DNA of 64,000 bases from Candidatus Flemingiibacterium sp. (GTDB lineage: Bacteria; Bacillota; Clostridia; Oscillospirales; CAG-272), in the NCBI GenBank assembly GCA_045589075.1, contig JAZNFI010000053.1, positions 173 to 64,172 on the forward strand, given 5' to 3'. The translations under genes were made by a program, and so were the position numbers. This document shows positions 1 to 64,000 of this stretch, piece after piece. The notes beneath the pieces were generated by a model, which did not search any database, was not told the DNA's origin, and worked only from the letters and a program-made list of their open reading frames with translations. Position 1 is the first letter of the stretch, and the number at the start of each line of letters is the position of its first letter.

Positions 1-3000
1 GCCTATCCATCAGGTGCTTGTAGAAAAGTGCGTTTCCGGATGGAAGGAAATCGAATTTGAGGTAATGCGTGACGGTGCAGGCAACGTAATAACCATTTGC
101 TCTATGGAAAACGTTGACCCCGTAGGCGTTCACACCGGTGATTCCGTGGTTGTAGCTCCCGCCGTTACACTTTCCGATGACGAGTATCAGATGCTCCGTT
201 CTGCAGCTCTCGACATTATCGAGGAGCTTAAAATTGAGGGCGGCTGTAACTGTCAGTTCGCTCTTCACCCTGAAAGCAAGGAATATGCGGTTATCGAGGT
301 TAACCCCCGTGTTTCCCCTTCCTCTGCTCTGGCTTCCAAGGCTACGGGCTACCCAATAGCAAAGGTTGCGGCGAAAATTGCAATCGGTTACACTCTTCCC
401 GAAATTCTCAACGCGGTTACGGGCACTACCTATGCCTGCTTTGAGCCTACCATTGACTATATGGTTGTAAAATTCCCCAAGTGGCCCTTTGATAAGTTTG
501 TTTACGCAAAGCGTACACTTGGAACACAGATGAAAGCAACGGGCGAGGTTATGGCTATCGGTACTTCCTTCGAGCAGGCTATGATGAAGGCTGTACGCGG
601 TGTTGAGATTGGCATGAACTACCTTTCTCACAAGAAATACCGTGAGCTTACTGACGAGGATATAGCATCGAGACTTCACAACGTGGACGACGAGCGTCTT
701 TTTATCGTTTTTGAGGCACTTCGCCGCGGAACAACCATTGAGAAGATTCATGAAATCACTATGATTGACGAGTGGTTCCTTAACAAGCTTCTTAACCTTA
801 TCGCAATGGAGAGAAAGCTGACTGGGTGCAAGATTACCGAGGAGCTTTACAAGGAAGCAAAGGTTCTCGGCTTCCCCGACAAGCTTATTGAGGAGCTTTC
901 GGGCAAGGCGCTTCCCAAAGGAATGCACAAGAGCGCCGTTTACAAGGTAGTTGACACCTGCGCCGCAGAATTCTCCGCAAACACTCCCTATTTCTACTCC
1001 ACCTACGACGACGAAAACGAGGCTGCCGAGTTTATCGAGAAGAAGAAAGACCCAAGTAAGAAAACGGTTATCGTTTTCGGTTCGGGTCCTATACGAATCG
1101 GTCAGGGCATCGAGTTCGACTATGCTTCGGTACACTGTGTATGGTCACTTAAAAAGGCTGGCTACGATGTGGTTATCGTAAACAACAACCCCGAAACCGT
1201 TTCCACCGACTTCGACACCGCCGACAGACTTTACTTTGAGCCTCTTACCCCCGAGGATGTAATGAACATCATCGAAACTGAAAAGCCTTTCGGTGTAGTT
1301 GTGGCATTCGGCGGTCAGACGGCAATCAAGCTCACAAAATATATGAGCGAGCACGGCGTAAACATTCTCGGAACTTCTGCCGACTCCATTGACGCGGCAG
1401 AGGACAGAGAGCGTTTTGACGCACTGCTTGAAGAAAACAAGGTGGCACGTCCCCAGGGCTACACCGTAATGACTACCGAGGAAGCCCTCACTGTGGCAAG
1501 CCGCATCGGCTACCCCGTTCTTATGCGTCCCTCATACGTTCTTGGCGGTCAGAACATGATTATTGCATTTACAGAGGACGACATCAAGGAATATATGAAG
1601 ATAATCCTTGCAAACAACATCGAAAACCCGGTGCTTATCGACAAGTACCTTATGGGTATAGAGCTTGAGGTTGACGCTATCTGTGACGGTGATGATATTC
1701 TCATTCCCGGCATTATGGAGCACGTTGAAAGAACGGGTATCCATTCCGGCGACTCCATTGCGGTTTATCCTGCATGGAATATTACGGACAAGCTTCGTGA
1801 GGAGATTATCCGGTGCACCAAAAATCTGTCTGTATCCCTTAAGATAATGGGTCTTGTAAATATCCAGTATCTTATCTATCAGAACAAACTCTATGTTATC
1901 GAGGTTAACCCCCGTTCTTCGAGAACTATCCCCTATATAAGCAAGGTTACGGGTGTTCCCATGGTTGACCTTGCAACCCGTTGTATGCTCGGCGAAAGGC
2001 TCGCTGATATGGGCTACGGTACGGGTCTTTACAAAACTTCCCCCTACGTTGCTATCAAGGTTCCCGTATTCTCTTTTGAAAAGCTTATGAACGTTGACAA
2101 CCACCTTGGTCCCGAAATGAAGTCCACCGGTGAGGTTCTCGGACTTGCAAGCACCCGTGAGGAGGCACTTTACAAGGGTCTCGTTGCGGCAGGCTACAAG
2201 CTTAAGAAGCAAGGCGGTATATTCATTACCGTCCGCGACTCCGACAAGTCTGAAATCGGCGAAACTGCAAAGAAGTTCTACGACCTTGGCTTCGAGCTTT
2301 ACGCAACACGCGGAACTGCAAAGATTATCGAGGACTACGGCATGAAGGTGAAGATTGTAGACAAGATTCACGAGGGCGACAACAACACCCTGAAGCTTAT
2401 TGAATCGGGCAGAATCGACTACGTTATCTCCACCTCTGCAAAGGGTCGTATTCCTACCCGCGACAGCGTTAAGATTCGCCGCAAGACGGTTGAGCGTGCT
2501 ATTCCCTGTCTTACTTCCATTGACACGGCAAACGCTATTGCTGACTGCCTAAAGAGCCGTTATTCACAGCACTCCACCGAGCTTGTGAACATCAACGATA
2601 TGCGTACCACCAAAGCTGCACTGAAGTTCACCAAGATGGAGGGCTGCGGCAACGACTATATCTACTTCAACTGCTTCGACCAGCGTATCGACAATCCCGA
2701 AGGACTTGCTATAAGACTCTCCGACCGTCATTTCGGCATTGGCGGCGACGGCGTAGTGCTTATCTGTCCCTCTGATGTTGCAGATGTTAAGATGCGTATG
2801 TTCAATCTTGACGGAAGCGAAGGAAGAATGTGCGGCAACGCTACAAGATGCGTGGCTAAATATATCGTGGACAACAAGATGGTTGACAAAGAGACCGTTA
2901 CCGTTGAAACCCTCAGCGGTATCCGCTCGGCAGATGTTACCAAGGTAAGCGGCGAGGTAAAGACTGTTACCGTTAACATGGGTAAAGCAGAGCTTAACCC

Positions 3001-3466
3001 CTCACTTATCCCCGTGAAGATGTCACTGCGCAACGTAATCGGCGTTCCTGCGCAGATTGCAGGCGGACGCTACCGTATCACCTGCGTTTCCATGGGCAAC
3101 CCACACTGTGTAGTTTTCGACGAGGACTTTGATGATACTCTTGACAATCTCGACCTTGAAACAATCGGTCCAAAGTTTGAAAACGACCAGCTTTTCCCTG
3201 AACGCACCAATACCGAGTTTATAAAGGTACTGAATCCCACAACTCTCAAGATGCGTGTATGGGAGCGTGGCTCGGGTGAGACCTTCGCTTGCGGAAGCGG
3301 TGCTTGTGCGGCAGTTGTAGCAGCGGTTGAAAACGGTTTGTGTCAGAAGAACACCGATATTACGGTGAAGCTCCGCGGCGGTGATTTGATTATCCGCTAT
3401 ACTGACGAGGCAGTATTCTTAAGCGGAGATGCGAATAAGATCTATGAAGGAACTATTATAATGTAA
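1..3466 (+). CDS. carB: Carbamoyl-phosphate synthase large subunit (5' end cut by window) continuing in frame, with no stop codon, into a diaminopimelate epimerase domain
   Basis: The frame of ORF 14..3466 stays open back to base 2. The translation shows both CarB ATP-grasp halves ([32 protein letters not shown]; [33 protein letters not shown]) and the MGS-like tail ([12 protein letters not shown]...YVISTSAKG). It then reads through into DapF sequence. Confidence 0.9.
2600..3466 (+). other. dapF: DapF (diaminopimelate epimerase)-homologous segment of the fused ORF
   Basis: From in-frame ATG 2600 the translation reads [23 protein letters not shown]...[18 protein letters not shown]...[10 protein letters not shown]...[17 protein letters not shown]. 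This is a full-length DapF-like fold with both Cys-containing motifs. No Shine-Dalgarno is seen before ATG 2600 or ATG 2636. Confidence 0.85.
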
Positions 3467-3469
3467 TTG

Positions 3470-3513
3470 TAAGACCCCACAACAGGCAAGCTTGGAGCTG
3501 TCGTGGGGTCTTA
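3470..3513 (+). terminator. Hairpin just after the carB-dapF stop (weak terminator candidate)
   Basis: taagaccccac (3470-3480) pairs with gtggggtctta (3503-3513). The loop is 22 nt and there is no clear T-tract. Confidence 0.35.
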
Positions 3514-3532
3514 CAGTGTTTATACAAACATG

Positions 3533-3566
3533 AAAAATCCGACCCAAAAGTACGGGTCGGATTTTT
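3533..3566. terminator. Bidirectional rho-independent terminator between convergent carB-dapF and the ABC operon
   Basis: aaaaatccgaccc / aaaagtac / gggtcggattttt. This is a GC stem flanked by an A-run on one side and a T-run on the other. Confidence 0.7.
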
Positions 3567-3574
3567 TGTACCTA

Positions 3575-4600
3575 TTAACCAACGATACCGGAACGCTCAA
3601 TGCCACCGATAAGGTATCTCTGAAGGAAGACATACATTATAAGCAGAGGAGCAAGAATGAGGATACCGCAGGTGTTCTTGATCGCGGATTCATATAGATT
3701 CTGAGCCGCATATTGTGTATCCAAGGTTTTTGGTATGGCAATAATATCCGGCATCATAACCATCTTGGCCTTTGTAAAGAATACAGTGGTGTAGAAGTTA
3801 TCAGTCCACTGCCAAGAGAAGGCGAACAAGAAGATTGTAATCATCATAGGAACGGAAAGCGGGAGAATGATCGTAAGGAATGTTCTGAAAACTCCGCTTC
3901 CGTCGATGTAAGCAGATTCTTCAAGCTCATCAGGAACTCCACGGAAGAACTGACGCATCATAAAGATGTAAAGTCCGTTCTTAAACGCCAAGCCGCCTAA
4001 TGAAAGCAGAGCCAACGGCCAGTAGGAGTTATTAAGGTTCAGGGCTTCACCCATCAGAAGTTCAAATATTCCAAACACATCGAAAAATCTGAACTTCATG
4101 AACATAGAGAGTTGGAGAGTTCTGTGAGGAACTATCATTGTAAAGATAACAAGGAAGAATACCAGCTTGTTGCCCTTGAACTTGAACTTTGCAAGACCGT
4201 AACCGATTACGCAGCACATAAAGGTCTGAATGAGACCGCACAGCACCGAAAGCGTAAACGTGTTGAACAATGCTTCAATGTAACTGTTCTCGCTTATGAT
4301 AGCTCTGTAGGTGTCAAGTGTGGGGTACTTCGGAATGAGTTTTACCGTTACGTCTACAAAATCCTCGCGGCTCATAAAAGAACCGGAAATCTTTGCGAAG
4401 AACGGGAAAAGAATTACATATGAAATACCGATAAGAAGGACGAGTCTGAATATCTTGAAGACTACATTCGTGAGGAAGTTCAAGGTCAGATACCTAGACT
4501 TGAGACGCTCAAGCAGAGGTGTTCTTTCAAACTCAACTCTTATTTTGTTTTTGCTCTCCTTCATGATACGGGGAGCTTTTGGTGCCTGTTGAGAATTCAT
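3575..4600 (-). CDS. Carbohydrate ABC transporter permease (MalG/CUT1-type), distal pair
   Basis: EAA loop EESAYIDGSGVFRTFLTIILPLSVPMM and multiple hydrophobic helices. There is a ~45-aa Lys/Arg-rich N-terminal extension. The gap to the upstream permease gene is 12 nt. Confidence 0.85.
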   Translation of the reverse strand: MNSQQAPKAPRIMKESKNKIRVEFERTPLLERLKSRYLTLNFLTNVVFKIFRLVLLIGISYVILFPFFAKISGSFMSREDFVDVTVKLIPKYPTLDTYRAIISENSYIEALFNTFTLSVLCGLIQTFMCCVIGYGLAKFKFKGNKLVFFLVIFTMIVPHRTLQLSMFMKFRFFDVFGIFELLMGEALNLNNSYWPLALLSLGGLAFKNGLYIFMMRQFFRGVPDELEESAYIDGSGVFRTFLTIILPLSVPMMITIFLFAFSWQWTDNFYTTVFFTKAKMVMMPDIIAIPKTLDTQYAAQNLYESAIKNTCGILILAPLLIMYVFLQRYLIGGIERSGIVG

Positions 4601-4612
4601 TTTCTTACCTCC

Positions 4613-5572
4613 TTAATCGCGTTTCTGATAGAAGACATACGAGCTTAGAATCAGTGCCACCAAACCGATGATAAGAAGAACGATGAGGAAGTATATCCAA
4701 GCCATCGCCGAACTGAGAACATTACCGCCCGTTTGCTTGTACACGGTGGAGATGTAGGTCATAACCTGATTCGACTGCGACGTAAAAGAGTCGATTACGG
4801 TATATATCGCATTTACCAGAATCATCGGGCTTATCATCGGGAAGGTGATCTTCCAGAAGGTTTCCCAAGCGGTTGCACCGTCTATATCACAGGATTCGTA
4901 AATCGCGGGGGAGATAGACTGGAGACCTGCAAGGAAAATAAGCATCTGAACACCGGAACGGTTGATAATGTCGTAAATGTTGTTAACCATATTTACAACA
5001 TACTCAACAAGCTCTGTACCGACCTTCATGTTTTCAAACAATCGTTCGATGTCCACCGCCGACAGTATTTCGGAGGTGGTGTTTTGACCTGAACCGTCGT
5101 TAATACCGGACTCGGTATCGCCCATGTAATCAAGCATGGTGTTTGACTGGTCGATACTGTCTACAATACCGGTAGAAATAATTACCGGGATGAAGAATAT
5201 CGCACGGAACGCCGCACGGCCCATCATCTTCTGATTGAGAAGCACTGCCATGAAAAGTGAGAAAATTACGATAGCCGGAATATCAAATATAAGCTGCTGG
5301 ATACCGGATGTCAGTGTCTGAACAAAACCGGGATCTACAAAGAGAGCACTCTGATAGTTTTCCAAGCCAACGAACTCAAGGGTAAAACCGGCACCCTGTC
5401 CGATCTTAACCTTGTTAAAGCTGAACCGAATTGAGTCAATTACTATCGGAAGATAAATTATAATAAAGCTTAATACAAAGGGAGCGACAAATACATATCC
5501 CGAACGAGCTTTACGAGCGTCCAGAGAGGCTCCGCGCTTGCGTTTTTTAGATGCGCTAACTGTGTTATTCAT
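4613..5572 (-). CDS. Sugar ABC transporter permease (MalF/CUT1-type), distal pair
   Basis: EAA loop YESCDIDGATAWETFWKITFPMISPMI. Basic N-terminus followed by a TM helix. The gap to the upstream gene is 16 nt. Confidence 0.85.
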   Translation of the reverse strand: MNNTVSASKKRKRGASLDARKARSGYVFVAPFVLSFIIIYLPIVIDSIRFSFNKVKIGQGAGFTLEFVGLENYQSALFVDPGFVQTLTSGIQQLIFDIPAIVIFSLFMAVLLNQKMMGRAAFRAIFFIPVIISTGIVDSIDQSNTMLDYMGDTESGINDGSGQNTTSEILSAVDIERLFENMKVGTELVEYVVNMVNNIYDIINRSGVQMLIFLAGLQSISPAIYESCDIDGATAWETFWKITFPMISPMILVNAIYTVIDSFTSQSNQVMTYISTVYKQTGGNVLSSAMAWIYFLIVLLIIGLVALILSSYVFYQKRD

Positions 5573-5588
5573 TTATACCTCTCCTTTC

Positions 5589-8500
5589 TTATTTAACTCG
5601 AGCGAACTCAAGTGCTCCGACTGTATAGGTTTTACCATCGTCAACTACAGTAATGTCAAAGTTATTATAGTTAAGGATGAATGCTTTATTCCCTTCGTAT
5701 GTAACCTTAACGATTCTTCCGTCGTCAGAGGTGTACTTAGTATAAACGTAAGCATTCGGGTCCACCTTATCGGTATTGAAATCGCTGGCCTCGCCATTTC
5801 CGGCGTAAGAAACTGCGTCCCTACCGTAGGTTGCCACAAGGCGTTCTATAAGGAGAGCCGCCTTTTCATCCTTTTGTGCTAATATCTCTTCCTCCAGCGC
5901 GGAAGCAAGTGCAGCCTCTTCTGCTGCTATTTTGTCTGCTTCAATCTCCTCCTCGGAAGGAATACGCTCACCGATAAGGAACTCGTGGTCAACTATCTGC
6001 TTATCCTGAAGATCTGCAAGAATCTCATTGAGTGTTGTGTAAAGCTCCACAAGCTCATCATACCAGATGTCAAACCCCACAGAGTAGTACTTGCTGTACT
6101 GCTTATCTTCCTTAAGAAGCGAAGTATTCTGTGCTGAAAGAGTGAAATACATGGATGAACCGTTCTCTATTGCCTTGAGAAGCTCATATTGTGTGTCACC
6201 CGCCATGTTAATAGCACCGCCGGAGAAGTTTACGCATCCGTGAAGTACCATACCCATGAAAGGTACCGCCTCGCCGGCATTGGAGTAACGGCTGGAATCG
6301 AGCGGTACACCGATAATATGCTCTGCATACTGAGCTGCGTACATATTACCGCCTTCAATCATAACGCTTTCGTAGTTTTCCTCAAGAGAAGCAAGCGCAT
6401 CCATTGTAAACTCCTTGGAATCCTCGCGGTTGTAAGGATCTTTCTTGTCGAAATCGGAGTTAAGATCTGTGCCCAGTGTGGATACTGAAACACCTATAGG
6501 AGCGAGCTTGGAATAATCCGCATTAAAGCCCTCAAGAAGATATTCATATACGGAAGGTGATACTGCCAGTGCGTGACCACGCTCGAAGGATTGGAGTGTG
6601 GAATCGTAGTAACGCTTGGTGGTGTAACGGTTATCCATAGTCTTTACAAGATGCTTCTTGTTGGAGATACCGTCAAATGAACCAAACCCTGCGATATTTG
6701 CAAAATCGAAGTCGGGATACACTCCAATGTCATTTTCGGAAGCATAGCTTACAAAATCGGTAAAGCCGTCGTTGCCGCCAACCGCTTTTTCAAATTCCAC
6801 ATTGTATGGAGCAGTTGCGGTCATTCCTCCGTTTGTATAACCTGTAAGCTTGAAGTTAACATTTGTTATGTTCGCCTCATCCAGCTTCTCGTACATTGTA
6901 CGAAGATCATCAAAGGAAGTAAGTGGCTTCAGTACCTTAACAGGAACAGAGAGAATTTTCTCCATTGTCTCCATAGCACCGAAGGTCTCAATATAGAGAG
7001 GAATTGAATCGCCGGCGTCTTCAATCTGAGTAAGACTTCCCTTTTTGATTAGGTAGTCTCTGTAAGCCTTCGCCATGCCTACATAACTGTCTTCGTAATA
7101 GTCATCAATACCTGCCGCCTCGGCTGACTCATCAGAGGTCAGCATAATGTACTTGATACGGTAGCTTCCGGTGTATTTGCGTTCGGAGACTACTGTATAT
7201 TTAGCATTTGAACCAACTGAAATGGACTCTGCAAGATTGTAAGTGTCCTTAGGTCTTGGATAGAATGTGGTGTAAACCGTGTTGTACTTATGGAGAGCTC
7301 CGCCGTGCTCGGTACTGATTTCGGCAAGTGAGTCACCCTCTTCAATTATTGCCAAAAAGCCGCTGGACTGTTTGCCCTCGGGCATTTTAGGAGCAACCTC
7401 ACCAGCTTCGATCTGCGCCTCGGTAAGCTTCGTAGGATTCCAGCTGTTGGACTCAACAATTCCGTAGACCGGCATCCTCATTATTTCCCTGTTCTGTCCA
7501 CTGACCTCTTGATAAGCATAGTCCTGACCGTAGATCTTACCGGTGATGGTAATCTGCTTGTTTTTCACATCCTCGAAACGTACCAGTGCGCCGGAACCGT
7601 CGGGTATAAAGGTGTAACCCTCCCATTCGGAAGAACCTGCACCAAACCAAGGAAGCAAACTGATGTACGTAAGCTGATACGAGCTTTCGTCAAAACGAAT
7701 ACCGTTAGCAGGGAGACGTACGTCGAGATTTCCATCTTCATCGAGAGTGTACTCAAGAGAAAGTCTGAAGAGAACAGGTACAACGTCGGTACCCTCATAA
7801 CCTGTGATGAGATGATCCTCTTCAAGCATTTCGTACGTATACTCGGGGCAGTACGTCTTTATAATATCTTCGATCATATTAAGGTCACGTTCAGACGCAT
7901 AGGGGTCGAAGGTGTAGATTGCCATTTGCTCACATATGGGGAATGAAGCAATAAGCTCACCTCTCAAACGCTCGGTCAGCGAGGGAGCGTTCGGATCCTG
8001 CAAGGTGTAGTACGCGTTCAAACGGTTTCTGGCTGTACCTTCGGGAACGTTCGCGAGAATAAGCTCCTCAAAACGCTCCTTTTTGATCTGCTTGGGAACC
8101 AGCTTACGGGTCTCCACACGACCCATAGTATACTCCACACGCACACCGTTCTTGATTTTCTTTACGTTGATCTGACCTCTCTGACAAGCCTCAATAAAGC
8201 TGAACATTTCGATCTCGGATGAGTTGTCAGAGTACTTGATAACGATCTGGGAAAGCAGTTCCTCTTTTACCGATTTAGCGGAGGAGGTGCTTGCCACATC
8301 ATATGGATTCGAGAAGAGAATCTGACCGGTTTTAGTATTAACATAGGCGACCTCTCCGGAAATAGGCTCAACATACAGCTCCATACCTGCCTTTGAGAGG
8401 TATTTTGTCATTGTTGCAAGCTTATCCTCGGGAGTTTTAAATTCCTGTGTCAGATAATCTATAGTTGTAAGTCCGGTTTCTGGATCGATACCGGGTACAA

Positions 8501-8609
8501 TTGCCGCATCCGCAGCCGCATTAGATGCACTTACGGGAAGCACTGCTGAGAACATTCCAAAAACCGTTGCAACAGTCAGGAATGCCGATAATAATCTGAA
8601 TTTTTTCAT
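5589..8609 (-). CDS. Secreted ~1000-aa protein of unknown function (reminds me of DUF5696-type proteins; unverified)
   Basis: N-terminal signal MKKFRLLSAFLTVATVFGMFSAVLPVSA/SN with no lipobox Cys. SD TAGGAG lies upstream. I see no catalytic motif I can name. An acidic helical stretch (EEEIEADKIAAEEAALASALEEE) lies near the C-terminus. The gene is embedded in the ABC operon. Confidence 0.8.
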   Translation of the reverse strand: MKKFRLLSAFLTVATVFGMFSAVLPVSASNAAADAAIVPGIDPETGLTTIDYLTQEFKTPEDKLATMTKYLSKAGMELYVEPISGEVAYVNTKTGQILFSNPYDVASTSSAKSVKEELLSQIVIKYSDNSSEIEMFSFIEACQRGQINVKKIKNGVRVEYTMGRVETRKLVPKQIKKERFEELILANVPEGTARNRLNAYYTLQDPNAPSLTERLRGELIASFPICEQMAIYTFDPYASERDLNMIEDIIKTYCPEYTYEMLEEDHLITGYEGTDVVPVLFRLSLEYTLDEDGNLDVRLPANGIRFDESSYQLTYISLLPWFGAGSSEWEGYTFIPDGSGALVRFEDVKNKQITITGKIYGQDYAYQEVSGQNREIMRMPVYGIVESNSWNPTKLTEAQIEAGEVAPKMPEGKQSSGFLAIIEEGDSLAEISTEHGGALHKYNTVYTTFYPRPKDTYNLAESISVGSNAKYTVVSERKYTGSYRIKYIMLTSDESAEAAGIDDYYEDSYVGMAKAYRDYLIKKGSLTQIEDAGDSIPLYIETFGAMETMEKILSVPVKVLKPLTSFDDLRTMYEKLDEANITNVNFKLTGYTNGGMTATAPYNVEFEKAVGGNDGFTDFVSYASENDIGVYPDFDFANIAGFGSFDGISNKKHLVKTMDNRYTTKRYYDSTLQSFERGHALAVSPSVYEYLLEGFNADYSKLAPIGVSVSTLGTDLNSDFDKKDPYNREDSKEFTMDALASLEENYESVMIEGGNMYAAQYAEHIIGVPLDSSRYSNAGEAVPFMGMVLHGCVNFSGGAINMAGDTQYELLKAIENGSSMYFTLSAQNTSLLKEDKQYSKYYSVGFDIWYDELVELYTTLNEILADLQDKQIVDHEFLIGERIPSEEEIEADKIAAEEAALASALEEEILAQKDEKAALLIERLVATYGRDAVSYAGNGEASDFNTDKVDPNAYVYTKYTSDDGRIVKVTYEGNKAFILNYNNFDITVVDDGKTYTVGALEFARVK

Positions 8610-8632
8610 TTACTATAACTCCTATCCTGTAA

Positions 8633-10759
8633 TTACAAACGGTACGAAATTTCGGTGATTATGCTGGAAATAAAGCTTACTATCTTAGAAAGCAGCGTAG
8701 AGAAAAGTACACCGATAAACATGATTATCGCCATACCGAGTATGGTACCAACGGAAGTAAGAATGTTCTTCGAGAAGCCGTAATCGTGAGTAACCATCGA
8801 GCCGAAGAAGATAAGTAGTCCTGCCCAGATGAACGCGAAAGAAACGAGAAGATTGATGATGGTCGCCTCTGAAGCTATCGAGAAGTTAGAAATGATAACT
8901 GAAGGAATGATAAGAATGGGCAGAGGAACAAGTGCGTAGCTGGTAGCAACGAAAATGTCCTTGAGGCTGCCTTCACCGTCGAACAGCGTGGTGAGACACC
9001 AGTTAGCTATGGTCCAAAGAAGCAGCGGAACCACAACAGCTATTATCTGTACGAATATGGTGGAGGACTGCTGACGTGGATCAAAAATGTAACCGGTTCC
9101 CACATCCTGATAGTAGAATGCAAGCACAGTAAGCGCAATCCATACTAAGGAAGCTCTTACCGAGCCGCGCTGCTCATGCTTAAGGTCCCAGAATCCGTCA
9201 AAAGGATGTACTACCAGATGCTGGGCATACATAAGCTCCTCCCAGAACGTCTTTCTGCCCTTTTTAAGCTGGGTTTTCTTGTTGAGCTTTGTAGCATACT
9301 TGTTGAAGAGGACGAAAAGCACCACAAGAACGATAACCGTGATAGGAATGAGCAGAATCCAATCCGAGATCCATGCTTTTCTTATCTCTTTGAAAGACTC
9401 TGAATAATTATCGGTATCGTAGGCTGCCTTGTAATACTCAAGAGACTCCTCATATTCCGCATTTCTGTAAAGACTCTTACCAATGCCTATATAGGCAGTG
9501 TCGAAGTTGTTGTTTCTCTTAAGAATCTCGGTCCAGAAGTCAACGGTCTTATCATAGTTGCGCTCATTGGTATTTTTGATGGCATCAATAAGCAGATCAC
9601 CGTATTCGGTCCGTCTGAATACCGTAATACTGTCAGCGTTTTTGTCAAGAACGAGAATATCATTCTCAAGGTAAGCAATCGCCTCAACAGACAGAATGTT
9701 ACCAAGCTGCTGACCCATGTCGCCAAATACGAAGAGAAGGTTTCCGTCTTCATCGTATGTGAAGATCTTGGAACGCTTTTCGTCGATTATCGACCATGTT
9801 CCCTCCGGGCCTACAGCCGCATCGATAATCTTGGAAGCGCCGGTGATCTTAGCGGTGGAGAGGTTTGTTACATTAACCTCACCGCCGGGATTAAAGAATC
9901 CATTGCGCTTCATAATATCGGCACCAGCCGTATTGAGCTTCTTCACAGGCGAATATTCGCTGTTCTTACTCTTAATAGAAGCCTGCTGTGAGCTTTCGGG
10001 AATGGAAGATGTTGTTACATAAAGGAATCCGTTTTCATCAATTGTTATATTGTTGAACTCGGTGGAAACGTACTGCTGAGAAAGTGCTCTCTGCTCGTCA
10101 GTCTGGAAACGTCTCCAAAGAATGTCAAGAGCGTCTACAGTTACCTTCTGAGCACCGATAAAGCCCTGGAACACACCGTCCTCATTGATAGCTATAACAC
10201 CCATGTAGGTGGTAGATGATACTACAAAAATACGACCGTAAGCATCAACTGCTATTGCAACCGGTTTATAGATGGAGCCGGCGGGGAAAACGTCTGCATC
10301 CGGTTCTTCAATGGTCTTATAGTAAGTACCGTCAAGCTGACACATTACAATACGGTTGTTGTCGGTATCGGCAATGTAGATGTACTCATCGGTAACAAAC
10401 ACACCGGACGGAGCCTTAAGACTATCCGGAACTCCGTTCATGTTGATGAATTCGCCAATTGTAAACTTAAGCTTGTAGTATCTGTCAAGAACTACGATTC
10501 TGTTGTTCGCCGCGTCTGCTATGTAAACATTTTTGTTAGCATCCACAACAAGGTCACGCGGGTCGTCAATAGGAGTATCGAGTCCCATATACTGGGAGTC
10601 AACCTTTCTGTCCGGCACGTAAGCATCGGGAGACATAAGAGCGTAACCATCTATAGAGTACGTGTAGGTTGCATAGGGTGTTATTGCTCCGAGTGGGAGA
10701 CAGCCGAGCATAAGCAAAATGCTGGCCGCAAGGGTAAATATTTTAGAGATTTTTTTCAT
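8633..10759 (-). CDS. Exported six-bladed NHL-like beta-propeller fused to a TPR-like segment and a C-terminal Yip1-type polytopic membrane domain
   Basis: Signal-like N-terminus. Blades include NVYIADAANNRIVVLD, YIYIADTDNNRIVMCQ, GRIFVVSS, GFLYVTTSS, KIFTYDEDGNLLFVFG and DILVLDKNADSITVFRR. A TM helix (ILLIPITVIVLVVLFVLF) is followed by HPFDGFWDLKHEQRGS and about five more TM helices. SD AAGGAGGG lies upstream. Confidence 0.8.
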   Translation of the reverse strand: MKKISKIFTLAASILLMLGCLPLGAITPYATYTYSIDGYALMSPDAYVPDRKVDSQYMGLDTPIDDPRDLVVDANKNVYIADAANNRIVVLDRYYKLKFTIGEFINMNGVPDSLKAPSGVFVTDEYIYIADTDNNRIVMCQLDGTYYKTIEEPDADVFPAGSIYKPVAIAVDAYGRIFVVSSTTYMGVIAINEDGVFQGFIGAQKVTVDALDILWRRFQTDEQRALSQQYVSTEFNNITIDENGFLYVTTSSIPESSQQASIKSKNSEYSPVKKLNTAGADIMKRNGFFNPGGEVNVTNLSTAKITGASKIIDAAVGPEGTWSIIDEKRSKIFTYDEDGNLLFVFGDMGQQLGNILSVEAIAYLENDILVLDKNADSITVFRRTEYGDLLIDAIKNTNERNYDKTVDFWTEILKRNNNFDTAYIGIGKSLYRNAEYEESLEYYKAAYDTDNYSESFKEIRKAWISDWILLIPITVIVLVVLFVLFNKYATKLNKKTQLKKGRKTFWEELMYAQHLVVHPFDGFWDLKHEQRGSVRASLVWIALTVLAFYYQDVGTGYIFDPRQQSSTIFVQIIAVVVPLLLWTIANWCLTTLFDGEGSLKDIFVATSYALVPLPILIIPSVIISNFSIASEATIINLLVSFAFIWAGLLIFFGSMVTHDYGFSKNILTSVGTILGMAIIMFIGVLFSTLLSKIVSFISSIITEISYRL

Positions 10760-10770
10760 TTTTACCCTCC

Positions 10771-11643
10771 TTAGTCCTTCATACCCGACGAACCCATGGT
10801 TTCGATGATGTTACTCTGCGTTATAATAAATACAGAAATCGGCACAGCCATCATGACAACCTGGGAAGCCGCTGCAGCACCCGCACGGGCAATACCGCCG
10901 GATACAATCTGGTTAATAGCGTAGTTAAATGTCTTTAACTGTTCTGAATAAATATAGATTGAGTTACCTGCATTCCACAGTCCCTGGAACGAGTAGATTA
11001 TAAGTGTAAGCCACGCAGGCTTAACCATCGGCATCGCGATTTTTAAGAATGTGTAGAACTCGGAAGCACCGTCAAGACGCGCTGATTCAAGAACTGCATC
11101 GGATACCGCAGTCTCCATGAACTGCTTCATGAGGTACAAGCCAAGGGATGTACACCAAGCGGGAACAATTATCGCAAGATATGTATCAACCCAGCCAAGT
11201 GTACTCATGGTAAGGAAGTTAGCGATACCTGTAACGGTAGAGTTAAACATAAGAGAAAGTACGATAACTTCAAATATCCATCTGCGGCCGGGGAATTTAA
11301 TCTTAGCAAGAGCGTATGCCGCAAGCGAGGAAAGAAGAAGGTTTCCTGCTGTACCTGAAACAGATATGAATACCGTATTGAATATGTATCTTGAGAAAGG
11401 AACCCAAGAGGTGCCCATGAGCTTAAACAAGTCTGTAAAGTTCTTGAGCGTGGGGCTCATAACGTAGAAACGAGGTGGAAACATCCACAGCTCATCAAGA
11501 GGCTTCAGTGACTGCATGATAACGTAAAGCATCGGCAGGAACATGAATGCGCCCAAAAGGATGAGCATTATATTAATTCCTATGTCGCCTCCAACCGAAC
11601 GGTTGAGGACAACTTTATGTTTTCTGGTTCTTAATCTTGCCAT
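10771..11643 (-). CDS. Carbohydrate ABC transporter permease (MalG/CUT1-type), proximal pair
   Basis: EAA loop LESARLDGASEFYTFLKIAMPMVKPAW. The gap to the upstream permease gene is 1 nt. Confidence 0.85.
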   Translation of the reverse strand: MARLRTRKHKVVLNRSVGGDIGINIMLILLGAFMFLPMLYVIMQSLKPLDELWMFPPRFYVMSPTLKNFTDLFKLMGTSWVPFSRYIFNTVFISVSGTAGNLLLSSLAAYALAKIKFPGRRWIFEVIVLSLMFNSTVTGIANFLTMSTLGWVDTYLAIIVPAWCTSLGLYLMKQFMETAVSDAVLESARLDGASEFYTFLKIAMPMVKPAWLTLIIYSFQGLWNAGNSIYIYSEQLKTFNYAINQIVSGGIARAGAAAASQVVMMAVPISVFIITQSNIIETMGSSGMKD

Positions 11644-11644
11644 A

Positions 11645-12601
11645 TTATTGTCCCACCTTCGATAAGAGTTTCTTGATAATCAGGTTGCATCCTACCATGA
11701 CCACAAAGAGTACAACCGCGATGGTAGAAGAATAACCAACCTCGACACGCTGTCCGCCGTAGTCCTCAAGGTGATGCATGGTGGTGTGCGCCGCATAGTC
11801 AACCGACGGGAAGCCTGCAAGTGCCGTAACTACCGCACCAAATCCGAATGAACCTGTAATTGCCATAACCGCACCGAACATAAGCTGGGGCTTCATTGTC
11901 GGCAGAGTTATGTACCAAAGCTCCTGCCATCTGTTCTTAACGCCGTCAACAGCACCTGCCTCATAGAGAGACTTGTCGATTGTCTGGAGACCTGCGATGA
12001 ACGAAAGAAAGGAGGTTCCGAGTGAGGTCCAAAGAGCAACTACAATACAGAGTCCCATAACGTAGCTTGCATCCTGGAACCAAAGAATCGGGCTTCGGAT
12101 AAGGCCGAACTCCATGAGCCAAGCGTTTACATAGCCATAGGAGTCGCCGGAGAAAAGCACGCTCCAGATAAGGTAAACCGAACCGGCGATGGAGGGCGCG
12201 TAGAAGATAAGTGTTACTACCGCACGAACCTTGGGTCCAAGCTCGTTGATAAACCATGCAACGAGAAGGGATATAACATAGGATGCGGGGCCTGTTATAG
12301 ACGCAAACACGAGAGTGTTCTGCGCCGCAGTTATAAATATGTCATCATCCAGGAACAATCTGATATAGTTGTCGAGGAAAACGAAGGTAGGAAATTCGAG
12401 AAGGTTGAATTCCGTTAAACTCAGTATAATCGAAAGGACGACCGGGAACACGGTGAAGACCGTAAAGAGAATCATAAAAGGTGCGATCATAAAATACGCA
12501 GTTTTATTACGGGCTATCTCTTTAAGAGTCCACTGGAATTTGGTCATGTCCTTACGGGAAGTCGGCTTTGGCTGATTGGCAGCCGCTGCGTTCTGTGACA
12601 T
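11645..12601 (-). CDS. Sugar ABC transporter permease (MalF/CUT1-type), proximal pair
   Basis: EAA loop YEAGAVDGVKNRWQELWYITLPTMKPQL. SD AAGGAGAG lies 6 nt before the ATG at 12601. Confidence 0.85.
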   Translation of the reverse strand: MSQNAAAANQPKPTSRKDMTKFQWTLKEIARNKTAYFMIAPFMILFTVFTVFPVVLSIILSLTEFNLLEFPTFVFLDNYIRLFLDDDIFITAAQNTLVFASITGPASYVISLLVAWFINELGPKVRAVVTLIFYAPSIAGSVYLIWSVLFSGDSYGYVNAWLMEFGLIRSPILWFQDASYVMGLCIVVALWTSLGTSFLSFIAGLQTIDKSLYEAGAVDGVKNRWQELWYITLPTMKPQLMFGAVMAITGSFGFGAVVTALAGFPSVDYAAHTTMHHLEDYGGQRVEVGYSSTIAVVLFVVMVGCNLIIKKLLSKVGQ

Positions 12602-12638
12602 GATGTTCTCTCCTTTACAGATAAGTTGATTCTTCTCC

Positions 12639-12673
12639 CTTATTCTCCTCTGCCGTCAGCAGAGGAGAATAAG
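12639..12673 (-). promoter_or_regulatory. Perfect 15-bp-stem intercistronic hairpin between the SBP gene and the first permease gene
   Basis: cttattctcctctgc / cgtca / gcagaggagaataag. No U-tract follows on the minus strand, so this looks more like an mRNA-stabilising or attenuating hairpin than a full terminator. Confidence 0.6.
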
Positions 12674-12695
12674 AAACAAATTGTTTTTCCGCGGT

Positions 12696-15686
12696 TTAGT
12701 TCTGCGCTGCTATCGCCTCTTCGATGCTCTGGCCAAGCTCAAGTGTAGGAAGATCGAATTCCTGACGTTTTCTGGTGATTTCCTTGTTAATGTCGTCAAT
12801 ATAGCTGAGCATTTCTTCAACAGGATCCGAATTATTATTGTATGCATCAAGGAATGCAAATCCAACATAACGCGCAATAATATATCCGCCGGGCATTTCG
12901 GGGATTATTGCCAGATTGTTGTACTGTGCAAGGATATTTTCAAGATCTGTTGTAGACCACGGCAGGGATTCAAGAGCTTCCTTGTTAGCGGTAGCGTACA
13001 TCGCGCCCTGACCTACGATAGCAACCATTTCGTTAGCGTAATGTGACTGTGTTTCTGCTGTGGTGTACCAATCCATGAATCTCCAAGCATTTTCACGTTT
13101 ATCACATCCATTCATCATTACCATAGCTGTTACCGTGGAAATAGCGGTGTTATTGATATTGCCTTCCTCGTCCTCCATACCTATAATCGGTACGAACTCC
13201 CAAAGATCGCGTATTTCCGTTGCGAATATTGAAAGCTGATTGTACATGGATACGTAGTCGGAGAAGATAATAGGCATCTCACCTGTTCTGAAGCGGTTAG
13301 CCGGATCAAAGGTAACAGGGAAAGAATACTGAGTAAAGTAAGAACAGAGTTTGTCAAATGCCTCAAGTGATGTGTTGGTATCAAGATTTATCTTGGAGCC
13401 GTACCAATTACGGTTGGAGCCGTCGCCGTAAGCTTCGCTGTTAGGATCGTCGTACTCCTTGCCGTCGTACAGATCCTCGCCCATCTGATAGAGGAAGAGC
13501 TGAAGTCCGGGATAGTTTGACGGGACACCAACCTGCATGTTGTTATACTGAAGAACGGGAATTGCCTCCATAAGATCGTCCCATGTCCTTGGAATCTCGA
13601 TTCCCAGTTCTGCAAGTATGTCCTTGCGATAGAACATCATCGAGAAGGACTGGGTCTCGGGAAGACCGTAGGTTGAACCGTAAAGCGACAGCGGAACTAT
13701 TGCAGCCTCGGAGAACCTGGAGGTTACCTCCTCAAATGTATCAAATTCGTTGAGAGGCTGGACCGCATTACGAATAGCATACTGAACAGGAGTGCTCTGC
13801 GCCTGCTCCATCGCTACATCGGGACCGGTTCCGGAAAGGGTCGCGGGAAGGAGCGTACCGCTTACAACAAGTCGGAGATTTACTCCGATGTTGGTTGTGG
13901 AGGTAAAGTAGTTGTCGCACATTGCTCGAACTACCTGCGCCTGGTCGCGTCCTGTCTGTACCCAAACATCGATAACGTCCTCTTCAGCCAGCTCTACCGT
14001 AGCACCAAGATTGGAATAATCGGTGAAGAACGACATCACGAAGGAGCTTATTTCAAACCATAACGCTTCAAAGAAGTTCGCCTCAGCTCTGGGAAGTGCT
14101 GTTCCTGTGGGCTGAATGCAGATATAGTCGAATGAGAGCGGCTGACTTCTTACGCTGTTAAGCCATGTTCCAAGTGTACCGATGTAGCTCTTTAAGGTTC
14201 CGAGGTTATTTGCAACCTCATCTTCGTCGGTAGCCATCTTCTTAAGGACACGAGCGATGTTGTCAAGAGTTGCCGTGTTGCTGCCCTTTTCACCGGTAAT
14301 CTCGGTGATGAGTTTCGAAACCTCATCAAGGACAAGATACTGTTTATACATATCCCTGATGGTATCCGGAATGAGTCCGTTAAAGTTGTAGTCACGGTAT
14401 TCGTCCGGGGTAGCGCCGGTTATCTGAAGAATTTTCAGATAGTCTCTGTTTATAGAGTCAAGCACGTTCTGTACACGACCGATTGTATCGCTCATGTTTC
14501 CGAGAACAACTTCAAACTCGATTGTATATTCCTTACCTTCTTCAAAGTAGAATTTAAACTCGGTTTCGCCGTTGCCAAGAGGTTTTGTTACCCATTCTTC
14601 TGTGAAATTAAACTGAAGATAATTAGCTTCCTCAAAGGGGATCTCACCGTTTATGTAAATGCGGCGAGAGGTATACATACCCGCAAGATCTGCCTGCTTG
14701 TAGCGAGGAACTATGTCATAAAAACCTGTCTTCTCGCACACAAAGGTATATCTTAGCCACTGACCGACACCTTGCCACTTTGTTCCGCCTATATAGTTAA
14801 GCTTGGAAAGCGAAGGGCTCTGGGGTTGTGTCAGAGCTGACGATCTGTCGTTGGCGGGATAGATGGTCTGATCTGATGTGGCGTCGGTAAACTCCGCCTG
14901 GAAGATGATGGGCTCTGCCCCTTCTGCCGAAGCGTCCCCGCACTTCTCGAGATATTCCTCATACGTCGGGAGATCCTCATACGGGAAAAGAGTTATGGAC
15001 TTTAAGATGAGTACCTCACGGCTCGCTTCAAGGGAAATGGTGTGTTCACCTTCCGTAAAGACAAACTCGTAAGGATGCACATTGTAACCGGTGGAATCTT
15101 CAAAAACGTAGGTTCTCCATTCGGGAGAAATGTACTTCATAGGTCTTACGTCATTGCCCTGAAGGTCTTGAACGAACGATTTTGAACCATCCTCATTAAT
15201 TACATAATCATCGCGCCACACTTTACCGATAGCAAGGTATCTCGCACCCTTAAACGGATACTCGCCGTCAACACGGAATTTCCTCTCGATGTCGGTGGAT
15301 TTACCGTCAGCCGGGAAGCTGTATTCAATCTTGATTGCGTATTTCGCATCGGCCGGGATTTCAACATCCCACGCCACAATGCCGGAATTGGGCATATATA
15401 AAGTCCCGTCCTCAACACGCACATCTGCGGTCGTAGCTTCTTTGTTGTAGTCAAGTGCATCAATCACAATAGACTCGGAAGCACGCTTAACGCCGGCATT
15501 TCTGTCGGCATATTCAGCGTACTCCTCGGCGTTTAGAAGGTCCTGAACGTCAGCAATATCGTAGCCAACGGTAGAAGAAGCCTTCTCCTCGGTTTCGCCG
15601 GTGTCAGCCGCTACGCTGAACGCGGAACCGAGTGTCACAAGTGATAAAAACAACGCAATTAACCTTGTTAACTTGGTTTTTTTCAT
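12696..15686 (-). CDS. Giant (997 aa) extracellular solute-binding protein: N-terminal ~550-aa extension with duplicated beta-sandwich-like modules plus a C-terminal family-1-type SBP domain
   Basis: I chose the start at ATG 15686 (MKKTKLTRLIALFLSLVTLGSAFSVAA/D), preceded by AGGAGG. The 48 codons further upstream in the ORF look non-coding. The C-terminal part is SBP-like (SFSMMFYRKDILAELGIEIPRTWDDLMEAIPVLQ). An internal repeat is visible: YAIKIEY..RKFRVDGEYPFKGARYL versus YDIVPRY..RRIYINGEIPFEEANYL. Confidence 0.85.
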   Translation of the reverse strand: MKKTKLTRLIALFLSLVTLGSAFSVAADTGETEEKASSTVGYDIADVQDLLNAEEYAEYADRNAGVKRASESIVIDALDYNKEATTADVRVEDGTLYMPNSGIVAWDVEIPADAKYAIKIEYSFPADGKSTDIERKFRVDGEYPFKGARYLAIGKVWRDDYVINEDGSKSFVQDLQGNDVRPMKYISPEWRTYVFEDSTGYNVHPYEFVFTEGEHTISLEASREVLILKSITLFPYEDLPTYEEYLEKCGDASAEGAEPIIFQAEFTDATSDQTIYPANDRSSALTQPQSPSLSKLNYIGGTKWQGVGQWLRYTFVCEKTGFYDIVPRYKQADLAGMYTSRRIYINGEIPFEEANYLQFNFTEEWVTKPLGNGETEFKFYFEEGKEYTIEFEVVLGNMSDTIGRVQNVLDSINRDYLKILQITGATPDEYRDYNFNGLIPDTIRDMYKQYLVLDEVSKLITEITGEKGSNTATLDNIARVLKKMATDEDEVANNLGTLKSYIGTLGTWLNSVRSQPLSFDYICIQPTGTALPRAEANFFEALWFEISSFVMSFFTDYSNLGATVELAEEDVIDVWVQTGRDQAQVVRAMCDNYFTSTTNIGVNLRLVVSGTLLPATLSGTGPDVAMEQAQSTPVQYAIRNAVQPLNEFDTFEEVTSRFSEAAIVPLSLYGSTYGLPETQSFSMMFYRKDILAELGIEIPRTWDDLMEAIPVLQYNNMQVGVPSNYPGLQLFLYQMGEDLYDGKEYDDPNSEAYGDGSNRNWYGSKINLDTNTSLEAFDKLCSYFTQYSFPVTFDPANRFRTGEMPIIFSDYVSMYNQLSIFATEIRDLWEFVPIIGMEDEEGNINNTAISTVTAMVMMNGCDKRENAWRFMDWYTTAETQSHYANEMVAIVGQGAMYATANKEALESLPWSTTDLENILAQYNNLAIIPEMPGGYIIARYVGFAFLDAYNNNSDPVEEMLSYIDDINKEITRKRQEFDLPTLELGQSIEEAIAAQN

Positions 15687-15896
15687 CAACATTTCCTCCT
15701 GCCAAGAATTACTTTGAAGGGTATAAATTTCTAAAACAGCCAAGCGGTCACGTTTTGTATCTCTGAAACGCCCATGGGTGTGGCAAAAGTCAAGGCGCCA
15801 ACGCAAAGTTATGCACAAAAAGTGTCGCAAAGCAGTGAAATAAGTCGGCGCACAACCACTTCAACATGGCAAGTCCGCCGATTTTTTCATACCTAT

Positions 15897-15925
15897 ATAA
15901 TAACACAACAGCAACAAAAAGTCAA
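15897..15925 (-). promoter_or_regulatory. Candidate sigma-A promoter of the ABC operon (TTGACT-17-TATTAT)
   Basis: On the minus strand, TTGACT (15925-15920), a 17-nt spacer, then TATTAT (15902-15897). This would give a ~200-nt leader before ATG 15686. Confidence 0.4.
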
Positions 15926-16058
15926 TAGTCGCATTTTTTTGAAATCTTTTTAACACTCTCCGTCAAACACATTCGCGTCAACATTTTCGCGTGTTCATAT
16001 TTAAGTTTTTGAGCTCCCCGGCATTGGCGCGGTTTTTCCCCGCTGTTGCGATGCGGCT

Positions 16059-16079
16059 ATAGTAATTTATAATTACTAT
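16059..16079. repeat. 21-nt palindrome with 9-bp perfect arms (candidate operator)
   Basis: atagtaatt-tat-aattactat, inside the ~700-nt ORF-free region upstream of the ABC operon. Confidence 0.5.
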
Positions 16080-16365
16080 TTAGTGCTAATAATCCTGGTA
16101 TATTCGGGCTATTTGTCGAATTGGTATAATTTGTGTGCATTTAGGTAATTTATATTTACCCATTTCCTGCATCCGTCGCGTTGTTTATTGTTTATAATAA
16201 GGCAAAACATTTGATGCAAAATGCACAAATTTATTCGCTTTTTTTCTACACTTATACAAACTGCACAATTTGTGCGAAATCTGCCAATTTATCACTCTAC
16301 GGGCATCATTCAGCTAAGCGACTATGAAAGCCGCCCCTCTTTTGACCACGTTATATAGCAAAATC

Positions 16366-16387
16366 GGATGGGCAAGCTCGCCCATCC
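16366..16387 (-). terminator. Terminator hairpin after the ThrE-like gene pair
   Basis: ggatgggc / aagctc / gcccatcc. On the minus strand it is followed by GATTTTGC. Confidence 0.55.
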
Positions 16388-16393
16388 AATTTG

Positions 16394-16882
16394 TCAGTTG
16401 TTTGATATTTTAGTTTTGATAACCTTTATGAGCTGCATCACTATACCGATAATGATTGAAGCAACTCCGAGCCCAACGGCAATACCAAGAACAGTTTCCA
16501 TGGTAATTTTGGCATTTGCAAGCAGCTTTTCCTTGTTATATGACAGAAGGTTGTACATGGTATTGTATAGCGCGTTTCCCGGCACTATGGGGATGAGGCA
16601 GGCAAATAGAAACAGTATGGCAGGTGCCTTCATCAGCCGCGCAAACACCTCTGAGAAAATCGCCATTACAAGAGCGGAGCAGAACGCCGCCGCCATAATG
16701 CCGCCCCCTAAAAGGTAAACCGCTTCATACATAAGGTAGGTTAATATTCCGCCAAGCATCGCAACGGGGAGCTTTTTCGGACTTGTTCTGTATACTATTG
16801 CAAAGCCAAGAGTACCCGTACCGGCGGTTATAATCTGTGCTATAATCGCAATAATTTCAGCATGAGAAAGTGAAACAAACAT
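16394..16882 (-). CDS. Threonine/serine exporter family protein, small subunit (ThrE C-terminal-type)
   Basis: Five hydrophobic helices. The start ATG 16882 lies 7 nt after GGAGGG. It is paired with the upstream ThrE-N-type gene, whose stop is at 16887. Confidence 0.7.
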   Translation of the reverse strand: MFVSLSHAEIIAIIAQIITAGTGTLGFAIVYRTSPKKLPVAMLGGILTYLMYEAVYLLGGGIMAAAFCSALVMAIFSEVFARLMKAPAILFLFACLIPIVPGNALYNTMYNLLSYNKEKLLANAKITMETVLGIAVGLGVASIIIGIVMQLIKVIKTKISNN

Positions 16883-16886
16883 TACA

Positions 16887-17759
16887 TCACCCTCCAAGGA
16901 CAATTATTGAGAGTGCATAACCGATAGCTATGACAATAGCAGTGATTATGGACTGCACAACCTTGAGCGAACCGGCTATGGTATCGCCGCAAAGGAGATC
17001 TCGGGTAGCGTTTCCTAATGCAACCCCGGGAATAAGCAGCATCATTGTTCCGACAAGCACCATGTTCACATTGTCGGCAAGTCCAAGCTTAAAGGCTACA
17101 CCCGACAGCATTCCCGCAACAAAGGCAGTCATCAGAGTTTTTACCATTCGGTTGAAGTAATCGAAGTTTATTCTGTCGAGCACATACAAAATAATAGCAA
17201 TAGCACCAGCAACAATACCGTCTCGGACAGCTCCCCCAAAAAATATGGCAAAGCTTCCCGAAGCAAGCACATACCCAATGACAGACAGCCAGCCGGGATA
17301 TCTGCATCGGTTCTTCATTTCAAGTATTAGGCGATCAACCTCATCAAATGAAGGCGTCTTTTCGCAAATAGTTCGCGACAAGCTGTTGTATCCCTCAATC
17401 ATGAGCATATTGTTTGATATATCAAGCACACGTCTTGTCTGTGCGGAATAGCTTCCGTCAGCAAGCCGCACAGAAGAAAGTATAAGCGAATATATGGAAA
17501 ACACTTCAACGTGTACCGCACCGTATGACCTGCAGATTTTCTCTATTGTAAATTCAACGCGATGGACATCGGCACCGTTGCGCAAAAGTCCCTCGCCTAT
17601 ATCAAGCGCCACACGAAGCATATTGTCAGCTTCGCTTCCTACAAATGCAGTTTGTGTGAATTTTTTTATATCTTCCGATTTTGTCAATGTCTGCATCCTC
17701 CTGACTGCCATATTGCCGAAATATGTCGCCCCAAGTGATCTCGCAAAGCCAAATGCCAT
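16887..17759 (-). CDS. Threonine/serine exporter family protein, large subunit (ThrE N-terminal-type)
   Basis: Soluble N-terminal region (LRVALDIGEGLLRNGADVHRVE) followed by TM helices. The start is uncertain: ATG 17759, 17711 or 17696 are all possible and none has a good SD spacing. Confidence 0.65.
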   Translation of the reverse strand: MAFGFARSLGATYFGNMAVRRMQTLTKSEDIKKFTQTAFVGSEADNMLRVALDIGEGLLRNGADVHRVEFTIEKICRSYGAVHVEVFSIYSLILSSVRLADGSYSAQTRRVLDISNNMLMIEGYNSLSRTICEKTPSFDEVDRLILEMKNRCRYPGWLSVIGYVLASGSFAIFFGGAVRDGIVAGAIAIILYVLDRINFDYFNRMVKTLMTAFVAGMLSGVAFKLGLADNVNMVLVGTMMLLIPGVALGNATRDLLCGDTIAGSLKVVQSIITAIVIAIGYALSIIVLGG

Positions 17760-17849
17760 TCAGACACACAATAACAGCTGAAAAGCACCAAGACCTTGCG
17801 GTAACCGAAACGCCCGTGTGGTTGCGGCACGTGGAAGATTAATATAATA

Positions 17850-18281
17850 TCAATGATTCTTGGTACAGGTAGCGCAGTGACCGGCGCAGCCTTTTCGAAG
17901 GTCGTGCTTGATGCCCTTTTTGTCGTAGTAATTAGCGATAGCATCCTTTACCGCTTCCTCGGCAAGGACAGAGCAATGAATTTTCTGTGGCGGAAGCCCG
18001 TCAAGTGCCTCGACAACAGCCTTATTTGTAAGCTTTAACGCTTCCTCAACAGTCTTGCCCTTAATAAGCTCGGTCGCCATGGAAGATGTTGCAATAGCCG
18101 CTCCGCATCCGAATGTTTTGAATTTTACATCCTCAATGACCTCATCATCATTTATTTTGAGATACATCTTCATAATATCGCCGCAGGTCGCATTTCCTAC
18201 CTCGCCCACAGCATCCGCGTTCTCAATCTCACCCACATTTCTGGGATTAGCGAAATGATCCATAACCTTTTCACTATACAT
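17850..18281 (-). CDS. nifU: Fe-S cluster assembly scaffold protein (NifU/IscU N-domain type)
   Basis: MYSEKVMDHFANPRNVG...GNATCGDIMKMYL...FKTFGCGAAIATSS...KIHCSVLAEEA. SD AAGGAGA lies 7 nt before ATG 18281. Confidence 0.9.
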   Translation of the reverse strand: MYSEKVMDHFANPRNVGEIENADAVGEVGNATCGDIMKMYLKINDDEVIEDVKFKTFGCGAAIATSSMATELIKGKTVEEALKLTNKAVVEALDGLPPQKIHCSVLAEEAVKDAIANYYDKKGIKHDLRKGCAGHCATCTKNH

Positions 18282-18326
18282 AACAAAATCTCCTTTTAAC
18301 ACGTTATCATTTGCTGTTCAATGACA

Positions 18327-19505
18327 TTACCGAGCATTCTTCTCCTCATAAAGTGGGCTCATCATCCTTAGTTTATCAACGATTGGCGGAAGCTTTTCAA
18401 GAATGTAGTCTATATCCTCATCGGTAGTATCTCTGCCGATAGAAAGTCTGAGTGAGCCGTGTGCCTGCTCCACGGGAACGCCGATAGTGAGCAGCACGTG
18501 GGAAGGCTCAAGAGACGCCGACGAACAGGCAGAACCTGTAGAAGCGCAGATGCCTGCCATATCAAGGAGCAAAAGTAAGCTTTCACCTTCAATGAACTCG
18601 AAGGAAACATTGACATTGCCTGGAAGTCTGCCCTCGCGCGGACCATTAAGACGAACATTTGGTATCTTCAGTATTTCATCAATAAGTCTGTCGCGCATTG
18701 CCTCAACCGCGGACATCTCGGGAAGTCCTTTGACAGCATCTTCAAGAGCCTTTGCAAATCCCACAATGTAAGGAACATTTTCAGTCCCTCCGCGCCTGCT
18801 TCTCTCCTGACCTCCGCCATCGATAAGAGTATTAATCCGAGCGCCGTTCCTGATGTAGAGTGCACCGATTCCCTTTGGAGCGTGAATTTTGTGTCCCGAC
18901 ATTGACAGCATATCAACGCCAAGCTCTGCCGCATCCACGGGAACAGCTCCAACAGCCTGAACAGCATCGGTAAACACAAGGGTCTTGGGGTTCTTTGCCT
19001 TGACAGCCGCCGCAATTTCAGCGATAGGCTCAATCGTACCTATTTCATTATTTGCGAACATTACGGCAACGAGTATGGTTTCGTCGCACATTGCCGCCGT
19101 TACCTGCTCAGGAGTTACCCTGCCCTCCGAGTCCGTGTCAAGGTATGTCACACTAAATCCTTCCTTTTCGAGAGATTTCATAGTGTGGAGAACCGCATGA
19201 TGCTCTATCTTTGTTGTAATTATATGCTTGCCGCGATTCATATGGGCATGTGCCGCGCCTTTTATTGCCCAGTTATCAGCCTCGGACCCGCTTGCTGTGA
19301 AATATATCTCATTCGGTTTGGCACCGATAAGAGATGCTATCTTTTCTCTCGCCGCAGTGATGGCTGCCTTAGCTTCCCTGCCCATTTTATGAAGGCTTGA
19401 GGGATTTCCGTATATTCCCGCAAGGTACGGAAGCATGGCTTCCAGCACCAGAGGTGAAGTGGACGTGGTCGCCGCGTTGTCGGCGTACACCAATCTATCC
19501 GTCAT
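18327..19505 (-). CDS. nifS: Cysteine desulfurase (NifS type)
   Basis: VYADNAATT, SGHKIHAPKGIGALY (PLP lysine) and the catalytic loop STGSACSS. Confidence 0.9.
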   Translation of the reverse strand: MTDRLVYADNAATTSTSPLVLEAMLPYLAGIYGNPSSLHKMGREAKAAITAAREKIASLIGAKPNEIYFTASGSEADNWAIKGAAHAHMNRGKHIITTKIEHHAVLHTMKSLEKEGFSVTYLDTDSEGRVTPEQVTAAMCDETILVAVMFANNEIGTIEPIAEIAAAVKAKNPKTLVFTDAVQAVGAVPVDAAELGVDMLSMSGHKIHAPKGIGALYIRNGARINTLIDGGGQERSRRGGTENVPYIVGFAKALEDAVKGLPEMSAVEAMRDRLIDEILKIPNVRLNGPREGRLPGNVNVSFEFIEGESLLLLLDMAGICASTGSACSSASLEPSHVLLTIGVPVEQAHGSLRLSIGRDTTDEDIDYILEKLPPIVDKLRMMSPLYEEKNAR

Positions 19506-19554
19506 AGTATTTATTCATCCTTTCCATATGGAACATAGTAGGTCTTATAAAGTT

Positions 19555-19586
19555 AAAAAGGTTTACATTATATTGTAAACCTTTTT
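19555..19586 (-). terminator. Terminator after rnhA
   Basis: aaaaaggtttaca / ttatat / tgtaaaccttttt. Confidence 0.65.
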
Positions 19587-19642
19587 GGCGGCTTTTTCAA
19601 TATATCAGAGACTTTTTTGATGTAAACAATTCGTGAATGAGT

Positions 19643-20080
19643 TTAGCGGAAGGTTTCAGCGACAGCGCAGGCAAGAGCATCACACCGCTCGTTGTATGGA
19701 TGTCCTGCGTGTCCCTTGACCCATATAAAGCTCACCTTGTGTACTTCAAGTAAGGAAAGAAGCCGCTGCCACAAATCGGGGTTCAGCGCAGGCTTTTTGT
19801 CTGACTTGACCCAGCCATTTTTACGCCAACCGTAGACCCATTTTTTCTCGATAGCGTCAATCACATACTTTGAATCGGAGGTGAGGGTCACGTCGCAAGG
19901 CTCTTTTAGTGCTTCCAGCGCGCTGATAACCGCCATTAGCTCCATGCGGTTGTTGGTAGTCATCGCCTCGCCGCCCGAAAGCTCTTTTTCAATTTTTCCG
20001 TAGACGATAACAGCGCCCCAGCCGCCCGGACCGGGATTGTGCTTGCACGCGCCGTCGGTGTATATGTCAACGTGTTTCAT
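19643..20080 (-). CDS. rnhA: Ribonuclease HI
   Basis: [15 protein letters not shown]...TNNRMEL...DSKYV...W.KNGW...[17 protein letters not shown]. Confidence 0.92.
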
Positions 20081-20140
20081 TATCGTCCTCCATTCTTATG
20101 TAATAGGTTATAAGGGCTATACAATTTAAATGTAGCTTTA

Positions 20141-20190
20141 GCCTCCCTTGCCTAAAGGGCGGTGTCAGTCGAAGACTGACGGAGAGATTC
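20141..20190. repeat. REP-like double-hairpin intergenic element
   Basis: Two hairpins: cccttgcctaaaggg, and gtcagtc-gaa-gactgac followed by ggagag. No U-tract. It lies between the epimerase stop and the rnhA start. Confidence 0.4.
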
Positions 20191-20206
20191 CTTTTCCCTG
20201 AAACCC

Positions 20207-21091
20207 TTACGAAATCACCTTCACCGTATAGGAAACGGCGTATTCCTCGCCCACGGGAAGCTTTATTGCATAGGGCTTATTCTCGAAATCAGTTTCACCT
20301 ATATATGCAGGAAGTCCGTTCCAAGGCTCAAGGCACACAAAGGGAGCTTCTTTTTTCGGCGGTGTCCATACGCCAAGGGCGTTGAAGCCGTTAAAGTTCA
20401 TCTCAATTCCCTTGCCTGTATCCTTGTGGACAAGCTTCACAGAACGACTCTCAAGCTTTGGAGTAATAAGCGCATCAACGTCGTGGTCGCTGTAAGCAAG
20501 GTTCCACTCGTTTGTGTTTCTTAATTTATCAACGGGAGCGAATGACGTATCTATATAACCGCCGCCGTAGCTTGTGGTGTAAATAACGTCGGCGTTTTCA
20601 ACTTTCTCGAATACAAGCTTGTAGTCGGAGAATTTTTCGCCCTCGTTCATGGGGCAATTAAACGCAGGATGTCCGCCGATAGTAAACCATATAGGCTTTT
20701 CGTCAGAGTTGATTACCTTAAATTCGGTACTGAAGCCCTCGTCACATATCTTGTGAGTGATAAGCAGGCGGAAGCTGTAAGGATACACCTCTTTCGTCAC
20801 TTCGCTGTCGCAAAGCTCGCATGTAACGCTGTCAGACTCTGCGTTAACCGGCTTAAACTCCATTTTTCTGGCAAAACCGTGTTTTTTCAGGGGATACGAC
20901 ACGCCCTCAAACTTTACGCTCTCCTCAAAGATAGAGCCTACCGTTGGAAAAAGCACGGGTGCAGTACCGCCCCAGTATGCAGGGTCACCTTCCCAAAGAT
21001 AAGATTTGCCGCAGGCTCTGAAAGCTCGCAGCTCACCGCCAAGTGTTGTGCACACAGCTTCGGCGTGGGCAGTTTTTAATTTTATTTCCAT
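20207..21091 (-). CDS. Aldose 1-epimerase family protein
   Basis: GGELRAF...YLWEGDPAYWGGTAPVLFPTVG...HGFAR...GGHPAFN...CLEPW pattern, typical of mutarotase-like proteins. Confidence 0.8.
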   Translation of the reverse strand: MEIKLKTAHAEAVCTTLGGELRAFRACGKSYLWEGDPAYWGGTAPVLFPTVGSIFEESVKFEGVSYPLKKHGFARKMEFKPVNAESDSVTCELCDSEVTKEVYPYSFRLLITHKICDEGFSTEFKVINSDEKPIWFTIGGHPAFNCPMNEGEKFSDYKLVFEKVENADVIYTTSYGGGYIDTSFAPVDKLRNTNEWNLAYSDHDVDALITPKLESRSVKLVHKDTGKGIEMNFNGFNALGVWTPPKKEAPFVCLEPWNGLPAYIGETDFENKPYAIKLPVGEEYAVSYTVKVIS

Positions 21092-21116
21092 ATAGAATCC
21101 TCACTTATAACTGTAA

Positions 21117-21148
21117 TTCGCCCTCGGCGGAAAACCGCCGAGGGCGAA
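21117..21148 (-). terminator. Hairpin after ftsH
   Basis: ttcgccctcggcgg / aaaa / ccgccgagggcgaa, a 14-bp stem. The U-tract is weak. Confidence 0.5.
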
Positions 21149-21162
21149 AGTCAAGCCTTAAA

Positions 21163-23196
21163 CTATTCTTTCATCTTCGGTGGGAAGTCGTCATCTGGGG
21201 TGCCGTTTGGCTTTGCCTCACCACGAGCAATTTTTTCTGCCTCGCGACGAATACGCTCCTCCTCGTTAGCCTTGGCTCTCTTCTCGTTAGCCTCATCGCT
21301 TCTTCGCTTTTTCTCTGCCGCCATTTCTTCCAGCGTTTCCATAGGAGCGCCATCCATGGCCGCATTAAACTGCTCCTCGTCCATAACCTCGTGCTTCATA
21401 AGGAACTCGGCGATAAAATGGAGCTTATCAACATTCTTATTAAGCAACTCCATTGCGGTATCGTAAGCGGTAGTAACAAGACGCTTGATCTCGTTGTCAA
21501 TAACGGTAGCAGTACCCTCGGAGTAGTCTCGTGTAGTGTTGAAATCTCTGCCGAGGAACACCTCATCGCTGGAATGCTCGGAACCGTATACGATAGGTCC
21601 GAGAACATCACTCATACCGTAACGTGTAACCATATTTCTTGCAATTCGTGTAGCGCGCTGAATATCGTTGGATGCGCCCGTTGAGATGTCGCCGAGAATA
21701 AGCTTTTCGGCAACCCGTCCACCGAGCAGGGTTACAATCTCGCGCTCCATTTCATTCTTCGATTCATAGGACTTATCCTCAAGAGGAAGCGACAGCGTGT
21801 ATCCGCCGGCCCTGCCTGCAGGAATTATGGAAATCTGATGAACGGGAGTCTCCGGCTGAAGCAGCTTTGTCACAATAGCATGACCTGCCTCGTGATAAGC
21901 GGTAAGCTTCTTTTCCTTTTCGCTTACAACCTTTGATTTCTTGTGAGGTCCCACAAGAACTTTTATTGTAGCCTCCTCAAGATCTTCCATTCCTATAAGG
22001 CTCTTTGCTTTTCTTGCCGCAAGGAGCGCCGCCTCATTGAGAAGATTCTCAAGATCTGCACCCGTGAATCCTACGGTAGTCTTGGCAAGAGTCTTAAGAT
22101 CCACGTCACTCTCAAAGGGTTTGCCCTTGGCATGAACGGCAAGGATCTCTTCTCTGCCCTTCATATCTGGATAATTTACAGTTATCTGACGGTCAAAACG
22201 TCCGGGGCGGAGCAGTGCGGGGTCAAGAATGTCGGGACGGTTGGTTGCCGCCATCACGATAACACCTTCGTTCCCGCCGAAGCCGTCCATCTCTACAAGC
22301 AGCTGATTAAGTGTCTGCTCGCGCTCATCGTGACCGCCGCCGAGACCTGCACCTCTGTGGCGCCCCACAGCGTCTATCTCATCTATGAATATGATGCTTG
22401 CAGGATTTTTCTTTGCAGTATCAAAAAGGTCGCGGACACGGGACGCACCCACACCCACATACATTTCCACAAAATCCGAACCTGAAATTGAATAGAACGG
22501 GACGCCCGCCTCGCCTGCAACAGCTTTAGCAAGAAGCGTTTTACCCGTACCGGGAGGACCCACCAGCAGTACACCGTGAGGAATATGCGCGCCAAGCTTT
22601 GTAAACTTGGCAGGATCACGAAGAAATTCAACCACCTCTTGAAGCTCTGCCTTTTCCTCGTCAGCACCTGCTACATCCTTAAAGAGCACCTTCTTCTTTT
22701 CATCCGCGCCAAGCTTTGCGCGCGCCTTACCGAAATTAGCGATTTTTCCGCCCTTGCCACCCGTGGTTTGGCTTATCATAAATACCCAGAATCCAATACC
22801 TAAAACCACAAGTATGATATAAGGCATAAATGAAATCCACCAAGGTATTTCCTTGGGTTCAGCTATATCATAGTAATCAATTGTATCGGAAACCAGCTGT
22901 TCGTCAATCATCGCGCCAAACTGCTCCATAAACAAGTCAAGGTCACGGAGCTTGAAAGTTTTTGTAATGCCGGGCGCCGACTCACCGTTTGCCAGTGTTG
23001 AAGCCTTTGTCTCATATGTCAAGGAATTTGAACTGTCGATTTCAAACCACTTTACATTTTCCTCGTAGAAGTCCTCATAAATTTCGCTGTAAATGACTTC
23101 ATCGCCGGGCTGTGAACCAAAAAGCGTCGCAGTGGCTATGAGTATCACAGCAATCAGAACTCCATAGAAAATAAGAATTTTGAAGTTAGATTTCAT
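21163..23196 (-). CDS. ftsH: ATP-dependent zinc metalloprotease FtsH
   Basis: Two N-terminal TM helices, Walker A GPPGTGKT, Walker [13 protein letters not shown], and HEAGHA zinc site. I chose ATG 23196; the ORF track start at 23205 is TTG. Confidence 0.95.
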
Positions 23197-23257
23197 TATC
23201 ACCAATTCCCCCCACCAGGGGATCTCCTTATAATAATTGTCTCGCCTAATAGCTTGG

Positions 23258-23806
23258 CTATTCCTTGTACACCGAAGGCTTTAGAATGCCTATGTAAGGC
23301 AGAGCCCTGTATTTTTCGGCGAAGTCAAGTCCGTATCCTACCACAAACTCATCGGGAATTTCTCTGCCGCAGTAATCAGGGATAAAATCAACCTCGCGTC
23401 GTGACGGCTTGTCGAGCATTGTGGCTGTCTTAACACTTCTCGCGCCCTTGAGACGAAGATATTCGACAAGATAGGAAAGAGTCTTTCCGCTGTCGATTAT
23501 ATCTTCAACAATGAGAATATCCGTATCCTCAAGATCCTTTCTGTGAAGATCGAGAAGAATATTAACAGAACCGGATGTTTTCGTGGAATTCCCGTAGGAT
23601 GAAACCTTCATAAAGTCGATTTCAACAGGTATAGAGATTTTTTTCATGAGATCTCCCATGAATACAACCGCGCCCTTGAGAATACAGACAAGCAAAAGCC
23701 GCTTCCCAGCATAATCATCACTTATCATCTTGGCGATACGGGACACCGTCTCGTCAAGTTCCTTTTCGTCTATAAGAATTCTTTCAATGTCATTTATCAT
23801 TGTCAT
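23258..23806 (-). CDS. hpt: Hypoxanthine phosphoribosyltransferase
   Basis: PRPP motif [14 protein letters not shown] plus [13 protein letters not shown]. The tilS-hpt-ftsH order is conserved. Confidence 0.92.
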
Positions 23807-25220
23807 TTTCTCCGATGTAACAATAAATTATTTTTTCAGCCATATCAGTTGGCTTTACTCTATCGGCAGTCCCGAAGCCCGGCACCCAGATAATGCCCTC
23901 ATCGTCACAAAATACGGGTAGCTCTGCTCTTCTCTTATGTGAAAGACCGCGATCATTGTACAGCTTTTTCAGTTTTCGCGTCATTTGACCGAAAACATAC
24001 GAGTCTCCGTCCATACGCGAACGAACTTTCATCACACGATTTATTTTATCAGAATTTACCAGCGTGTGTATAGATAATTTGTAAATATTTTTGATTGTTT
24101 CGTAATCTTTTTGTAAATCCTCAGTAATTCTGCCGTCAGGAAGTATAATTACGGCGAATCCCTCGTCGTCAAAACGGTTGATTCCCGTCTTTAGGATATA
24201 TTCAAATTTTCGAGCATCAAGCGCAGACTCTTTGGTAAAAGACAGAATTCCACCGCTGATAACTGCCCGAACTCCTCCGCCCAGATGCACCTGTGCTCCC
24301 TCCACGGGGTCTCGTGCAATCTTCATTACGGCATCGCAGTGAACCTTTTCAAGCATTTTATCTGTAAGCGAACCGTATAGCTTTGATACAACACGGTAAG
24401 ACAGTGCCGCAGGAAGATCTGCCAACTCCTTCGCGCTTATCCCTGAGTTGCGACACTTTTCACGGTAAAGCATATCAGCCTGGTGCTCAATATACTCACA
24501 GTCCCACGCAGCACTTTCAGTCATGCGGCCAACAGCACGAAGAAATGCGGGATTGAGTCGCTTGAACAGCGGAATGATCTCACGGCGCACATAGTTCCTC
24601 GTATACGCAGTATCATTATTGGTGCTGTCAAATATATATTCTATGCAATTTTCCGTGCAATAATCCATAATGTCGGATTTTTCGGTAAATATCAGTGGCC
24701 TTATGACCTTTGCTTCACCGAGCATCCGAACAGGGGGAATACCGCAAAGTCCGAGAGTTCCGGTGCCTCTGGCAAGATTAAAAAGCACGGTTTCGGCATT
24801 GTCATCGGCATTGTGCGCAGTAGCTACACAGGTAAGCCTCGGATCTTTTGACATTGTCTCGGCGAAAACCGAATAGCGATAATCCCTGGCAGCTTCCTCC
24901 ACACTTTTTCCGCTTTCCTTTGCAATCGTCGGAATATCTGCACGCTTCAGCAAAAAAGGAACACCGAGCCTTTTTGCGTATTTCTCACAGAACAGCGCAT
25001 CTCTGTCTGCTTCTTCACCCCGTATTCCGTGATGAACGTGAAGAGCGGCAACGAAAATTCCCCGCTCATCGCAGTACCGTTTAATAAGGTGGAGCAACAC
25101 CGATGAGTCGGCACCTCCCGACAGCCCTACAAGCACTCCGCTCTGCCCGACCAGCATACTGTATTCGTTTATTGCCCTCAGAAATTGCTCCGGCACAGTT
25201 CTTTTCATAAATTCAGACAT
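23790..25220 (-). CDS. tilS: tRNA(Ile)-lysidine synthase
   Basis: PP-loop LVGLSGGADSSVL. The 3' end overlaps hpt by 17 nt. Confidence 0.9.
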   Translation of the reverse strand: MSEFMKRTVPEQFLRAINEYSMLVGQSGVLVGLSGGADSSVLLHLIKRYCDERGIFVAALHVHHGIRGEEADRDALFCEKYAKRLGVPFLLKRADIPTIAKESGKSVEEAARDYRYSVFAETMSKDPRLTCVATAHNADDNAETVLFNLARGTGTLGLCGIPPVRMLGEAKVIRPLIFTEKSDIMDYCTENCIEYIFDSTNNDTAYTRNYVRREIIPLFKRLNPAFLRAVGRMTESAAWDCEYIEHQADMLYREKCRNSGISAKELADLPAALSYRVVSKLYGSLTDKMLEKVHCDAVMKIARDPVEGAQVHLGGGVRAVISGGILSFTKESALDARKFEYILKTGINRFDDEGFAVIILPDGRITEDLQKDYETIKNIYKLSIHTLVNSDKINRVMKVRSRMDGDSYVFGQMTRKLKKLYNDRGLSHKRRAELPVFCDDEGIIWVPGFGTADRVKPTDMAEKIIYCYIGENDNDK

Positions 25221-25223
25221 ATA

Positions 25224-26561
25224 CTACGACGGCGGCACCTCGCCGTCAGCGGCGATAGATGTAAATTTCGTAAATTGCCCAAACCAACCCATTTGCACAG
25301 TACAGGTAGAACCGTGACGGTTCTTGGCGATTACAATATCTGCCACATTCTGCTTATCAGGGTCAGTCTGGTAGTAGTCGCGTGACAGAAACATGATTAT
25401 ATCGGCATCCTGCTCGATAGCACCGGAGTCACGCAGGTCGGAAAGCATGGGTGTCTTGTCCGTTCTCGATTCAGGGCTTCTGGAAAGCTGTGCACAGCAT
25501 ATAATGGGTACCATAAGCTCTTTTGCGAGAATCTTAAGATTACGGGAAATGTCGCCTACCTCAAGCACTCTGTTATCAATCTTTCTGTCACTCTGCATAA
25601 GCTGAAGATAGTCAACCACAACAAGCCCCAGGTTTTTAACCCTCCGAAGCTTCGCTTTCATGGCGGTGGCAGTGATTCCCGTGGTGTCGTCTATATAAAT
25701 GTCGCAATCCGCAAGATTTGCCGAAGCGTGGGCAAGCTTTGTCCAATCGTCATCCGTAAGCTCACCTGAACGTATATTGTGGCTGTCCACAAGTGCCTCG
25801 CTGGAAAGCATTCTCGAAACAAGCTGTTCAGCGGACATTTCAAGAGAAAACACACACACCGCTTTTTTGGTCGCCTTGGCAACATTGGAAGCAATATTCA
25901 AAGCGAATGAAGTCTTACCCATACCGGGACGTGCACCTACAATTATAAGGTCGCTTTTTCCCATACCCACAAGTACACGGTCAAGTCCTCCAAAACCGGT
26001 TGGTGTACCTATGGTCTCAGCACGGTTGTTCTGAAGCTGATGAAGATGCTCAAATGCTTGTACCAGCACATCCTTGATATGCAAAAATCCCTTTTGTTCT
26101 TGCCCCTCGGCAATATCAAATATTTTTTGCTCAGCACTTCCGAGAATGTGCATGACCTCGTCCTCGCCCGAATATGCGGATTCCGAAATCTCCTCGGTTG
26201 CGGCAATAAGCTTTCTGAGCAGACTCTTGTCCTTTACTATGCGGGCATAGTCCTCCACATTTGCGGCAGAGGGTACGGTCTGTGCAATAAGCTTAATGTA
26301 CGCCTTGCTTTGTTCTTCATCATAGACTCCGCGATGAACAAGCGTATCGATTAGGGTAACAACGTCAATATCCTTGTTTTTCAGATACATCTCCTGCATT
26401 GCAAGATATATCTGAATATGCTCATCCAGCTTGAAATCTTCACTCTTTAATATACCCGCAATAATGTTAAAGCATTCGGGGTCAATAAGTATGGAGCCGA
26501 GTACGGACTGCTCCGCTTCCAGCGAAAAAGGAAGCTTGCGTCCGTAAGGATTGTCAGCCAT
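25224..26561 (-). CDS. dnaB: Replicative DNA helicase
   Basis: PFSLEAEQSVLGSIL N-terminus, Walker A GARPGMGKTSFALN, and DYLQLM. Confidence 0.95.
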   Translation of the reverse strand: MADNPYGRKLPFSLEAEQSVLGSILIDPECFNIIAGILKSEDFKLDEHIQIYLAMQEMYLKNKDIDVVTLIDTLVHRGVYDEEQSKAYIKLIAQTVPSAANVEDYARIVKDKSLLRKLIAATEEISESAYSGEDEVMHILGSAEQKIFDIAEGQEQKGFLHIKDVLVQAFEHLHQLQNNRAETIGTPTGFGGLDRVLVGMGKSDLIIVGARPGMGKTSFALNIASNVAKATKKAVCVFSLEMSAEQLVSRMLSSEALVDSHNIRSGELTDDDWTKLAHASANLADCDIYIDDTTGITATAMKAKLRRVKNLGLVVVDYLQLMQSDRKIDNRVLEVGDISRNLKILAKELMVPIICCAQLSRSPESRTDKTPMLSDLRDSGAIEQDADIIMFLSRDYYQTDPDKQNVADIVIAKNRHGSTCTVQMGWFGQFTKFTSIAADGEVPPS

Positions 26562-26719
26562 ATTGTTTCGTGACTTTTACAGAGATGCGCGCATCACCTG
26601 CAAAACATTTCCTTTCTATACGATGCTGTGCACCGCATGGATTTTTGAGCAAGTTTTCTCAGTTAAACACTGTCTCTGTCACAATGCAAACAGCAAAAGC
26701 CGCTCATAATAATTTGTTT

Positions 26720-27172
26720 TTAAGCTTTCTCCTCGGAGATCATAACATTAATTTTACCGATAACCTCCGAATGGAGCTTCACGTCAACACTGTGCATACC
26801 GAAGGTTTTAAGGGCATCGTCAAGGCTTATCTTGCGCTTGTCCACGATGATTTCAGCTTGAGAAGAAAGAGCCTCGGCAATATCCTTGGTGGTAACCGAA
26901 CCGTAAAGTCTGCCATCCTTGCCTGCCTTGCCCGAAAGCTTTACTACAACCGCTTCAAGCCTTGCGGCGGTGTCCTTTGCATTTTGAAGTTCGACTGCTT
27001 TTCTGTGCTTTTCGGACTCCTCACGTCCCTTTATTTCATTAAGAGCCTTATTATCTGCAATTATCGCAAGACCTCTTGGAAGCAGGAAGTTTCTTGCGTA
27101 TCCGTCTGAAACGTCAATAAGCTGACCTTTTTTTCCTTGAGATTTAACATCCTGCGTTAATACAACTTTCAT
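26720..27172 (-). CDS. rplI: 50S ribosomal protein L9
   Basis: [36 protein letters not shown]. Confidence 0.95.
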
Positions 27173-27199
27173 TTCACATTTCCTTTCGCTTATGGGTAT

Positions 27200-29245
27200 T
27201 TAGTTTTTAGCCATGTATTCATCGATGGCTTCCTTAAGGCTTGTTAGGGCGGTGGTCATAGAAACGTCCGAAAGAAGTGCTCCGGCAGCTTCGTAATAAC
27301 CGCCTCCGCCTATTTTTTCAAGTATAAGCTGCACGTTTATATTTCCTGCACTTCGCGCGGAAATATGAACGCTGTCCTCCACCTTTACAAGAGCAAAGCT
27401 TGCCATTACTCCCGACACGGAAAGCAACTTATCCGCAGCCTTCGCCGCAGCAATGCGGTCTTTGTCATTTCCGTCGCTGTCGCTCATTGATATGGCGAAC
27501 ATCTGACGGTAGGTTATGACGTTCATGGAGAATTTAGCCTCCCTCATGAAGTCCTCAAGCCCAGCCTTGAAGAACCATTGAACCTCCGTGGGGTTTGCCC
27601 CCTCAGAGCGAAGATACAGTGCCGCACTGAAGGTACGTACGCCGGTGTTTCTCGAAAACTGCTTGGTATCGAGCAGCATACCTGCGTAAAGCACATCCGC
27701 CTCCTCGCGGTGAAGGTCACCCATGGGAAGAGCCTGCTCAAGCATTTCAGCCACAAGCTCGCAAGCGCTTGATGCCGACGGTTCAATATAGGATATAATC
27801 GGCTCGCACTTAAATTCGCCTGTCTTTCTGTGATGGTCGATTATTGCAGTCATAGAAACATTGTCGGCAATATCGGGAGCCTCAAACTGCAGGGGGTTGT
27901 TTACGTCAACTATAACAAGCAGGGTGTTCGAGGTTATCATATCCTGCCCTGTTATGCTGTCGACGAAGATGTCGCTGTATTCGGGAAGTGCCGCAACACG
28001 GTTGACAGCCGCCTTTATATTTTCATCCTCGCGGCTTGCAACTATGTTTGCTTTAACTCCGCAGAATGCCGCAAGGCTCGCGATTCCTATGCACGCACCA
28101 ATAGAGTCGTAGTCGGGGTTGCGGTGGCCCATAATAAGCACGTTGTCCGCCTTTGCCATAGCAAGAGTGAGCTGATTTGCTATAACTCTCGCTCTCACCT
28201 TTGTACGTTTCTGCACGGTTTTTGTGCGTCCGCCGTAAAACTCGGTATTGTGACGGTTTTTAACCACCACCTGGTCGCCGCCGCGCTGGAGAGCAAGGTC
28301 AAGGGAGGCATGAGCGTCGCGGTCGCGGTCCTCAAGAGAACCTGAAGCGTTGGAAATTCCTATGGAAACGGTTACGGGCATACTGCCCTCGCCTATACGC
28401 ACCTCACGGATACGGTCAAGCACATCGAATTTGCGTTCAATAAACTCATCAAGATACCTTGATTCAAACAGAAAGATAAACTTGTTACGCTCGTACTCTT
28501 TGAGAATACCGCCAACAGAATCCGCCCACTCTTTAAGGATCGTCTCAACCTGCGCCGATGCGGAACGGTACTTTTCCTGAACAAACTGCATCAGCTCGTC
28601 AAGATTGTCTATCATAATGTGAGCGATAATGGTTTCTTCTTCAGAGATACGTTTAGCAAGCTGATTTTCCGTAGTGCGGTCGTTCCACACGGTAATAACG
28701 TAGTTCTTGTTCTGTGCGTTTATGCGGTATCCCTTTATACGGAAAACGCGGTCATATGCTACAGTTTCAACACCGTCCGGATAAGCTGCTTGTTCGGGGG
28801 ACGATGTAGTTTCGCTTATGATTTTGTCAACAGTAACGCCCGAAACCGTGTCGATATACTTGGCGTACAGCACTTCTCTCGGGTCTGCCGCTTTTGTAAA
28901 CGCATTATTGTACCAAATTATATGGCCTGCTTCATCGCATATCACTACGGGAAGGTACAGTTTGAATATAAAGTCAAGGGTGATGTTCCCGAGGATAGGA
29001 GAGAGCTTCTCATCGTCGGGAGCAGGCATTCTGAAGCTGAAAAAGCTGTATAGCCTAAGGGCAATAAATTCCGACGCCACAAGAACCACAAGCATGACGC
29101 CGCCCACAGCCAGGGCATTCAACTCGGACAGATACATAATAAGCGTATAAAGAACAAAAAAGATTGCAGCCACAACAAGCACCAGCGCAACACGTGCCGA
29201 AAGTGTAAATGGCTTTTTATCACGTTTGTTTTTCAAGTCGGTCAC
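27200..29245 (-). CDS. gdpP: Membrane-anchored DHH/DHHA1 phosphodiesterase of GdpP (c-di-AMP phosphodiesterase) architecture
   Basis: Two N-terminal TM helices, a degenerate GGDEF-like middle region, the DHH motif (IIDHHRK), and the GGGYYEAAG tail. The start is GTG. The gdpP-rplI-dnaB order matches Bacillus yybT-rplI-dnaC. Confidence 0.85.
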   Translation of the reverse strand: MTDLKNKRDKKPFTLSARVALVLVVAAIFFVLYTLIMYLSELNALAVGGVMLVVLVASEFIALRLYSFFSFRMPAPDDEKLSPILGNITLDFIFKLYLPVVICDEAGHIIWYNNAFTKAADPREVLYAKYIDTVSGVTVDKIISETTSSPEQAAYPDGVETVAYDRVFRIKGYRINAQNKNYVITVWNDRTTENQLAKRISEEETIIAHIMIDNLDELMQFVQEKYRSASAQVETILKEWADSVGGILKEYERNKFIFLFESRYLDEFIERKFDVLDRIREVRIGEGSMPVTVSIGISNASGSLEDRDRDAHASLDLALQRGGDQVVVKNRHNTEFYGGRTKTVQKRTKVRARVIANQLTLAMAKADNVLIMGHRNPDYDSIGACIGIASLAAFCGVKANIVASREDENIKAAVNRVAALPEYSDIFVDSITGQDMITSNTLLVIVDVNNPLQFEAPDIADNVSMTAIIDHHRKTGEFKCEPIISYIEPSASSACELVAEMLEQALPMGDLHREEADVLYAGMLLDTKQFSRNTGVRTFSAALYLRSEGANPTEVQWFFKAGLEDFMREAKFSMNVITYRQMFAISMSDSDGNDKDRIAAAKAADKLLSVSGVMASFALVKVEDSVHISARSAGNINVQLILEKIGGGGYYEAAGALLSDVSMTTALTSLKEAIDEYMAKN

Positions 29246-29295
29246 ATTCCTTTCGTGAAAAATTATATATTCCCCGATAATTACAACCTTTTCCT

Positions 29296-29319
29296 ATTAT
29301 GGCGATAATTCGCCATAAT
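29296..29319. promoter_or_regulatory. Inverted repeat with 10-bp perfect arms at the predicted 5' end of the gdpP transcript
   Basis: attatggcga-taat-tcgccataat, immediately downstream of the -10 element at 29330-29335. Confidence 0.5.
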
Positions 29320-29329
29320 AATTCATTAT

Positions 29330-29358
29330 ATTATATCACGTTTTTTTTGTTCTGTCTA
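29330..29358 (-). promoter_or_regulatory. Candidate promoter of gdpP-rplI-dnaB (TAGACA-17-TGaTATAAT)
   Basis: On the minus strand, TAGACA (29358-29353), a 17-nt spacer, then an extended -10 TGATATAAT ending at 29330. Confidence 0.5.
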
Positions 29359-29433
29359 CACTTCTTATAATTTGTTTAAAATTCGGTTACAAATTACAGT
29401 ATTTCGAGAGACCCCACACCTCTAACTGCACAA

Positions 29434-29463
29434 CAAAAAAAGAGCAGACCCTTTCGGGTCTGC
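29434..29463 (-). terminator. Rho-independent terminator after upp
   Basis: On the minus strand, GCAGACCC-GAAA-GGGTCTGC followed by CTCTTTTTTT. Confidence 0.8.
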
Positions 29464-29474
29464 CCAATCAGAAA

Positions 29475-30104
29475 TTATTTAGTTCCGAAAATTCTGTCGC
29501 CTGCATCGCCGAGACCGGGAACAATATATCCGTTCTCATTGAGGCACTCGTCCACATTTGCACAGTAAATCTGAACATCGGGGTGAGCCTTATTAAGAGC
29601 GTTTATACCCTCTGGAGCTGCTATAAGGCAAAGGAATTTGATGTTCTTGCCACCAAACGCCTTTATCTGTGTAATAGCGTCGATAGCAGATCCGCCTGTT
29701 GCAAGCATGGGGTCAACCACCACAATAAGACGTTCGCCTATATCCGGCGGAAGCTTGCAATAGTAGGGGTGAGGCTGGAGAGTTTCCTCGTCACGGTACA
29801 TACCGATGTGACCTACCTTTGCGGAGGGAACAAGGTTGAGAAGACCGTTGACCATTCCGAGTCCTGCACGAAGAATCGGAACCACGGCAAGCTTCTTGCC
29901 CTTTATCATCTTCTGGGTAGTCTTTTTAATGGGGGTTTCTATCTCCACATCCTCAAGGGGAAGATCGCGAAGTGCTTCGTAGCACATGAGCATGGTGATT
30001 TCTTCAACATTCTCGCGGAATTCCTTGTTGGAGGTGGATTTCATACGCATGATCGTGGTCTTGTGCTGAATCAGCGGATGATCAAAAATAGTTACGTTTT
30101 TCAT
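29475..30104 (-). CDS. upp: Uracil phosphoribosyltransferase
   Basis: HPLIQHK..., [20 protein letters not shown] and [12 protein letters not shown]. Confidence 0.95.
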
Positions 30105-30137
30105 TGTAGCACCTGATTTCTTTGGCGTGAGCCGATA

Positions 30138-31499
30138 TTATTCTTCGTCCTTAGCCTTGCCTACAACGAGGTTTACGATGATGCCGAGGATAAGAGCGCA
30201 AGCGATAGAGGTAATGGTAATCTTACCGAAATTTAGGGTAAGACCGCCGATACCTGCGATAAGTATTGTGGACACAACAAACAGATTCTTATTCTGGTTG
30301 AGGTCAACCTTCTGAACCATCTTAAGGCCGGAAACTGCGATAAATCCGTAAAGCGCCATGCAAACGCCGCCCATTATGCAGGAAGGAATAGAGTTTACAA
30401 AAGCAACGAAGGGAGCAATAAAGGAAATGAACATCGCAAGAACAGCCGCAGTGAAGATGGTGTAAACGGAAGCGTTTCCGGTAATAGCCACGCAGCCAAC
30501 GGACTCACCGTAGGTGGTGTTGGGGCAGCCGCCGAAGAATGAGCCTACCATAGAGCCTACGCCGTCACCGAGAAGGGTGTTGGAAAGGCCGGGATCCTCA
30601 AGAAGATCGCTTTCAATGATAGAGGAAATGTTCTTGTGGTCTGCGATATGCTCTGCAAATACAACAAATGCAACAGGGAGATACGCAACTGCGAGAGCAG
30701 CAACATATGCACCGTCAATTTCCTTTACACCCTTGAAGGCTTCAACAAAGGTAAAGCCGGGAAGAGTTAAAAAGGTGTTGATGTTAACGCCGTTTGCCCA
30801 AAGGTTAGTGATATGGGTGAAGTCGATAACCTTAAGCGCGTCGATACCCGCAACGTTACCGATTACTGTAAAGACAGCAGCAACAGCGTAACCGCCGAGA
30901 ATACCGAGAATAAAGGGGATAAGGCGTGTCATCTTCTTGCCATAGGTAGCGCAGAGAATAACAATAATGAGAGTAACAAGACCTACGAGAACACAAATTA
31001 GGGGATGAGCAACCGAAACATTGTCAACCTTGAGTCCGCCGTTCTGAAGGTCGCCAACCGCATTTCCCGCAAGGGAAAGACCGATAATGGCAACAGTAGG
31101 ACCGATAACAACTGCGGGCATGAGCTTGTTTATCCAACTTACACCTGCAATCCTAACGATGATTGCAATAACTACGTATACAAGACCTGCGAATACTGCA
31201 CCAATGATAAGTCCCGCATATCCTGCCGCGGTGGAAACCGCACCTGCGAATGCAGCGCCCATTGAACCGAGGAATGCAAAGGAAGAGCCGAGGAATACGG
31301 GGCTTCTGAACTTGGTGAAGAGCAAATAAACGATAGTACCCATACCTGCGCCGAGGAGTGCCGCAGCAGGACTCATTCCGTTACCGATTATAACGGGAAC
31401 TACGAGAGTAGCCGCCATAATAGCAAGGAGCTGCTGGATAGCAAATACAATAAGCTGACCAAATTTGGGTTTGTCTTTTACGCCGTAGATGAGTTTCAT
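30138..31499 (-). CDS. uraA: Uracil/xanthine permease (NCS2 family)
   Basis: Polytopic membrane protein with NCS2-like motifs (QQLLAIMAATLVVP; TTYGESVG). I chose ATG 31499 (SD GAGAGG). The ORF track start at 31556 lies at or upstream of the predicted TSS. Confidence 0.85.
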   Translation of the reverse strand: MKLIYGVKDKPKFGQLIVFAIQQLLAIMAATLVVPVIIGNGMSPAAALLGAGMGTIVYLLFTKFRSPVFLGSSFAFLGSMGAAFAGAVSTAAGYAGLIIGAVFAGLVYVVIAIIVRIAGVSWINKLMPAVVIGPTVAIIGLSLAGNAVGDLQNGGLKVDNVSVAHPLICVLVGLVTLIIVILCATYGKKMTRLIPFILGILGGYAVAAVFTVIGNVAGIDALKVIDFTHITNLWANGVNINTFLTLPGFTFVEAFKGVKEIDGAYVAALAVAYLPVAFVVFAEHIADHKNISSIIESDLLEDPGLSNTLLGDGVGSMVGSFFGGCPNTTYGESVGCVAITGNASVYTIFTAAVLAMFISFIAPFVAFVNSIPSCIMGGVCMALYGFIAVSGLKMVQKVDLNQNKNLFVVSTILIAGIGGLTLNFGKITITSIACALILGIIVNLVVGKAKDEE

Positions 31500-31561
31500 T
31501 GGATTGTACCTCTCTTTATTGTAAAATAATATTTGTATTGCCAAGGTATTAACCATTTATT

Positions 31562-31590
31562 AATATATCATATATGCACACGTTTGTCAA
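31562..31590 (-). promoter_or_regulatory. Candidate promoter of uraA-upp (TTGACA-17-TATATT)
   Basis: On the minus strand, TTGACA (31590-31585), a 17-nt spacer, then TATATT (31567-31562). Confidence 0.55.
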
Positions 31591-31724
31591 TGCATATTTC
31601 AACAAAAATCCATTTTTTTCGATGATTCATAGGTTAAAATGCACATTGTATAGGCGAACCGCCCCTTTTCCTTTGTGGAAAAAAGAAAAAATGTTTAATT
31701 TGACGCTATTTTAACAATTTTGTG

Positions 31725-31753
31725 TTGATAAATTTCCGAAAATGTGGTAAAAT
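31725..31753 (+). promoter_or_regulatory. Candidate promoter of pgk-tpiA (TTGATA-17-TGgTAAAAT)
   Basis: TTGATA 31725-31730, a 17-nt spacer, then an extended -10 TGGTAAAAT ending at 31753. Confidence 0.55.
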
Positions 31754-31758
31754 ATTTT

Positions 31759-31776
31759 TGATTGCGAGCGCAATCA
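31759..31776. promoter_or_regulatory. 18-nt near-perfect palindrome at the predicted pgk transcription start (candidate operator)
   Basis: tgattgcg-ag-cgcaatca, with 8-bp arms, starting 6 nt after the -10 element. Confidence 0.4.
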
Positions 31777-31809
31777 GAACACGGAAATTTTTTATTGAGG
31801 TGAAAATAT

Positions 31810-33105
31810 ATGTACAACAAGAAGTCAGTAGAAGACATCGCTGTCCGTGGCAAGAGAGTTCTCTGCCGCTGCGATTTCAACGTACCCGTTAAAGACGGCA
31901 AAATCACCGATGATAAACGTATCGTCGGAGCTATGAAGACTATCAAGTACCTCGTTGACAACGGCGCAAAAGTTATTCTTTGCTCCCATATGGGCAGACC
32001 TCACAACGTGCTTGATGCAGAGCTTAAGCTCTCCAAGAAGGATAAGAAGAAAATAGAGGCACTTCCTGAGGCTGAACAGGCAGCAGCAACAGCAAAGATG
32101 CTTGAAAAGGCAAAGGACGACATAAACACCCTCTCTCTTAAAATCGTTGCTGATGACCTCGTTAAGAAAGGCATCAACGTAACCCTTGCAAAGGATGTTA
32201 TCGGCCCCGATGCACAGGCTAAAGCGGCTGCCCTTAAGGACGGAGAGGTTCTGCTTCTGGAAAATGTGCGTTTCCACGCGGCTGAAGAAAAGAACGAGCC
32301 CGAGTTTGCAAAAGCTATGGCAAGCCTCGCTGAAATCTACGTAAACGATGCTTTCGGTACAGCTCACAGAGCTCATGCTTCCACAGCAGGCGTTGCTGAT
32401 TATCTTGATACCGCAGTTTGCGGATACCTCATTCAGAAAGAAATAGATGTTATGGGCAAGGCTCTTGAGAACCCGGTACGTCCTTTTGTGGCTATCCTTG
32501 GCGGTGCAAAGGTATCGGACAAAATCGGTGTTATCAACAACCTTCTCGAAAAGTGCGACACCATCATCATCGGCGGCGGCATGGCTTACACATTCTTCAA
32601 GGCTATGGGAAATACAATCGGTTCCTCAATATGCGAACACGACAAGCTTGACCTTGCAAAAGATCTTATGGATAGAGCTGCAAAGAAGGGCGTAAACTTC
32701 CTTCTTCCCGTCGACAACAGGATCGGACGCGAGTATAAGGAAGACACTGTGTGCATGAGAATATACAGCGATTCTATTCCTGACGGCTGGATGGGCCTCG
32801 ATATAGGCGACAAGACCGAGGAGCTTTTCACTAAATCCCTCCAGGGCGCAGGTACCGTTATCTGGAACGGTCCGATGGGCGTTTCCGAATGGGAAAATTT
32901 TGCTTCCGGCACCCGTGCAGTAGCAAAAGCTATCGCAGAAAGCGGCGCTATCTCCATCATCGGCGGCGGCGACTCCGCAGCGGCTGTTGAAACTCTCGGT
33001 TATGCTGACAAGATGACTCACGTTTCCACCGGCGGCGGTGCGTCTCTGGAATTCCTTGAGGGACTTGAGCTTCCCGGTATTGCTTGCCTCAACGAGAAAG
33101 AATAG
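31810..33105 (+). CDS. pgk: Phosphoglycerate kinase (long form with ~33-aa insertion after the GRP motif)
   Basis: [35 protein letters not shown] and [17 protein letters not shown] upstream. Confidence 0.95.
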
Positions 33106-33213
33106 TTTTGTCTGTGGCATCGCTATAATCGTTTGAAGGATTTAAAATAAACAGAATAAGGTAGGGGAGGGGCTTGCTCCTCCCGTACTACGTTTACGAA
33201 AGGAATAAAAACA

Positions 33214-33981
33214 ATGAATAAGGCAACAAGAAAGACAGTTATTGCAGGTAACTGGAAGATGAATATGACCCCCGAGGCAACCACCTCCTTTATGAAGGAG
33301 CTTGCTCCTATGGTCGCAGGCAAGGACAGCTGTGATATTGTTCTCTGTGTCCCCGCAGTTGACATCCCTGCCGCTGTTGAAGCCACCAAGGGCACTAATA
33401 TCAAAATCGGCGCAGAAAATGTGCATTTTAAGGCGTCGGGTGCATATACCGGTGAAATTTCTGCGGAAATGCTTACTGCATCCGGCGTTGAGTATGTGGT
33501 TATCGGCCACTCCGAGCGCCGTCAGTATTTCGGCGAAACAGACCAGACCGTAAATCTCCGTACCCTCGCGGCTGTAAATGCAGGTCTTACCGCCATTGTG
33601 TGCGTTGGCGAAACTCTGGAGCAGAGAGAGCTTGGCTACACAGAAACGCTTCTCAAATTCCAGACCAAGATGGCTCTTACAAACGTAACAAAGGACCAAC
33701 TCAAGAATATCATCGTTGCATACGAGCCCGTTTGGGCTATCGGCACCGGTGTTACCGCTACAGCAGACCAGGCTGATGAAGGAAACGGCTATGTACGCGC
33801 TGCTATAGCTGAAATGTTCGGAGCAGATGCGGCAGAGTCTGTAACCGTACAATACGGCGGTTCAATGAACGATACCAACGCAGCAGAGCTGCTCTCCAAG
33901 GTCAATGTTGACGGCGGTCTTATCGGAGGAGCTTCCCTCAAAACTGACAAATTCACCGCTATCATCAATGCAGCACAGTAA
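33214..33981 (+). CDS. tpiA: Triosephosphate isomerase
   Basis: IAGNWKMN, VIGHSERR, AYEPVWAIGTG and GGASLK. Confidence 0.95.
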   Translation: MNKATRKTVIAGNWKMNMTPEATTSFMKELAPMVAGKDSCDIVLCVPAVDIPAAVEATKGTNIKIGAENVHFKASGAYTGEISAEMLTASGVEYVVIGHSERRQYFGETDQTVNLRTLAAVNAGLTAIVCVGETLEQRELGYTETLLKFQTKMALTNVTKDQLKNIIVAYEPVWAIGTGVTATADQADEGNGYVRAAIAEMFGADAAESVTVQYGGSMNDTNAAELLSKVNVDGGLIGGASLKTDKFTAIINAAQ

Positions 33982-33992
33982 TTGAAAGCTGT

Positions 33993-34027
33993 AAAAAAAC
34001 GGGCTTTACAGCCCGTTTTTTTATTTT
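33993..34027 (+). terminator. Rho-independent terminator after tpiA
   Basis: aaaaaaacgggct / ttac / agcccgttttttt, followed by atttttaa. Confidence 0.85.
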
Positions 34028-34095
34028 TAAGTAAATGTCTGTGGGATAATATGCTAACCTCATCTGCCCGAATGTACATACCGGCGTCCCGGCAC

Positions 34096-34569
34096 CTATT
34101 CTTTACTTGACTTTTCTTTCATCTTTTTGATACGGTCAAGCTCCGTAAGAAAAGAATCAAGGTCGTGGAATTCACGGTAAACCGAAGCAAATCTGATGTA
34201 TGCCACCTCGTCTATGTCCAGAAGGCCCGTAAGTATGCGCTCACCTATCTCCAAGGTGGTTACCTCCATGCGCAGCCCGTTATGAAGGTCGTTTTCGATA
34301 CTGTCAACAAGTGCCGTCATCTGACGAAGGGAAACCGGGCGTTTACGGCAGGCCTTCTGTATGCCGTTAAGCACCTTTTCACGGTTGAATGCTTCTCTCG
34401 TGTTGTCACGCTTTATTACGATAAGCATGGATTTTTCAAGGGTTTCGTAGGAGGTGAATCTATGCTGGCAGTTAAGACATTCTCTCCTGCGCCTTATACT
34501 GCGGTCATCATCAATAGGTCGGGTATCCAAAACCTTATCGTCAGGACATCCGCAAACTGGACATTTCAT
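34096..34569 (-). CDS. nrdR: Transcriptional repressor NrdR
   Basis: MKCPVCG...DKVLDTR...RRRRECLNCQHRFTSYE zinc ribbon plus an ATP-cone. I chose ATG 34569. Confidence 0.92.
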   Translation of the reverse strand: MKCPVCGCPDDKVLDTRPIDDDRSIRRRRECLNCQHRFTSYETLEKSMLIVIKRDNTREAFNREKVLNGIQKACRKRPVSLRQMTALVDSIENDLHNGLRMEVTTLEIGERILTGLLDIDEVAYIRFASVYREFHDLDSFLTELDRIKKMKEKSSKE

Positions 34570-34691
34570 AGCTGAATCAAGCCTTTCTGTGCGATGCATT
34601 GTATGATCAATGACTGGTCGGAAACGAATATATGGTTAATTATAACACAAAAAATACTTTATGTAAACAGTTTAGATAAATTTTTTGTTTT

Positions 34692-35531
34692 TCACACGTT
34701 TAAGAACCAATACGCCAATACCACAATGCCGAGCACTATTCTGTACCACGCAAAAACTTTAAAGTCATGGCGCTTAATGAAGTCCATAAGGAATTTAATA
34801 CAAGCCATTGACACGGCAAAGGCGGTTACCATGCCAACTGCGAGAATAAGTCCCTCGGTAGGATTAAAGTTAAATCCAAACTTTACAAGCTTCAGAAGGG
34901 ATGCGCCAAACATAACGGGAATACCGAGGAAAAATGTAAACTCAGCGGCAACGGTGCGCGATACGCCAAGCATAAGTCCTCCAAGGATGGTAGAGCCGGA
35001 ACGGGAGGTGCCGGGGAAAATAGCGGCGATAAGCTGAAATATACCGATACCAACGGCGGTTTTGTAGCTTAACTCGTCAATAGAATTGCATTTAGGCGTG
35101 CTGTTCTTTCTCTTGTTCTCAACGATAATAAATCCGATACCCACGACGATAAGCATAATGCCAACCACGACGGGGTTGTAGAACATAGCATCAATCATAT
35201 CGTCAAACAGCAGTCCAACCACGGCGGCAGGAAGGCAGGCAACGATGATTTTAAGCCACAGTGAGAATTTGTCGCGCTTGATTATGCCAAGTATTTCTCC
35301 GTTTTTTGAAAAAGGCTGTATTTTATTCCAGAAAATCACCGCTACGGCGAGAATTGCACCAAGCTGTATAACAACATTAAACATTTCCGAAAATTTTTCG
35401 GAAACTCCTTTGAATTTCACAAATTCTTCAAGGAGAATGAGATGTCCTGTGCTTGAAATGGGAAGCCATTCGGTGATTCCCTCGATTATACCGAAAAGAA
35501 GGGATTTCAATGCTTCAAAAATTAACTGCAT
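34692..35531 (-). CDS. uppP: Undecaprenyl-diphosphate phosphatase
   Basis: GIIEGITEWLPISSTGHL and PGTSRSGSTI motifs, polytopic membrane protein. Confidence 0.92.
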   Translation of the reverse strand: MQLIFEALKSLLFGIIEGITEWLPISSTGHLILLEEFVKFKGVSEKFSEMFNVVIQLGAILAVAVIFWNKIQPFSKNGEILGIIKRDKFSLWLKIIVACLPAAVVGLLFDDMIDAMFYNPVVVGIMLIVVGIGFIIVENKRKNSTPKCNSIDELSYKTAVGIGIFQLIAAIFPGTSRSGSTILGGLMLGVSRTVAAEFTFFLGIPVMFGASLLKLVKFGFNFNPTEGLILAVGMVTAFAVSMACIKFLMDFIKRHDFKVFAWYRIVLGIVVLAYWFLNV

Positions 35532-35551
35532 ACGTTTTCCTCCATGTTGTT

Positions 35552-36826
35552 TTATACGGCTCTTAAAATGTCGCCGGGTTTTAATTCAAAGGGGACTTTC
35601 GCCCTAAATTCCATATAGGGGTGGGGTGCAGAGTCAATTATTTCGCCGTCCGTGGTGTAAAGCTCGCCAAGGCGGAGGGGGCGGCCTACCGAGCCGGGTG
35701 TAATGACCTCTGCATCGGAGTTTGCGAACACCTTGTTTCGCTGAATAAATGTAGCCATACCTGTGAGGCTATCATATGCCGTCACACGACAGAGATATGC
35801 TTTTTCCTTAATGTAACCGGGCTGCTTTGCGGTGTTTGCATCCTCCACGGGAGAGGAAAAATAATAACCCGTTGCATACTCTCTGTGGCTTACCGATTCA
35901 AGCTCGCGAAGCCAGGCAGAGTCGTACTCGTAATTCTTCGGGTCGGCAATATAGCGGTCGATAGCCATTCTGTAAACATTTGTAACTACCGCCGCATAGT
36001 ATTCGCTCTTCATTCTTCCTTCGATTTTGAAGCTGTCGATACCGCTTTCCATAAGCTCGGGGATATGCTCAATCATACACATATCCTTGCTCGACAAAAA
36101 GAACGTGCCACTGCCGTCTTCGATGACGGGGACACGGTTATCGGGACGTTTTTCCTCCGCTATCTCATAGGCTGCAACGCCCTCTCCTGCAATTTCGGAC
36201 GGTGCATAAGAAAAATTCCACCTGCAGGGCTGTGCGCACCTTCCTCTGTTTGCATCTCTGCCCACAAAGTGCTGTGAAAGCAGGCAACGTCCGCTGTAAG
36301 AAATACACATGGAGCCGTGGATGAAGGCTTCAAGCTCCAATTCAGGCGGTGTATTTGTCCGAATAGTCTTGATTTCATCGAGATTAAGCTCCCGTGCCAG
36401 CACAACACGTTTCGCGCCGAGTTTTGCCCATTCACGGCAGGCAGCAGCACTTACAGTGCTTGCCTGGGTTGAAACGTGAAGCTCTGTACTCGGCATATAT
36501 TCACGCACCAGTGCCATAACGCCGAGGTCTGCAGCAATAACCGCATCAATTCCGGAATCTGACAGCTTTTTTACAAATTCCGTCAGCTTCGGATATTCGT
36601 CGGTGTGAGGCATTGTATTAAGGGTGAGATATACACGTGCACCCCGCTCATGGGCATATTTTACAGCCTCGCAAAGCTCATCCTGTGTAAAATTATCGGC
36701 GGCTGCACGCATACCAAAATCGCTTCCGGCAAGATATACCGCGTCTGCACCGTACAGTATGGCAGATTTCATTTTATCAAAATTGCCCGCAGGAGATAAC
36801 AGCTCGGGCTTTTTTATATTTTCCAT
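35552..36826 (-). CDS. Peptidase U32 family protein (Fe-S-type U32; true substrate unknown)
   Basis: PELLSPAGN...AVYLAG N-terminus. Cys cluster GSMCISYSGRCLLS...RGRCAQPCR is typical of U32 proteins. I chose ATG 36826, preceded by AAGGAG. Confidence 0.85.
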   Translation of the reverse strand: MENIKKPELLSPAGNFDKMKSAILYGADAVYLAGSDFGMRAAADNFTQDELCEAVKYAHERGARVYLTLNTMPHTDEYPKLTEFVKKLSDSGIDAVIAADLGVMALVREYMPSTELHVSTQASTVSAAACREWAKLGAKRVVLARELNLDEIKTIRTNTPPELELEAFIHGSMCISYSGRCLLSQHFVGRDANRGRCAQPCRWNFSYAPSEIAGEGVAAYEIAEEKRPDNRVPVIEDGSGTFFLSSKDMCMIEHIPELMESGIDSFKIEGRMKSEYYAAVVTNVYRMAIDRYIADPKNYEYDSAWLRELESVSHREYATGYYFSSPVEDANTAKQPGYIKEKAYLCRVTAYDSLTGMATFIQRNKVFANSDAEVITPGSVGRPLRLGELYTTDGEIIDSAPHPYMEFRAKVPFELKPGDILRAV

Positions 36827-37044
36827 CTGTGCTTGCTCCTTATGAATCCATGGCATAAGAATAATTTATTACTATTATTTTACCACTGCAGACATAAAAA
36901 ATCAAGTCTATATATGAAAATCTTGCTATTTAGTTCCTTTTCCCCGAAAGCTCCGGACACGTCACCGTTTTTTATTCAGCCCCCAATATTCCCCGTAATG
37001 TATCATTATCCTTTTCAAAAATACAATTATTTTTTCTGATACTA

Positions 37045-37073
37045 TTGATATTTCCTTTCTGTTCAACTATAAT
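37045..37073 (+). promoter_or_regulatory. Candidate promoter (TTGATA-17-TATAAT) for the DUF1653/kinase pair
   Basis: TTGATA 37045-37050, a 17-nt spacer, then TATAAT 37068-37073. Confidence 0.55.
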
Positions 37074-37156
37074 ATAAACATCCCATACTCAAGCACAAAA
37101 TATTTTAAAAGTGTGTTGTGTGCCGCAGTAAATACAATATCCGGGAGTATATAACC

Positions 37157-37375
37157 ATGTACAGAATAAAAAAAGGCAAATACCGCCATTATAAGGGAAA
37201 TGAATACGAGGTCATCGGAATGGCAAAGCACTCTGAAACACTTGAAGATATGGTAATATACCGCGCTCTTTACGGTGCGGGCGACACATGGGTACGTCCA
37301 GCTTCAATGTGGGACGAGGAGATAAACGTTAACGGCAAGATAATAAAAAGGTTCACTCTTGTTGAAAATGAATAG
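37157..37375 (+). CDS. Small DUF1653-like protein (72 aa)
   Basis: MYRIKKGKYRHYKGNEYEVIGMAKHSETLEDMVIYRALYG...WVRPASMW matches my memory of the DUF1653 signature (YRHYKG..Y.V...A.H.ET.E..V.Y..LY). I chose ATG 37157. Confidence 0.7.
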   Translation: MYRIKKGKYRHYKGNEYEVIGMAKHSETLEDMVIYRALYGAGDTWVRPASMWDEEINVNGKIIKRFTLVENE

Positions 37376-38426
37376 CATAAAAAATATACTTCTGTCCCAT
37401 GCCTCTCTATACCCGAAAATGTTGCCGGCAGATGCAGTCAAGCTCATATATCAGGCAACCTTCGGCGGTGGACATATGGTATTGGATGAAGCGTCTGTCA
37501 TCGCACGCACGAAAAATGAATATGACCAAATGGGACACAAGAGCCGCCATTTAAAATGCGAGGTGCTTGGTGAAGCTTCAAGAATATACATTGATTCACC
37601 CATGTCAGACAGTCAGATTGAAATAATAGCTAAAATATTTATCAACTCCGCACGCGGATTTTCAAAAGGATATACTGAAGCAGATGGGCACACAAGGGAG
37701 CTGTTCGAGGCGCGGCTGCGTGTTCTTGAATCGCTGTGCCGCGAGGGAGCCTTTGCCTTTACCCACACAGAGCTTGAAGCTTACCTTGAAGAATACAGAA
37801 AATCGGGTTATCCCGCTGTCAGCCACAGTGATGTTTACAGGAAAAACTATACCCCTGCGTACCGCGTGATAGATTCACGATACGTTCGCTTATTGCCTGT
37901 TATATTTAAGATAGCAGAACGACTTCATGATGACAAGCACACCGTTCTCGCCATCGAAGGCAGAGCCGCTTCCGGCAAGACCACCGCTGCGGCACTTATT
38001 TCGGAGCTGTTCCCCGCCCAAACAGTCCGCATGGATGACTTTTTTCTGCCACCGCGCCTAAGGACGCAGGAGCGCCTTTGTGAAGCAGGAGGAAACGTCC
38101 ACAGAGAACGTTTTGTTGATGAAGTCCTTTGGAATCTGAGAAGCCAAGCCGAATTTTCATACCGTGTGTTCGATTGCTCACAGCAAGACTATAAAGAGAA
38201 GCCGCGCCGCATATTGCCGGCACCTCTTTATATTGTGGAGGGTTCATATTCCATGCATCCCGCGTTCGGAAAATACTATGACATCTCATTTTTCTCTGAT
38301 GTTACTGCCGAGGAGCAAGAAGAACGTATTTTGAGGCGAAACGGCGAAAATATGCTTGAACGGTTCAGACGTGAATGGATTCCCATGGAAGAAAAGTATT
38401 TTTCATCAATCGGAAAAGGAAGATAG
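37368..38426 (+). CDS. Two-domain protein: uncharacterised N-terminal domain plus C-terminal uridine-kinase/PRK-like P-loop domain
   Basis: Walker A IEGRAASGKTT, then MDDFF, IVEGSY, and an ILRRNGE...W.PMEEKYF tail. ATG 37368 overlaps the stop of the upstream gene (ATGAATAG). Confidence 0.7.
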   Translation: MNSIKNILLSHASLYPKMLPADAVKLIYQATFGGGHMVLDEASVIARTKNEYDQMGHKSRHLKCEVLGEASRIYIDSPMSDSQIEIIAKIFINSARGFSKGYTEADGHTRELFEARLRVLESLCREGAFAFTHTELEAYLEEYRKSGYPAVSHSDVYRKNYTPAYRVIDSRYVRLLPVIFKIAERLHDDKHTVLAIEGRAASGKTTAAALISELFPAQTVRMDDFFLPPRLRTQERLCEAGGNVHRERFVDEVLWNLRSQAEFSYRVFDCSQQDYKEKPRRILPAPLYIVEGSYSMHPAFGKYYDISFFSDVTAEEQEERILRRNGENMLERFRREWIPMEEKYFSSIGKGR

Positions 38427-38461
38427 TACATAAACGCTCCATATCGAAATTGAAAATAGAT

Positions 38462-38488
38462 AAAGCTATGCCGTGACGGCATAGCTTT
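38462..38488. terminator. Bidirectional terminator between the convergent kinase gene and pepF
   Basis: aaagctatgccg / tga / cggcatagcttt, followed by tgttattttt. Confidence 0.75.
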
Positions 38489-38500
38489 TGTTATTTTTGG

Positions 38501-40180
38501 TTATCCTAACCACTTCGCAGCAGCATCAGCAACCGATTTCAGCGCGCCGTTTTCGAAGGGCACTTCAATTCCCGCAATTGTGCAAAGCTCCACGAAGGTG
38601 TTCTTTCCGCCTCTCTTTACGAAACGCATATACCTTTCCCAGGCATCCTTATAATTGTTCTGCGAGAGGCTCCAGAACTTAAGCGACACCGCCTGCGCGA
38701 GGCAGTAGTCGATATAATAGAAGGGATAATGGTAGATGTGAAGCTGTCTCTGCCATGTGCGACCCGAAGCATAAAAGTCCACATCACCGAAATTTATATA
38801 TGGACGGTATATTTTTTCAAGCTTCAGCCATTCTTCGTGGCGCTCGGCAGGCGTTAAGTCGGGATTGTCGTAAACGACGTGCTGGAAATGGTCTACCATA
38901 CACCCGTAGGGAATGAAAATGAGTGCCGATTCAAGATGCATATACTCGGCGCGGTCGGTGTCGTCACCGTAGAAAAGGTCAAGCCATTTCCATGCGAAAA
39001 ATTCCATTGACATGGAGTGACATTCGCAGGATTCCATTGTGGGCTGTGCAGTTGCAATGAAGTCAAAATCTCTTGTCATATATGCGGCGAAGGCGTGACC
39101 TGCCTCGTGGGTGAGCACATCAACATCCCCGGACGTACCGTTGAAATTAGAAAAAATAAAGGGGGATTTATATTCGGGAAGCTCGGTGCAGTAACCACCT
39201 ACCGCTTTGCCCTCTTTTGCCACCAGGTCGAGAAGCTCGTTTTCGTACATAAAGTTTATGAACTCGCCCGTTTCCTGCGACATTTCCTCATACATCCGCT
39301 TGCCTGCCGCCATAATGTCGTCGGGAGTTCCCATAGGCTTGGGATTGCCCTCGCGGTACTTGAAGGGGTCGTCCCAGATGCGCATTTCATCGGGTGTGAG
39401 ACCGATGCGCTCCGCTTGACGGTGCTTCAGCTCGGTCACGATGGGGACGATGTCGTTTACCACCTGCCGGCGGAAACGCGCGACCATCTCCGCGTCATAG
39501 CAATTACGCGTTCTGCGTAGGTAAGCAAGCTCCGTAAAGCTCTTGAATCCTAACTTATGTGCCATCTCCGTTCTGACTTTCACAAGCTCGTCAAAGATAT
39601 TGTCAAGTTTCGCGGCATGGGACATATAGAACGAACTTTCGGCAAGATACGCCGAGTGACGCACATCACGATCAGGATTCTCCTTATATGCGCCAAGCTG
39701 AGAGATATTAAGTTCTTTTCCGTCAAAGGGAATCTTCGCCGACGCAATAAGCTTTTGATAATCAGAAACAAGTTTGTTCTCTCGTCCCAGAAGCTCAATA
39801 ATTTCGGTAGAAAAGGTTTCAAGCTCCATTTTCATGTTTTTAAATAGCAATTCACCGGCGGCTTTTTCTATTGAATCCCTGTACGGTGACTCATAAACAG
39901 CCAGCATGAACGCCTGACTGTGTTCCTCGAATGCAGGCAGTCCGGCATCGTAAAATTCCTGTTCAGCCTCATAGAATTTGTCTCTTGTATCAATTGAATT
40001 GCGAATAGATGCAAGAGTTATCATTGTTTGAGCGAAGCGGGAAAGTCTTTCGTGTTCGCAAAACGCTTCAAGTACTTCTTTGCCATCTTTTGCAGACCGC
40101 ACTTTTTCAGTGAGCCTATCAAGCTTTTCTCCCAGACAAACAAGATCCACTCGCTCATATTTCATATCACAGAATTTCAT
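38501..40180 (-). CDS. pepF: M3-family oligoendopeptidase (PepF-like)
   Basis: Zinc site THEAGHAF with E downstream. I chose ATG 40180, 7 nt after GGAGGTG and downstream of a consensus promoter. Confidence 0.85.
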   Translation of the reverse strand: MKFCDMKYERVDLVCLGEKLDRLTEKVRSAKDGKEVLEAFCEHERLSRFAQTMITLASIRNSIDTRDKFYEAEQEFYDAGLPAFEEHSQAFMLAVYESPYRDSIEKAAGELLFKNMKMELETFSTEIIELLGRENKLVSDYQKLIASAKIPFDGKELNISQLGAYKENPDRDVRHSAYLAESSFYMSHAAKLDNIFDELVKVRTEMAHKLGFKSFTELAYLRRTRNCYDAEMVARFRRQVVNDIVPIVTELKHRQAERIGLTPDEMRIWDDPFKYREGNPKPMGTPDDIMAAGKRMYEEMSQETGEFINFMYENELLDLVAKEGKAVGGYCTELPEYKSPFIFSNFNGTSGDVDVLTHEAGHAFAAYMTRDFDFIATAQPTMESCECHSMSMEFFAWKWLDLFYGDDTDRAEYMHLESALIFIPYGCMVDHFQHVVYDNPDLTPAERHEEWLKLEKIYRPYINFGDVDFYASGRTWQRQLHIYHYPFYYIDYCLAQAVSLKFWSLSQNNYKDAWERYMRFVKRGGKNTFVELCTIAGIEVPFENGALKSVADAAAKWLG

Positions 40181-40201
40181 ATAGGTACACCTCCAAGTAA
40201 G

Positions 40202-40230
40202 ATTATACCTCAAAACCTTAAAAATATCAA
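40202..40230 (-). promoter_or_regulatory. Candidate pepF promoter (TTGATA-17-TATAAT)
   Basis: On the minus strand, TTGATA (40230-40225), a 17-nt spacer, then TATAAT (40207-40202). Confidence 0.6.
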
Positions 40231-40301
40231 GCATGTGAGTAACTAAAATTTTTGGGGTAATAGTTACTTTGCCTCATTACGATAAAAACAAGGCATAGTA
40301 T

Positions 40302-40340
40302 TGCTAACCCGTACGGGACATCGAAATGCGTATCCGCCTT
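40302..40340 (-). pseudogene. Decayed copy of the 3' half of tRNA-Glu (anticodon-stem 3' strand to acceptor end)
   Basis: Three exact blocks are shared with the intact tRNA at the same overall spacing: acccgtacggga (40307-40318 vs 40475-40486), atcgaa (40320-25 vs 40487-92) and ccgcctt (40334-40 vs 40502-08). No 5' half is present and the T-loop is not foldable. Confidence 0.55.
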
Positions 40341-40431
40341 CCGGCAGCTACGCGGCAAGAAGCCTCTTGTTTTGTGTTTTCCCTTCCTCGCATAGCTTCT
40401 TGCAGGCTTCGTTTCGGTGTACTGAATCTTC

Positions 40432-40468
40432 AAAAAGAAAAACCATCCGCGAGGGATGGTTTTTCTTT
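40432..40468 (-). terminator. Rho-independent terminator directly after tRNA-Glu
   Basis: On the minus strand, AAAAACCATCC-CTCGC-GGATGGTTTTT followed by CTTTTTG. Confidence 0.8.
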
Positions 40469-40469
40469 T

Positions 40470-40544
40470 TGGTGACCCGTACGGGAATCGAACCCATGTT
40501 TCCGCCTTGAGAGGGCGGCGTCTTAGCCGCTTGACCAACAGGCC
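40470..40544 (-). tRNA. tRNA-Glu (anticodon CUC), 75 nt with encoded CCA
   Basis: Hand-folded cloverleaf: acceptor GGCCTGT/ACGGGTC (two G:U pairs), anticodon arm CCGCC-CTCTCAA-GGCGG, T arm ATGGG-TTCGATT-CCCGT, discriminator A, then CCA. Confidence 0.85.
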
Positions 40545-40563
40545 ATAATATCAGAACAGTGAT

Positions 40564-40592
40564 ATTATATCATACGAGAACCTGTTTGTCAA
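40564..40592 (-). promoter_or_regulatory. Consensus promoter for tRNA-Glu (TTGACA-17-TATAAT)
   Basis: On the minus strand, TTGACA (40592-40587), a 17-nt spacer, then TATAAT (40569-40564). The tRNA 5' end lies 19 nt downstream. Confidence 0.65.
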
Positions 40593-40627
40593 TAGTTTTT
40601 TCGATTTTTTTCAGATTTTTTAATAAC

Positions 40628-42574
40628 TCATTCCCTGTTAAATAAAGGCATCCCGTCACACCTATCCGGCTCCGGACTTACATCAACATACCTGCTTGCC
40701 TGGGTGGTAAATAATTCATAGTAACGTCCGCCCAGCTTCATGAGCTCCCCATGGGTTCCCTCTTCTATAAGCTTACCGTATTCAAGCACAATTATCTTTG
40801 AAGCCATAGTAGCGCTGGAAAGCCTGTGTGACACAAAAATTGTAGTCTTGTCCTTGGAAAGAGCTTCAAACTCATTGAATATTTCCTGCTCTGCCATAGC
40901 GTCAAGCGCGGATGTTGGCTCGTCAAGTATCATTATGTCAGAGTCGGAGTAGAATGCGCGAGCCACTGCAAGCTTCTGCCACTGACCGCCCGAAAGCTCA
41001 GCACCATTCTCCTCGAATATTCGCATAAGCGGGGTGTTATATTTTTCGCCCATTTTTTCCACAAATTCCGATGCTCCCGATTGATGAGCGGCACATGCTA
41101 CACGGTCATCGTCAATATTTCTTGACAGATCACCAAACGCGATGTTCTCACGAACAGTAAATGCATAGCGTCCAAAGTCTTGAAAAATCATGCCAAAGGT
41201 GCGGTATAGCTCGGCAACATCATATTCACGGAGATCTACCCCATCAAGCAAAATCCGCCCCTCGGTTGGATCATAAAGCCTTGTAAGCAGCTTTAAAAGT
41301 GTGGTTTTTCCTGCACCGTTAAGTCCCACAAGAACAACGCTTTGCCGCGGTTCAAGTACAAAGCTCACGTCATCAATAACATTGCGGTCTCCGCCGGGAT
41401 ACCTGAAGCTGACGTGCTCAAATTCTATGGTATGCCCGATTCCGCGCCTGATTTCCTTCGGTTTGTCAAGAATTGGAACTATACTCGATTTTTCTGCCAT
41501 GAATGCTATCATATTGTCTATAAACAAGGTTCCTTCATATATTGAAGCCGTTGTCGTAACAAGCGTTGCCACGCCGCCCGATATACTCGTGAGTGCGCCT
41601 GTATAAAGGGTGAAGTCACCTACCTGTATTTCCCCCTCGAACACTTTCATCGCAATGAATATGTAAAGTGCGCAGTTTACTGCAGTGGTAATCACCGCAA
41701 GCACAATATGCCATATTTCTTCTGCCACGATAAGCGAGCGAAGTCCTCCGAAATACTTTTTGAATACCTCCTTGTATTTTTCTATAAGCAGCTCACTCAT
41801 TCCGAAAAGCCTTACTTCCTTTACATAGTCTTTATTACACATTATGTCGGAATAATAGTTAAGCTTACGCCTCTCCTTGGAGCGTCGGAACATGTAGTCG
41901 GCGTTCTTGCGTCTGTAAATAAAGTTTATAACCGCAGCCGGAATACTTGTCACCACGATAATAAGCGGCGCCCAACTGCTTATTGCCGATAGTATCGTTA
42001 TAAAGCTTAACATACTTATGACTGTACTCATCACACCGAAGGTTGAACTTAGAATTTGTATAGGTCTGTGTCCTGCCTCGCGGTTTGCGTTTTCAAGCTT
42101 CTGATAAAATTCGGGGGTATCAAACCTTGCAGTATCAATGGTCTTTGCCTTGTCTATTATTTTAAGTTTAATATGATTAGAAACAAGCTCACCCGAAATT
42201 CGTGTTACCATGCTTTCAAAATAGGTGGCTATTTTGTTTAAAAACATATATCCGAACTGCAGAAGCAGCACACCTGTAATTGTACGGAATTCCACTCCGC
42301 CCTCGGTAACGGCTGTGACCAGAAGATTAATTATTCCTGCAGTTATGTATGCCCCAACAATGGGCATTACCCCGTGAAATACCGACATAAACATCATGGA
42401 AAAAAGTATCCACGGTCTTGTTCGCCATACTATTGTGTAGATATAGAATAATCTTTTTAAAAATCCTCCGATGAGTTTCCTTAAAAACTCCGGAACCTCT
42501 CTGACGCTTTTGGGCGGCGGCACACGAAGTCTGTCATTTCCGCGGCTGGGCGGCGGCATAAAACCTCTGTTCAT
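40628..42574 (-). CDS. Fused TMD-NBD ABC exporter (MsbA/MdlB-like half transporter)
   Basis: Six-TM N-terminal domain. Walker A GLNGAGKTT, signature LSGGQWQK, Walker B IMILDEPTS. There is a Pro/Arg-rich N-terminal extension. I chose ATG 42574, 6 nt after GAGGTG. Confidence 0.88.
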   Translation of the reverse strand: MNRGFMPPPSRGNDRLRVPPPKSVREVPEFLRKLIGGFLKRLFYIYTIVWRTRPWILFSMMFMSVFHGVMPIVGAYITAGIINLLVTAVTEGGVEFRTITGVLLLQFGYMFLNKIATYFESMVTRISGELVSNHIKLKIIDKAKTIDTARFDTPEFYQKLENANREAGHRPIQILSSTFGVMSTVISMLSFITILSAISSWAPLIIVVTSIPAAVINFIYRRKNADYMFRRSKERRKLNYYSDIMCNKDYVKEVRLFGMSELLIEKYKEVFKKYFGGLRSLIVAEEIWHIVLAVITTAVNCALYIFIAMKVFEGEIQVGDFTLYTGALTSISGGVATLVTTTASIYEGTLFIDNMIAFMAEKSSIVPILDKPKEIRRGIGHTIEFEHVSFRYPGGDRNVIDDVSFVLEPRQSVVLVGLNGAGKTTLLKLLTRLYDPTEGRILLDGVDLREYDVAELYRTFGMIFQDFGRYAFTVRENIAFGDLSRNIDDDRVACAAHQSGASEFVEKMGEKYNTPLMRIFEENGAELSGGQWQKLAVARAFYSDSDIMILDEPTSALDAMAEQEIFNEFEALSKDKTTIFVSHRLSSATMASKIIVLEYGKLIEEGTHGELMKLGGRYYELFTTQASRYVDVSPEPDRCDGMPLFNRE

Positions 42575-42797
42575 AATACCCACCTCATCATATTTTTATT
42601 AGTAAGTTCATTACATCACAATCAGCTATAAAAATTATTTCTACGGTAAACTGAAGCATAAATCTGTTTGGCGATCACGTTTCTATACTCTTGAAAATTA
42701 AGACGGGATATTTTATTTTCAAGAAGCCCTTCCCTCCCGGTCAATATCTTTAAGGAAAAACACATAACAATTTTTTGAATTACCCACAGAATTTACG

Positions 42798-43505
42798 TTA
42801 CCGCGCTTGTTTCCAATTTTCTTTCGAAATCTCTTTCCACAATTTTTTAAGATATGCCCTCTGTCGCTTATAATCGGTGCAGAAGTTCTCCACCATCGTC
42901 CAGAATTTTTTAGAGTGGTTGAACTCATACATATGACACAGCTCATGAATAATAATGTAATCAATGGCAGCAGACTCTGCCATGATACAAAACCATGAAA
43001 AATTCAGCGTATTCTTCCTTGAACAGCTTGCCCAGTGGGAAGTGGCTGAATTGATTCTAACGGCACGCACATCAAGGCCCAGCAAAGGCGCTAACTCCTC
43101 CACACGGGTTTTTATATAATTTTTTGCCGCAAGCTTGTATACCGCTATCACAGCATCTCTTATTTCATCAGGGCAAAGTCCGGGCGGAATAAAAAAGCTG
43201 TTGTCATTATAGCTGATTCGCCCATCCTTGCCCGCACTTATAATCCTTTCACCGCCGAGACAGCGAACAGCGTCACCGTAATTTATACTGAATTCCTGTC
43301 TTGCTTTTTCTGCCGCATGCCTATCTTCGATTTCCTGTAAAATACGCTCTGTGTACGGTTTTGCTATCCGTCGAAGCTCTCTATCGCTTGCACCAACGGG
43401 TGCAAGTATCTGTGGCGTGCCGTCCTGAAGAACCCGTATGCAAACAGTTCTTCGTGCTGACCTGACCACACAAAACTCAACTGAATCTACTCTAATCTTT
43501 TCCAT
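42798..43505 (-). CDS. YgjP-like (DUF45/M48-related) metal-dependent hydrolase
   Basis: IIIHELCHMYEFNHSKKFW motif. I chose ATG 43505, which overlaps the queH 3' end by 14 nt. The longer ORF start would lie inside queH. Confidence 0.75.
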   Translation of the reverse strand: MEKIRVDSVEFCVVRSARRTVCIRVLQDGTPQILAPVGASDRELRRIAKPYTERILQEIEDRHAAEKARQEFSINYGDAVRCLGGERIISAGKDGRISYNDNSFFIPPGLCPDEIRDAVIAVYKLAAKNYIKTRVEELAPLLGLDVRAVRINSATSHWASCSRKNTLNFSWFCIMAESAAIDYIIIHELCHMYEFNHSKKFWTMVENFCTDYKRQRAYLKKLWKEISKENWKQAR

Positions 43506-44121
43506 ATTTGTATTCCCGTGAATATTCACATCCGCAGAAATCCTGACGGTAAAGTCGGTACTTTTGTGAAAGCTCAATTGAACGCTTATAGCCCTCTCTT
43601 TTCTTGAAGTCCGATGGGAGATAGGGAGTTCCGTACATTTTTTCAAGCTCTTCTCCTATCTCATTCAGTTTAGCTGCGTTTTTGTGCGGACTGACAGTGA
43701 GGGTTGTGGCGAAAAAGTCGTATGAAACCGTGCTCTCTTTCATATATCGGGCTGTTTTTTCAAGTCTGAGTCCATAGCAACCAAAGCACCGCGCGCCACC
43801 TTCAGGAAGCTGTTCAAGACCCATTGCAGCAGAATAAAAATCCTCCGACTGCTGTTCACATATAATGGCGTCGACATTGTTGTGCCTCGGCATTTCATCA
43901 ATAAGCCGCAAAAGCTCATCTGCCCTTTTTTTATATTCGGCGGAATCAGTGATATTCGGATTGTAAAAAAACACCGTTATGTCAAAATAATCGGTGAGAT
44001 ATTCAAGGACGTAGCTCAAGCATGGTGCACAACAAGCGTGCAGCAGTAATTTTGGCACACGTTCTGACTTTTTTATCTCAAATAGTATAGAATCAAGCTT
44101 TTTTTGATAATTTGTTTTCAT
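43492..44121 (-). CDS. queH: Epoxyqueuosine reductase QueH (DUF208)
   Basis: LLLHACCAPCLSYVLEYL...FFYNPNI...C..CY..R and C-terminal YRQDFCGC. Confidence 0.85.
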   Translation of the reverse strand: MKTNYQKKLDSILFEIKKSERVPKLLLHACCAPCLSYVLEYLTDYFDITVFFYNPNITDSAEYKKRADELLRLIDEMPRHNNVDAIICEQQSEDFYSAAMGLEQLPEGGARCFGCYGLRLEKTARYMKESTVSYDFFATTLTVSPHKNAAKLNEIGEELEKMYGTPYLPSDFKKREGYKRSIELSQKYRLYRQDFCGCEYSREYKYGKD

Positions 44122-44137
44122 ATTTTTAAGTTTAACC

Positions 44138-44166
44138 TTGAAGTTATCAAGTTTTTGTGATATAAT
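44138..44166 (+). promoter_or_regulatory. Candidate promoter (TTGAAG-17-TGaTATAAT)
   Basis: TTGAAG 44138-44143, a 17-nt spacer, then an extended -10 with TATAAT at 44161-44166. Confidence 0.5.
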
Positions 44167-44197
44167 ATTCGTAATATAATATACTTACTGAAAGTTT

Positions 44198-45259
44198 ATG
44201 CGAGGTACACAATTGAACAAAGGACAAAGAACCAAGGTGTATCCGATAAATACCTCAAAAAACGCAGCACCGGCACAGCCAAAGATAAACTACTCGCCAC
44301 CTTCGGAAAATCCGGAATCTAAAAAAAAGCAAAACCTCACAGGTGTTTTCATACGGCTGACAGCACTTATTCTTGTGTTAGTGTTGTGCATATTTTTGTG
44401 GGTAAATCTGAATATTGAGTATACACACAATTACATATCCGTGACACTCCCCCGTTTTTCCGGCAAAAGTATTACGTCGGAGTTATCGGAAGCCGTACAC
44501 GAAGACAGCGTACCTGTAATAGCGGCAAACTCTCCCGGTTTTTACGACTACACCAGACCGGTACCAAAGAGTAAACCCGTGGATAGCGATTATTTCAGCG
44601 ATACCGTATTCATAGGAGATTCCAGACTCAAAGGTCTTCTTATGTACACCGACATATCTCCTCTCGATTTTTCAGGTGAGGGAGCAAATGTGGAATCGGT
44701 GCAAACCAAATCTTACATACGGTTAAAGGACGAAAACGGCGAATTCAAAACATACACACTCCCCGAAGCACTTGAATACAAGAAGGGCAGTTACAAATCT
44801 GTGTACATCTCGTTGGGCCTCAACGAGCTTGGCTGGCCGCTTGAAACGTTCATGTCCTCGCTTGAATCTCTGGTGAAAACCATACGCTCCGTGGCAGATG
44901 TGCCAATATACCTGCAAATGATCATGCCCATGACACAGCGCGCAGAGGACACCAACCGTTTCGGCCTCACCAACGCAAAACAACGACTGTTCAATCAGAG
45001 CCTGATCCGCTACTGCACCAAGGCGCGACTGTTCAGACTTGACCCCATATCCCTGTTTTCACTTGGTGACGGCACTCTCGACCCCAATCACGCCTCCGAC
45101 GGAGTACACCTTTATCCCGCCTCGTATCTTATACTTGCAGACTATTATAAAACCCACGTTGTCAACCTTGAAATGTATGCCGACACACGAAGCAAGGACC
45201 CCATACGGGCACCCGAAGGTGTGTTCGAATCTGCAGATAATATAACACCTATTGCATAA
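44198..45259 (+). CDS. Membrane-anchored SGNH/GDSL-like hydrolase family protein
   Basis: Pro/Lys-rich cytoplasmic N-terminus, one TM helix (FIRLTALILVLVLCIFLWV), block I VFIGDSR, ISLGLNELGW, and block V SDGVHLYP. Confidence 0.65.
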   Translation: MRGTQLNKGQRTKVYPINTSKNAAPAQPKINYSPPSENPESKKKQNLTGVFIRLTALILVLVLCIFLWVNLNIEYTHNYISVTLPRFSGKSITSELSEAVHEDSVPVIAANSPGFYDYTRPVPKSKPVDSDYFSDTVFIGDSRLKGLLMYTDISPLDFSGEGANVESVQTKSYIRLKDENGEFKTYTLPEALEYKKGSYKSVYISLGLNELGWPLETFMSSLESLVKTIRSVADVPIYLQMIMPMTQRAEDTNRFGLTNAKQRLFNQSLIRYCTKARLFRLDPISLFSLGDGTLDPNHASDGVHLYPASYLILADYYKTHVVNLEMYADTRSKDPIRAPEGVFESADNITPIA

Positions 45260-45274
45260 ATCATAAAATTTTCT

Positions 45275-45304
45275 AAAAGGGACGGCACAGGCCGCCCCTT
45301 TTGG
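45275..45304. terminator. Bidirectional terminator between the convergent SGNH gene and ruvX
   Basis: aaaagggacggc / acag / gccgcccctttt, with one mismatch in the stem. Confidence 0.65.
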
Positions 45305-45331
45305 TTTTCTTGATTTGGCGCATAACCCGCA

Positions 45332-45748
45332 TCAACGCTTGCTGTCGAGATAATTCTGAAGAATTATCTGTGCTGAAAGAGTATCAACAGCCGCCTTTCT
45401 CTTTTTGCCCCTGGTATCAGTAAAATTGAGTATCTGATGGGCAGCCATTGTACTGCATCGCTCATCAAACATCTCAATGGGAAGTCCCGTAGCCTCTCCG
45501 AGAAGCGCCGCAAATTCCTTGGCGTGCTCGGCTCTCGGACCAAGTGTTCCATTCATGTTGATCGGCAGTCCCACGATTATCTTCTTAACACCGTGTTCCT
45601 TCGCCTTCTCTGCCACCAGCTCCACCGTTTTTGGCATATAGGTGGAGTTCACATATCCAATACCGTTTGCAAGCATACCGAGAAGGTCGGATACCGCAAG
45701 TCCTGTACGGGTGTCACCAAAATCCACACCTAGTATACGTTCAGCCAT
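45332..45748 (-). CDS. ruvX: Holliday junction resolvase-like protein RuvX/YqgF
   Basis: ILGVDFGDTRTGLAVSD...IIVGLPINMNGT...DERCST. Confidence 0.9.
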   Translation of the reverse strand: MAERILGVDFGDTRTGLAVSDLLGMLANGIGYVNSTYMPKTVELVAEKAKEHGVKKIIVGLPINMNGTLGPRAEHAKEFAALLGEATGLPIEMFDERCSTMAAHQILNFTDTRGKKRKAAVDTLSAQIILQNYLDSKR

Positions 45749-45760
45749 TGCAAGTCACCC

Positions 45761-46696
45761 TTACAGCACAATATCGTTTTCACGAATGAATTTTTCGACC
45801 TCCGCGGCGGTGGGTATGGACGTGGATGCCCCCACTTTGCCTACAACGATGGTACCCACAGCGTTAGCGTACTTGACAGCTTTTGTAATGTCGCCTGAAC
45901 GCAGATATTCGAGAGTCATGGCTGATGTGAAAGCATCACCTGCGGCAGTGGTATCCACCACTTCGCCCTCATATGTGGTGACAAGCTGAGAATATTTGCC
46001 GTCGTGAATATACGCTCCCCGTTCACCCAGCTTTATTACTACATACTTAGTCTCCACTTTCTGCATAAGGACCGTTGCGGCACGCAGACAATTGGTTATG
46101 TTGTTCGGGAAAATGCCTGTAAGCGCAAAGGTCTCGCTTTCGTTTGGCGAAATCACTTCAAGCTTACCAAGCTCTTCAAGCGGAAAATCAGCTCTTGCTG
46201 GTCCCGCGTCTACAAAAACGGGTATATTCCTCTTGTTTGCAAATTTTGTTGCCGCTATGACAGCCTCCACCGGAATTTCAAGCTGAAGAAATACGGCATC
46301 CGGAATACTTGTCATGGCATCCTCAACGTCAAGAGCTGAAAGCTTCAGGTTAGCTCCGGGATACACAACTATGCGATTCTGACCGCCGTCCTCCACAATA
46401 ATGGTGGCAAGACCGGTGGGCAAATTTTTATCAGCGGTGATAAATCTGGTGTCTATTCCGTTTTCTGAATACAGCGTTTTCAAACGCTGACCGTGATTAT
46501 CGTTTCCCAGCCTTGTGCAAAAAATAGTGTCTGCCCCAAGTTTTGCAAGGGTAAGAGCTGCGTTGGCGCCTTTGCCGCCCGGCACATAATCATAGCTGCG
46601 AGTCTCGACGAGTGTTTGACCGTCTCTGGGCATAGTACCCACCCTCATGATAAAATCCATGTTTGCACTGCTGATTACCAGCACTCTTTTTTCCAT
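45761..46696 (-). CDS. rbsK: Ribokinase (PfkB family)
   Basis: GGKGANAA, and VVDTTAAGDAF near the C-terminus. I chose ATG 46696, 6 nt after AAGGAGGG. Confidence 0.8.
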   Translation of the reverse strand: MEKRVLVISSANMDFIMRVGTMPRDGQTLVETRSYDYVPGGKGANAALTLAKLGADTIFCTRLGNDNHGQRLKTLYSENGIDTRFITADKNLPTGLATIIVEDGGQNRIVVYPGANLKLSALDVEDAMTSIPDAVFLQLEIPVEAVIAATKFANKRNIPVFVDAGPARADFPLEELGKLEVISPNESETFALTGIFPNNITNCLRAATVLMQKVETKYVVIKLGERGAYIHDGKYSQLVTTYEGEVVDTTAAGDAFTSAMTLEYLRSGDITKAVKYANAVGTIVVGKVGASTSIPTAAEVEKFIRENDIVL

Positions 46697-46755
46697 GTTC
46701 AACCCTCCTTGCCGTTTCATTTTCAGAAGAAATCTTCATTACAGTATAGGTATCG

Positions 46756-47922
46756 TCAATATTCAAAAACTTGTCCGCAATCCTTGATTGTAACTTTGTT
46801 TTTACCGTCGTCGGAAGCTTCGCAGTGACCAACGACCTTTGCTTCAACACCATACTTTTTCGCTGTGTCAATAATGAACTGTGCATGTTCAGCATCTACA
46901 TACAGCTCCATTCTGTGTCCCATGTTGAACACCTGGTACATTTCACGGTCGCTGATGTCGGCATTCTTCTTAATTGCCGCAAACAGCGGCGGAATCTCGA
47001 AAAGGTTGTCCTTGATATAGTGAATGCCGGAGCCAAAGTTTTTGCATTTTGCCTGACCCCCGCCCGTACAGTGTATCATTCCGTGCACTGCAGAGCGGTT
47101 AGTGTCAAGTATCTCCTTAATAATAGGTGCATATGTACGGGTGGGAGAAAGAATAGCATCCACTACCGATACATCGGTACCCGGAAGTATGTCGTTCACT
47201 CCGTAGGTGCCGCAGTATACCTTTGAGTCGTCGATGGTGTTTGAAAAGGTTTCCGGGTACTTTGCTGCATAATCATGGGAGAGCATAAGGTGACGTGCCG
47301 CGGTAAGACCGTTAGAACCCATTCCTGCATTGTATGCCTTCTCGTAAACCGCCTTGCCGTAGGAAGCAAGTCCTACTATTACATCGCCTGCCTTTATATT
47401 GTCGCAGTCTATGACATCGCTTTTCTTAAGTCTTACAAAGAATGTGGAGTCAACAATAAGGGTGGAAACAAGATCACCCACATCGGCGGTCTCGCCGCCT
47501 GACATGGTAATGCCAATACCGTATTTACCAAGCATTTCGCAGAATTCGGTATATCCGTCAATAACCTGCTTGATCGCTTCTCCGTTTACTCTGTGGGCAT
47601 TACGACCGATTGTATTTGAAAGCACGAAGCCGTCGGTTGCACCGATACAAAGGAGATCGTCCAGATTCATGACAACCGAATCCTGTGCTATATTGTAAAA
47701 AGCCCCAAGATCGCCGGTCTCCTTATACTTGATATATGCAAGAGAGGACTTTGTTCCCGCACCGTCGGCATGCATAGCCGCACAGTATTCGGGATCACCG
47801 CAGGGATCGGGGATTATCTTACAGAAAGCACCGGCAAACACGCCCTTGTCCTGTTTCTTGATAGCACTGTGCACCTCATCCTTAGTTGCGGAAACTCCGC
47901 GTGATAAATAAGCGTCAGACAT
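46756..47922 (-). CDS. purM: AIR synthase-related protein (long PurM-like, Bacteroides-type phosphoribosylformylglycinamidine cyclo-ligase)
   Basis: RGVSATKDEVH...MHADGAGTKSSLAY...GGETADVGDLV...GMGSNGLTAARH...CTGGGQ.K...MYQVFNMGHRME. Confidence 0.75.
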   Translation of the reverse strand: MSDAYLSRGVSATKDEVHSAIKKQDKGVFAGAFCKIIPDPCGDPEYCAAMHADGAGTKSSLAYIKYKETGDLGAFYNIAQDSVVMNLDDLLCIGATDGFVLSNTIGRNAHRVNGEAIKQVIDGYTEFCEMLGKYGIGITMSGGETADVGDLVSTLIVDSTFFVRLKKSDVIDCDNIKAGDVIVGLASYGKAVYEKAYNAGMGSNGLTAARHLMLSHDYAAKYPETFSNTIDDSKVYCGTYGVNDILPGTDVSVVDAILSPTRTYAPIIKEILDTNRSAVHGMIHCTGGGQAKCKNFGSGIHYIKDNLFEIPPLFAAIKKNADISDREMYQVFNMGHRMELYVDAEHAQFIIDTAKKYGVEAKVVGHCEASDDGKNKVTIKDCGQVFEY

Positions 47923-47949
47923 TTTATTTTCTCCTTTTAAAGTAAAATT

Positions 47950-48495
47950 TTATAATTCAATTACCGATGCATCGGTGGAATTCGGGTAACAGGTTATATC
48001 CAGTATGCGCTGATTGGTACTGCCTCTGAATTTGAGATTCAGATCGCGCTTTGACTCCACATATCGACCGTCCACAAGATAATTGGTCTCGGAAAGCAGC
48101 TCTCTTACCGATGGCTCCGTTTCGCTTTTTGATAGAAGGTGCTCATACGTAAAGCCGCTGTATGTCATTATATCAAGCCCCAGATCATGAGCGGCTCTGG
48201 CAATAATCGCCAGCTCGTGTCCCCATAAAAACGGTTCGCCTCCGCTGAAGGTTACGCCTTTAAGAAGGGGGTTTTTCTTAATATCATCAACAAGCTTTTT
48301 TGTTGTAGTCATCTTTCCGCCGTTATATCCATGAGAATCGGGATTATGACAGCCCGCACATTTATGAGGACAGCCCTGAACAAAAATCACATACCGAAGC
48401 TGTGGACCGTCCACTATAGACTCACGAGCGACGCCGAAAACCCTTATGGGTAGCTCCTCAACAGGCTTCTGACAGCTAATATTTCTTCTTAACAT
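47950..48495 (-). CDS. nrdG: Anaerobic ribonucleoside-triphosphate reductase activating protein-like radical SAM protein
   Basis: ESIVDGPQLRYVIFVQGCPHKCAGCHNP (CxxxCxxC), and GVTFSGGEP. I chose ATG 48495, after GAGAGGAA. Confidence 0.8.
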   Translation of the reverse strand: MLRRNISCQKPVEELPIRVFGVARESIVDGPQLRYVIFVQGCPHKCAGCHNPDSHGYNGGKMTTTKKLVDDIKKNPLLKGVTFSGGEPFLWGHELAIIARAAHDLGLDIMTYSGFTYEHLLSKSETEPSVRELLSETNYLVDGRYVESKRDLNLKFRGSTNQRILDITCYPNSTDASVIEL

Positions 48496-48642
48496 TGTTT
48501 TCCTCTCACTTCCGAGCATAAATATTCGGAACATTCTAACTTAACATAACAAAAAACACAAACATATGCCATTATAAACAAAATACGCGTGGGAGCAACC
48601 GCAATCAATAGACGGTGCTGTAATTATGCCGTCGCCTTGAAT

Positions 48643-51600
48643 TTACTCATCGACGTCAGCCTTCCCTTTGCTGAGGAATACAACAACAACAACCGTAGCA
48701 GCTGCAATAACTATTCCACCAACTATCCAGTAATATAAAGCCGAATCTTTTACCTCGTCAGGCGAAAGTTTCTTCAGCCTTTCGTTTGCGATAGCCTCGG
48801 AAAGTGTATCATCGTTATGGTCGTATGACAAGCCCTCTACGCTTCTTATTGACAATTCCGCGCTGTATATTTTGGAATCACCCACAAGTATCTGTATGGT
48901 TTCGGTATTCTTTATATCTCCGAAGCTCTTAATATCAAAATAAACACTTGTCCATTCGCCTGTCTTAACGGAACCAACTGATTCAAAGCGTTCATTTTCT
49001 CCCACAAGCACCAGCTTTACAGGCACCGTTTCCACAGATATGGGGGTAACTGCATCAAGCTTCATGTTAACCTTAAGGATAGGCGTAAGCTTCATATTTT
49101 CTGTGTGACCAAATCTGTGGATTATACCGTACCATGAAGCATATCCTACATCTCCCCAGGCAGCACTGTCAAACAGTACCGTCATAGCGGTGCCGCCGTC
49201 ATTGGTTATACTGATGTTCTTCGCGTAGTATCCGTACCACATATCGCTGATTCCCGAAGCGCTCCCAAAATCAAAATAGGGGAACCTTCCCTTGATACCC
49301 GAGGGTTCATCGTACACGGCTTCCGACTCGGATATGCGTTTCCTCGGAAGCTTGTCGAAATCAAAGCCACTTATAATATCGGACAAATCGCCGGACTTAA
49401 GAGCAAGCTGCACCGCACTGAAAATGCTGTTGGACAATTCTGTGTCAATGTATTTTACGGTATCGGTGATAGCCGAAGCGTGGGAACTCACTTCAGCTAT
49501 ATAAGCGTCTACTCTTTCGTTGAAGTATGCAGAGCAATATCCCAGCACATATGACTGCATAAGGCTGCTGAGCCTCTTGCCCGTCATAGAGTAAACATCA
49601 TCACAAAAAATGAGGTTCTTACCTGAAGCACCGTTCTCATCAAGCAGCCCCAGAAGCTCTTCACAATCTGCAGCATCTGCATAATCCGCCGTTTCCCTGT
49701 CGCCATGTGTTACCTCAACGCAAAGCTCCCACGGGAAATCTCCGTATTTTCCGGCACAGTAAATTAACAGAGGAAGGTATTCAAAAAGCACATATTCGTT
49801 CTCTTTGCTTATGGGATCGGTATCATACAGATCTGTAACCGAAACATATACCTTCGCTTGAGAATTTTTTGAAATGTAGCTTGCGTATATGGAATACAGT
49901 TGTCCTGCGGTGCGTAGAGCCTGCTCTTTTATAGAAATACCGTTCTCTGCGACACGGTTTTCACCGTCTCCCAAAATAACGCCAACAACACTTCCGCCCG
50001 TCGCCCACCTTCCTGCGGTGTATTCGGCAATGGCACCCAAGTAGTCCACACCGTCCTCAAGCTCGGATACGCGCTGGTTCAAGACATAGTCGTCGGATGC
50101 ATACATAGAGGTAAGTTCATTCTCACAAACGGTATCTAGCCCCGTAAAGCGAAGCACGACTTTTATCCCCGAATCCGAAAGCATTCTGATTTTCTTATCA
50201 ACAGACTCCATATAAGCCGACCTCGGATAATAGAGACATCCCCCGTATATATACGGCTCGCTGTCGCTTTTGGCACCAAATGCAGATCTTATATTGAAGT
50301 CCAACACAGTGACCTTGCAGTCGCTGTCACACACAACCGATAGGTCATCGCATGACATTCCCTTTGCGCCTTTTTCAAAAGTACCGACTCCAAAGGCGCC
50401 GATGCTTTGATTGCTTGCACAGAACGGAGAGTCTATCAAGGAATATGTACCGTCACCATGAAGAATGACCGCCAAATAACGGCTGCAGCGCGAAGCAGGG
50501 TCGTTTTTCGCCAGATTTGCTATAAGTTCAAACCTTGTAGTCATTTCGCCTTCAACAACAGGAGTAAGCAAGGCAAGCTCATCCGGCTCGGGAAGCACAT
50601 CTGAGTTCCATTTGAATACAGCTATGCGGCTGTCACGGTATGAAATCGCCGCATTACGGTTGATCTCGCCCACAATGCAGAGAGATTCCGCTCCATACCC
50701 AAGCTCACAGGAGGTTATCTTGCCGAAAAAAGCTGTTTTTTCGGGTTCGTATCTGTAAACGGGACTCACTGATATGAGCTTTATCTCACCCTTACCGTCC
50801 CCAAAAAGAAGCTCTATGCTGTGAAGCATTGAAGCATCGCCGATAGGCAGGTAGTAATATTGTCCCGACGAATTGGGCTCTATTGGAACGGTCACACTCT
50901 TGTCTTCGCTTATTGCCTGGGAATCAAAGGTTGTATAGTGCAGAATCATCTGGGAGCTGCCCGTATTATTTTCAAGGTGGACACGCAGGCAATTAACGGG
51001 ATATGGCAGCTCGGACATAACCACCGCCGCTTGAAGCAAAACAGGCTCGGACACCTCAGAGGTCATGACAATAGCAGACTTCCCGCGCTCAACCTCAGCC
51101 TTTGCTCCTGCAACGGTAAATGTATCAAACAGGAATCTGTCCACCATTTCTCGGTCAACAATTTCCGCAGCGCGAACAGAGTCGATATAAAATCCATGAT
51201 GAGTGATGTTTTGAACAGAGGTATCAACAAGCAAAGCTATCTCAGCCTCGACAATGGCTCTCCTTCCGTCAAAGGAACCAATATCGGCAGAAATACTGCA
51301 CCATTCCCCGGCTGCTGCAGTGCCGAGGTTATAGCTTGAAGTACCGTCCTCGCTGACAAGGTTGAGACGCACATAATACAGTGCGTTATCATCGTGTTCA
51401 TAGTGGGGCACATATATGTCATATTCAAAGCTTCTGTATTCGGTAAGATCAATGGGCTCATCAAAGCTTATCTTGGTAGATCTCATAATATTCGGATACC
51501 TGTAAGCACATTCCACAAAAAGGCACGTGCGCTCAGCGTACGTTCCCTCATCGCCAAAATTTGCGGTAATGATACGCACACCGTCTGCGTTGGAGCCCCC

Positions 51601-51741
51601 TGTAAATCCGTCCTCGGAATCATCAAAATCGGCTATCATCAATATCTCATCGGAAGGTGGTGAAGCATTTATCGACAAAGCGAGCAGGCAGCCACAAAAC
51701 AGTGCCGCGAAAAGGGCGAAAATTGTGTTTTTGCATCCCAT
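48643..51741 (-). CDS. 1033-aa type-I membrane protein of unknown function (signal peptide, CBM-like modules at both ends, large central domain, C-terminal TM anchor)
   Basis: I chose ATG 51741 after GGAGGTGG. Signal MGCKNTIFALFAALFCGCLLALSINA. C-terminal anchor YYWIVGGIVIAAATVVVVVFLSKGK. Repeated motif GEWCSISADIGSFDG (N-terminal) and GEWTSVYFDIKSFGD (C-terminal). Confidence 0.8.
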   Translation of the reverse strand: MGCKNTIFALFAALFCGCLLALSINASPPSDEILMIADFDDSEDGFTGGSNADGVRIITANFGDEGTYAERTCLFVECAYRYPNIMRSTKISFDEPIDLTEYRSFEYDIYVPHYEHDDNALYYVRLNLVSEDGTSSYNLGTAAAGEWCSISADIGSFDGRRAIVEAEIALLVDTSVQNITHHGFYIDSVRAAEIVDREMVDRFLFDTFTVAGAKAEVERGKSAIVMTSEVSEPVLLQAAVVMSELPYPVNCLRVHLENNTGSSQMILHYTTFDSQAISEDKSVTVPIEPNSSGQYYYLPIGDASMLHSIELLFGDGKGEIKLISVSPVYRYEPEKTAFFGKITSCELGYGAESLCIVGEINRNAAISYRDSRIAVFKWNSDVLPEPDELALLTPVVEGEMTTRFELIANLAKNDPASRCSRYLAVILHGDGTYSLIDSPFCASNQSIGAFGVGTFEKGAKGMSCDDLSVVCDSDCKVTVLDFNIRSAFGAKSDSEPYIYGGCLYYPRSAYMESVDKKIRMLSDSGIKVVLRFTGLDTVCENELTSMYASDDYVLNQRVSELEDGVDYLGAIAEYTAGRWATGGSVVGVILGDGENRVAENGISIKEQALRTAGQLYSIYASYISKNSQAKVYVSVTDLYDTDPISKENEYVLFEYLPLLIYCAGKYGDFPWELCVEVTHGDRETADYADAADCEELLGLLDENGASGKNLIFCDDVYSMTGKRLSSLMQSYVLGYCSAYFNERVDAYIAEVSSHASAITDTVKYIDTELSNSIFSAVQLALKSGDLSDIISGFDFDKLPRKRISESEAVYDEPSGIKGRFPYFDFGSASGISDMWYGYYAKNISITNDGGTAMTVLFDSAAWGDVGYASWYGIIHRFGHTENMKLTPILKVNMKLDAVTPISVETVPVKLVLVGENERFESVGSVKTGEWTSVYFDIKSFGDIKNTETIQILVGDSKIYSAELSIRSVEGLSYDHNDDTLSEAIANERLKKLSPDEVKDSALYYWIVGGIVIAAATVVVVVFLSKGKADVDE

Positions 51742-51849
51742 ATACTCTCCACCTCCGGCAAATTTTGATAGTATCATTAATATTATAGCATATATTCACG
51801 ATAAATGAAATAGTTTTTCAGAAAATTAATATAAATTTTCGATTCACTA

Positions 51850-51878
51850 TTGTATTAATCAATATTTCATGATATAAT
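51850..51878 (+). promoter_or_regulatory. Candidate metA promoter (TTGTAT-17-TATAAT)
   Basis: TTGTAT 51850-51855, a 17-nt spacer, then TATAAT 51873-51878. The leader before ATG 51929 is ~45 nt. Confidence 0.5.
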
Positions 51879-51928
51879 AAATAGCAACTCAAATAAAATT
51901 ATAGGAACATCTCAAACGGAGGAGAAAT

Positions 51929-52846
51929 ATGCCGATAAAAATTCCCACAGGGCTTCCTGCCGGGGAAACCCTCGAAAGAGAAAATATATTTATCATGAAC
52001 AATTTTCGTGCAGAGCATCAGGACATACGCCCTCTTAAAATTGCCATACTTAATCTGATGCCAACAAAAATCACCACAGAGACACAGCTTATAAGGCTTC
52101 TTTCAAACAGCTCGCTTCAGGTTGATCTTACACTTCTTCAGACGGCGACTCATCGCTCCACGCACACCTCTGTCGAGCACATGGAAGCCTTCTACAAGAA
52201 TTTTGACGACATAAGACATGAGAATTTTGACGGTCTCATCATCACAGGGGCGCCCGTTGAAAATCTTCAATTTATCGACGTCACGTACTGGCCTGAGCTC
52301 TGCGATATAATGGAGTGGTCAAAAACACACGTATTCTCTACTTTACACATCTGCTGGGCAGCGCAGGCGGGGCTTTTTTATCACTATGGAGTGGGGAAAT
52401 ATTCCCTCGACAAAAAAATGTTTGGAATCTTCGAGCATTACGCACTGACTCCAAACCATCCCATAGTGCGCGGCTTTGACGAGGTATTTCTCGCTCCCCA
52501 CTCGCGTCATACAGGCATTTTGGAGGAAGACATACATAAAGTCAGCGAGCTTGAGCTTGTTGCAAAGAGCGATATTGCGGGTCCGTACATTATTGCGGCA
52601 AAGAATTCCCGTATGCTCTTTGTCACAGGTCATTCCGAATACGATTATGACACCCTCTCAAAAGAGTACTTCCGCGATGTTGACAAGGGACTTGATATTG
52701 AGATTCCTCACAATTATTTCCCCGACAATGATCCCACCAAGCACCCACGCAACGTCTGGAGAGGCCATGCAAATCTCCTGTTTTCCAACTGGCTTAACTA
52801 CTTCGTTTATCAGAACACCCCCTACGATCTTTCTGACCTCAAATAA
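51929..52846 (+). CDS. metA: Homoserine O-acyltransferase (MetA family)
   Basis: MPIKIP..LPA...L..ENIF......[23 protein letters not shown], and the catalytic region [17 protein letters not shown] upstream. Confidence 0.92.
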
Positions 52847-52869
52847 AATAAAATTTTACGGAAATACTA

Positions 52870-52903
52870 ACAAGGCTGTAAATAATACAGCCTTGTTTTT
52901 TAT
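52870..52903 (+). terminator. Rho-independent terminator after metA
   Basis: acaaggctgta / aataa / tacagccttgt followed by tttttta. Confidence 0.8.
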
Positions 52904-52932
52904 TTATAAATTCTGCTGAAAGGAACACTTTT

Positions 52933-53358
52933 ATGGATGCAAATGAAACTCTTTTAAATGAGCTTTACAAGAACACGACCATGGGCGGCGACTCTATTGT
53001 CAATCTTATGGATAAGGCTGACGATCCAAAAATGCGCTCCGAGATGACACGAGAGCTTGAAAAATACCGTGAATATTCCAACCGCGCCGCCCAGCTTCTA
53101 TCCGAAAGAGGACTTAAACCGGAGGAACCGGGTATCATGGCAAAAGCCGGAAGTAAAATGGGAATGGCGTTCAATACAATGCTTGATACAACCACCTCCC
53201 ACATTGCCGAAATGATGATAAACGGAGCTGTTATGGGCATAATTAACATCGAAAAACAGCTTAATTCCGCCGAGCACGATGGAGATGCAAAAAAACTTGC
53301 TCATGACGTTCTTGAATTTGAGAAAAGCACCGCGGATCATCTTGGGAGATTTCTCTGA
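52933..53358 (+). CDS. Hypothetical 141-aa helical protein (stand-alone gene between two terminators)
   Basis: SD GAAAGGAA upstream. The composition looks helical and I recognise no motif. A terminator follows directly. Confidence 0.6.
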   Translation: MDANETLLNELYKNTTMGGDSIVNLMDKADDPKMRSEMTRELEKYREYSNRAAQLLSERGLKPEEPGIMAKAGSKMGMAFNTMLDTTTSHIAEMMINGAVMGIINIEKQLNSAEHDGDAKKLAHDVLEFEKSTADHLGRFL

Positions 53359-53388
53359 CAATTGGTTAAACCCGTACGTCTCCAACTG

Positions 53389-53414
53389 AAAACGCCCGCA
53401 AATGCGGGCGTTTT
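53389..53414. terminator. Bidirectional rho-independent terminator
   Basis: aaaacgcccgc / aaat / gcgggcgtttt. Confidence 0.8.
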
Positions 53415-53575
53415 GGCTGCTTTATGAGCTTTTTCCAATTTTAAATATTTTTCGCAGTAATGGTGCGAACAGCCTCGGAGACTTAACAACAACAACTTTC
53501 ATAAGTACACTTTCCTTCCAATAGTAAGCTGTAATTTACGGCTCATTAAAGCATATGCACAAATTAAACTTATTG

Positions 53576-54235
53576 TTAATCGCGGCTCTCGATAACAAGC
53601 ATTCTCCCTTGCTTCAGAGTTACCTTGGCACACACATCAGTTATTTCGTTGCTGACCGCATATGAATACTGTCTTGTCAATTCAACACTGTCAAGTGGGT
53701 AGTACACTCCCGAGACAGACACACCCTCACACTTGTCGGTAAGTGAAATGAGAGATAAATACTTAAATACCGGCTCTACGGAAATAGACTTTTCCTCACC
53801 ATCCGCGCAAATGATATGCACTCGGTTCCTGCCGTCAGTCATTATAACCTCTGCACCCTTTGACGCAATATATTCAAGCAGAAACACACTGGAAAGAGTG
53901 TGGTCAAGCCTTCCGCCGAGTCCGCCTATGATAAAAATACGCTCTGCCCCTCGCTTAAGTGCTGTGTCAACCGCAAGCTGTGTATCTGTGTCATCCTTTA
54001 CCGGAGGAACTATGATTTTTTCCAGCATATCAAGCTCTACATCCCCCGCACTCTCCATGTCCAGCGAGTCAAGGTCACCGAGAAGCAGTCCGGGAACAAC
54101 ACCTAGCCTTTTCGCCGACAAATAGCCGCTGTCCGCCGCGACTATCATATCATTTTCTCGCGGAGCTACTCTAAGCTCTTCAAGGCTGTCGGCAAAAACC
54201 TGACCGCCTGTGAAAATATAGTAATCCTTACTCAT
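53576..54235 (-). CDS. thiN: Thiamine pyrophosphokinase
   Basis: VAADSGY...LGDLDS...KDDTDT..A...GGLGGRLDH. ATG 54235 overlaps the rsgA stop (ATGA). Confidence 0.85.
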   Translation of the reverse strand: MSKDYYIFTGGQVFADSLEELRVAPRENDMIVAADSGYLSAKRLGVVPGLLLGDLDSLDMESAGDVELDMLEKIIVPPVKDDTDTQLAVDTALKRGAERIFIIGGLGGRLDHTLSSVFLLEYIASKGAEVIMTDGRNRVHIICADGEEKSISVEPVFKYLSLISLTDKCEGVSVSGVYYPLDSVELTRQYSYAVSNEITDVCAKVTLKQGRMLVIESRD

Positions 54236-55254
54236 TTTTTGTCCCATTCGTGCTTGTTTTTGAGCACCTCAAAAAATTCCATATAGCTCCTATGCCGTTC
54301 AGGGGGTATATCGCCCCTTTTTACAGCATCAAGAACAGCACAGCCATCTTCCTTGGTGTGCGTGCATTTAGTATAGCGGCAACAGCCTATATAAGGCTCA
54401 AGCTCCCGGAAAACGTATGGCAGATCCGCTTTTGTGTAGAAATCAAACTGTATGAAATCCAGCATCCCGAAGCCGGGTGTATCAGCCACATAGCCGCCGG
54501 CATCCTTTCCAAACTGCTTATTAAGCGGATACAGTTCTGTATGACGTGTGGTGTGCCTGCCGCGCTGTGTTTTCTCGCTTATCTCACCGGTGGCAAGAGA
54601 AAGTCCCGGGAACATTCTGTTCATCAGCGTAGACTTGCCAACACCCGATGCACCTGCAAATACCGAAAGCTTATCCGAGTTTTGTTCAATGAACTGTTCA
54701 AGCTCCGAGCTGTCTGTACCAATGCCCTCAATAAAAACCTTGAAGCCGCATTTTCTGTAAATATCCGCATAATATTGTGCGCGTTCGGGAGCGAGATCAG
54801 CTTTGGTAATTATTATCACCGGTTCGATTTTCTTGAATTCGGCAATAGTAATAAGCTTGTCCACGGTTGATATGGCAGGTTCAGGCTTGGCGGCTGCGAA
54901 AACCACAAAGATGATGTCGATATTAGATATAGGGGGACGTATCAGCTCGTTCCTCCTTTGATACGCTTCCTCTATCATTATGCCGCCCATGGCATGGTCT
55001 GTATTTTTTTTCAAATCTTCTTCATTCTTGTCAGAAGCTATCGCAAGCTCCGTATCAACGCGCAGAGCTACCTCGTCTCCTACAAGAAGCGTAAGCTTTT
55101 CGTGTCGAAACACACCCCTTGCCTTGCAAAGCAGTGTGTCACCATCAAGCCTTAAGCCTTGATTTGTAAGAGTGTGAATGTCCTCTTTTCTCAGGCGGAC
55201 CTCGTAAAGACCGCCGACTCCCTTTACAATTTTTGCGTTAATTTTCAATTCCAT
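54232..55254 (-). CDS. rsgA: Ribosome small-subunit-dependent GTPase A
   Basis: Circularly permuted GTPase (IIITKADL; FAGASGVGKSTLMN; DTPGF) with the zinc motif CRYTKCTHTKEDGC. I chose ATG 55254. Confidence 0.9.
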   Translation of the reverse strand: MELKINAKIVKGVGGLYEVRLRKEDIHTLTNQGLRLDGDTLLCKARGVFRHEKLTLLVGDEVALRVDTELAIASDKNEEDLKKNTDHAMGGIMIEEAYQRRNELIRPPISNIDIIFVVFAAAKPEPAISTVDKLITIAEFKKIEPVIIITKADLAPERAQYYADIYRKCGFKVFIEGIGTDSSELEQFIEQNSDKLSVFAGASGVGKSTLMNRMFPGLSLATGEISEKTQRGRHTTRHTELYPLNKQFGKDAGGYVADTPGFGMLDFIQFDFYTKADLPYVFRELEPYIGCCRYTKCTHTKEDGCAVLDAVKRGDIPPERHRSYMEFFEVLKNKHEWDKK

Positions 55255-55273
55255 CGTTATGTCATCCCAAGCG

Positions 55274-57013
55274 TCAATCGGCAATCGCTGTACCTGCCGT
55301 AATGTCGGGTATTCTCATATCGGGACCGCGGCTCATAACAAAGTCAATCTTTGTTCCCTTGGGTATTTGAGTATCAGCCGCTCGGCTCTGACTTATGACA
55401 CAGCCCTTGTTAACTTCATTATTGTATTCATAAGAAACCTCGCCAAGCTCAAGCCCACTCCAGGAGAGCATCTTCATGACCGCACCCTCGTCACATTTAT
55501 AGAAATTCGGAGTAGATACATATTCAACATCCTGTCCCTTGCTTACATAAAGAGTGACAGAATCGCCCACATTCAGAGTAACACCTGCCTCAGGATCTGT
55601 CCTTATGACATAACCCTCGCTTATATATTCGTGCTCCTCCTTTATCTCCGTGGGAATAAGGCCCAGAGCTCTTAATTCAATGATCGCATCACGGGCATCA
55701 TCATACGCAAAATCCGGAAGCTTGCAGGTAGCCGCACCCCAACACACCGTCAGCTTAAGATCACAAAGCTGTTCTCCCTCTATAACCTTGCGTTTTTCGC
55801 TTGGCAGCGGGTCCTGGGCGACTATGACGTTTCTGTCGTAATTTGCGTCATAGATATACTCAACCTCAACATTGTAAAATTTGGATTCAAGCTCCGCCTC
55901 CAGCTCCTCGCTGTAAATTGCTCCTATAAATTTCGGTACGCTAATCTGTATCGAATTATTGGTGGATGTTACAGTAAACAATTCGGTAAGAAGCACGGCA
56001 GCACTGACGATGCATACGATCATAAATGCGCTGGCAACTCCGGCAATTACGGGAAACATAGAACGGCTGGCTCTTTTTGGCGGTACAAGTTTCCTTACAT
56101 TTGAAGGTGTATTTTGAGTATGATTGGACAACACATCAGATGTCAGCTCGGTTTTCGGCATTTTAAATACAGTTCTGGGGTTGTTCCTGACCTGGGCGAT
56201 ATGCCGAAGCATCTGAGCTGCACTCTGAAATCGGTTGTCGGGATTTTTCTCCATACATCCAAGTATTATTTGTTCAAGCCCTATGGGAAGCTGTGAATTC
56301 AGCTCACGAGGATGTCTTGGACGGTTTTTGACCTGCATAATAGCCACGGTAACAGGGCTGTCTGCCACAAAAGGCAGCTTTCCCGTTGCCATCTCATACA
56401 TGGTAACACCGAGAGAATAAATATCGCTTCTGCGGTCGATTTTTTTGCCGCTGGCCTGTTCGGGGCTGATGTAGAAAACAGTTCCGATAGCCTTGTCTGT
56501 CATGGTCACTGTTTCAGCATTGGGAAGCTTGGCAATACCAAAATCCGCAACCTTAATAACCCCGTTTTTGAGCATCATAATATTCTGAGGCTTAATATCA
56601 CGGTGCACTATGCCCTTTTGATGAGCGTGGTCAAGGGCAAGGAGTATCTGCTCGGTTATGCCTATTATTTCGTTAAAGCTGAGAACGCCCTTCTTGAGAA
56701 TATATTTCTTTAAAGTTATTCCCTCAACAAGCTCCATTACGATGTACTTAAGATTATCCTTTACCGAAACATCAAATATGTTGACAATGTTGGGGTGTGA
56801 AAGCATGGCGACCGCCTTGCTTTCGTTAATAAAGCGTTTAACTGCCTGCGCATCGTTGTTTATGTCATCCTTCAGCATCTTAACAGCAACATTTCTCCTC
56901 ATGAGAAGATCAGTTGCCTCAAAGACTACTGCCATGCCGCCGATGCCTATGACTTTTATAATTCTGTATCTTTTGTCAAACACCTGACCTACATACTTTT
57001 CAAACGAATCCAT
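55274..57013 (-). CDS. prkC: Ser/Thr protein kinase with three extracellular PASTA domains (PrkC-like)
   Basis: Kinase motifs GIGGMAVVF, VAVK, HRDIKPQN, DFGIA and SPEQ. One TM helix follows, then three PASTA-like repeats. I chose ATG 57013; the track start at 57019 is TTG. Confidence 0.92.
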   Translation of the reverse strand: MDSFEKYVGQVFDKRYRIIKVIGIGGMAVVFEATDLLMRRNVAVKMLKDDINNDAQAVKRFINESKAVAMLSHPNIVNIFDVSVKDNLKYIVMELVEGITLKKYILKKGVLSFNEIIGITEQILLALDHAHQKGIVHRDIKPQNIMMLKNGVIKVADFGIAKLPNAETVTMTDKAIGTVFYISPEQASGKKIDRRSDIYSLGVTMYEMATGKLPFVADSPVTVAIMQVKNRPRHPRELNSQLPIGLEQIILGCMEKNPDNRFQSAAQMLRHIAQVRNNPRTVFKMPKTELTSDVLSNHTQNTPSNVRKLVPPKRASRSMFPVIAGVASAFMIVCIVSAAVLLTELFTVTSTNNSIQISVPKFIGAIYSEELEAELESKFYNVEVEYIYDANYDRNVIVAQDPLPSEKRKVIEGEQLCDLKLTVCWGAATCKLPDFAYDDARDAIIELRALGLIPTEIKEEHEYISEGYVIRTDPEAGVTLNVGDSVTLYVSKGQDVEYVSTPNFYKCDEGAVMKMLSWSGLELGEVSYEYNNEVNKGCVISQSRAADTQIPKGTKIDFVMSRGPDMRIPDITAGTAIAD

Positions 57014-57015
57014 AC

Positions 57016-57819
57016 TCAACGCTCCTTTACATACTTTACGAGCACTGCGGTGATGTTGTCCGGACCGCCCGCCTCGTTTGCCGCATCAATTAAACGGTCA
57101 ATTTTGTCGCTGAGTTCGGATTCAACATCGGTAACTATCTCAATGTCAAGATCCGACGAAATTACCGAGTAAATATCTTCGGGAGCAAGCTGTCCCGAAA
57201 GGCCATCAGTACACAGGAGAAGATAACACACATCAAGGTCGTTAAGCTCAACAGAAAAAATATCAGCTTCAAGCTCATTTTTGATTCCAACCGCTCTCGT
57301 TATTCGGTTGCGGTAGGGGTGATTCCTTGCCTCCTCGGCGCTCAGAGAGCCGCTGTCAATGAGATGCTGAACATAGGAATGGTCATGTGTTATCTGTGTT
57401 ATCGTATTGTCTGAAATGAGATACAACCTGCTGTCACCCACATTGATAACATAGACTATATCGTTACAGAAAAGAGCAGCCACAAGGGTAGTTCCCATTC
57501 CGTGATAATCAGGATTGCTTTGGGACTTCTTATACACCTCGCGGTTAGCGTCTTTTGCCGCATCGTCGAGAATTACGCAGGCATCGTCACTTGAAAGCTC
57601 AAGAATGCCCTCCTTATTTGTTTTTGGAGCGGCATATTTTATTACCTGCCTTGCAAAGGTCTCAACAGCAAGCTCGCTTGCTACATTTCCGCTCTTTGCA
57701 CCGCCCATGCCGTCGCACACAACGCACAGCGCAGCATTTTTACAAATGGGACGTATCAGGTAGCTGTCCTGATTCATGGTCCGCATTTTGCCCATATCGC
57801 TTTTACCGAAAAAATTCAT
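57016..57819 (-). CDS. prpC: PP2C-family Ser/Thr phosphatase (PrpC/Stp-like)
   Basis: GKMRTMNQDS, VCDGMGG, and CTDGLS...GGPDNITAVLV. Confidence 0.9.
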   Translation of the reverse strand: MNFFGKSDMGKMRTMNQDSYLIRPICKNAALCVVCDGMGGAKSGNVASELAVETFARQVIKYAAPKTNKEGILELSSDDACVILDDAAKDANREVYKKSQSNPDYHGMGTTLVAALFCNDIVYVINVGDSRLYLISDNTITQITHDHSYVQHLIDSGSLSAEEARNHPYRNRITRAVGIKNELEADIFSVELNDLDVCYLLLCTDGLSGQLAPEDIYSVISSDLDIEIVTDVESELSDKIDRLIDAANEAGGPDNITAVLVKYVKER

Positions 57820-57886
57820 TTATACGATCATTCCTCTCATATGGAATCGGATACCGATCCGTATACAGTAGTGCCCACATCCGGAA

Positions 57887-58978
57887 TTACAGACCTGCTT
57901 GTTCACTCTGTACTTTTTCTTTGAGTTTAGCCCGCCTCAGCTGTCCGCATGAAGCGTTTATATCTCCACCGAGCTTTCTTCTCACTGTTGCATTGATACC
58001 CAGCGAATTGAGTGTATCGCAAAAACGCTTGACAGCATCAACACCCGAGCGTGAGAAGCCGCTTTCCTCGACCTCATTTACAGGAATCAAATTTACATGT
58101 ATGGGAAACGGTTTTGAGTTTTTGTAAAGTCCGTGCTTTAGTGTGCTTGCTAACCGACGGGCATATTCGACGGAGTCATTCTTTCCCGCAATAAGTGTAT
58201 ATTCAAAGGATATACGGCGTCCTGTAGCATCGAAATAACGCCTGCAGGCATCAAGCAGTTCGGATATGCTCCATTTCTTGTTTATGGGCATGATAGAGGA
58301 TCTTGTGTCATCATCTGCCGCATGGAGAGAGATTGAAAGTGTTATCTGAAGATCAAGCTTCGCCATTTGGTCAATTTTATCAACCAGTCCGCAGGTTGAA
58401 AGAGAAATATGGCGGCTTCCAATATTAATTCCGTCGGGATCGCTCACAAGACTCAAAAATTTAAGTGTATTTTCATAGTTATCAAGGGGTTCGCCAATAC
58501 CCATCATAACAATGTTTGATATTCGCTCACCCATATCACGCTCTGCAGCAATAACCTGTCCGAGTATTTCGCCAGGGCGGAGCTTTCTCACAAGACCGCC
58601 TATGGTAGAGGCACAGAACCTGCATCCCATGGGACATCCAACCTCGCTGGAAATACATATGGTATTTCCGTGCTTGTAGCGCATGAAAACACTCTCGATT
58701 ATATTTCCGTCGGATAATCCGAACAGATATTTTACCGTTCCGTCAAGCTTTGAAACAAGCTTTTCCTCAACAGTAGGAAGATCAACAAAGGCGGTCTCTG
58801 AAAGCTTTTCACGAAGTTTTTTTGACAGATTTGTCATGCCGTCAATACGAACACCCTTGTGCATCCAGTAAAATATCTGCTTTGCGCGGTATTTAGGCTC
58901 ACCAAGCTCAAAAAGGAAAGTCTCAAGCTCGGGAATATTCATTGAAAGAAGGTCAACCTTGCCGTTAATTAACTCCAT
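57887..58978 (-). CDS. rlmN: 23S rRNA/tRNA (adenine-C2)-methyltransferase RlmN (radical SAM)
   Basis: YRAKQIF.W, CPMGCRFCAS, MGIGEP and CGQL. Confidence 0.92.
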   Translation of the reverse strand: MELINGKVDLLSMNIPELETFLFELGEPKYRAKQIFYWMHKGVRIDGMTNLSKKLREKLSETAFVDLPTVEEKLVSKLDGTVKYLFGLSDGNIIESVFMRYKHGNTICISSEVGCPMGCRFCASTIGGLVRKLRPGEILGQVIAAERDMGERISNIVMMGIGEPLDNYENTLKFLSLVSDPDGINIGSRHISLSTCGLVDKIDQMAKLDLQITLSISLHAADDDTRSSIMPINKKWSISELLDACRRYFDATGRRISFEYTLIAGKNDSVEYARRLASTLKHGLYKNSKPFPIHVNLIPVNEVEESGFSRSGVDAVKRFCDTLNSLGINATVRRKLGGDINASCGQLRRAKLKEKVQSEQAGL

Positions 58979-58982
58979 AGCA

Positions 58983-60317
58983 CTACCGTTTTCTCCTCAG
59001 CTTTGCTATAAAGAACCCATCGGTTCCGTGTATATTCGGGAGCAGAGTGATCATCCCGTCAGCGGCATCAAGACCGTTCACGTAAAAAGGTTCAGTGTAA
59101 AAATCGGCATGTTCACCGAGGAACCTTTTGACCACGCGCTCATTTTCATCCTTGTTAACAGTGCAGGTGGAATAGCAAAGCACTCCGCCGCACCTTACAT
59201 AATTCGCAGCTGTATCAAGTATTGAATATTGTATCTGTGGAAGCCGTCTGACATCATCTTCCGATTTATACCTTATTTCAGGCTTTTTCGCAATAACACC
59301 GAGACCTGAACAAGGAACATCGCACATTACGGTATCGGCACAGCCGCAAAGACTCTCGTCATAAACAGAGCCGTTTTTTTCGGCAATTTCAATAATGTCG
59401 ATTCCAAGCCTCTTTGCCCCTGCTTCAACCAAGGAAAGCTTGCTCTTATGAAGATCAAAGCTCATGACTTTTCCACGATTCTCCATGATGATCGCCGCCG
59501 AAAAACTTTTTCCGCCCGGGCAAGCGCAGGTGTCAATAAGCACCGTATCGGGCGAAGGAGCTGCCGTCAGTACGGCTATTTGGGAAGCCTCGTCCTGTAT
59601 ATAGACGTCTCCCGACGCAATAAGTTCCGATACCTTGCCGTCAAGCGTTTTTTCCGTAAGCCTTATGCCATGCGGTGAATAGACCGTGGGGGAAGCGTGT
59701 ATTCCCTCACTCACAAGCATTTCCAGAACAGCTTCTCGGCTGTTTTTCAGGGTATTCACCCGAAGCGTCACATCGGGCTGTGCTTCAAAGGCAGAGAGAA
59801 CAGACTCTGCATCCTGCACCGACGCACTTATTAGTTCCACAACATCCCGTGAACATGAATATCTAACCGAAAGATACTCGATATTGTCCGCTTTGTCGGG
59901 ATAGGGCAGCGCATCCTTACTGTATGTACGCAAAAACCCCCGAAGCACCGCATTAACAAATGATGCGGCGCGCGGTGCAATTTTTTTTGAAAGCTTCACA
60001 GTTTCGTTGACAGCCGCACTGTCCGGAATACGGTCAAGCCATATAAGCTGGTAAAGCCCCATGCAAATAAGGGTCATCACTTCATTATCAAGGCTTTGGA
60101 TAGGCTTTGATGACAGCTTGCCCACAATATAGCGAAGGGTAAGTCTGCGCTCAATAACTCCGTAAACAAGCGTGGTGTAAAGTCCTTTTTCCGCCCCTTC
60201 AAGAGAAAATCGTTTGATTGCGGCATCTATCTCAAGATTTGAGTATTTTCGATCATTGTCGCAAAGTATAAGCGAACGGTAAGCCGCTTCTCTTGCACTG
60301 ATTTTTGGCCTGTTCAT
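58983..60317 (-). CDS. rsmB: 16S rRNA (cytosine-C5)-methyltransferase RsmB
   Basis: NusB-like N-terminal domain, DTCACPGGKS, DVPCSGLG, YSTCT and GTDGFFIAKL. Confidence 0.9.
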   Translation of the reverse strand: MNRPKISAREAAYRSLILCDNDRKYSNLEIDAAIKRFSLEGAEKGLYTTLVYGVIERRLTLRYIVGKLSSKPIQSLDNEVMTLICMGLYQLIWLDRIPDSAAVNETVKLSKKIAPRAASFVNAVLRGFLRTYSKDALPYPDKADNIEYLSVRYSCSRDVVELISASVQDAESVLSAFEAQPDVTLRVNTLKNSREAVLEMLVSEGIHASPTVYSPHGIRLTEKTLDGKVSELIASGDVYIQDEASQIAVLTAAPSPDTVLIDTCACPGGKSFSAAIIMENRGKVMSFDLHKSKLSLVEAGAKRLGIDIIEIAEKNGSVYDESLCGCADTVMCDVPCSGLGVIAKKPEIRYKSEDDVRRLPQIQYSILDTAANYVRCGGVLCYSTCTVNKDENERVVKRFLGEHADFYTEPFYVNGLDAADGMITLLPNIHGTDGFFIAKLRRKR

Positions 60318-61022
60318 TTATCTTCGCCTGCTCCCCCGCTTTGCAACAAAAAATATTCGGATAAGGTTGGCAAGTGACACCGCAAGTGCCGCCACATATG
60401 TGAGTGCCGCCGCAGTCAACACCTTTCTGGCACTCTTAAGTCCCGAATCATCCATTCCGGCACCTTTAAGCGCAGCCATTGCTCTTTTACTTGCGTTAAA
60501 CTCCACAGGCAGCGTCACAAGCTGAAAAACAGTGGAAAGTCCGAATGCGGCAACTCCAATATATGCTAAATATTCAAATCCCAGCACGATGCCCAGCAGC
60601 ACAAGAGGAACGGCAAGGTTAGAACCGATATTGGTGACGGGAATTATTGCGGAACGTATTTTCATGGGAGTATATCCCACCGCATACTGTACGGCATGGC
60701 CTGCCTCGTGAGCAGCAACCCCCACTGCCGCTGAGCTGGCAACCGAATACACGGTATCAGACAGATAAACAGTGTTGTCCTTGGGATTGAAATGGTCGGT
60801 TAAATCTCCCGACACCTTTTCTACGCGTACGCTTGAAAGCCCGTTTGCGTCGAGTATGCGCCTTGCAGAATCATAGCCCGTCATTCCTCCCCATGAAGCA
60901 GATTTGGAATATTTCGCAAACGTTGACTTAACATTGAACTGTGCCCAAAAAGCAAGTATGATCGCAGGAAGCACAAGCATAAGATAAGTCATGTCAAAAC
61001 CGTAATAATACATCCCGGGCAT
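60318..61022 (-). CDS. Membrane zinc metallopeptidase (YugP-like)
   Basis: HEAGHAVQ motif flanked by TM helices. Confidence 0.75.
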   Translation of the reverse strand: MPGMYYYGFDMTYLMLVLPAIILAFWAQFNVKSTFAKYSKSASWGGMTGYDSARRILDANGLSSVRVEKVSGDLTDHFNPKDNTVYLSDTVYSVASSAAVGVAAHEAGHAVQYAVGYTPMKIRSAIIPVTNIGSNLAVPLVLLGIVLGFEYLAYIGVAAFGLSTVFQLVTLPVEFNASKRAMAALKGAGMDDSGLKSARKVLTAAALTYVAALAVSLANLIRIFFVAKRGSRRR

Positions 61023-61035
61023 TTTATTACCGCCT

Positions 61036-61992
61036 TTACTTTGAATATTTCGTAAGTACGTCCCCTATGACGATTTTTCTGCCGTTAATGAAGTCTGCCG
61101 CACGCATACGGCTCTTGCCCTCCGGAAGCACTCCTGTTATGTTGACCGACCCATTTCTGCAAGCAACCTCTATGGTATTCTCCGACGCGCTGCAGGCAAG
61201 CACCTCGCCAGGCACCGCGTGAGATTTGTGAGTATCGCCAAGCTTTGAGCTTACTATTTTCAAAGCCTTTCCGCCATGGCTTACCACAGCAAGGGGAAAC
61301 GGTGAAAGTCCCCGTATGCGATTGTGCACAGCTACAGCATCCTCATCAAAATCGAGAACACAGTCCGCATTTTCAATTTTTGCGGCATAAGTTGAGAGTG
61401 AATCGTCTTGCTTTTCGCGCTTGGCTGTACCGTTTTCAAGTGCCGTCACTGTTTCGAGAAGCAGCCTTGCTCCTGCATCAGCCAGTTTGTCATGCATTGT
61501 TTCAAAATTATCGTCAACACCTATGGGCACCGTGTCCTTTGAAAGCATATCTCCTGTGTCGAGTCCTACATCCATGTACATTATGGTGATGCCCGTCTCG
61601 GCCTCACCGTCCATTATAGCGCGCTGTATGGGAGCCGCTCCCCGATACTTAGGAAGAAGTGAGCCGTGAACATTTATGCATCCCAGCCTTGGATAGCTGA
61701 TTACATTTTCCGGAAGAATCTTGCCATAAGCCGCAACGATAATAAGCTCCGGTGCAAGTGTATCAAGAAGCTTCGCAAATTCGTCCCCGCGAAGTGTAGC
61801 CGGCTGATATACGGGTATGCCGTGCTCTTCTGCGCACACCTTAACGGGTGGTGGGGTAAGCACCATTTTTCTGCCCCTTGGTTTATCGGGCTGGGTAACA
61901 ACTCCTATAATCTGTGCACCTGATGAAATAAGTGCTTCAAGCTGTATTTTAGCAAAGTCGGGTGTACCCATAAACAAAATTTTTATATTCAT
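61036..61992 (-). CDS. fmt: Methionyl-tRNA formyltransferase
   Basis: ILFMGTPDFA, NVHGSLLPKYRGAAPIQ. I chose ATG 61992, 5 nt after AGGTGA. Confidence 0.92.
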   Translation of the reverse strand: MNIKILFMGTPDFAKIQLEALISSGAQIIGVVTQPDKPRGRKMVLTPPPVKVCAEEHGIPVYQPATLRGDEFAKLLDTLAPELIIVAAYGKILPENVISYPRLGCINVHGSLLPKYRGAAPIQRAIMDGEAETGITIMYMDVGLDTGDMLSKDTVPIGVDDNFETMHDKLADAGARLLLETVTALENGTAKREKQDDSLSTYAAKIENADCVLDFDEDAVAVHNRIRGLSPFPLAVVSHGGKALKIVSSKLGDTHKSHAVPGEVLACSASENTIEVACRNGSVNITGVLPEGKSRMRAADFINGRKIVIGDVLTKYSK

Positions 61993-62001
61993 AAGCTTCA
62001 C

Positions 62002-62472
62002 CTAAAATTCAAGCTCTTCAGGATCAACCATCCTTATTACGTTATCTGTAAACAGAACACCGTCAAGATGATCAAGCTCATGACAGAATGCTCTCGCGTA
62101 CAGTTCAGAACCGCTGACCTGATGACTTTTTCCGTCAAGGCCCATATATCTGACAGTAACCTTCATGGGGCGATCGGTTATTCCCCACTGTTCGGGAATT
62201 GAAAGACAGCCTTCAACCTCCTGCTGATTACCTTCCCTTTTTACTATAACAGGATTGAGCATGATGTAGGGCTTGCCTTCATCAACCTCAACAATTACAA
62301 GGCGACGAAGCTTTCCTACCTGTACCGCCGCAAGTCCAACTCCCCCGGTTTCGTGAAGAGTTTCAAGCATATCCTCGGCGAGAGTCTTTATTCGCTGGTC
62401 TATTACTTCAATGGGACGGCTTTTTTTACGAAGTATTGGGTCTCCGTCCTTAACAATATTTAGCTTTGCCAT
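62002..62472 (-). CDS. def: Peptide deformylase
   Basis: GVGLAAVQVG, EGCLS and HELDHL motifs. Confidence 0.95.
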   Translation of the reverse strand: MAKLNIVKDGDPILRKKSRPIEVIDQRIKTLAEDMLETLHETGGVGLAAVQVGKLRRLVIVEVDEGKPYIMLNPVIVKREGNQQEVEGCLSIPEQWGITDRPMKVTVRYMGLDGKSHQVSGSELYARAFCHELDHLDGVLFTDNVIRMVDPEELEF

Positions 62473-62496
62473 TTATCAATCTCCTTATACCGAATA

Positions 62497-64000
62497 TCAC
62501 ATGGATGTGGGATTAACATCAGCGGATATACCCGCTTTTGCCGACGCCTTTGGGAAATCTCCCAAAAGCCGAGATAACAGCTCACGCATGCGTTTTGTGA
62601 CTTGGCATTTCATGATGATTCTCATTCTGAAAATGTTGTTTAATTTGTATATAGGTGCCTCGAATGGTCCGAAAATGTACATCGGAACATCTGAAAACTC
62701 ATCGTCGATGTACGCTCTCAGCTTTTTATCAAGCTCAAGCGTCAGCGAAAGCACCGCTGATTCATCATCCCCGTGTACAGACAAAAGCACAAAGTCGCAA
62801 AAAGGCGGAAACCCGAGATTTCGACGAAGCTTCACCGCGCTTTCGTAGAAACCGTTGTAGTCCTGCCTAGCTGAAAGATTCAGTGTCTCGTTATCAGGTG
62901 AATATGTCTGAATCAGCGCACGCCCCGGCTTATCGGCACGCCCTGCTCTTCCAATCACCTGTGTCAGAAGCGCAAAGGTTCTTTCCGTAGCTCTGAAGTC
63001 GTCAAGATAGAGTGCGCTGTCTGCGTTTATCACACCAACAAGAGTAACATCCGGGAAATTGTGTCCCTTTGTAACCATTTGTGTGCCTATAAGTATGTCA
63101 GCCTCATGATTTCTAAACTGTGAGAGTATTGCCTCATGAGAAAACTTTGTTCCTGTTGCATCAGCGTCCAGCCGCAGCACGCGGGCATTGGGAAACAGTG
63201 AGTGGATCTCCTCCGCAACCAGCTGTGTGCCAAATCCCTTTCTTGTCATATGCAGAGATGAACATTTTGGGCATACATCAGGCACCTTCGACACATGACC
63301 GCAGTAGTGGCATTTGAGAAGATCGTGTTCTCTTTCTCTGTGGAATGTCAGCGACACAGAGCAGTTGGGGCAAGTCACCACCTCGCCGCATTTCTGACAG
63401 CTCACAAAGTTATTATAGCCTCGGCGGGACACAAAAAGTATTGACTGCTCACCTTTTTTAAGATTATCGCCAAGCTCACGCCTTAATTCTGCGCCGATGG
63501 GGGTGATATGACCCTTTGCGGTGTCAACGCGTAGATCCGCAAATTTCACCTCAGGAAGCATGGCGTTTCCAAAACGCTCCGATAGGGTAACAAGAGAATA
63601 TATTCCCTCTTTTGCACGGTAATATGATTCAAGAGACGGCGTTGCTGATGCAAGCAGCATAAGCGCACCGTTTTTCGCTGCACGGTATCGTGCCACATCT
63701 TTGGTATGATATTTTGGAGTCATATCTGATTTATAGGTATGCTCCTGTTCTTCATCTATAACTATCATCCCGAGATTGTCGAGAGGGGCAAAGATCGCGG
63801 AACGGGTACCAATAACCACGTCAACCTCATGCGCCCTTATACGCTTCCACGCATCAAGCTTCTCACCGCCCGACAAAGAAGAATGTATGACTGCAACCCG
63901 TTCACCGAAATATCCGCAGAATAGATCAACGGTCTGCCCCGTGAGAGAAATCTCAGGCACAAGAACTATAACCGAACGCCCCTTCGCAATCACGCTGTCA
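62497..64000 (-). CDS. priA: Primosomal protein N' (PriA helicase), N-terminal part beyond the window edge
   Basis: VIDEEQEHTYK (DExx), LLASATPS, zinc-binding CQKCGEVVTCPNCSVSLTFH...CHYCGHVSKVPDVCPKCSS, and GTQMVTKGHNFP. The ORF is open to base 64000. Confidence 0.92.
   Translation of the reverse strand, partial: DSVIAKGRSVIVLVPEISLTGQTVDLFCGYFGERVAVIHSSLSGGEKLDAWKRIRAHEVDVVIGTRSAIFAPLDNLGMIVIDEEQEHTYKSDMTPKYHTKDVARYRAAKNGALMLLASATPSLESYYRAKEGIYSLVTLSERFGNAMLPEVKFADLRVDTAKGHITPIGAELRRELGDNLKKGEQSILFVSRRGYNNFVSCQKCGEVVTCPNCSVSLTFHREREHDLLKCHYCGHVSKVPDVCPKCSSLHMTRKGFGTQLVAEEIHSLFPNARVLRLDADATGTKFSHEAILSQFRNHEADILIGTQMVTKGHNFPDVTLVGVINADSALYLDDFRATERTFALLTQVIGRAGRADKPGRALIQTYSPDNETLNLSARQDYNGFYESAVKLRRNLGFPPFCDFVLLSVHGDDESAVLSLTLELDKKLRAYIDDEFSDVPMYIFGPFEAPIYKLNNIFRMRIIMKCQVTKRMRELLSRLLGDFPKASAKAGISADVNPTSM

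Follow-up and report, generated by a model that had tools for sequence, protein, structure and literature searches.

The carB gene at the start of the window (the whole 64,000-nucleotide stretch of Candidatus Flemingiibacterium sp. DNA analyzed here) continues in frame into dapF, and the product is most likely a single chain of ~150 kDa that combines the carbamoyl-phosphate synthase large subunit (CarB) with diaminopimelate epimerase (DapF), encoded in a carA-carB::dapF operon and fused once in an ancestor. CarB functions in arginine and pyrimidine synthesis and DapF in lysine and peptidoglycan synthesis, and the two are normally encoded by separate genes. Here, they form one open reading frame that is conserved across relatives; selection across the junction is purifying, the catalytic motifs are intact, and no internal start is present. 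From the sequence data, we infer that both activities reside in one polypeptide.

Extent and domain composition of the fused reading frame

Translation of window positions 2-3466 gave one uninterrupted reading frame of 1154 codons, ending in a TAA stop codon at 3464-3466. The left end of the frame is open at the window edge, and approximately the first 200 CarB residues lie outside the window. Between positions 2400 and 2800, the carB frame contains 0 stop codons, and the other two forward frames contain 7 and 5. The original prediction, that carB reads into dapF without a stop codon, was borne out by this translation; the protein sequence that it quoted for 2522-2640 matched ours exactly, as did the two ATG codons that it placed near the junction, at 2600 and 2636. 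The following features were assigned:

2..2614, + strand: CarB portion (carbamoyl-phosphate synthase large subunit) of the fused reading frame, based on NF003671, TIGR01369, Pfam, and alignment to E. coli CarB
2600..2638, + strand: fusion junction, MRTTK/AALKFTKM, with no stop codon, no start at the DapF position, and no Shine-Dalgarno-like run
2615..3466, + strand: DapF portion (diaminopimelate epimerase, two DAP_epimerase repeats), including the TAA at 3464-3466, based on TIGR00652, PF01678, and 2otn
2831..2833, + strand: first DapF catalytic cysteine, TGC, in the motif MCGN, aligned with SCGNGLRC of solved DapF structures; codon checked
3290..3292, + strand: second DapF catalytic cysteine, TGC, in the motif ACGSGA, aligned with solved DapF motifs; codon checked
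3533..3566, no strand assigned: GC-rich hairpin with a 14-bp stem and an A-run and a T-run on its flanks, from a consensus scan

The CarB portion scored 1154.7 bits against the NCBIfam profile NF003671 (cut-off, 599), with aa 1-854 aligned to profile positions 200-1050 of 1058, and 1124.9 bits against TIGR01369 (cut-off, 1027), despite the ~200 N-terminal residues outside the window. Pfam identified CPSase_L_D2, D3, D1, and MGS in this portion; of the two ATP-grasp halves, the second lies inside the window and the first is represented there by its end alone. The DapF portion scored 286.1 bits against the NCBIfam profile TIGR00652 (cut-off, 114.65), with aa 875-1153 aligned to profile positions 2-269 of 270, and Pfam matched PF01678 (DAP_epimerase) to two stretches of it. 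Both halves of the fusion exceed the curated equivalog cut-offs. When the translation of window positions 2219-3463 was used as the query, Bacillus anthracis DapF (2otn) aligned to residues 132-411 with E = 3e-78. Both catalytic cysteines, which we take to be the pair Cys73/Cys217 in H. influenzae numbering, are intact in the window protein, as are the surrounding substrate-binding motifs.

Two other assignments were rejected. Against the profile for the bifunctional DapF/glutamate racemase (NF038284), the window protein scored 99.8 bits, below the cut-off of 350. A CAD-like CPSase multienzyme does not fit a fused partner that functions in lysine and peptidoglycan synthesis and is neither a user of carbamoyl phosphate nor part of the same pathway; Pfam and NCBIfam identified no ATCase or DHOase domain in the window protein. 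We found no second carB or dapF in the window.

The genes downstream of the fused gene are on the minus strand, and the hairpin at 3533..3566 lies between the fused gene and a convergent transporter gene. The scan assigned this hairpin to the minus strand; its sequence is symmetric, and it is probably a shared (bidirectional) terminator. Elsewhere in the window, two open reading frames of equal length (1044 aa, at 12696-15830 and 48643-51777) are unrelated to each other.

Conservation of the fusion among relatives

The comparison set consisted of the best 80 species-representative GTDB loci, of >570 GTDB hits. Comparison of the junction with the carB/dapF loci of relatives had been proposed as a check on the original prediction, and in all 80 of these best loci the junction was in frame, without a stop codon, and of identical length, with 72-88% junction identity. 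At every GTDB locus that was not cut by a contig end, the stop-to-stop reading frame encoded 1298-1372 aa. In addition, >120 protein clusters with both MGS and DAP_epimerase matched at 100% query coverage and 60-85% identity, and fused representatives were found down to ~43% identity with unchanged junction length. The carriers include Ruminococcus albus, other Ruminococcus isolates, Candidatus Flemingiibacterium, and metagenome-assembled genomes of Oscillospiraceae and Acutalibacteraceae; among isolates, they are R. albus KH2T6, Ruminococcus sp. FC2018, 210702-SL.1.03, and LCP21S3_E8, and Ruminococcaceae AM07-15. The carA gene is directly upstream of the fused gene in 69 of the 80 loci. Between the window and loci L005 and L006, dN/dS was 0.048 for CarB and 0.06-0.08 for DapF, rough values given that dS is near saturation.

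Because the 120 best cluster matches were all ≤726 aa long, truncation of the CarB half or a systematic breaking of contigs seemed possible at first; L002 is a contig end, and L001 is a frameshifted long-read contig. However, full-length reading frames are present in >60 GTDB loci, and the short lengths are a property of fragmentary metagenome contigs and of that match list rather than of the biology.

According to the original prediction, the open frame could reflect either a genuine fusion or a single-base sequencing or assembly error at the former stop codon. In the latter case, the carB stop would have been lost, or the frame shifted, in this assembly only, and the organism would make separate CarB and DapF proteins. 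Prior expectation favors such an error, since the two genes are normally separate, and the carA and carB genes of one long-read contig (L001) do contain frameshift noise away from the junction. Yet the noisy contig retains the fused junction, and the identical-length, in-frame junction recurs in independent species-level genomes, isolates included, as well as in the protein clusters. Codons at the junction also vary synonymously with the amino acid conserved; the Leu at 2621 is kept in 66/81 sequences through CTT, CTG, CTC, CTA, and TTA/TTG codons. Because the same junction occurs in all 80 species loci, in >120 clusters, and in representatives down to ~43% identity, an error private to this assembly is excluded on comparative grounds, and the probability we would assign to the error explanation is vanishingly small. 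The comparative data thus favor the first alternative over the second. The fusion does not stem from a recent stop-codon loss in this genome; it is of ancient origin and occurs widely across Ruminococcus and Oscillospirales-type Clostridia.

Of the unfused dapF genes that could be placed, the nearest two are not beside carB: one lies between asnB and an aminotransferase gene (L084) and the other between an ANTAR regulator gene and pyrG (L085). No intermediate with unfused but adjacent carB and dapF was found at these two loci.

Junction geometry and the search for an internal start

In the translation of window positions 2219-3463, E. coli CarB residues 947-1056 aligned to query residues 3-113, with residue 1056 at query residue 113, and the end of E. 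coli CarB (residue 1073) projects to ~130. Solved and unfused DapF proteins begin at query residues 133-136. Because the CarB end projects to ~130 and DapF starts at 133-136, the linker comprises 0-2 residues, a smaller gap than the ~8 residues originally proposed. The length of the junction is invariant in the 81 sequences scanned. AlphaFold2 folded both domains confidently, and the pLDDT of the junction tail rose from ~50-58 to 73-85 once the CPS domain was included; the inter-domain geometry was not confidently predicted (pTM 0.67-0.68).

One reading frame could still yield two proteins if DapF were freed by internal initiation near the junction or by proteolysis. All junction codons between -18 and -5 were examined in the 81 sequences for start-capable codons and Shine-Dalgarno-like motifs, with genuine carB starts serving as the control. 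On this scale, the DapF initiator is at -10 by alignment to E. coli, and unfused close relatives start at -12. In the window, the initiator region carries GCT (Ala) at 2615 and CTG (Leu) at 2621 instead of a start codon. A start-capable codon with a Shine-Dalgarno-like motif occurred in at most 8/81 sequences at any junction position, compared with a motif at 28/36 genuine carB starts, and we found no conserved internal start or Shine-Dalgarno site at the junction in the 81 sequences, and none in the window.

The points in favor of two proteins are a Met at the unfused-DapF initiator position in 20/81 relatives, 8 of them with a Shine-Dalgarno-like motif, and the low pLDDT of the CarB tail when modeled without the CPS body, which could make the tail accessible to proteases. 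Against them, the initiator position in the window is the GCT noted above, and the only ATG codons nearby encode conserved residues inside CarB (2600) and DapF (2636), preceded by a Shine-Dalgarno-like motif in 0/81 and 1/81 sequences, respectively; in agreement with the original statement, neither follows such a run in the window. A start at 2636 would also remove the first DapF beta-strand. To our knowledge, there is no cleavage motif at the junction, and an invariant junction length together with strong residue conservation would be unexpected for a mere cleavable spacer. We therefore regard separate release of DapF as very unlikely.

Loss of catalytic cysteines in some relatives

The first catalytic cysteine is present in 71/81 of the sequences scanned and the second in 78/81. 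In ~10/80 species, the first cysteine is replaced by Gly, Ser, or Ala; on a rough tree, these species fall in at least six separate places, and two of the ~10 have also lost the second cysteine. The species lacking a catalytic cysteine nevertheless retain the domain and the exact junction, with dN/dS of 0.04-0.09 (rough values, with dS near saturation). The same replacement of the first cysteine occurs in divergent representatives (P0126, P0127, P0130, P0142, and P0180). Since a catalytic cysteine is missing in ~10/80 species, epimerase activity is not in every case the reason why the DapF domain is kept, and the combination of cysteine loss with purifying selection on the domain is a hint that its role in these lineages is non-catalytic.

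A broader reading of these losses is that DapF is mainly a non-catalytic module of carbamoyl-phosphate synthase (CPS), for example for dimerization or as an add-on to the adjacent allosteric domain that senses diaminopimelate or lysine, with epimerase activity secondary or dispensable. Retention of the domain and junction in lineages lacking the cysteine is consistent with this reading, as are the invariant junction length and the predicted order of the junction in the presence of the CPS domain. However, the window protein has both cysteines and the substrate-binding motifs and scores far above the DapF equivalog cut-off, and relatives have no second dapF within 12 kb of the fused gene. The dN/dS estimates are also rough, and any effect on CPS is purely hypothetical. 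We consider a mainly non-catalytic DapF domain unlikely. A tentative possibility is that DapF was recruited as a dimerizing or ligand-sensing part of CPS attached to the allosteric domain, coupling arginine and pyrimidine supply to cell-wall or lysine status; if true, such recruitment would explain both the invariant junction and the purifying selection in lineages without the cysteine.

Proposed function of the fusion protein

In the preferred reading, a bifunctional CarB-DapF chain, window positions 2-3466 would encode the ~870 C-terminal residues of CarB, joined through the minimal linker to a complete DapF. The entire product, ~1350 aa long, would come from the last gene of the operon, with translation beginning at the carB start and yielding a single chain. 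Together with CarA, the CarB part would produce carbamoyl phosphate for arginine and pyrimidines, and the DapF part would convert LL-diaminopimelate to meso-diaminopimelate for lysine and peptidoglycan. A single event in an ancestor shared by Ruminococcus and Oscillospirales-type Clostridia would have created the fusion, which would have persisted ever since. A second, stand-alone dapF or a Ddh bypass may exist elsewhere in the source genome. Because no intermediate is common to the two pathways, a mechanistic reason for joining the enzymes is not obvious; possible benefits include obligatory co-expression or assistance of CPS assembly by the DapF dimer.

Comparison with known systems

Like stand-alone CarB (E. 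coli, PDB 1JDB/1BXR), the fusion has, as far as the window covers it, the series of ATP-grasp halves, oligomerization domain, and MGS-like allosteric domain, and in relatives of the window carA is directly upstream, as for stand-alone CarB with CarA. The tail of its CarB portion (ELVxINxMRxEK) matches the E. coli C-terminus. Stand-alone CarB ends after the allosteric domain, whereas the fusion chain runs on into a second enzyme. Stand-alone DapF proteins (PDB 2OTN, 1BWZ, and 9MRO, and unfused P0131 and P0135 at 54-56% identity) share the two DAP_epimerase repeats and both catalytic cysteine motifs, and the window DapF covers the solved proteins over their full length from residue 1-2. Unlike them, the fused DapF lacks its own start codon and ribosome-binding site, and the place of the initiator Met is taken by Ala in the window and by varying residues in relatives; the unfused dapF of L085, in contrast, has a clear Shine-Dalgarno motif and ATG.

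In eukaryotic CAD and Ura2, CPSase is fused to dihydroorotase and aspartate transcarbamoylase, and the CAD partners belong to the same pathway and use carbamoyl phosphate. The CarB-DapF fusion resembles these proteins in the C-terminal extension of the synthetase chain by further enzyme domains; it differs from CAD in that DapF is from an unrelated pathway, the linker is essentially absent, and CarA is encoded by a separate gene. The Chlamydia DapF/glutamate racemase (NF038284) likewise combines DapF with a second function, but as one domain with two activities. P0214, a DapF-Mur ligase fusion, also adds a second function, but within the same cell-wall pathway and with DapF at the N-terminus.

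Database status and significance

Our literature search found no paper describing a CarB-DapF fusion, in line with the earlier statement that none was known; databases, however, already hold the protein. The R. albus fusion (1351 aa; WP_074833736.1, UniRef100_A0A1H7LKN7) is named "carbamoyl-phosphate synthase large subunit" in RefSeq and "Multifunctional fusion protein" in UniRef. A label that gives just one of the two functions, "carbamoyl-phosphate synthase large subunit" or "diaminopimelate epimerase," can cause dapF or carB to be overlooked when pathways are reconstructed, and the fusion changes the protein sizes to expect in proteomics. This concerns a large group of bacteria that are abundant in the gut and rumen, among them R. 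albus and R. bicirculans, in which the only carB seen beside carA bears a predicted diaminopimelate epimerase. The fusion is a natural test case for asking whether joining two enzymes with unrelated metabolic roles serves a function or is neutral, and the repeated loss of a catalytic cysteine with the domain kept makes that question experimentally testable.

Fused ORF and domain content

Translation identified window 2-3466 (+) as an ORF of 1154 codons that is cut by the left window edge and ends at its first stop codon, TAA at 3464-3466. Between 2400 and 2800, the carB frame contains no stop codons, compared to 7 and 5 in the remaining two forward frames, and the junction peptide quoted in the original prediction matches our translation exactly. 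NCBIfam assigned residues 1-854 of the ORF to CarB (NF003671, 1154.7 bits, cut-off 599; TIGR01369, 1124.9 bits, cut-off 1027) and residues 875-1153 to DapF (TIGR00652, 286.1 bits, cut-off 114.65, profile positions 2-269 of 270); Pfam identified the CarB domain series up to the MGS-like allosteric domain and, after it, two DAP_epimerase repeats. Each half is an ordinary member of its own family. Both catalytic cysteines of DapF are present (TGC 2831-2833 and TGC 3290-3292), and they align with the corresponding motifs in solved DapF structures. No second carB or dapF was found in the 64-kb window or in the 12-kb related loci.

We used the last CarB domain and DapF (415 aa, translation of window 2219-3463; hereafter, query) to place the boundary between the two halves. 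E. coli CarB 947-1056 aligns with query residues 3-113, and its C-terminus (residue 1073) projects to approximately query residue 130, the TTK of MRTTK. Residue 1-2 of solved DapF structures aligns at query residues 133-136, which is also where unfused DapF representatives (270-300 aa, 50-56% identity) start. One of these, P0131 from the related locus L085, has a clear purine-rich ribosome-binding site ahead of its start, and the first Ala of the window's AALKF lies opposite its Met. These alignments place the end of CarB at approximately 2614 and the start of DapF at 2615, with a linker of 0-2 residues, shorter than the gap of ~8 residues originally proposed.

AF2 predicted confident folds of the MGS-like domain and DapF (mean pLDDT 88.7 for the 415-aa construct), with domain orientation undefined in the models (pTM 0.67-0.68). 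When modelled alone, the CarB tail (query residues 115-132) had pLDDT block means of ~50-58, with residues 115-122 below 50; once the preceding CPS synthetase domain was included, these values rose to 73-85. Based on this rise, the tail seems to be ordered and to belong to CarB, rather than forming a flexible linker.

Occurrence of the fusion in relatives

The original prediction held that the joined frame was either a genuine fusion or a single-base error. Searching with the 415-aa query identified >120 protein clusters at 60-85% identity and ~100% query coverage, all with both PF02142 (MGS) and PF01678 (DAP_epimerase), from Ruminococcus bicirculans, Ruminococcus spp., and MAGs of Ruminococcaceae, Oscillospiraceae, and Clostridia. 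We also scanned GTDB, with one genome per species, using a 146-aa junction profile; at least 573 of the 600 pattern matches listed encode relatives. The best 80 of these loci all span the junction in frame (query residues 1-146, 72-88% identity). Wherever a locus is not truncated by the end of its contig, the ORF measures 1298-1372 aa from stop to stop, a length that corresponds to full CarB plus full DapF. Cultured isolates among the loci include Ruminococcus albus KH2T6, Ruminococcus sp. FC2018, 210702-SL.1.03 and LCP21S3_E8, and Ruminococcaceae bacterium AM07-15; the closest to the window, which has a GC content of 46%, are Candidatus Flemingiibacterium MAGs with ~80% nucleotide identity across the gene. 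The shared in-frame junction excludes an assembly error private to the window, and with it the single-base alternative, and supports a genuine fusion.

With HMMER, we searched 1.84 billion 50%-identity representatives and identified a full-length fused protein of 1349 aa with 59% identity (P0123), as well as fused representatives down to ~43% identity, all with identical junction length. The CarB-DapF fusion is ancient and widespread. In the word-indexed protein search with the 415-aa query, none of the 120 best matches exceeded 726 aa; all were fragments, named either “diaminopimelate epimerase, partial” or “carbamoyl-phosphate synthase large subunit.” Full-length fusions of ~1350 aa are found in P0121, P0123, and the GTDB loci; among related loci, L002 is truncated within carB by the end of its contig, and L001 is a long-read contig with many frameshifts. 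The absence of full-length matches from that list reflects the list itself and fragmentary contigs, not biology.

Across the 81 sequences scanned, there were no indels at the junction. The Leu at 2621-2623 is conserved in 66/81, encoded by CTT (26), CTG (19), CTC (15), CTA, or TTA/TTG; synonymous change with a retained Leu indicates that selection acts at the protein level in this frame. Comparing the window with its two nearest relatives gave Nei-Gojobori dN/dS values of 0.048 over the last 400 codons of CarB and 0.06-0.08 over DapF, which are rough given a dS of 1.1-2.0.

Possible separate production of DapF

One conceivable route to a separate DapF is internal initiation near the junction. 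In all 81 sequences, we examined each codon at positions -18 to -5, counted from the Asn of GNDY, for start-capable codons and SD-like motifs.

Candidate internal starts near the junction
Position -17 (window ATG 2600, Met of ...NINDMR): Met in 70/81, belonging to CarB (...QEMH... in E. coli); SD-like motif upstream in 0/81
Position -12 (initiator of the closest unfused DapFs; GCT, Ala, in the window): Met in 20/81, with Gln, Glu, Ile, Val, and other residues in the rest; start-capable codon in 22/81, combined with an SD-like motif in 8/81
Position -5 (window ATG 2636, Met of FTKM): Met in 80/81, an internal DapF residue; SD-like motif upstream in 1/81

As originally noted, neither window ATG has a Shine-Dalgarno-like run before it. 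By the same lenient criterion, 28/36 recognizable carB starts had an SD-like motif; compared to this control, the low counts near the junction indicate that internal initiation is not a conserved feature, and it has no substrate in the window. Release of DapF by post-translational cleavage is possible but less likely.

Genomic context

In 69 of the GTDB loci, the gene directly upstream of the fusion is carA, and the fused gene therefore belongs to the cell's ordinary CPS operon. Downstream, the window contains a hairpin and then convergent ABC-transporter genes, which places the fused gene at the end of its transcription unit.

3533-3566: symmetric GC-rich hairpin, AAAAATCCGACCC...GGGTCGGATTTTT, separating the fused gene from the convergent transporter gene (3575-4600)

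This hairpin looks like a shared bidirectional terminator. The cluster at 3575-15830 (-) includes two ABC permease gene pairs and encodes a DUF5696 protein of 1006 aa, an NHL/beta-propeller plus Yip1 protein of 708 aa, and a solute-binding protein that, at 1044 aa, is unusually large; it is unrelated to the fusion and probably serves glycan uptake. The only tRNA in the window is tRNA-Glu(CTC) at 40470-40544 (-). Directly 3' of dapF, L002 (1792-2997; R. bicirculans, fused) and the unfused relative L084 (6821-8023) encode a class I/II aminotransferase (~400 aa) that may be the LL-DAP aminotransferase DapL; neither the window nor R. albus has it at that position.

Known records and proposed function

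The R. albus fusion is recorded in RefSeq as “carbamoyl-phosphate synthase large subunit” (WP_074833736.1) and in UniRef as “Multifunctional fusion protein” (UniRef100_A0A1H7LKN7). A full-text literature search, including amino-acid-pathway reconstructions, turned up no account of such a fusion; it is an automatically catalogued, uncharacterized multifunctional fusion enzyme. Its nearest analogue in kind is eukaryotic CAD/Ura2, in which the CPSase chain is likewise extended C-terminally; however, that extension consists of enzymes of its own pathway, unlike DapF. DapF/MurI of Chlamydia consists of one domain only, and the score of the window falls far below its cut-off. Within the 50%-identity representative library, P0214 differs from the window fusion in that DapF comes first and is joined to Mur ligase M and C domains, within a single pathway. 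In P0127, the N-terminus resembles part of an ornithine carbamoyltransferase, to which the MGS/DapF part is joined, and P0162, P0227, and P0232 have ~400 unannotated residues ahead of DapF. Some of these five may be chimeric assemblies.

The ORF is single and conserved, and its motifs are intact; we infer that the polypeptide is bifunctional. Most likely, a single chain of ~1350 aa is translated from the carB start, pairs with CarA as carbamoyl-phosphate synthase, and has an active diaminopimelate epimerase as its C-terminal part. Substrate channelling is not expected because the two reactions have no intermediate in common. The benefit could be obligatory co-expression or a structural contribution by the DapF domain, since DapF is dimeric in several species and CPS allosteric domains pair within the E. 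coli tetramer; just as plausibly, the fusion may have been almost neutral and difficult to undo.

Loss of catalytic cysteines in related fused proteins

In ~10 of the best 80 GTDB species, the first catalytic Cys (MCGN) of the fused DapF domain, located at ~6100-7030 in each locus, is replaced.

Replacements of catalytic Cys
First Cys to Gly: L056, L061, L067, L070, L082
First Cys to Ser: L078, L080, L081, L083
First Cys to Ala: L079
Second Cys also lost: L080, L083

The first Cys is also replaced in the protein P0017 and in the divergent fused proteins P0126, P0127, P0130, P0142, and P0180. On a rough NJ tree, Cys-less sequences occupy at least six separate positions, with one Gly clade sister to that of the window. 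The Cys-less fused domains keep the identical junction, and their pairwise dN/dS (0.044-0.087) is in the same range as that of Cys-bearing pairs; the domain thus remains conserved there even where it can no longer work as a two-Cys epimerase. This pattern fits a non-catalytic role within CPS, and it also fits a Ddh bypass with the domain kept for folding reasons; in these species, DapF may be a pseudo-enzyme domain retained on CarB. Because the Cys pair of the window is intact, this reasoning is not directly applicable to it. Repeated Cys loss from a domain that is nonetheless kept is the most interesting lead from this analysis, and it somewhat raises the otherwise modest interest of the CarB-DapF fusion.

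Follow-up and report, generated by a model that had tools for sequence, protein, structure and literature searches.

The window, i.e., the whole 64,000-nt stretch of DNA that was analysed, contains on its minus strand a seven-gene cassette encoding, in order, a giant CBM-bearing binding protein, two permeases, an NHL/Yip1 protein, a DUF5696 protein and two more permeases. All features described below are on this strand. The DUF5696 gene occupies positions 5589..8609 and is read from 8609 to 5589 as a 1006-codon open reading frame (ORF) plus stop codon, with an AGGAG Shine–Dalgarno site 8 nt 5′ of the ATG. The first-pass annotation had reported a 1006-aa ORF at these coordinates. The ORF is real and its translation contains all the peptide strings quoted there, but the coding strand is the minus strand; the plus-strand translation of 5589–8609 is riddled with stops.

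Upstream of the cassette, a promoter-like site (TTGACT, a 17-nt spacer and a TG-extended TATTAT; 15897..15925) was the best sigma-70-type match of the region as judged by consensus matching only (10 of 12 positions), and the leader of roughly 200 nt had no Rfam match. The first gene (12696..15692) encodes an extracellular solute-binding protein of 998 aa with a signal peptide lacking a lipobox; its start (MLMKKTK) was inferred. Pfam SBP_bac_1 and SBP_bac_8 matched residues 635–933 of this ORF, and the model (pLDDT 86) comprised two beta-sandwich (CBM-like) domains and a four-helix bundle, with an oligosaccharide-type binding fold at the C-terminus; its Foldseek matches were oligosaccharide-binding proteins; Pfam CBM_35 was found on some homologues. 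It is followed by permeases A1 (11645..12601; Pfam BPD_transp_1, NCBIfam UgpA- and MalF-like) and A2 (10771..11643; MalG/UgpE-like by Pfam and NCBIfam), the latter carrying the EAA-type loop motif ESARLDGASEFYTFLKIAMP at residue 186. The 708-aa product of the next gene (8633..10759) combines a signal peptide and an extracellular NHL beta-propeller with a Yip1-type multi-pass membrane domain (Pfam NHL, SBBP and Yip1, the last at residues 515–681; transmembrane segments at 467–485 and 567–690). Downstream of the DUF5696 gene lie permeases B1 (4613..5572; MalF/UgpA-like, 24% identity to A1) and B2 (3575..4600; MalG/UgpE-like, 28% identity to A2, with an EAA-type loop motif at residue 228), both assigned by Pfam and NCBIfam. 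An intrinsic-terminator-like hairpin (3533..3566; a 14-bp stem followed by a T run) marks the cassette end and is bidirectional, also lying 3′ of the convergent carB-dapF gene. With one promoter-like site and one terminator overall, the genes are spaced by 11–23 nt within each cassette half and have Shine–Dalgarno sites. The placement of the DUF5696 gene between two permease pairs, as first annotated, was accurate, but its immediate upstream neighbour is the NHL/Yip1 gene and not a permease.

The cassette contains the parts of a CUT1-type importer, namely an SBP_bac_1/8-type binding protein and MalF-like and MalG-like permeases with EAA loops, although with one binding protein for two permease pairs. 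A gene for an MsmX/UgpC-type ATPase was absent from both the cassette and the whole window, in which the only ABC ATPase (40628–42583) forms one polypeptide with an exporter membrane domain. Bacillota commonly rely on shared ATPases. Neither a second glycosidase nor, within the window, a regulator is encoded in the cassette.

Gene order and strand were identical in all 84 related loci, 67 of which were complete, and the same cassette was found at 27% identity in the cultured species Butyrivibrio fibrisolvens and Paenibacillus cellulosilyticus. Many gut and soil Bacillota share this seven-gene sugar-uptake cassette, of which the DUF5696 gene is a constant member. In Paenibacillus, a ugpC-type ATPase gene adjoins the cassette. 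The flanking genes were mostly housekeeping genes (e.g., nifS, nifU, carAB and alaS) with no consistent substrate clue. This paucity of catabolic genes and regulators, the latter also missing from the cassette in the window, would fit a cassette that remodels or recycles the envelope or capsule polymer of the cell itself, with the DUF5696 protein as a surface-polymer hydrolase whose stalk reaches through the wall; the Ala-rich helical stalk described below varies in length and resembles fibrillar surface proteins. We regard this explanation as very unlikely. The Butyrivibrio cassette is located on a plasmid, where it adjoins a GH43 gene, extra binding-protein genes and the histidine kinase and response regulator genes of a sugar-type two-component system, and ROK, GH32, GH27, GH123 or GH3 genes are adjacent in some other loci. 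Moreover, permeases of the MalFG/UgpAE type, together with a CUT1-type binding protein, import sugars from outside the cell, and the CBM_35-like domains of the binding protein fit the capture of a foreign polysaccharide.

The N-terminus of the DUF5696 protein consists of MKKFR, a 20-residue hydrophobic stretch and the sequence PVSA/SNAA. A signal peptide was predicted at residues 1–28 (8526..8609), with cleavage after VSA inferred from the sequence. Residues 6–24 form the sole hydrophobic segment, the first 45 residues contain no Cys, and the protein lacks LPXTG; the sequence and its hydrophobicity agree with the earlier description of a cleavable-looking signal peptide and no lipobox, LPXTG or C-terminal anchor. 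Of 120 close relatives, 117 have an N-terminal hydrophobic run and 1 has a lipobox; of 147 distant ones, the corresponding numbers are 142 and 7, and LPXTG occurs in neither set. The protein is predicted to be Sec-exported and unanchored. It has neither a membrane nor a wall anchor that would account for its retention at the cell.

A Pfam search assigned the protein to DUF5696 (PF18952; 493 bits, E = 1.4e-147; residues 274–878 against profile positions 20–576 of 612), far above the curated gathering score of 25.6 bits, and the family was present in all 120 homologues listed. The resemblance to DUF5696 proteins proposed at first annotation was correct. The family comprises 5499 cluster representatives at E ≤ 1e-3. 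No mention of DUF5696 or PF18952 was found in the literature, nor was an NCBIfam model for the family; a PDB search with the single sequence returned only a chance-level match to a de novo protein (E = 0.45), and one with the family profile returned nothing at E ≤ 10. The description of a family without an assigned activity holds. Conservation was assessed in 151 representatives that were mutually ≤ 50% identical. P335, D336, G337 and G339 were invariant, and Y359, G360, D362, P379, G382, G416 and G424 were conserved in at least 97%. P631, D632, F633, D634 and F635 were 84%–93% identical, with D632 and D634 acidic in 97%–99%. The stretches singled out earlier as conserved-looking were indeed conserved among these homologues.

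In the AlphaFold (AF2) model (pLDDT 81, pTM 0.78), DSSP delimited an N-terminal beta-sandwich region with a helical insert at residues 60–500 (7110..8432), carrying the invariant N100-P101, D336 (in PDGSG), D362 and D454. It is followed by a (beta/alpha)8 barrel at residues 505–882 (5964..7097), in which polar residues at the strand ends (E540, D632, D634, D718, R727, N754, S772, H789 and N800) were strongly conserved. An acidic helical stalk at residues 885–957 (5739..5957) was modelled as one long helix (885–927) and a low-confidence, disordered stretch, and a C-terminal beta domain at residues 958–1006 (5592..5738) as five strands (958–1005; pLDDT about 88–92). The model agrees with the acidic coiled segment and small beta-rich C-terminal domain noted at first annotation. 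The stalk is missing from the Butyrivibrio and Paenibacillus homologues, whereas in other members it extends to about 500–1500 Ala/Lys/Glu/Thr-rich residues devoid of any Pfam domain; the acidic helix is a lineage-specific insertion, ranging in length from 0 to about 1500 residues. Regardless of stalk length, the C-terminal beta domain, with its conserved Y970, N979 and N981, is always at the extreme C-terminus. It is the equivalent of the C-terminal Ig-like domain in GH129-like enzymes, and it aligned with residues 636–676 of the GH129-like enzyme ZGAL_3152 at confidence 3–5.

Foldseek comparison of the model with the PDB placed GH129 first (5opq, E = 7.8e-27; 5wzp, E = 6e-21), with target-normalised TM values of 0.68–0.72 and about 10% structural identity. 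GH101, GH31 and GH36 followed at E = 1e-13 to 1e-9 and TM 0.26–0.44. The model and these matches confirm the (beta/alpha)8 barrel akin to GH clans that had been suspected. The whole GH129 architecture was present, with the (beta/alpha)8 barrel flanked by a beta-sandwich on its N-terminal side and a beta domain at the C-terminus. Profile–profile comparison (hhalign) of the 151-member DUF5696 profile gave E = 2.2e-5 over 295 columns (probability 76%) with NagBb and E = 1.9e-4 over 313 columns with a GH129-like profile, the probabilities for the link being 48%–76%; the controls, i.e., a reversed alignment and the Escherichia coli GH31 enzymes YicI and YihQ, remained at noise level (E = 0.3–0.54). 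The aligned blocks were colinear with the GH129-like profile across all three domains. High-confidence blocks paired ELYVEPISGEVAYVNTKTGQILFSNPYD with KLNINIDSKTGCFSVTEKTSGHVWKSDPWE and SYVGMAKAYRDY with DYVDMAKVYQKE; VPFMGMVLHG corresponded to APLFNLVYHE and VPLYNLVYHD, VDHEFL to KSHEYL, and the C-terminal beta domains also aligned. These comparisons show that DUF5696 is related, very remotely but colinearly, to the GH129/GH101 group of retaining alpha-glycosidases. The earlier statement that the protein has no recognisable catalytic motif therefore stands for Pfam-level searches and was partly overturned by profile–profile and fold comparison.

Membership in CAZy GH129 could not be established by sequence: a Pfam search at E ≤ 10 returned no family besides DUF5696, phmmer and hmmsearch against PDB sequences retrieved no GH129 chain, and the relation was visible only to profile–profile comparison (E = 2e-5 to 2e-4). 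Membership in GH101 was likewise unsupported by sequence, with no Glyco_hydro_101 match at E ≤ 10 and a likeness that is purely structural (E about 1e-12, TM 0.26–0.34). At the family level, no characterised CAZy family was confidently matched, and the GH129 link is remote.

Two enzymes provided the closest comparisons. NagBb, a GH129 alpha-N-acetylgalactosaminidase of Bifidobacterium bifidum (5WZN, 5WZP), is likewise built of three parts around a (beta/alpha)8 catalytic barrel and shares several motifs (NagBb/DUF5696: ICKTYRAYV/MAKAYRDYL, VPLYNLVYHD/VPFMGMVLHG and YLHLDGW/NFKLTGY), but is only about 10% identical to the DUF5696 protein, which has no Pfam GH129 match. NagBb has no counterpart of the stalk or of roughly 200 extra N-terminal residues and is found outside any transporter cassette of this kind; its ‘fixer’ D330 pairs with T596 and its stacking W398 with Y667. 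The best structural match was ZGAL_3152 (E = 7.8e-27), and the profile alignment with it is colinear throughout, starting at the first beta strands (residues 66–106 with ZGAL_3152 residues 34–74, at high confidence), covering the barrel and ending in the C-terminal Ig-like domain. This enzyme comes from a marine member of the Bacteroidota, has a predicted outer-membrane anchor and is encoded in a carrageenan PUL; it is not a component of a Bacillota ABC cassette. Its homologues were proposed as a family apart from GH129 (PMC5698469), and DUF5696 is more distant from GH129 than they are. GH101 (EngBF, 2ZXQ; SpGH101, 5A56), GH31 and GH36 belong to the same fold class, at much lower TM values.

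The placement of a candidate beta4-loop nucleophile in the DUF5696 protein depends on the template. D714 pairs with NagBb D435 at low confidence and is Asp in only 50% of the 151 representatives, whereas D720 pairs with the ZGAL_3152 nucleophile D486, and D718 with its D483, in a loop of low alignment confidence. D718 (codon 6456..6458; LNSD718F after barrel strand beta4) is the best conserved (Asp in 93%), and no other beta4-loop Asp is retained in the homologues from Butyrivibrio and Paenibacillus (27% identity). Barrel strand beta5 ends in the candidate acid/base, E751 (codon 6357..6359), which is aligned with ZGAL_3152 E517 at confidence 7; NagBb E478 falls two residues away, on G753. In ZGAL_3152, D486, the counterpart of NagBb D435, and E517 are required for activity, the mutants being inactive, and an N-domain acid, D202, also participates in catalysis (PMC5698469). 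Positions 718, 720 and 751 are acidic in this protein and in about 98% of close relatives. Family-wide, position 751 is acidic (Asp/Glu) in only 68% and Ser or Asn in about 27% (Ser in Paenibacillus). The assignment of D718 and E751 as candidate catalytic residues is provisional because only D718 is well conserved family-wide and position 751 varies. H789 pairs with ZGAL_3152 H556, whereas ZGAL_3152 E531 has no acidic counterpart and pairs with I765. The most invariant acids of the family (D336, D362, D454 and E814) lie outside the canonical GH129 catalytic positions; D336 and D362, like ZGAL_3152 D202, are in the N-domain.

The variable acid/base position, the half-conserved D714 and the concentration of the most invariant residues in N-domain loops could also indicate a non-catalytic, glycosidase-derived, glycan-binding pseudo-enzyme that serves the second permease pair as a receptor or gate. 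Its gene immediately precedes those of permeases B1 and B2, the position in which one would look for a binding-protein gene, and the cassette encodes no separate binding protein for that pair. This explanation appears unlikely. Acids are kept at 718, 720 and 751 in this protein and in about 98% of its close relatives, conserved residues crowd the catalytic face of the barrel (H789, N754, D632 and D634 among them), and the genuine enzymes NagBb and ZGAL_3152 also differ from each other in their acid/base positions (PMC5698469). In Butyrivibrio, two ordinary binding proteins are encoded after the second permease pair, which suggests that this pair uses classical receptors. To our knowledge, no protein with a glycosidase fold docks on MalFG-type permeases.

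We favour, with a probability of roughly 55%, the interpretation that the DUF5696 protein is an enzyme that processes glycans outside the cell, probably as a retaining alpha-glycosidase, and feeds a multi-component ABC (CUT1-type) importer. Between the polymer-processing enzyme and the accessory receptor suggested by the first-pass annotation, the evidence leans towards the enzyme. GH101, GH31 and GH36 enzymes are all retaining and act on alpha-linked D-sugars, and alpha specificity is predicted from this relationship by fold. The giant binding protein would capture a polymer or large oligosaccharide via its CBM-like domains, and the DUF5696 enzyme would cut or trim the captured glycan, probably at an alpha-glycosidic bond and by a double-displacement mechanism. 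The putative nucleophile would be a beta4-loop Asp, with D718 as the best candidate, and the acid/base would lie near E751; the invariant N-domain loops (D336, D362) possibly assist catalysis. Transport would be inward, with the products imported via the two different permease pairs and a shared ATPase of the MsmX/UgpC type, encoded elsewhere, supplying the energy.

A catalytic role other than simple hydrolysis, which we consider rather improbable, would be that of an extracellular transglycosylase yielding a defined, possibly cyclic oligosaccharide, or of a phosphorylase or lyase. The product of such a transglycosylase might be importable by this transporter alone, as in the cycloalternan and cycloisomaltooligosaccharide systems, and the best structural matches of the binding protein were receptors for cyclic or long oligosaccharides (cycloisomaltooligosaccharide, 9xf5; cycloalternan, Lmo0181, 5f7v; sophoro-oligosaccharide; cyclodextrin), although their Foldseek ranks were nearly equal (E = 1e-16 to 1e-14) and not ligand-specific. 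Retaining enzymes of this fold class (GH31, GH13) commonly transglycosylate, the variable acid/base position is compatible with altered chemistry, and the cassette is devoid of a second glycosidase. However, nothing in the sequence separates transfer from hydrolysis, and the surroundings of the cassette show no conserved gene for an intracellular enzyme dedicated to a cyclic product.

A broader and more speculative extension of the glycosidase interpretation, possible but on the doubtful side, is that DUF5696 represents a new GH family, sister to GH129/GH101, whose members, rather than being free enzymes, are obligate extracellular subunits of an undescribed eight-component Bacillota uptake machine (binding protein, two permease pairs, NHL/Yip1 scaffold, enzyme and shared ATPase), with catalysis partly via the N-domain loops (PDGSG, D362) and not via the canonical GH129 acid/base. 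If so, glycan capture, cleavage and import would be coupled at the cell surface, and the machine would be the functional equivalent, in Gram-positive bacteria, of the Sus systems of Bacteroidota.

Bacillota CUT1 importers with a shared MsmX/MsmK/UgpC ATPase have the same type of binding protein and MalF-/MalG-like permeases. Unlike them, the cassette has two divergent permease pairs (24%–28% identity) in one operon, a binding protein of 998 residues with CBM-like domains, a helical bundle and no lipobox, and obligatory NHL/Yip1 and DUF5696 genes between the permease pairs. In the favoured interpretation, the NHL-propeller/Yip1 membrane protein is proposed as a membrane-embedded docking or assembly platform that retains both unanchored secreted proteins, and the components may form a physical complex. 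There is a precedent in Bacillus, where the Yip1-family protein YknW modulates how an ABC transporter complex is assembled (PMC4887032). The YknWXYZ system is similar in that a Yip1-family membrane protein is encoded together with an ABC transporter, but YknYZ is a MacB-type exporter, YknW lacks an NHL propeller, and there is no glycosidase-like partner. In Butyrivibrio, NHL and YIP1 are encoded by separate neighbouring genes.

The 1006-residue secreted protein encoded at window 5589..8609 has a GH129/GH101-type glycosidase fold, forms a family of its own and lies within an unusual, strictly conserved ABC transporter cassette. Its 1006-codon open reading frame proved real, with the strand corrected to minus; a plus-strand reading was ruled out, as its translation was full of stop codons. 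A Shine–Dalgarno sequence (AGGAG) stands 8 nt ahead of the ATG, and all peptide strings quoted in the first-pass annotation were found in the translated product. The N-terminus has the appearance of a type I signal peptide (MKKFR, a hydrophobic stretch and then PVSA/SNAA), and a sequence scan found no Cys in residues 1–45, no LPXTG motif and no second hydrophobic segment. The gene had also been placed between two permease pairs, which holds, except that the gene immediately upstream encodes an NHL/Yip1 membrane protein and not a permease. The original finding is thus real, and its interpretation as a polymer-processing enzyme or accessory receptor of a sugar-type importer is supported.

The assignment to DUF5696 suggested in the first-pass annotation was correct because Pfam matched the query to this family (PF18952) at E = 1.4e-147 over residues 274–878. 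Nothing else was matched in Pfam at E ≤ 10, and at E ≤ 5 nothing credible was found in the first 240 residues or the C-terminal domain. NCBIfam had no model matching the protein. In searches of the PDB, phmmer with the single query sequence returned one chance-level match to a de novo protein (E = 0.45), and hmmsearch with a 43-sequence profile of the query family returned no match at E ≤ 10. Full-text literature searches with DUF5696, PF18952 and the RefSeq accessions of cultured homologues retrieved no paper on the family, and those including Yip1 together with sugar transporter retrieved none on the family or the cassette. Relatives were numerous: a 90%-identity database yielded 2138 matches, and among clusters formed at 50% identity, 5499 had a matching representative at E ≤ 1e-3 (2978 of these at E ≤ 1e-30). 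Relatives occurred in no fewer than 510 species genomes, most of them from Clostridia of the gut and rumen, and the nearest to the query came from MAGs of Candidatus Flemingiibacterium and of other Clostridia from gut or rumen. Across 151 mutually distant representatives, P335, D336, G337 and G339 were invariant, and Y359, G360, D362, P379, G382, G416 and G424 were conserved in at least 97%. Residues 631–635 (PDFDF) were 84%–93% identical, with acidic residues at D632 and D634 in 97%–99%. The motifs that had appeared conserved on first inspection are therefore conserved across the family.

An AlphaFold2 model for which 43 homologues served as input (mean pLDDT 81, pTM 0.78) comprised an N-terminal signal helix, a mainly beta region with a helical insert (residues ~60–500), an eight-stranded beta/alpha barrel (residues ~505–882), one long helix (residues 885–927) followed by a disordered stretch, and a five-strand C-terminal beta domain (residues 958–1005). 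The top Foldseek matches of this model in the PDB were GH129 structures, namely ZGAL_3152/DagB (5opq, E = 7.8e-27), a GH129-like enzyme of a marine Bacteroidota, and NagBb of Bifidobacterium bifidum (5wzp, E = 6e-21), with TM scores of 0.68–0.72 normalised to the target. These were followed by GH101 at approximately 1e-12 and then by GH31 and GH36, and identity was approximately 10% throughout. The published architecture of ZGAL_3152, consisting of a beta-sandwich (35–299), a TIM barrel (300–620) and an Ig-like domain (621–693), presents its domains in the same order as the DUF5696 protein (PMC5698469).

For a comparison at the profile level, GH129 sequences were recovered stepwise. Optical character recognition of the ZGAL_3152 N-terminus in a paper supplement led to a fragmentary homologue and, through a PDB alignment, to the true N-terminus of 5opq; a metagenome scan with the latter yielded full-length homologues and, through further PDB alignments, the complete 5opq sequence and NagBb residues 223–620. 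When a 151-member DUF5696 profile was compared by HHalign with a GH129-like alignment of 15 sequences, the match had E = 1.9e-4 (probability 48%) and covered 313 columns in colinear order, spanning query residues 484–882 and template residues 286–634. Against the single NagBb sequence, the same profile gave E = 2.2e-5 (probability 76%, 295 columns). Controls remained at noise level, with E = 0.54 for the reversed template and E = 0.30 and 0.47 for the Escherichia coli GH31 proteins YicI and YihQ, respectively; GH31 was consequently dropped as a usable template. In a permissive HHalign realignment with ZGAL_3152, high-confidence blocks were spread along the whole chain. They paired query residues 66–106 with ZGAL_3152 34–74, MPVYG with MPWWG, SYVGMAKAYRDY with DYVDMAKVYQKE, IEGGN with TEHGQ, VPFMGMVLHG with APLFNLVYHE (VPLYNLVYHD in NagBb), VDHEFL with KSHEYL, and the C-terminal beta domain with the Ig-like domain. 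Because of these colinear matches and shared blocks, DUF5696 is a remote yet genuine relative of the GH129 group. By ordinary family criteria, under which DUF5696 was the sole Pfam result, the protein is not a GH129.

In the profile alignment, ZGAL_3152 E517, D483, D486 and H556 paired with E751, D718, D720 and H789 of the query, respectively, and E531 paired with I765. In the NagBb alignment, the pairing of D435 with D714 had low confidence, and E478 fell two residues past E751. Judged from these pairings, the query has acidic residues at or beside every canonical GH129 position, the exact nucleophile being ambiguous. Asp was present in 93% of representatives at D718 and in 85% at D720. D714, the first guess for the nucleophile based on the TDLNSD motif, was rejected because only 50% of representatives have Asp there. 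Among the acids of the beta4 loop, D718 alone was retained in two cultured homologues (27% identity) from Butyrivibrio and Paenibacillus, both of which also retained PDGSG, D362, N754, H789 and E814. D718 is thus the best nucleophile candidate. Position 751 was Asp or Glu in 68% of representatives, Ser in 18% and Asn in 9%, with Asp in the Butyrivibrio homologue and Ser in the Paenibacillus homologue; in the close subfamily of the query, it was Asp or Glu in approximately 98%, and E751 is likely the acid/base there. The putative active site may also receive a contribution from the invariant loops of the N-domain (D336, D362), comparable to that of D202 in ZGAL_3152. With these candidate residues on one side and the Ser and Asn substitutions at position 751 on the other, it seems unlikely that the protein is instead a non-catalytic receptor serving the second permease pair.

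The segment between the barrel and the C-terminal domain was highly variable. Family members of 1200–2500 residues carry their extra length at this point, ahead of the same C-terminal beta domain; these inserts were rich in Ala, Lys, Glu and Thr and helical in character, and a Pfam scan of the long family members detected no domain in them. In the Butyrivibrio and Paenibacillus homologues, the stalk was missing and HELL led directly into the beta domain. Given this variation and absence, the acidic helix of the query (window 5739–5957, minus strand) is a lineage-specific insertion ranging from 0 to ~1500 residues across the family, and the small beta domain is the one that normally closes this glycosidase fold at the C-terminus. 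Long-stalk variants occurred in the same cassette arrangement.

Seven closely spaced genes, all read in one direction, make up the cassette, and the DUF5696 gene stands fifth among them. A 998-residue binding protein (12696–15692, minus strand) is followed by MalF-like and MalG-like permeases (A1 and A2), the NHL-propeller/Yip1 membrane protein, the DUF5696 protein and a second MalF-like and MalG-like pair (B1 and B2), as assigned by Pfam and, for the permeases, NCBIfam. The cassette is bounded by a promoter-like site (15925–15897, minus strand) and a bidirectional terminator hairpin (3533–3566; 14-bp stem flanked by A and T runs) between permease B2 and a convergent carB-dapF gene. This hairpin gave weak, sub-threshold Rfam sRNA matches that are probably spurious. 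A leader of approximately 200 nt (15693–15925, minus strand) separates the promoter-like site from the binding-protein start; it had no Rfam match to a riboswitch or other leader RNA, and the cassette contains no regulator gene. The two permease pairs share only 24%–28% identity, with EAA-type loops in both MalG-like subunits. ATPases shared between importers are common in Bacillota, and no MsmX-type ATPase gene was present within the 64,000-nt window.

The model of the binding protein (pLDDT 86) comprised a signal peptide, two beta-sandwich domains, a four-helix bundle and an oligosaccharide-type binding fold. Pfam detected CBM_35 in some homologues and, at E ≤ 5, nothing credible in the N-terminal extension of the protein itself. 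The nearest structures were binders of cycloisomaltooligosaccharides, cycloalternan, sophoro-oligosaccharides and maltodextrins. A non-hydrolytic chemistry of the DUF5696 protein, such as the formation of cyclic oligosaccharides, is considered rather improbable. Neither the binding protein nor the DUF5696 protein has a lipobox, LPXTG or other recognisable anchor, and the same applies to approximately 90%–99% of their homologues (lipobox in 12/120, 1/120 and 7/147 in three sets). Lipobox-free binding proteins are unusual for Gram-positive bacteria. Since neither secreted protein normally has a lipobox, this suggests that protein–protein contacts retain both at the surface of the cell, which presumably has a single membrane.

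A tblastn comparison of the seven proteins with 84 related loci, in which DUF5696 identity was 46%–78%, revealed the same gene order and strand in 84/84 loci; 67 cassettes were complete and the remainder were cut by contig ends. The permeases were the most conserved (median identity 65%–77%) and the binding protein (47%) and DUF5696 protein (52%) the least. At 27% identity, an identical arrangement was annotated on plasmid pNP243 of Butyrivibrio fibrisolvens D1, flanked upstream by a GH43 gene and a histidine kinase/response regulator pair and downstream by two ordinary binding proteins. On this plasmid, the NHL-repeat and YIP1 parts are separate overlapping genes (locus L102, 9789–11884), but both the window and Paenibacillus have them as a single fused gene; this difference supports a joint function of the two parts. 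A plasmid of Paenibacillus cellulosilyticus had the same arrangement, also at 27% identity, and there a ugpC-type ATPase gene immediately precedes it. The module is therefore present in both Clostridia and Bacilli. Two contigs with a Clostridia-type cassette (~50% identity) were filed under an archaeal Methanocorpusculum sp. MAG (L048) and Bulleidia sp. (L055), likely owing to binning contamination rather than transfer. Genes outside the cassette in the 84 loci were mostly housekeeping (nifS in 31 loci, nifU in 18), with only sporadic ROK, GH32, GH123, GH27 and GH3 genes, so that the flanks gave no clue to the substrate. Remodelling of the cell's own envelope polymers by the cassette appears very improbable.

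GH129, GH101, GH31 and GH36 are all retaining alpha-glycosidase or transglycosidase families. Because every structurally related family is of this kind, such an activity is also the most likely one for the DUF5696 protein. Once exported, this protein would process glycans for the importer on the outer side of the cell; the CBM-bearing binding protein would capture the substrate, the products would enter through the two permease pairs, and the NHL/Yip1 protein would organise or retain the extracellular parts. The placement near GH129/GH101 provides a large family without an assigned function (approximately 5500 clusters at 50% identity) with a concrete enzymatic hypothesis and named residues. 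DUF5696 may represent a CAZy family possibly missed by carbohydrate-active-enzyme annotation of gut metagenomes. Furthermore, the invariable cassette, which features two permease pairs, an NHL/Yip1 membrane protein and a CBM-bearing binding protein that has no lipid anchor, suggests a kind of ABC importer in which an enzyme and a scaffold are integral subunits. If true, this would alter how glycan uptake loci are recognised in Gram-positive bacteria, and the cultured carriers B. fibrisolvens D1 and P. cellulosilyticus open the question to experiment.

Two other features of the window were observed. An open reading frame running off its start (14–3466, plus strand) encodes a carbamoyl-phosphate synthase large subunit fused in frame to a C-terminal diaminopimelate epimerase, with Pfam ATP-grasp, oligomerisation, MGS and two DAP_epimerase domains. 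This carB-dapF fusion is unusual, and the gene calls of a related MAG (L001) include the same 1355-residue fusion. For another large protein (1044 aa; 48643–51777, minus strand), DUF5722, likewise a domain of unknown function, was the sole Pfam match (E = 4.8e-10, residues 469–686).

Follow-up and report, generated by a model that had tools for sequence, protein, structure and literature searches.

The gene considered here lies at positions 12,696 to 15,686 on the reverse strand of the window, by which we mean the whole 64,000-nucleotide stretch of DNA that was analysed. In the window sequence it is a single intact open reading frame of 996 aa, and it encodes a giant solute-binding protein (SBP), the features of which are as follows, in the direction of transcription:

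15897..15925, reverse strand: promoter-like site (TTGACT, 17 nt, TG-TATTAT), about 200 nt 5' of the start codon, a consensus match only
15695..15700, reverse strand: ribosome-binding site AGGAGG, with a spacing of 8 nt to the ATG at 15686, read from the sequence
15606..15686, reverse strand: signal peptide, aa 1-27 (MKKTKLTR / LIALFLSLVTLGSAFSV / AA|D), Sec type, with small -3/-1 residues and without Cys
15501..15605, reverse strand: a linker, acidic and disordered, at aa 28-43, then a pair of short helices at aa 44-62 that carry the invariant Y56 and Y59, from the model and the alignment
14979..15500, reverse strand: predicted beta-sandwich module 1, aa 63-236, CBM6/35-like by model, Foldseek and profiles
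14910..14978, reverse strand: inter-module segment with a short helix in the model, aa 237-259
14496..14909, reverse strand: predicted beta-sandwich module 2, aa 260-397, homologous to module 1 by hhalign
14148..14495, reverse strand: four-helix bundle of the model, aa 398-513
13977..14147, reverse strand: connector, aa 514-570, modelled as a strand (517-526) and an amphipathic helix (538-552, FFEALWFEISSFVMSFF)
12759..13976, reverse strand: CUT1-type two-lobe solute-binding domain, aa 571-976, by Pfam, PDB profile search and Foldseek
12696..12758, reverse strand: C-terminal tail, aa 977-996, and stop codon; the tail was checked for a membrane segment and a sorting signal and has neither

The promoter-like site agrees with 10 of the 12 consensus positions in addition to the extended TG and is the best match of the region, while a scan of the 5' leader against Rfam revealed no riboswitch and no leader RNA. 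Another start codon had been named in the initial annotation as a possible source of a lipobox, but neither candidate supplies one: the ATG at 15692 gains only the residues 'ML' and would leave 2 nt to the ribosome-binding site, and the in-frame TTG at 15830 would add 48 residues with neither a hydrophobic region nor a lipobox. An artefact of assembly or annotation, in which a CBM protein had been wrongly joined to an ordinary SBP or a mis-called start masked a lipobox, was rejected on comparative data and has in our view practically no probability. Neither a frame break nor a composition break was found across the gene region, and a split gene in related genomes, against which the initial annotation had cautioned, was not encountered, as a single open reading frame recurs in all 81 related loci examined, from independent genomes, with residues 1-996 covered by tblastn in most of them. 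Furthermore, 120 full-length homologues are known from independent sources, and the N-terminal part, which matches 823 clusters at 50% identity (E<=1e-30), is found at the protein N-terminus in the best 150 of these 823.

CUT1-type SBPs of about 1,000 residues make up a large, uncharacterised family, to which the giant SBP belongs as a genuine full-length member. This architecture is present in at least 580 species genomes, it is constant among the best 150 of the 823 clusters, and the family spans Clostridia and Paenibacillus, with hundreds of gut, rumen and soil species. A literature search found no paper on the giant-SBP family or on the seven-gene cassette described below. In the longer variants (1275-1454 aa), Pfam detected no informative additional domains.

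The initial annotation had confined the SBP to the C-terminal part of the chain, and both Pfam and the AlphaFold2 model, compared by Foldseek, place it there, at aa ~571-976. The sole Pfam families found in the protein are SBP_bac_8, with 71.8 bits against a threshold of 27, and SBP_bac_1, with 67.9 bits against 26; each match covers aa 587-885. A profile search of the PDB with the SBP domain retrieved Lin1841 (5ysb) with an E-value of 3.8e-17. In the full-length model (pLDDT 86.7, pTM 0.80), the same domain matches 9xf5, 5ysb, 5f7v, 3k01, 3uor and MalE proteins with TM scores of 0.7-0.83 on the target, at E-values from 3e-17 to 1e-14 for 9xf5, 5ysb, 3k01 and 3uor. Lin1841 (PDB 5YSB-5YSF) binds beta-1,2-glucooligosaccharides in Listeria innocua, Lmo0181 (5F7V) binds cycloalternan, and 9XF5 is the cycloisomaltooligosaccharide binder of Tepidibacillus decaturensis (PMC13084667). 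The nearest relatives of the domain are binders of cyclic alpha-1,6-glucan, beta-1,2-glucooligosaccharides, cycloalternan and maltodextrin. By sequence and model, an SBP of the oligosaccharide type makes up the C-terminal ~400 residues.

In the AlphaFold2 model two beta-sandwiches occupy about residues 73-234 and 260-394, followed by the four-helix bundle at 398-513 and by the SBP fold at 571-976. The motifs quoted in the initial annotation were located at aa 116, 323 and 680. As to the internal duplication that it had postulated, direct comparison of the two module regions by BLAST is too weak to stand alone (E 0.007, 24% over 62 aa), and for this reason a profile-profile test with controls was used. 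With profiles built from 84 homologues, hhalign aligned module 1 to module 2 with an E-value of 4.6e-17 and a probability of 98.8-99%, whereas the controls (a reversed module, the helical bundle and pieces of the SBP domain) all gave E>0.05; the two beta-sandwiches are homologous. They have in common the motif R-x-x-[IV]-[DN]-G-x-x-P-F-x-x-A-x-Y-L, and module 1 is set apart from module 2 by an insertion at aa ~157-190, about 30 aa long. Module 2 begins with the highly conserved loop TIYPxxDRxSAITxPQ...LNxIGxxKWQxxGQW.

The proposed CBM-like character of the modules is borne out at the level of the predicted fold. Foldseek of the full-length model gave SBP matches only, but the N-terminal half modelled separately (pLDDT 92.6, pTM 0.89) matches structures of tandem CBM35, tandem CBM22, CBM6 and CBM35, with TM scores of 0.54-0.68 on single-module targets, E-values from 1e-8 to 1e-4 and identities of 7-16%, which points to a beta-jelly-roll of the CBM6/35 type. 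In sequence, Pfam and NCBIfam detected nothing in the N-terminal half of the window protein, not even a CBM match at E<=1. When this protein and eight relatives were scanned with Pfam, CBM_35 exceeded its threshold (28) in module 1 of two of them (P0071, 33.3 bits, and P0076, 29.4 bits) and GH115_C exceeded its threshold (24.1) in module 2 of one (P0117, 25.8 bits).

Compared with the window protein, homologues average 60% identity in module 2, 58% in the bundle, 57% in the connector and 59% in the SBP domain. This similar degree of conservation in the front half and the SBP domain argues that the front half is an integral part of the protein rather than a loosely attached CBM. Its most conserved stretch is the loop after the first helix of the bundle, PDxYRDY[NG]F, picked as a conserved pattern and serving as the family signature, and in the family alignment module 2 and the SBP domain are rich in invariant Trp, Tyr, Arg and Asp. 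The N-terminal ~540 residues make up one conserved unit, in which the model shows the homologous pair of CBM6/35-like beta-sandwiches, then the four-helix bundle and the connector.

In Gram-positive ABC importers the SBP is regarded as a lipoprotein of about 400 residues. The observation that the signal peptide of the giant SBP has no Cys, and that the protein accordingly lacks a lipoprotein anchor, holds: the earliest Cys is residue 249, and the lipobox [LVI][ASTVI][GAS]C is absent from the end of the signal peptide. Among 81 species-level homologues a lipobox-like motif occurs in just four under a strict and in ten under a permissive definition, and we therefore regard the missing lipobox as a trait of the family. 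A second SBP was sought in the window as an internal lipobox control and none was found; the sole control is one ordinary SBP adjoining a family member in a Paenibacillus-like genome (locus L061), which has the canonical lipobox IVSAC. The N-terminus of the giant SBP consists of a basic n-region, 17-19 hydrophobic residues, whose length would also suit an anchor, and V-A-A followed by D; in the model a helix at aa 6-22 passes into disorder at aa 20-41. Small -3/-1 residues followed by acidic ones, as at signal peptidase I sites, are found by a permissive rule in 77 of the 81 homologues. As read from its sequence, the signal peptide is of the Sec type, with a putative signal-peptidase-I-like site and without a lipobox.

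The SBP gene is the first of seven in a cassette with the order SBP, P1, P2, NHL-TPR-Yip1, DUF5696, P3, P4, the other members of which are:

11645..12601, reverse strand: permease P1, UgpA/MalF type, 318 aa, with an EAA loop; 57-88% identity in all loci
10771..11643, reverse strand: permease P2, UgpE/MalG type, 290 aa, by Pfam/NCBIfam and comparative loci
8633..10759, reverse strand: NHL-TPR-Yip1 membrane protein, 708 aa, in every locus long enough for the gene
5589..8609, reverse strand: secreted DUF5696 protein, 1006 aa, with a signal peptide (Pfam DUF5696, E 1.4e-147)
4613..5572, reverse strand: permease P3, UgpA/MalF type, 319 aa, by hydrophobicity and domain matches
3575..4600, reverse strand: permease P4, UgpE/MalG type, 341 aa, the final gene of the cassette, by comparative loci

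This order is kept in virtually every sufficiently long locus among the 81, from 73% down to 37% identity, and also in a Paenibacillus-like isolate; cultured Paenibacillus strains carry the cassette as well. The fixed cassette of seven genes, with its second permease pair and its secreted DUF5696 protein, is not mentioned in the initial annotation, and neither is the conservation of the front half. EAA-type motifs are present in all four permeases, of which P1 and P2 lie directly 3' of the SBP gene, and P3 has an additional loop of about 75 aa between its third and next hydrophobic segments, facing outward by inferred topology. The 708-aa protein comprises a signal peptide, an NHL beta-propeller, a TPR-like stretch (aa ~399-456) and a C-terminal Yip1 domain with five hydrophobic segments. 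All three extracytoplasmic proteins of the cassette have signal peptides, and only the Yip1 protein has membrane segments; the DUF5696 protein contains neither a lipobox nor a hydrophobic segment beyond its signal peptide. Between a profile of the DUF5696 family and a TIM-barrel segment of 5wzn, a GH129 alpha-N-acetylgalactosaminidase, there is a weak match (E 4e-4, over 69 residues that include no catalytic residues). A PDB search with the sequence of this one DUF5696 protein returned nothing, and Pfam at relaxed thresholds on 38 DUF5696 proteins added nothing. The ATPase is encoded elsewhere; an MsmK-like ATPase with a TOBE_2 domain is found within 10 kb in 14 loci. Apart from it, the flanks contain ROK proteins, IscS-like enzymes and housekeeping genes. 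No constant glycoside hydrolase or regulator was found in the cassette or recurring beside it, so that the context gives no pointer to the substrate.

We infer, with a probability of roughly 0.5, that the cassette encodes a machine for the capture, processing and import of glycans at the cell surface, in which the anchorless proteins are held by non-covalent docking. The beta-sandwiches would keep a large or polymeric glycan near the cleft of the SBP, the secreted DUF5696 protein, possibly glycosidase-like, would process it, and the cleft would take the resulting oligosaccharide and pass it to one or both permease pairs. The SBP and the DUF5696 protein, neither of which has an anchor, would dock to the Yip1 protein, at its outward propeller/TPR part, and/or to loops of the permeases. 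This reading is supported by the domain map, with its duplicated modules of a CBM-type fold and an SBP domain resembling oligosaccharide binders, and by the invariant Trp, Tyr, Arg and Asp of module 2 and the SBP domain. It also draws on the family-wide absence of a lipobox, on the signal-peptidase-I-like motif in 77 of 81 homologues together with the lipoprotein nature of the ordinary SBP at L061, on the fixed order of seven genes with their signal peptides and with membrane segments only in the Yip1 protein, and on the weak GH129 likeness of DUF5696 and the MsmK-like ATPase near 14 loci. On the other hand, it is weakened by the lack of a Pfam CBM match in the window protein and by the low identities and modest E-values of the Foldseek matches, by the shortness and weakness of the DUF5696-GH129 link, and by housekeeping surroundings that, with no constant glycoside hydrolase or regulator, are unlike typical polysaccharide-utilisation loci. 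Moreover, one SBP for two permease pairs lacks an explanation, and a front half conserved like the SBP domain and unvarying is unusual for substrate-targeting CBMs.

A protein-docking role fits this unvarying conservation equally well. It is possible, though we would sooner bet against it, that the N-terminal unit serves mainly to fix the SBP to the NHL-TPR-Yip1 protein, to DUF5696 or to the P3 loop, the CBM fold being an inherited scaffold. The near-identical conservation of module 2, bundle, connector and SBP domain, the peak at the bundle loop, the constant architecture in the best 150 of 823 clusters and the whole-chain pTM of 0.80, which suggests a fixed arrangement of domains, all agree with docking, as do the missing sequence-level CBM match and the outward TPR-like stretch of the partner Yip1 protein. 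However, it is overwhelmingly true carbohydrate-binding modules that the fold search retrieved, relatives pass the Pfam CBM_35 threshold, and the Trp, Tyr, Arg, Asp and Asn conserved within and ahead of module 2 resemble a sugar site; besides, docking and glycan binding are compatible with each other.

Retention near the permeases may also be explained otherwise, and the statement that something other than a lipid anchor must hold the protein was too strongly worded. Residues 9-27, a hydrophobic segment of 19 residues (KD 2.17), could act as an uncleaved anchor: they are long enough to span the membrane, and the flexible acidic linker that comes next is tether-like. The signal peptide would then tether the protein much as a lipid tethers a lipoprotein SBP, and special retention would be unnecessary. 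In a minority of homologues, moreover, L-x-G-C stands at the exact place of L-G-S here, so that membrane tethering is probably the required state of the family. We nonetheless consider this unlikely, as 77 of the 81 homologues keep the small -3/-1 residues (A-x-A) directly ahead of D/E, the pattern of signal peptidase I, and a helix-breaking Gly lies mid-way in the hydrophobic region. Still less probable, in our judgement, is that the modules bind the wall glycopolymers of the cell itself, as a non-covalent anchor like LysM or SLH rather than for nutrient recognition. An anchorless protein that must remain close to the permeases would benefit from it, and housekeeping surroundings without a constant glycosidase or regulator suit an ever-present ligand. 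Wall polymers differ between Clostridia and Paenibacillus, however, and the modules are conserved across both; they also have no likeness to known wall-binding domains in Pfam or Foldseek.

The glycan-machine reading can be extended to a bolder proposal, which we regard as speculative and rather doubtful: an undescribed ABC import machine of monoderms, in which the giant SBP and a glycosidase-like DUF5696 protein would assemble on a propeller/TPR/Yip1 scaffold and feed two permease pairs, with the front unit of the SBP responsible for both assembly and glycan capture, as a counterpart of the Sus-like systems. Irrespective of this, a whole family exceeds twice the usual size of an SBP by virtue of a conserved front half, and does so without a lipid anchor. 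If the parts form one complex, they would represent a new way of surface nutrient capture in monoderm bacteria and would give roles to the orphan families DUF5696 and bacterial NHL-Yip1 in abundant, mostly uncultured gut Clostridia.

Compared with known CUT1 SBPs (Lin1841, 9XF5, Lmo0181, MalE/MalX), the C-terminal ~400 residues have the common two-lobe fold, and the operon likewise has a MalF/MalG-type permease pair directly 3' of the SBP gene and the ATPase gene elsewhere. However, the identity to the window SBP is only 13-20%, the known chains have 366-403 residues, and the window protein has about 570 additional N-terminal residues and no lipobox, in an operon that has a second permease pair and, besides, two large accessory proteins. 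CBM6 and CBM35, including their tandem arrays, resemble the modules in the beta-jelly-roll fold, in the tandem arrangement and in those relatives that reach the CBM_35 and GH115_C thresholds. As comparators we took the Paenibacillus sp. 598K alpha-1,6-glucosyltransferase (5X7O), the CBM35 of CsxA (2VZP), a C. thermocellum CBM35 (2W1W), an agarase CBM6 (2CDP) and the tandem CBM22 of Xyn10C (4XUP). The modules of the window protein, however, reside on the binding protein of a transporter instead of on an enzyme, have a motif of their own and no sequence-level match, invariably precede a four-helix bundle and equal the SBP domain in conservation.

In Sus-like systems tandem CBM-like surface domains act beside a transporter and a glycan-processing protein, and the surface glycan-binding proteins of Bacteroidota (SusE/SusF), as well as Gram-positive polysaccharide-utilisation loci, are analogous in function only. 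The Sus-like systems are non-homologous, belong to another type of envelope and use a TonB-dependent rather than an ABC transporter, and the cassette described here has neither a regulator nor a confirmed glycoside hydrolase. The YknWXYZ system of Bacillus subtilis is of the exporter type, takes part in toxin resistance and has no SBP, and its YknW lacks the NHL propeller and the TPR region; nevertheless, YknW, a Yip1-family membrane subunit of this ABC system, sets a precedent for a bacterial Yip1-domain membrane protein that serves an ABC transporter as accessory subunit.

The gene encoding the giant solute-binding protein (SBP) is a single open reading frame of 996 residues at 12696..15686 on the minus strand, exactly as delimited in the initial annotation, whose three cited peptides were located at residues 116, 323 and 680. 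Its start is ATG 15686, with AGGAGG (15700..15695) 8 nt upstream; the NCBI version (P0001, 998 aa) begins at an ATG two codons upstream, merely 2 nt from this ribosome-binding site, and the longest in-frame extension, from TTG 15830, adds 48 residues that contain neither a hydrophobic core nor a lipobox. Residue 249 is the first Cys, so a lipobox is absent whichever start is used. The gene is one reading frame in 81 of 81 related loci and full-length homologues are abundant, which refutes an assembly or annotation artefact.

The only match in Pfam and NCBIfam lies in the C-terminal part of the protein (SBP_bac_1/SBP_bac_8, aa 587-885). The AlphaFold2 model of the full-length protein, built with an alignment of 84 full-length homologues, is confident (pLDDT 86.7, pTM 0.80) and divides the chain as follows.

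Domain map of the giant SBP in the AlphaFold2 model
aa 6-22, signal-peptide helix
following the signal-peptide helix, to residue 41, disordered acidic linker
aa 44-62, two short helices
aa 73-234, beta-sandwich 1 (module 1)
aa 260-394, beta-sandwich 2 (module 2)
aa 398-513, four-helix bundle
aa 517-526, strand
aa 538-552, amphipathic helix
aa 571-976, SBP fold

A separate model of residues 42-565 scored higher still (pLDDT 92.6, pTM 0.89). The initial annotation had confined the SBP to the C-terminal part and described a helical linker after two similar beta-sandwich-like modules; the first point agrees with both the Pfam match and the model, and in the model a four-helix bundle follows the two modules. 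As for the two modules, direct BLAST comparison of the two N-terminal halves gave only a marginal match (E 0.007, 24% over 62 residues), but sub-profiles cut from the alignment and compared with hhalign matched strongly (module 1, aa 62-236, against module 2, aa 262-398: E 4.6e-17 local, 9.9e-18 global, probability 98.8-99.1%), while the controls, namely module 2 in reverse, the helical region and two segments from the SBP domain, all remained at E>0.05. The profile comparison therefore establishes the duplication as genuine, though ancient. Both copies carry the motif R-x-x-[IV]-[DN]-G-x-x-P-F-x-x-A-x-Y-L, and module 1 has an insertion of about 30 residues.

Foldseek searches with the full-length model returned SBPs only, the best matches (TM on target 0.7-0.83, identity 13-20%) being the cycloisomaltooligosaccharide binder 9xf5, the beta-1,2-glucooligosaccharide binder Lin1841 (5ysb-f), the cycloalternan binder 5f7v and maltodextrin binders. 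Lin1841 also headed the sequence profile search (E 3.8e-17), and the C-terminal domain, which displays all the defining features that can be tested, belongs to the CUT1 SBP family. The N-terminal model, on the other hand, retrieved carbohydrate-binding modules: the CBM35 tandem of the Paenibacillus 598K glucosyltransferase (5x7o, E 6e-8), other tandems (CBM22 of Xyn10C, the malectin-like tandem of ANX1/2), modules inside enzymes (CBM35 of Xyn30D and of CITase), and single CBM6 and CBM35 modules with TM on target of 0.54-0.68. In relatives, Pfam scores pass the threshold for CBM_35 in module 1 (33.3 and 29.4 bits; threshold 28) and for GH115_C in module 2 (25.8; threshold 24.1). The predicted fold supports a description of the modules as CBM6/35-like beta-sandwiches. 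The CBM-like label of the initial annotation thus stands as regards fold but not as regards sequence-level family membership, as the window protein itself gave no Pfam match to CBM_35 or GH115_C at E<=1. In the same Foldseek searches, the whole N-terminal half (residues 42-565; 13992..15563, minus strand) aligned to the C-terminal protoxin region of Cry1A/Cry1C (8w7n, 4w8j, 9qxq) over 570-600 columns with E of 6.5e-7 to 8e-5. That region, too, has CBM-like beta-rolls in alternation with helical bundles; because the TM scores are low, the likeness may reflect nothing beyond a shared domain grammar.

A search among 5.8 billion proteins returned 559 matches, of which the best 120, a few partial sequences excepted, have about 970-1,120 residues and 95-100% query coverage, down to 45% identity. 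With one genome scanned per species, relatives turned up in at least 580 species, mostly uncultured Clostridia of gut and rumen: Candidatus Flemingiibacterium (73%), Oscillospiraceae and 'Eubacteriales'. The carriers include the isolate Bacillus sp. FJAT-28004, in whose branch the cluster members are Paenibacillus proteins labelled just 'extracellular solute-binding protein', which is also the plain database name of the giant SBP. Another cultured carrier is Paenibacillus sp. FJAT-27812 (WP_053376531.1). When the N-terminal half was used alone as query against 1.84 billion representatives, 1,853 clusters at 50% identity were hit, 823 of them with E<=1e-30; in the best 150 clusters this half occupies the N-terminus of proteins 930-1,450 residues long, and a few short proteins stop where the match stops, like genes truncated by contig ends. 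Averaged by domain, identity with the window protein stands at 47% (module 1), 60% (module 2), 58% (bundle), 57% (connector) and 59% (SBP domain), so that the front half is as constrained as the binding domain; within it, conservation peaks in the bundle loop PDxYRDY[NG]F. Full-text literature searches yielded no paper on this family, on DUF5696/PF18952 or on the cassette described below. The SBP core is ordinary; the protein stands out by its conserved N-terminal unit, which is undescribed, by the absent lipid anchor, and by its place in a conserved cassette that is likewise undescribed.

The lack of a lipobox in the signal peptide, pointed out in the initial annotation for this one protein, proves to be a family-wide trait: among 81 species-level homologues a lipobox occurs in four by a strict and in ten by a permissive rule, always in the exact place of L-G-S in the window protein. 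In 77 of the 81, small residues at -3/-1 close the uncharged stretch and acidic residues follow directly (permissive rule), which is the signal peptidase I pattern. The remainder of the protein contains no further hydrophobic segment and no C-terminal sorting signal. A single control comes from a Paenibacillus-like genome, in which an ordinary SBP 7 kb upstream has the canonical lipobox IVSAC whereas the giant SBP has none. In a minority subclade (proteins P0042, P0043, P0054, P0057, P0058, P0070, P0073, P0081 and P0092; loci L006, L012, L017, L023 and L042) L-x-G-C replaces L-G-S and the downstream A-x-A site is retained. To judge from these sequences, signals of the lipoprotein and the plain secretory type seem to have replaced one another within the family.

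The giant SBP is the first gene of a seven-gene operon, the other elements of which are listed below.

Elements of the operon accompanying the giant SBP gene
15925..15897, minus, good promoter-like site preceding the operon
11645..12601, minus, P1, UgpA/MalF-type permease
10771..11643, minus, P2, UgpE/MalG-type permease
8633..10759, minus, NHL/Yip1 protein of 708 residues: signal peptide, NHL propeller, TPR-like stretch, Yip1 domain with five hydrophobic segments
5589..8609, minus, DUF5696 protein, secreted, 1,006 residues
4613..5572, minus, P3, UgpA/MalF-type permease of a second, diverged pair
3575..4600, minus, P4, UgpE/MalG-type permease of the second, diverged pair

The operon thus contains two complete MalF/MalG-type pairs, one SBP and no ATPase, a layout kept in virtually all related loci; in 14 loci, an MsmK-like ATPase carrying TOBE_2 is encoded no more than 10 kb away. 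P1 and P3 are 24% identical, P2 and P4 28%, and all four permeases have EAA loops. P3 contains an insertion of about 75 residues (~140-215) after the third hydrophobic segment, acidic and Ser/Thr-rich and then helical, which, judged by topology, is expected on the outer side, as is the MalF P2 loop, and could provide a docking site for the SBP. The order SBP-P1-P2-NHL/Yip1-DUF5696-P3-P4 is identical in virtually every sufficiently long locus, at identities from 73% to 37% and including the Bacillus/Paenibacillus locus.

The flanks comprise ROK proteins, IscS-like enzymes and housekeeping genes, with no constant glycosidase or regulator in the related loci surveyed, and the operon leader contains no Rfam element. 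IscU-like and IscS/NifS-like genes lie upstream in the window (17850..19505, minus strand) and 15 related loci (among them L002-L010) have an Aminotran_5 gene roughly 1 kb upstream, which places the cassette in conserved housekeeping synteny rather than in a sugar-utilisation island. At 14..3466 (plus strand), one reading frame joins the large subunit of carbamoyl-phosphate synthase, truncated by the start of the window, to a complete diaminopimelate epimerase (DAP_epimerase, aa ~870-1150) in the same frame with no intervening stop codon; either carB and dapF are fused or a stop codon has been lost.

Of the three extracytoplasmic cassette proteins, two appear to have no anchor of their own: the giant SBP and the secreted DUF5696 protein. 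Between the DUF5696 family profile and a TIM-barrel segment of NagBb (5wzn), a GH129 alpha-N-acetylgalactosaminidase, there is a weak match (E 4e-4, 69 residues), a likeness that is suggestive only. In the NHL/Yip1 protein the TPR-like stretch (aa ~399-456) separates the propeller from the membrane domain, and an L-M-L-G-C near-lipobox in the signal peptide recurs in close relatives.

We infer that the cassette may be a cell-surface machine that captures, processes and imports a glycan. The beta-sandwiches would keep a large glycan near the SBP cleft, the DUF5696 protein would process it, and the giant SBP would deliver oligosaccharide to either or both of the permease pairs, with the secreted parts retained by the propeller/TPR/Yip1 protein or by permease loops. 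The even conservation of front half and SBP domain and the constant architecture could also mean that docking is the main task of the front half; we regard this as a tentative alternative, and docking and glycan binding can coexist. It is rather unlikely that retention depends on an uncleaved signal peptide: the hydrophobicity of aa 9-27 (Kyte-Doolittle mean 2.17 over 19 residues) makes such an anchor possible, but the signal peptidase I pattern of nearly all homologues speaks against it. That the modules bind the cell's own wall appears improbable. Overall, the observations of the initial annotation were confirmed and its interpretation was borne out in part, namely in the duplicated CBM-like fold and the missing lipobox.

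This large, uncharacterised family poses a mechanistic puzzle that lends itself to testing in cultured Paenibacillus. The basic picture of the carbohydrate ABC importer is left standing. Among known systems, the closest functional analogies, which imply no homology, are the Sus-type surface glycan-binding proteins and the Yip1-assisted ABC transporter YknWXYZ.
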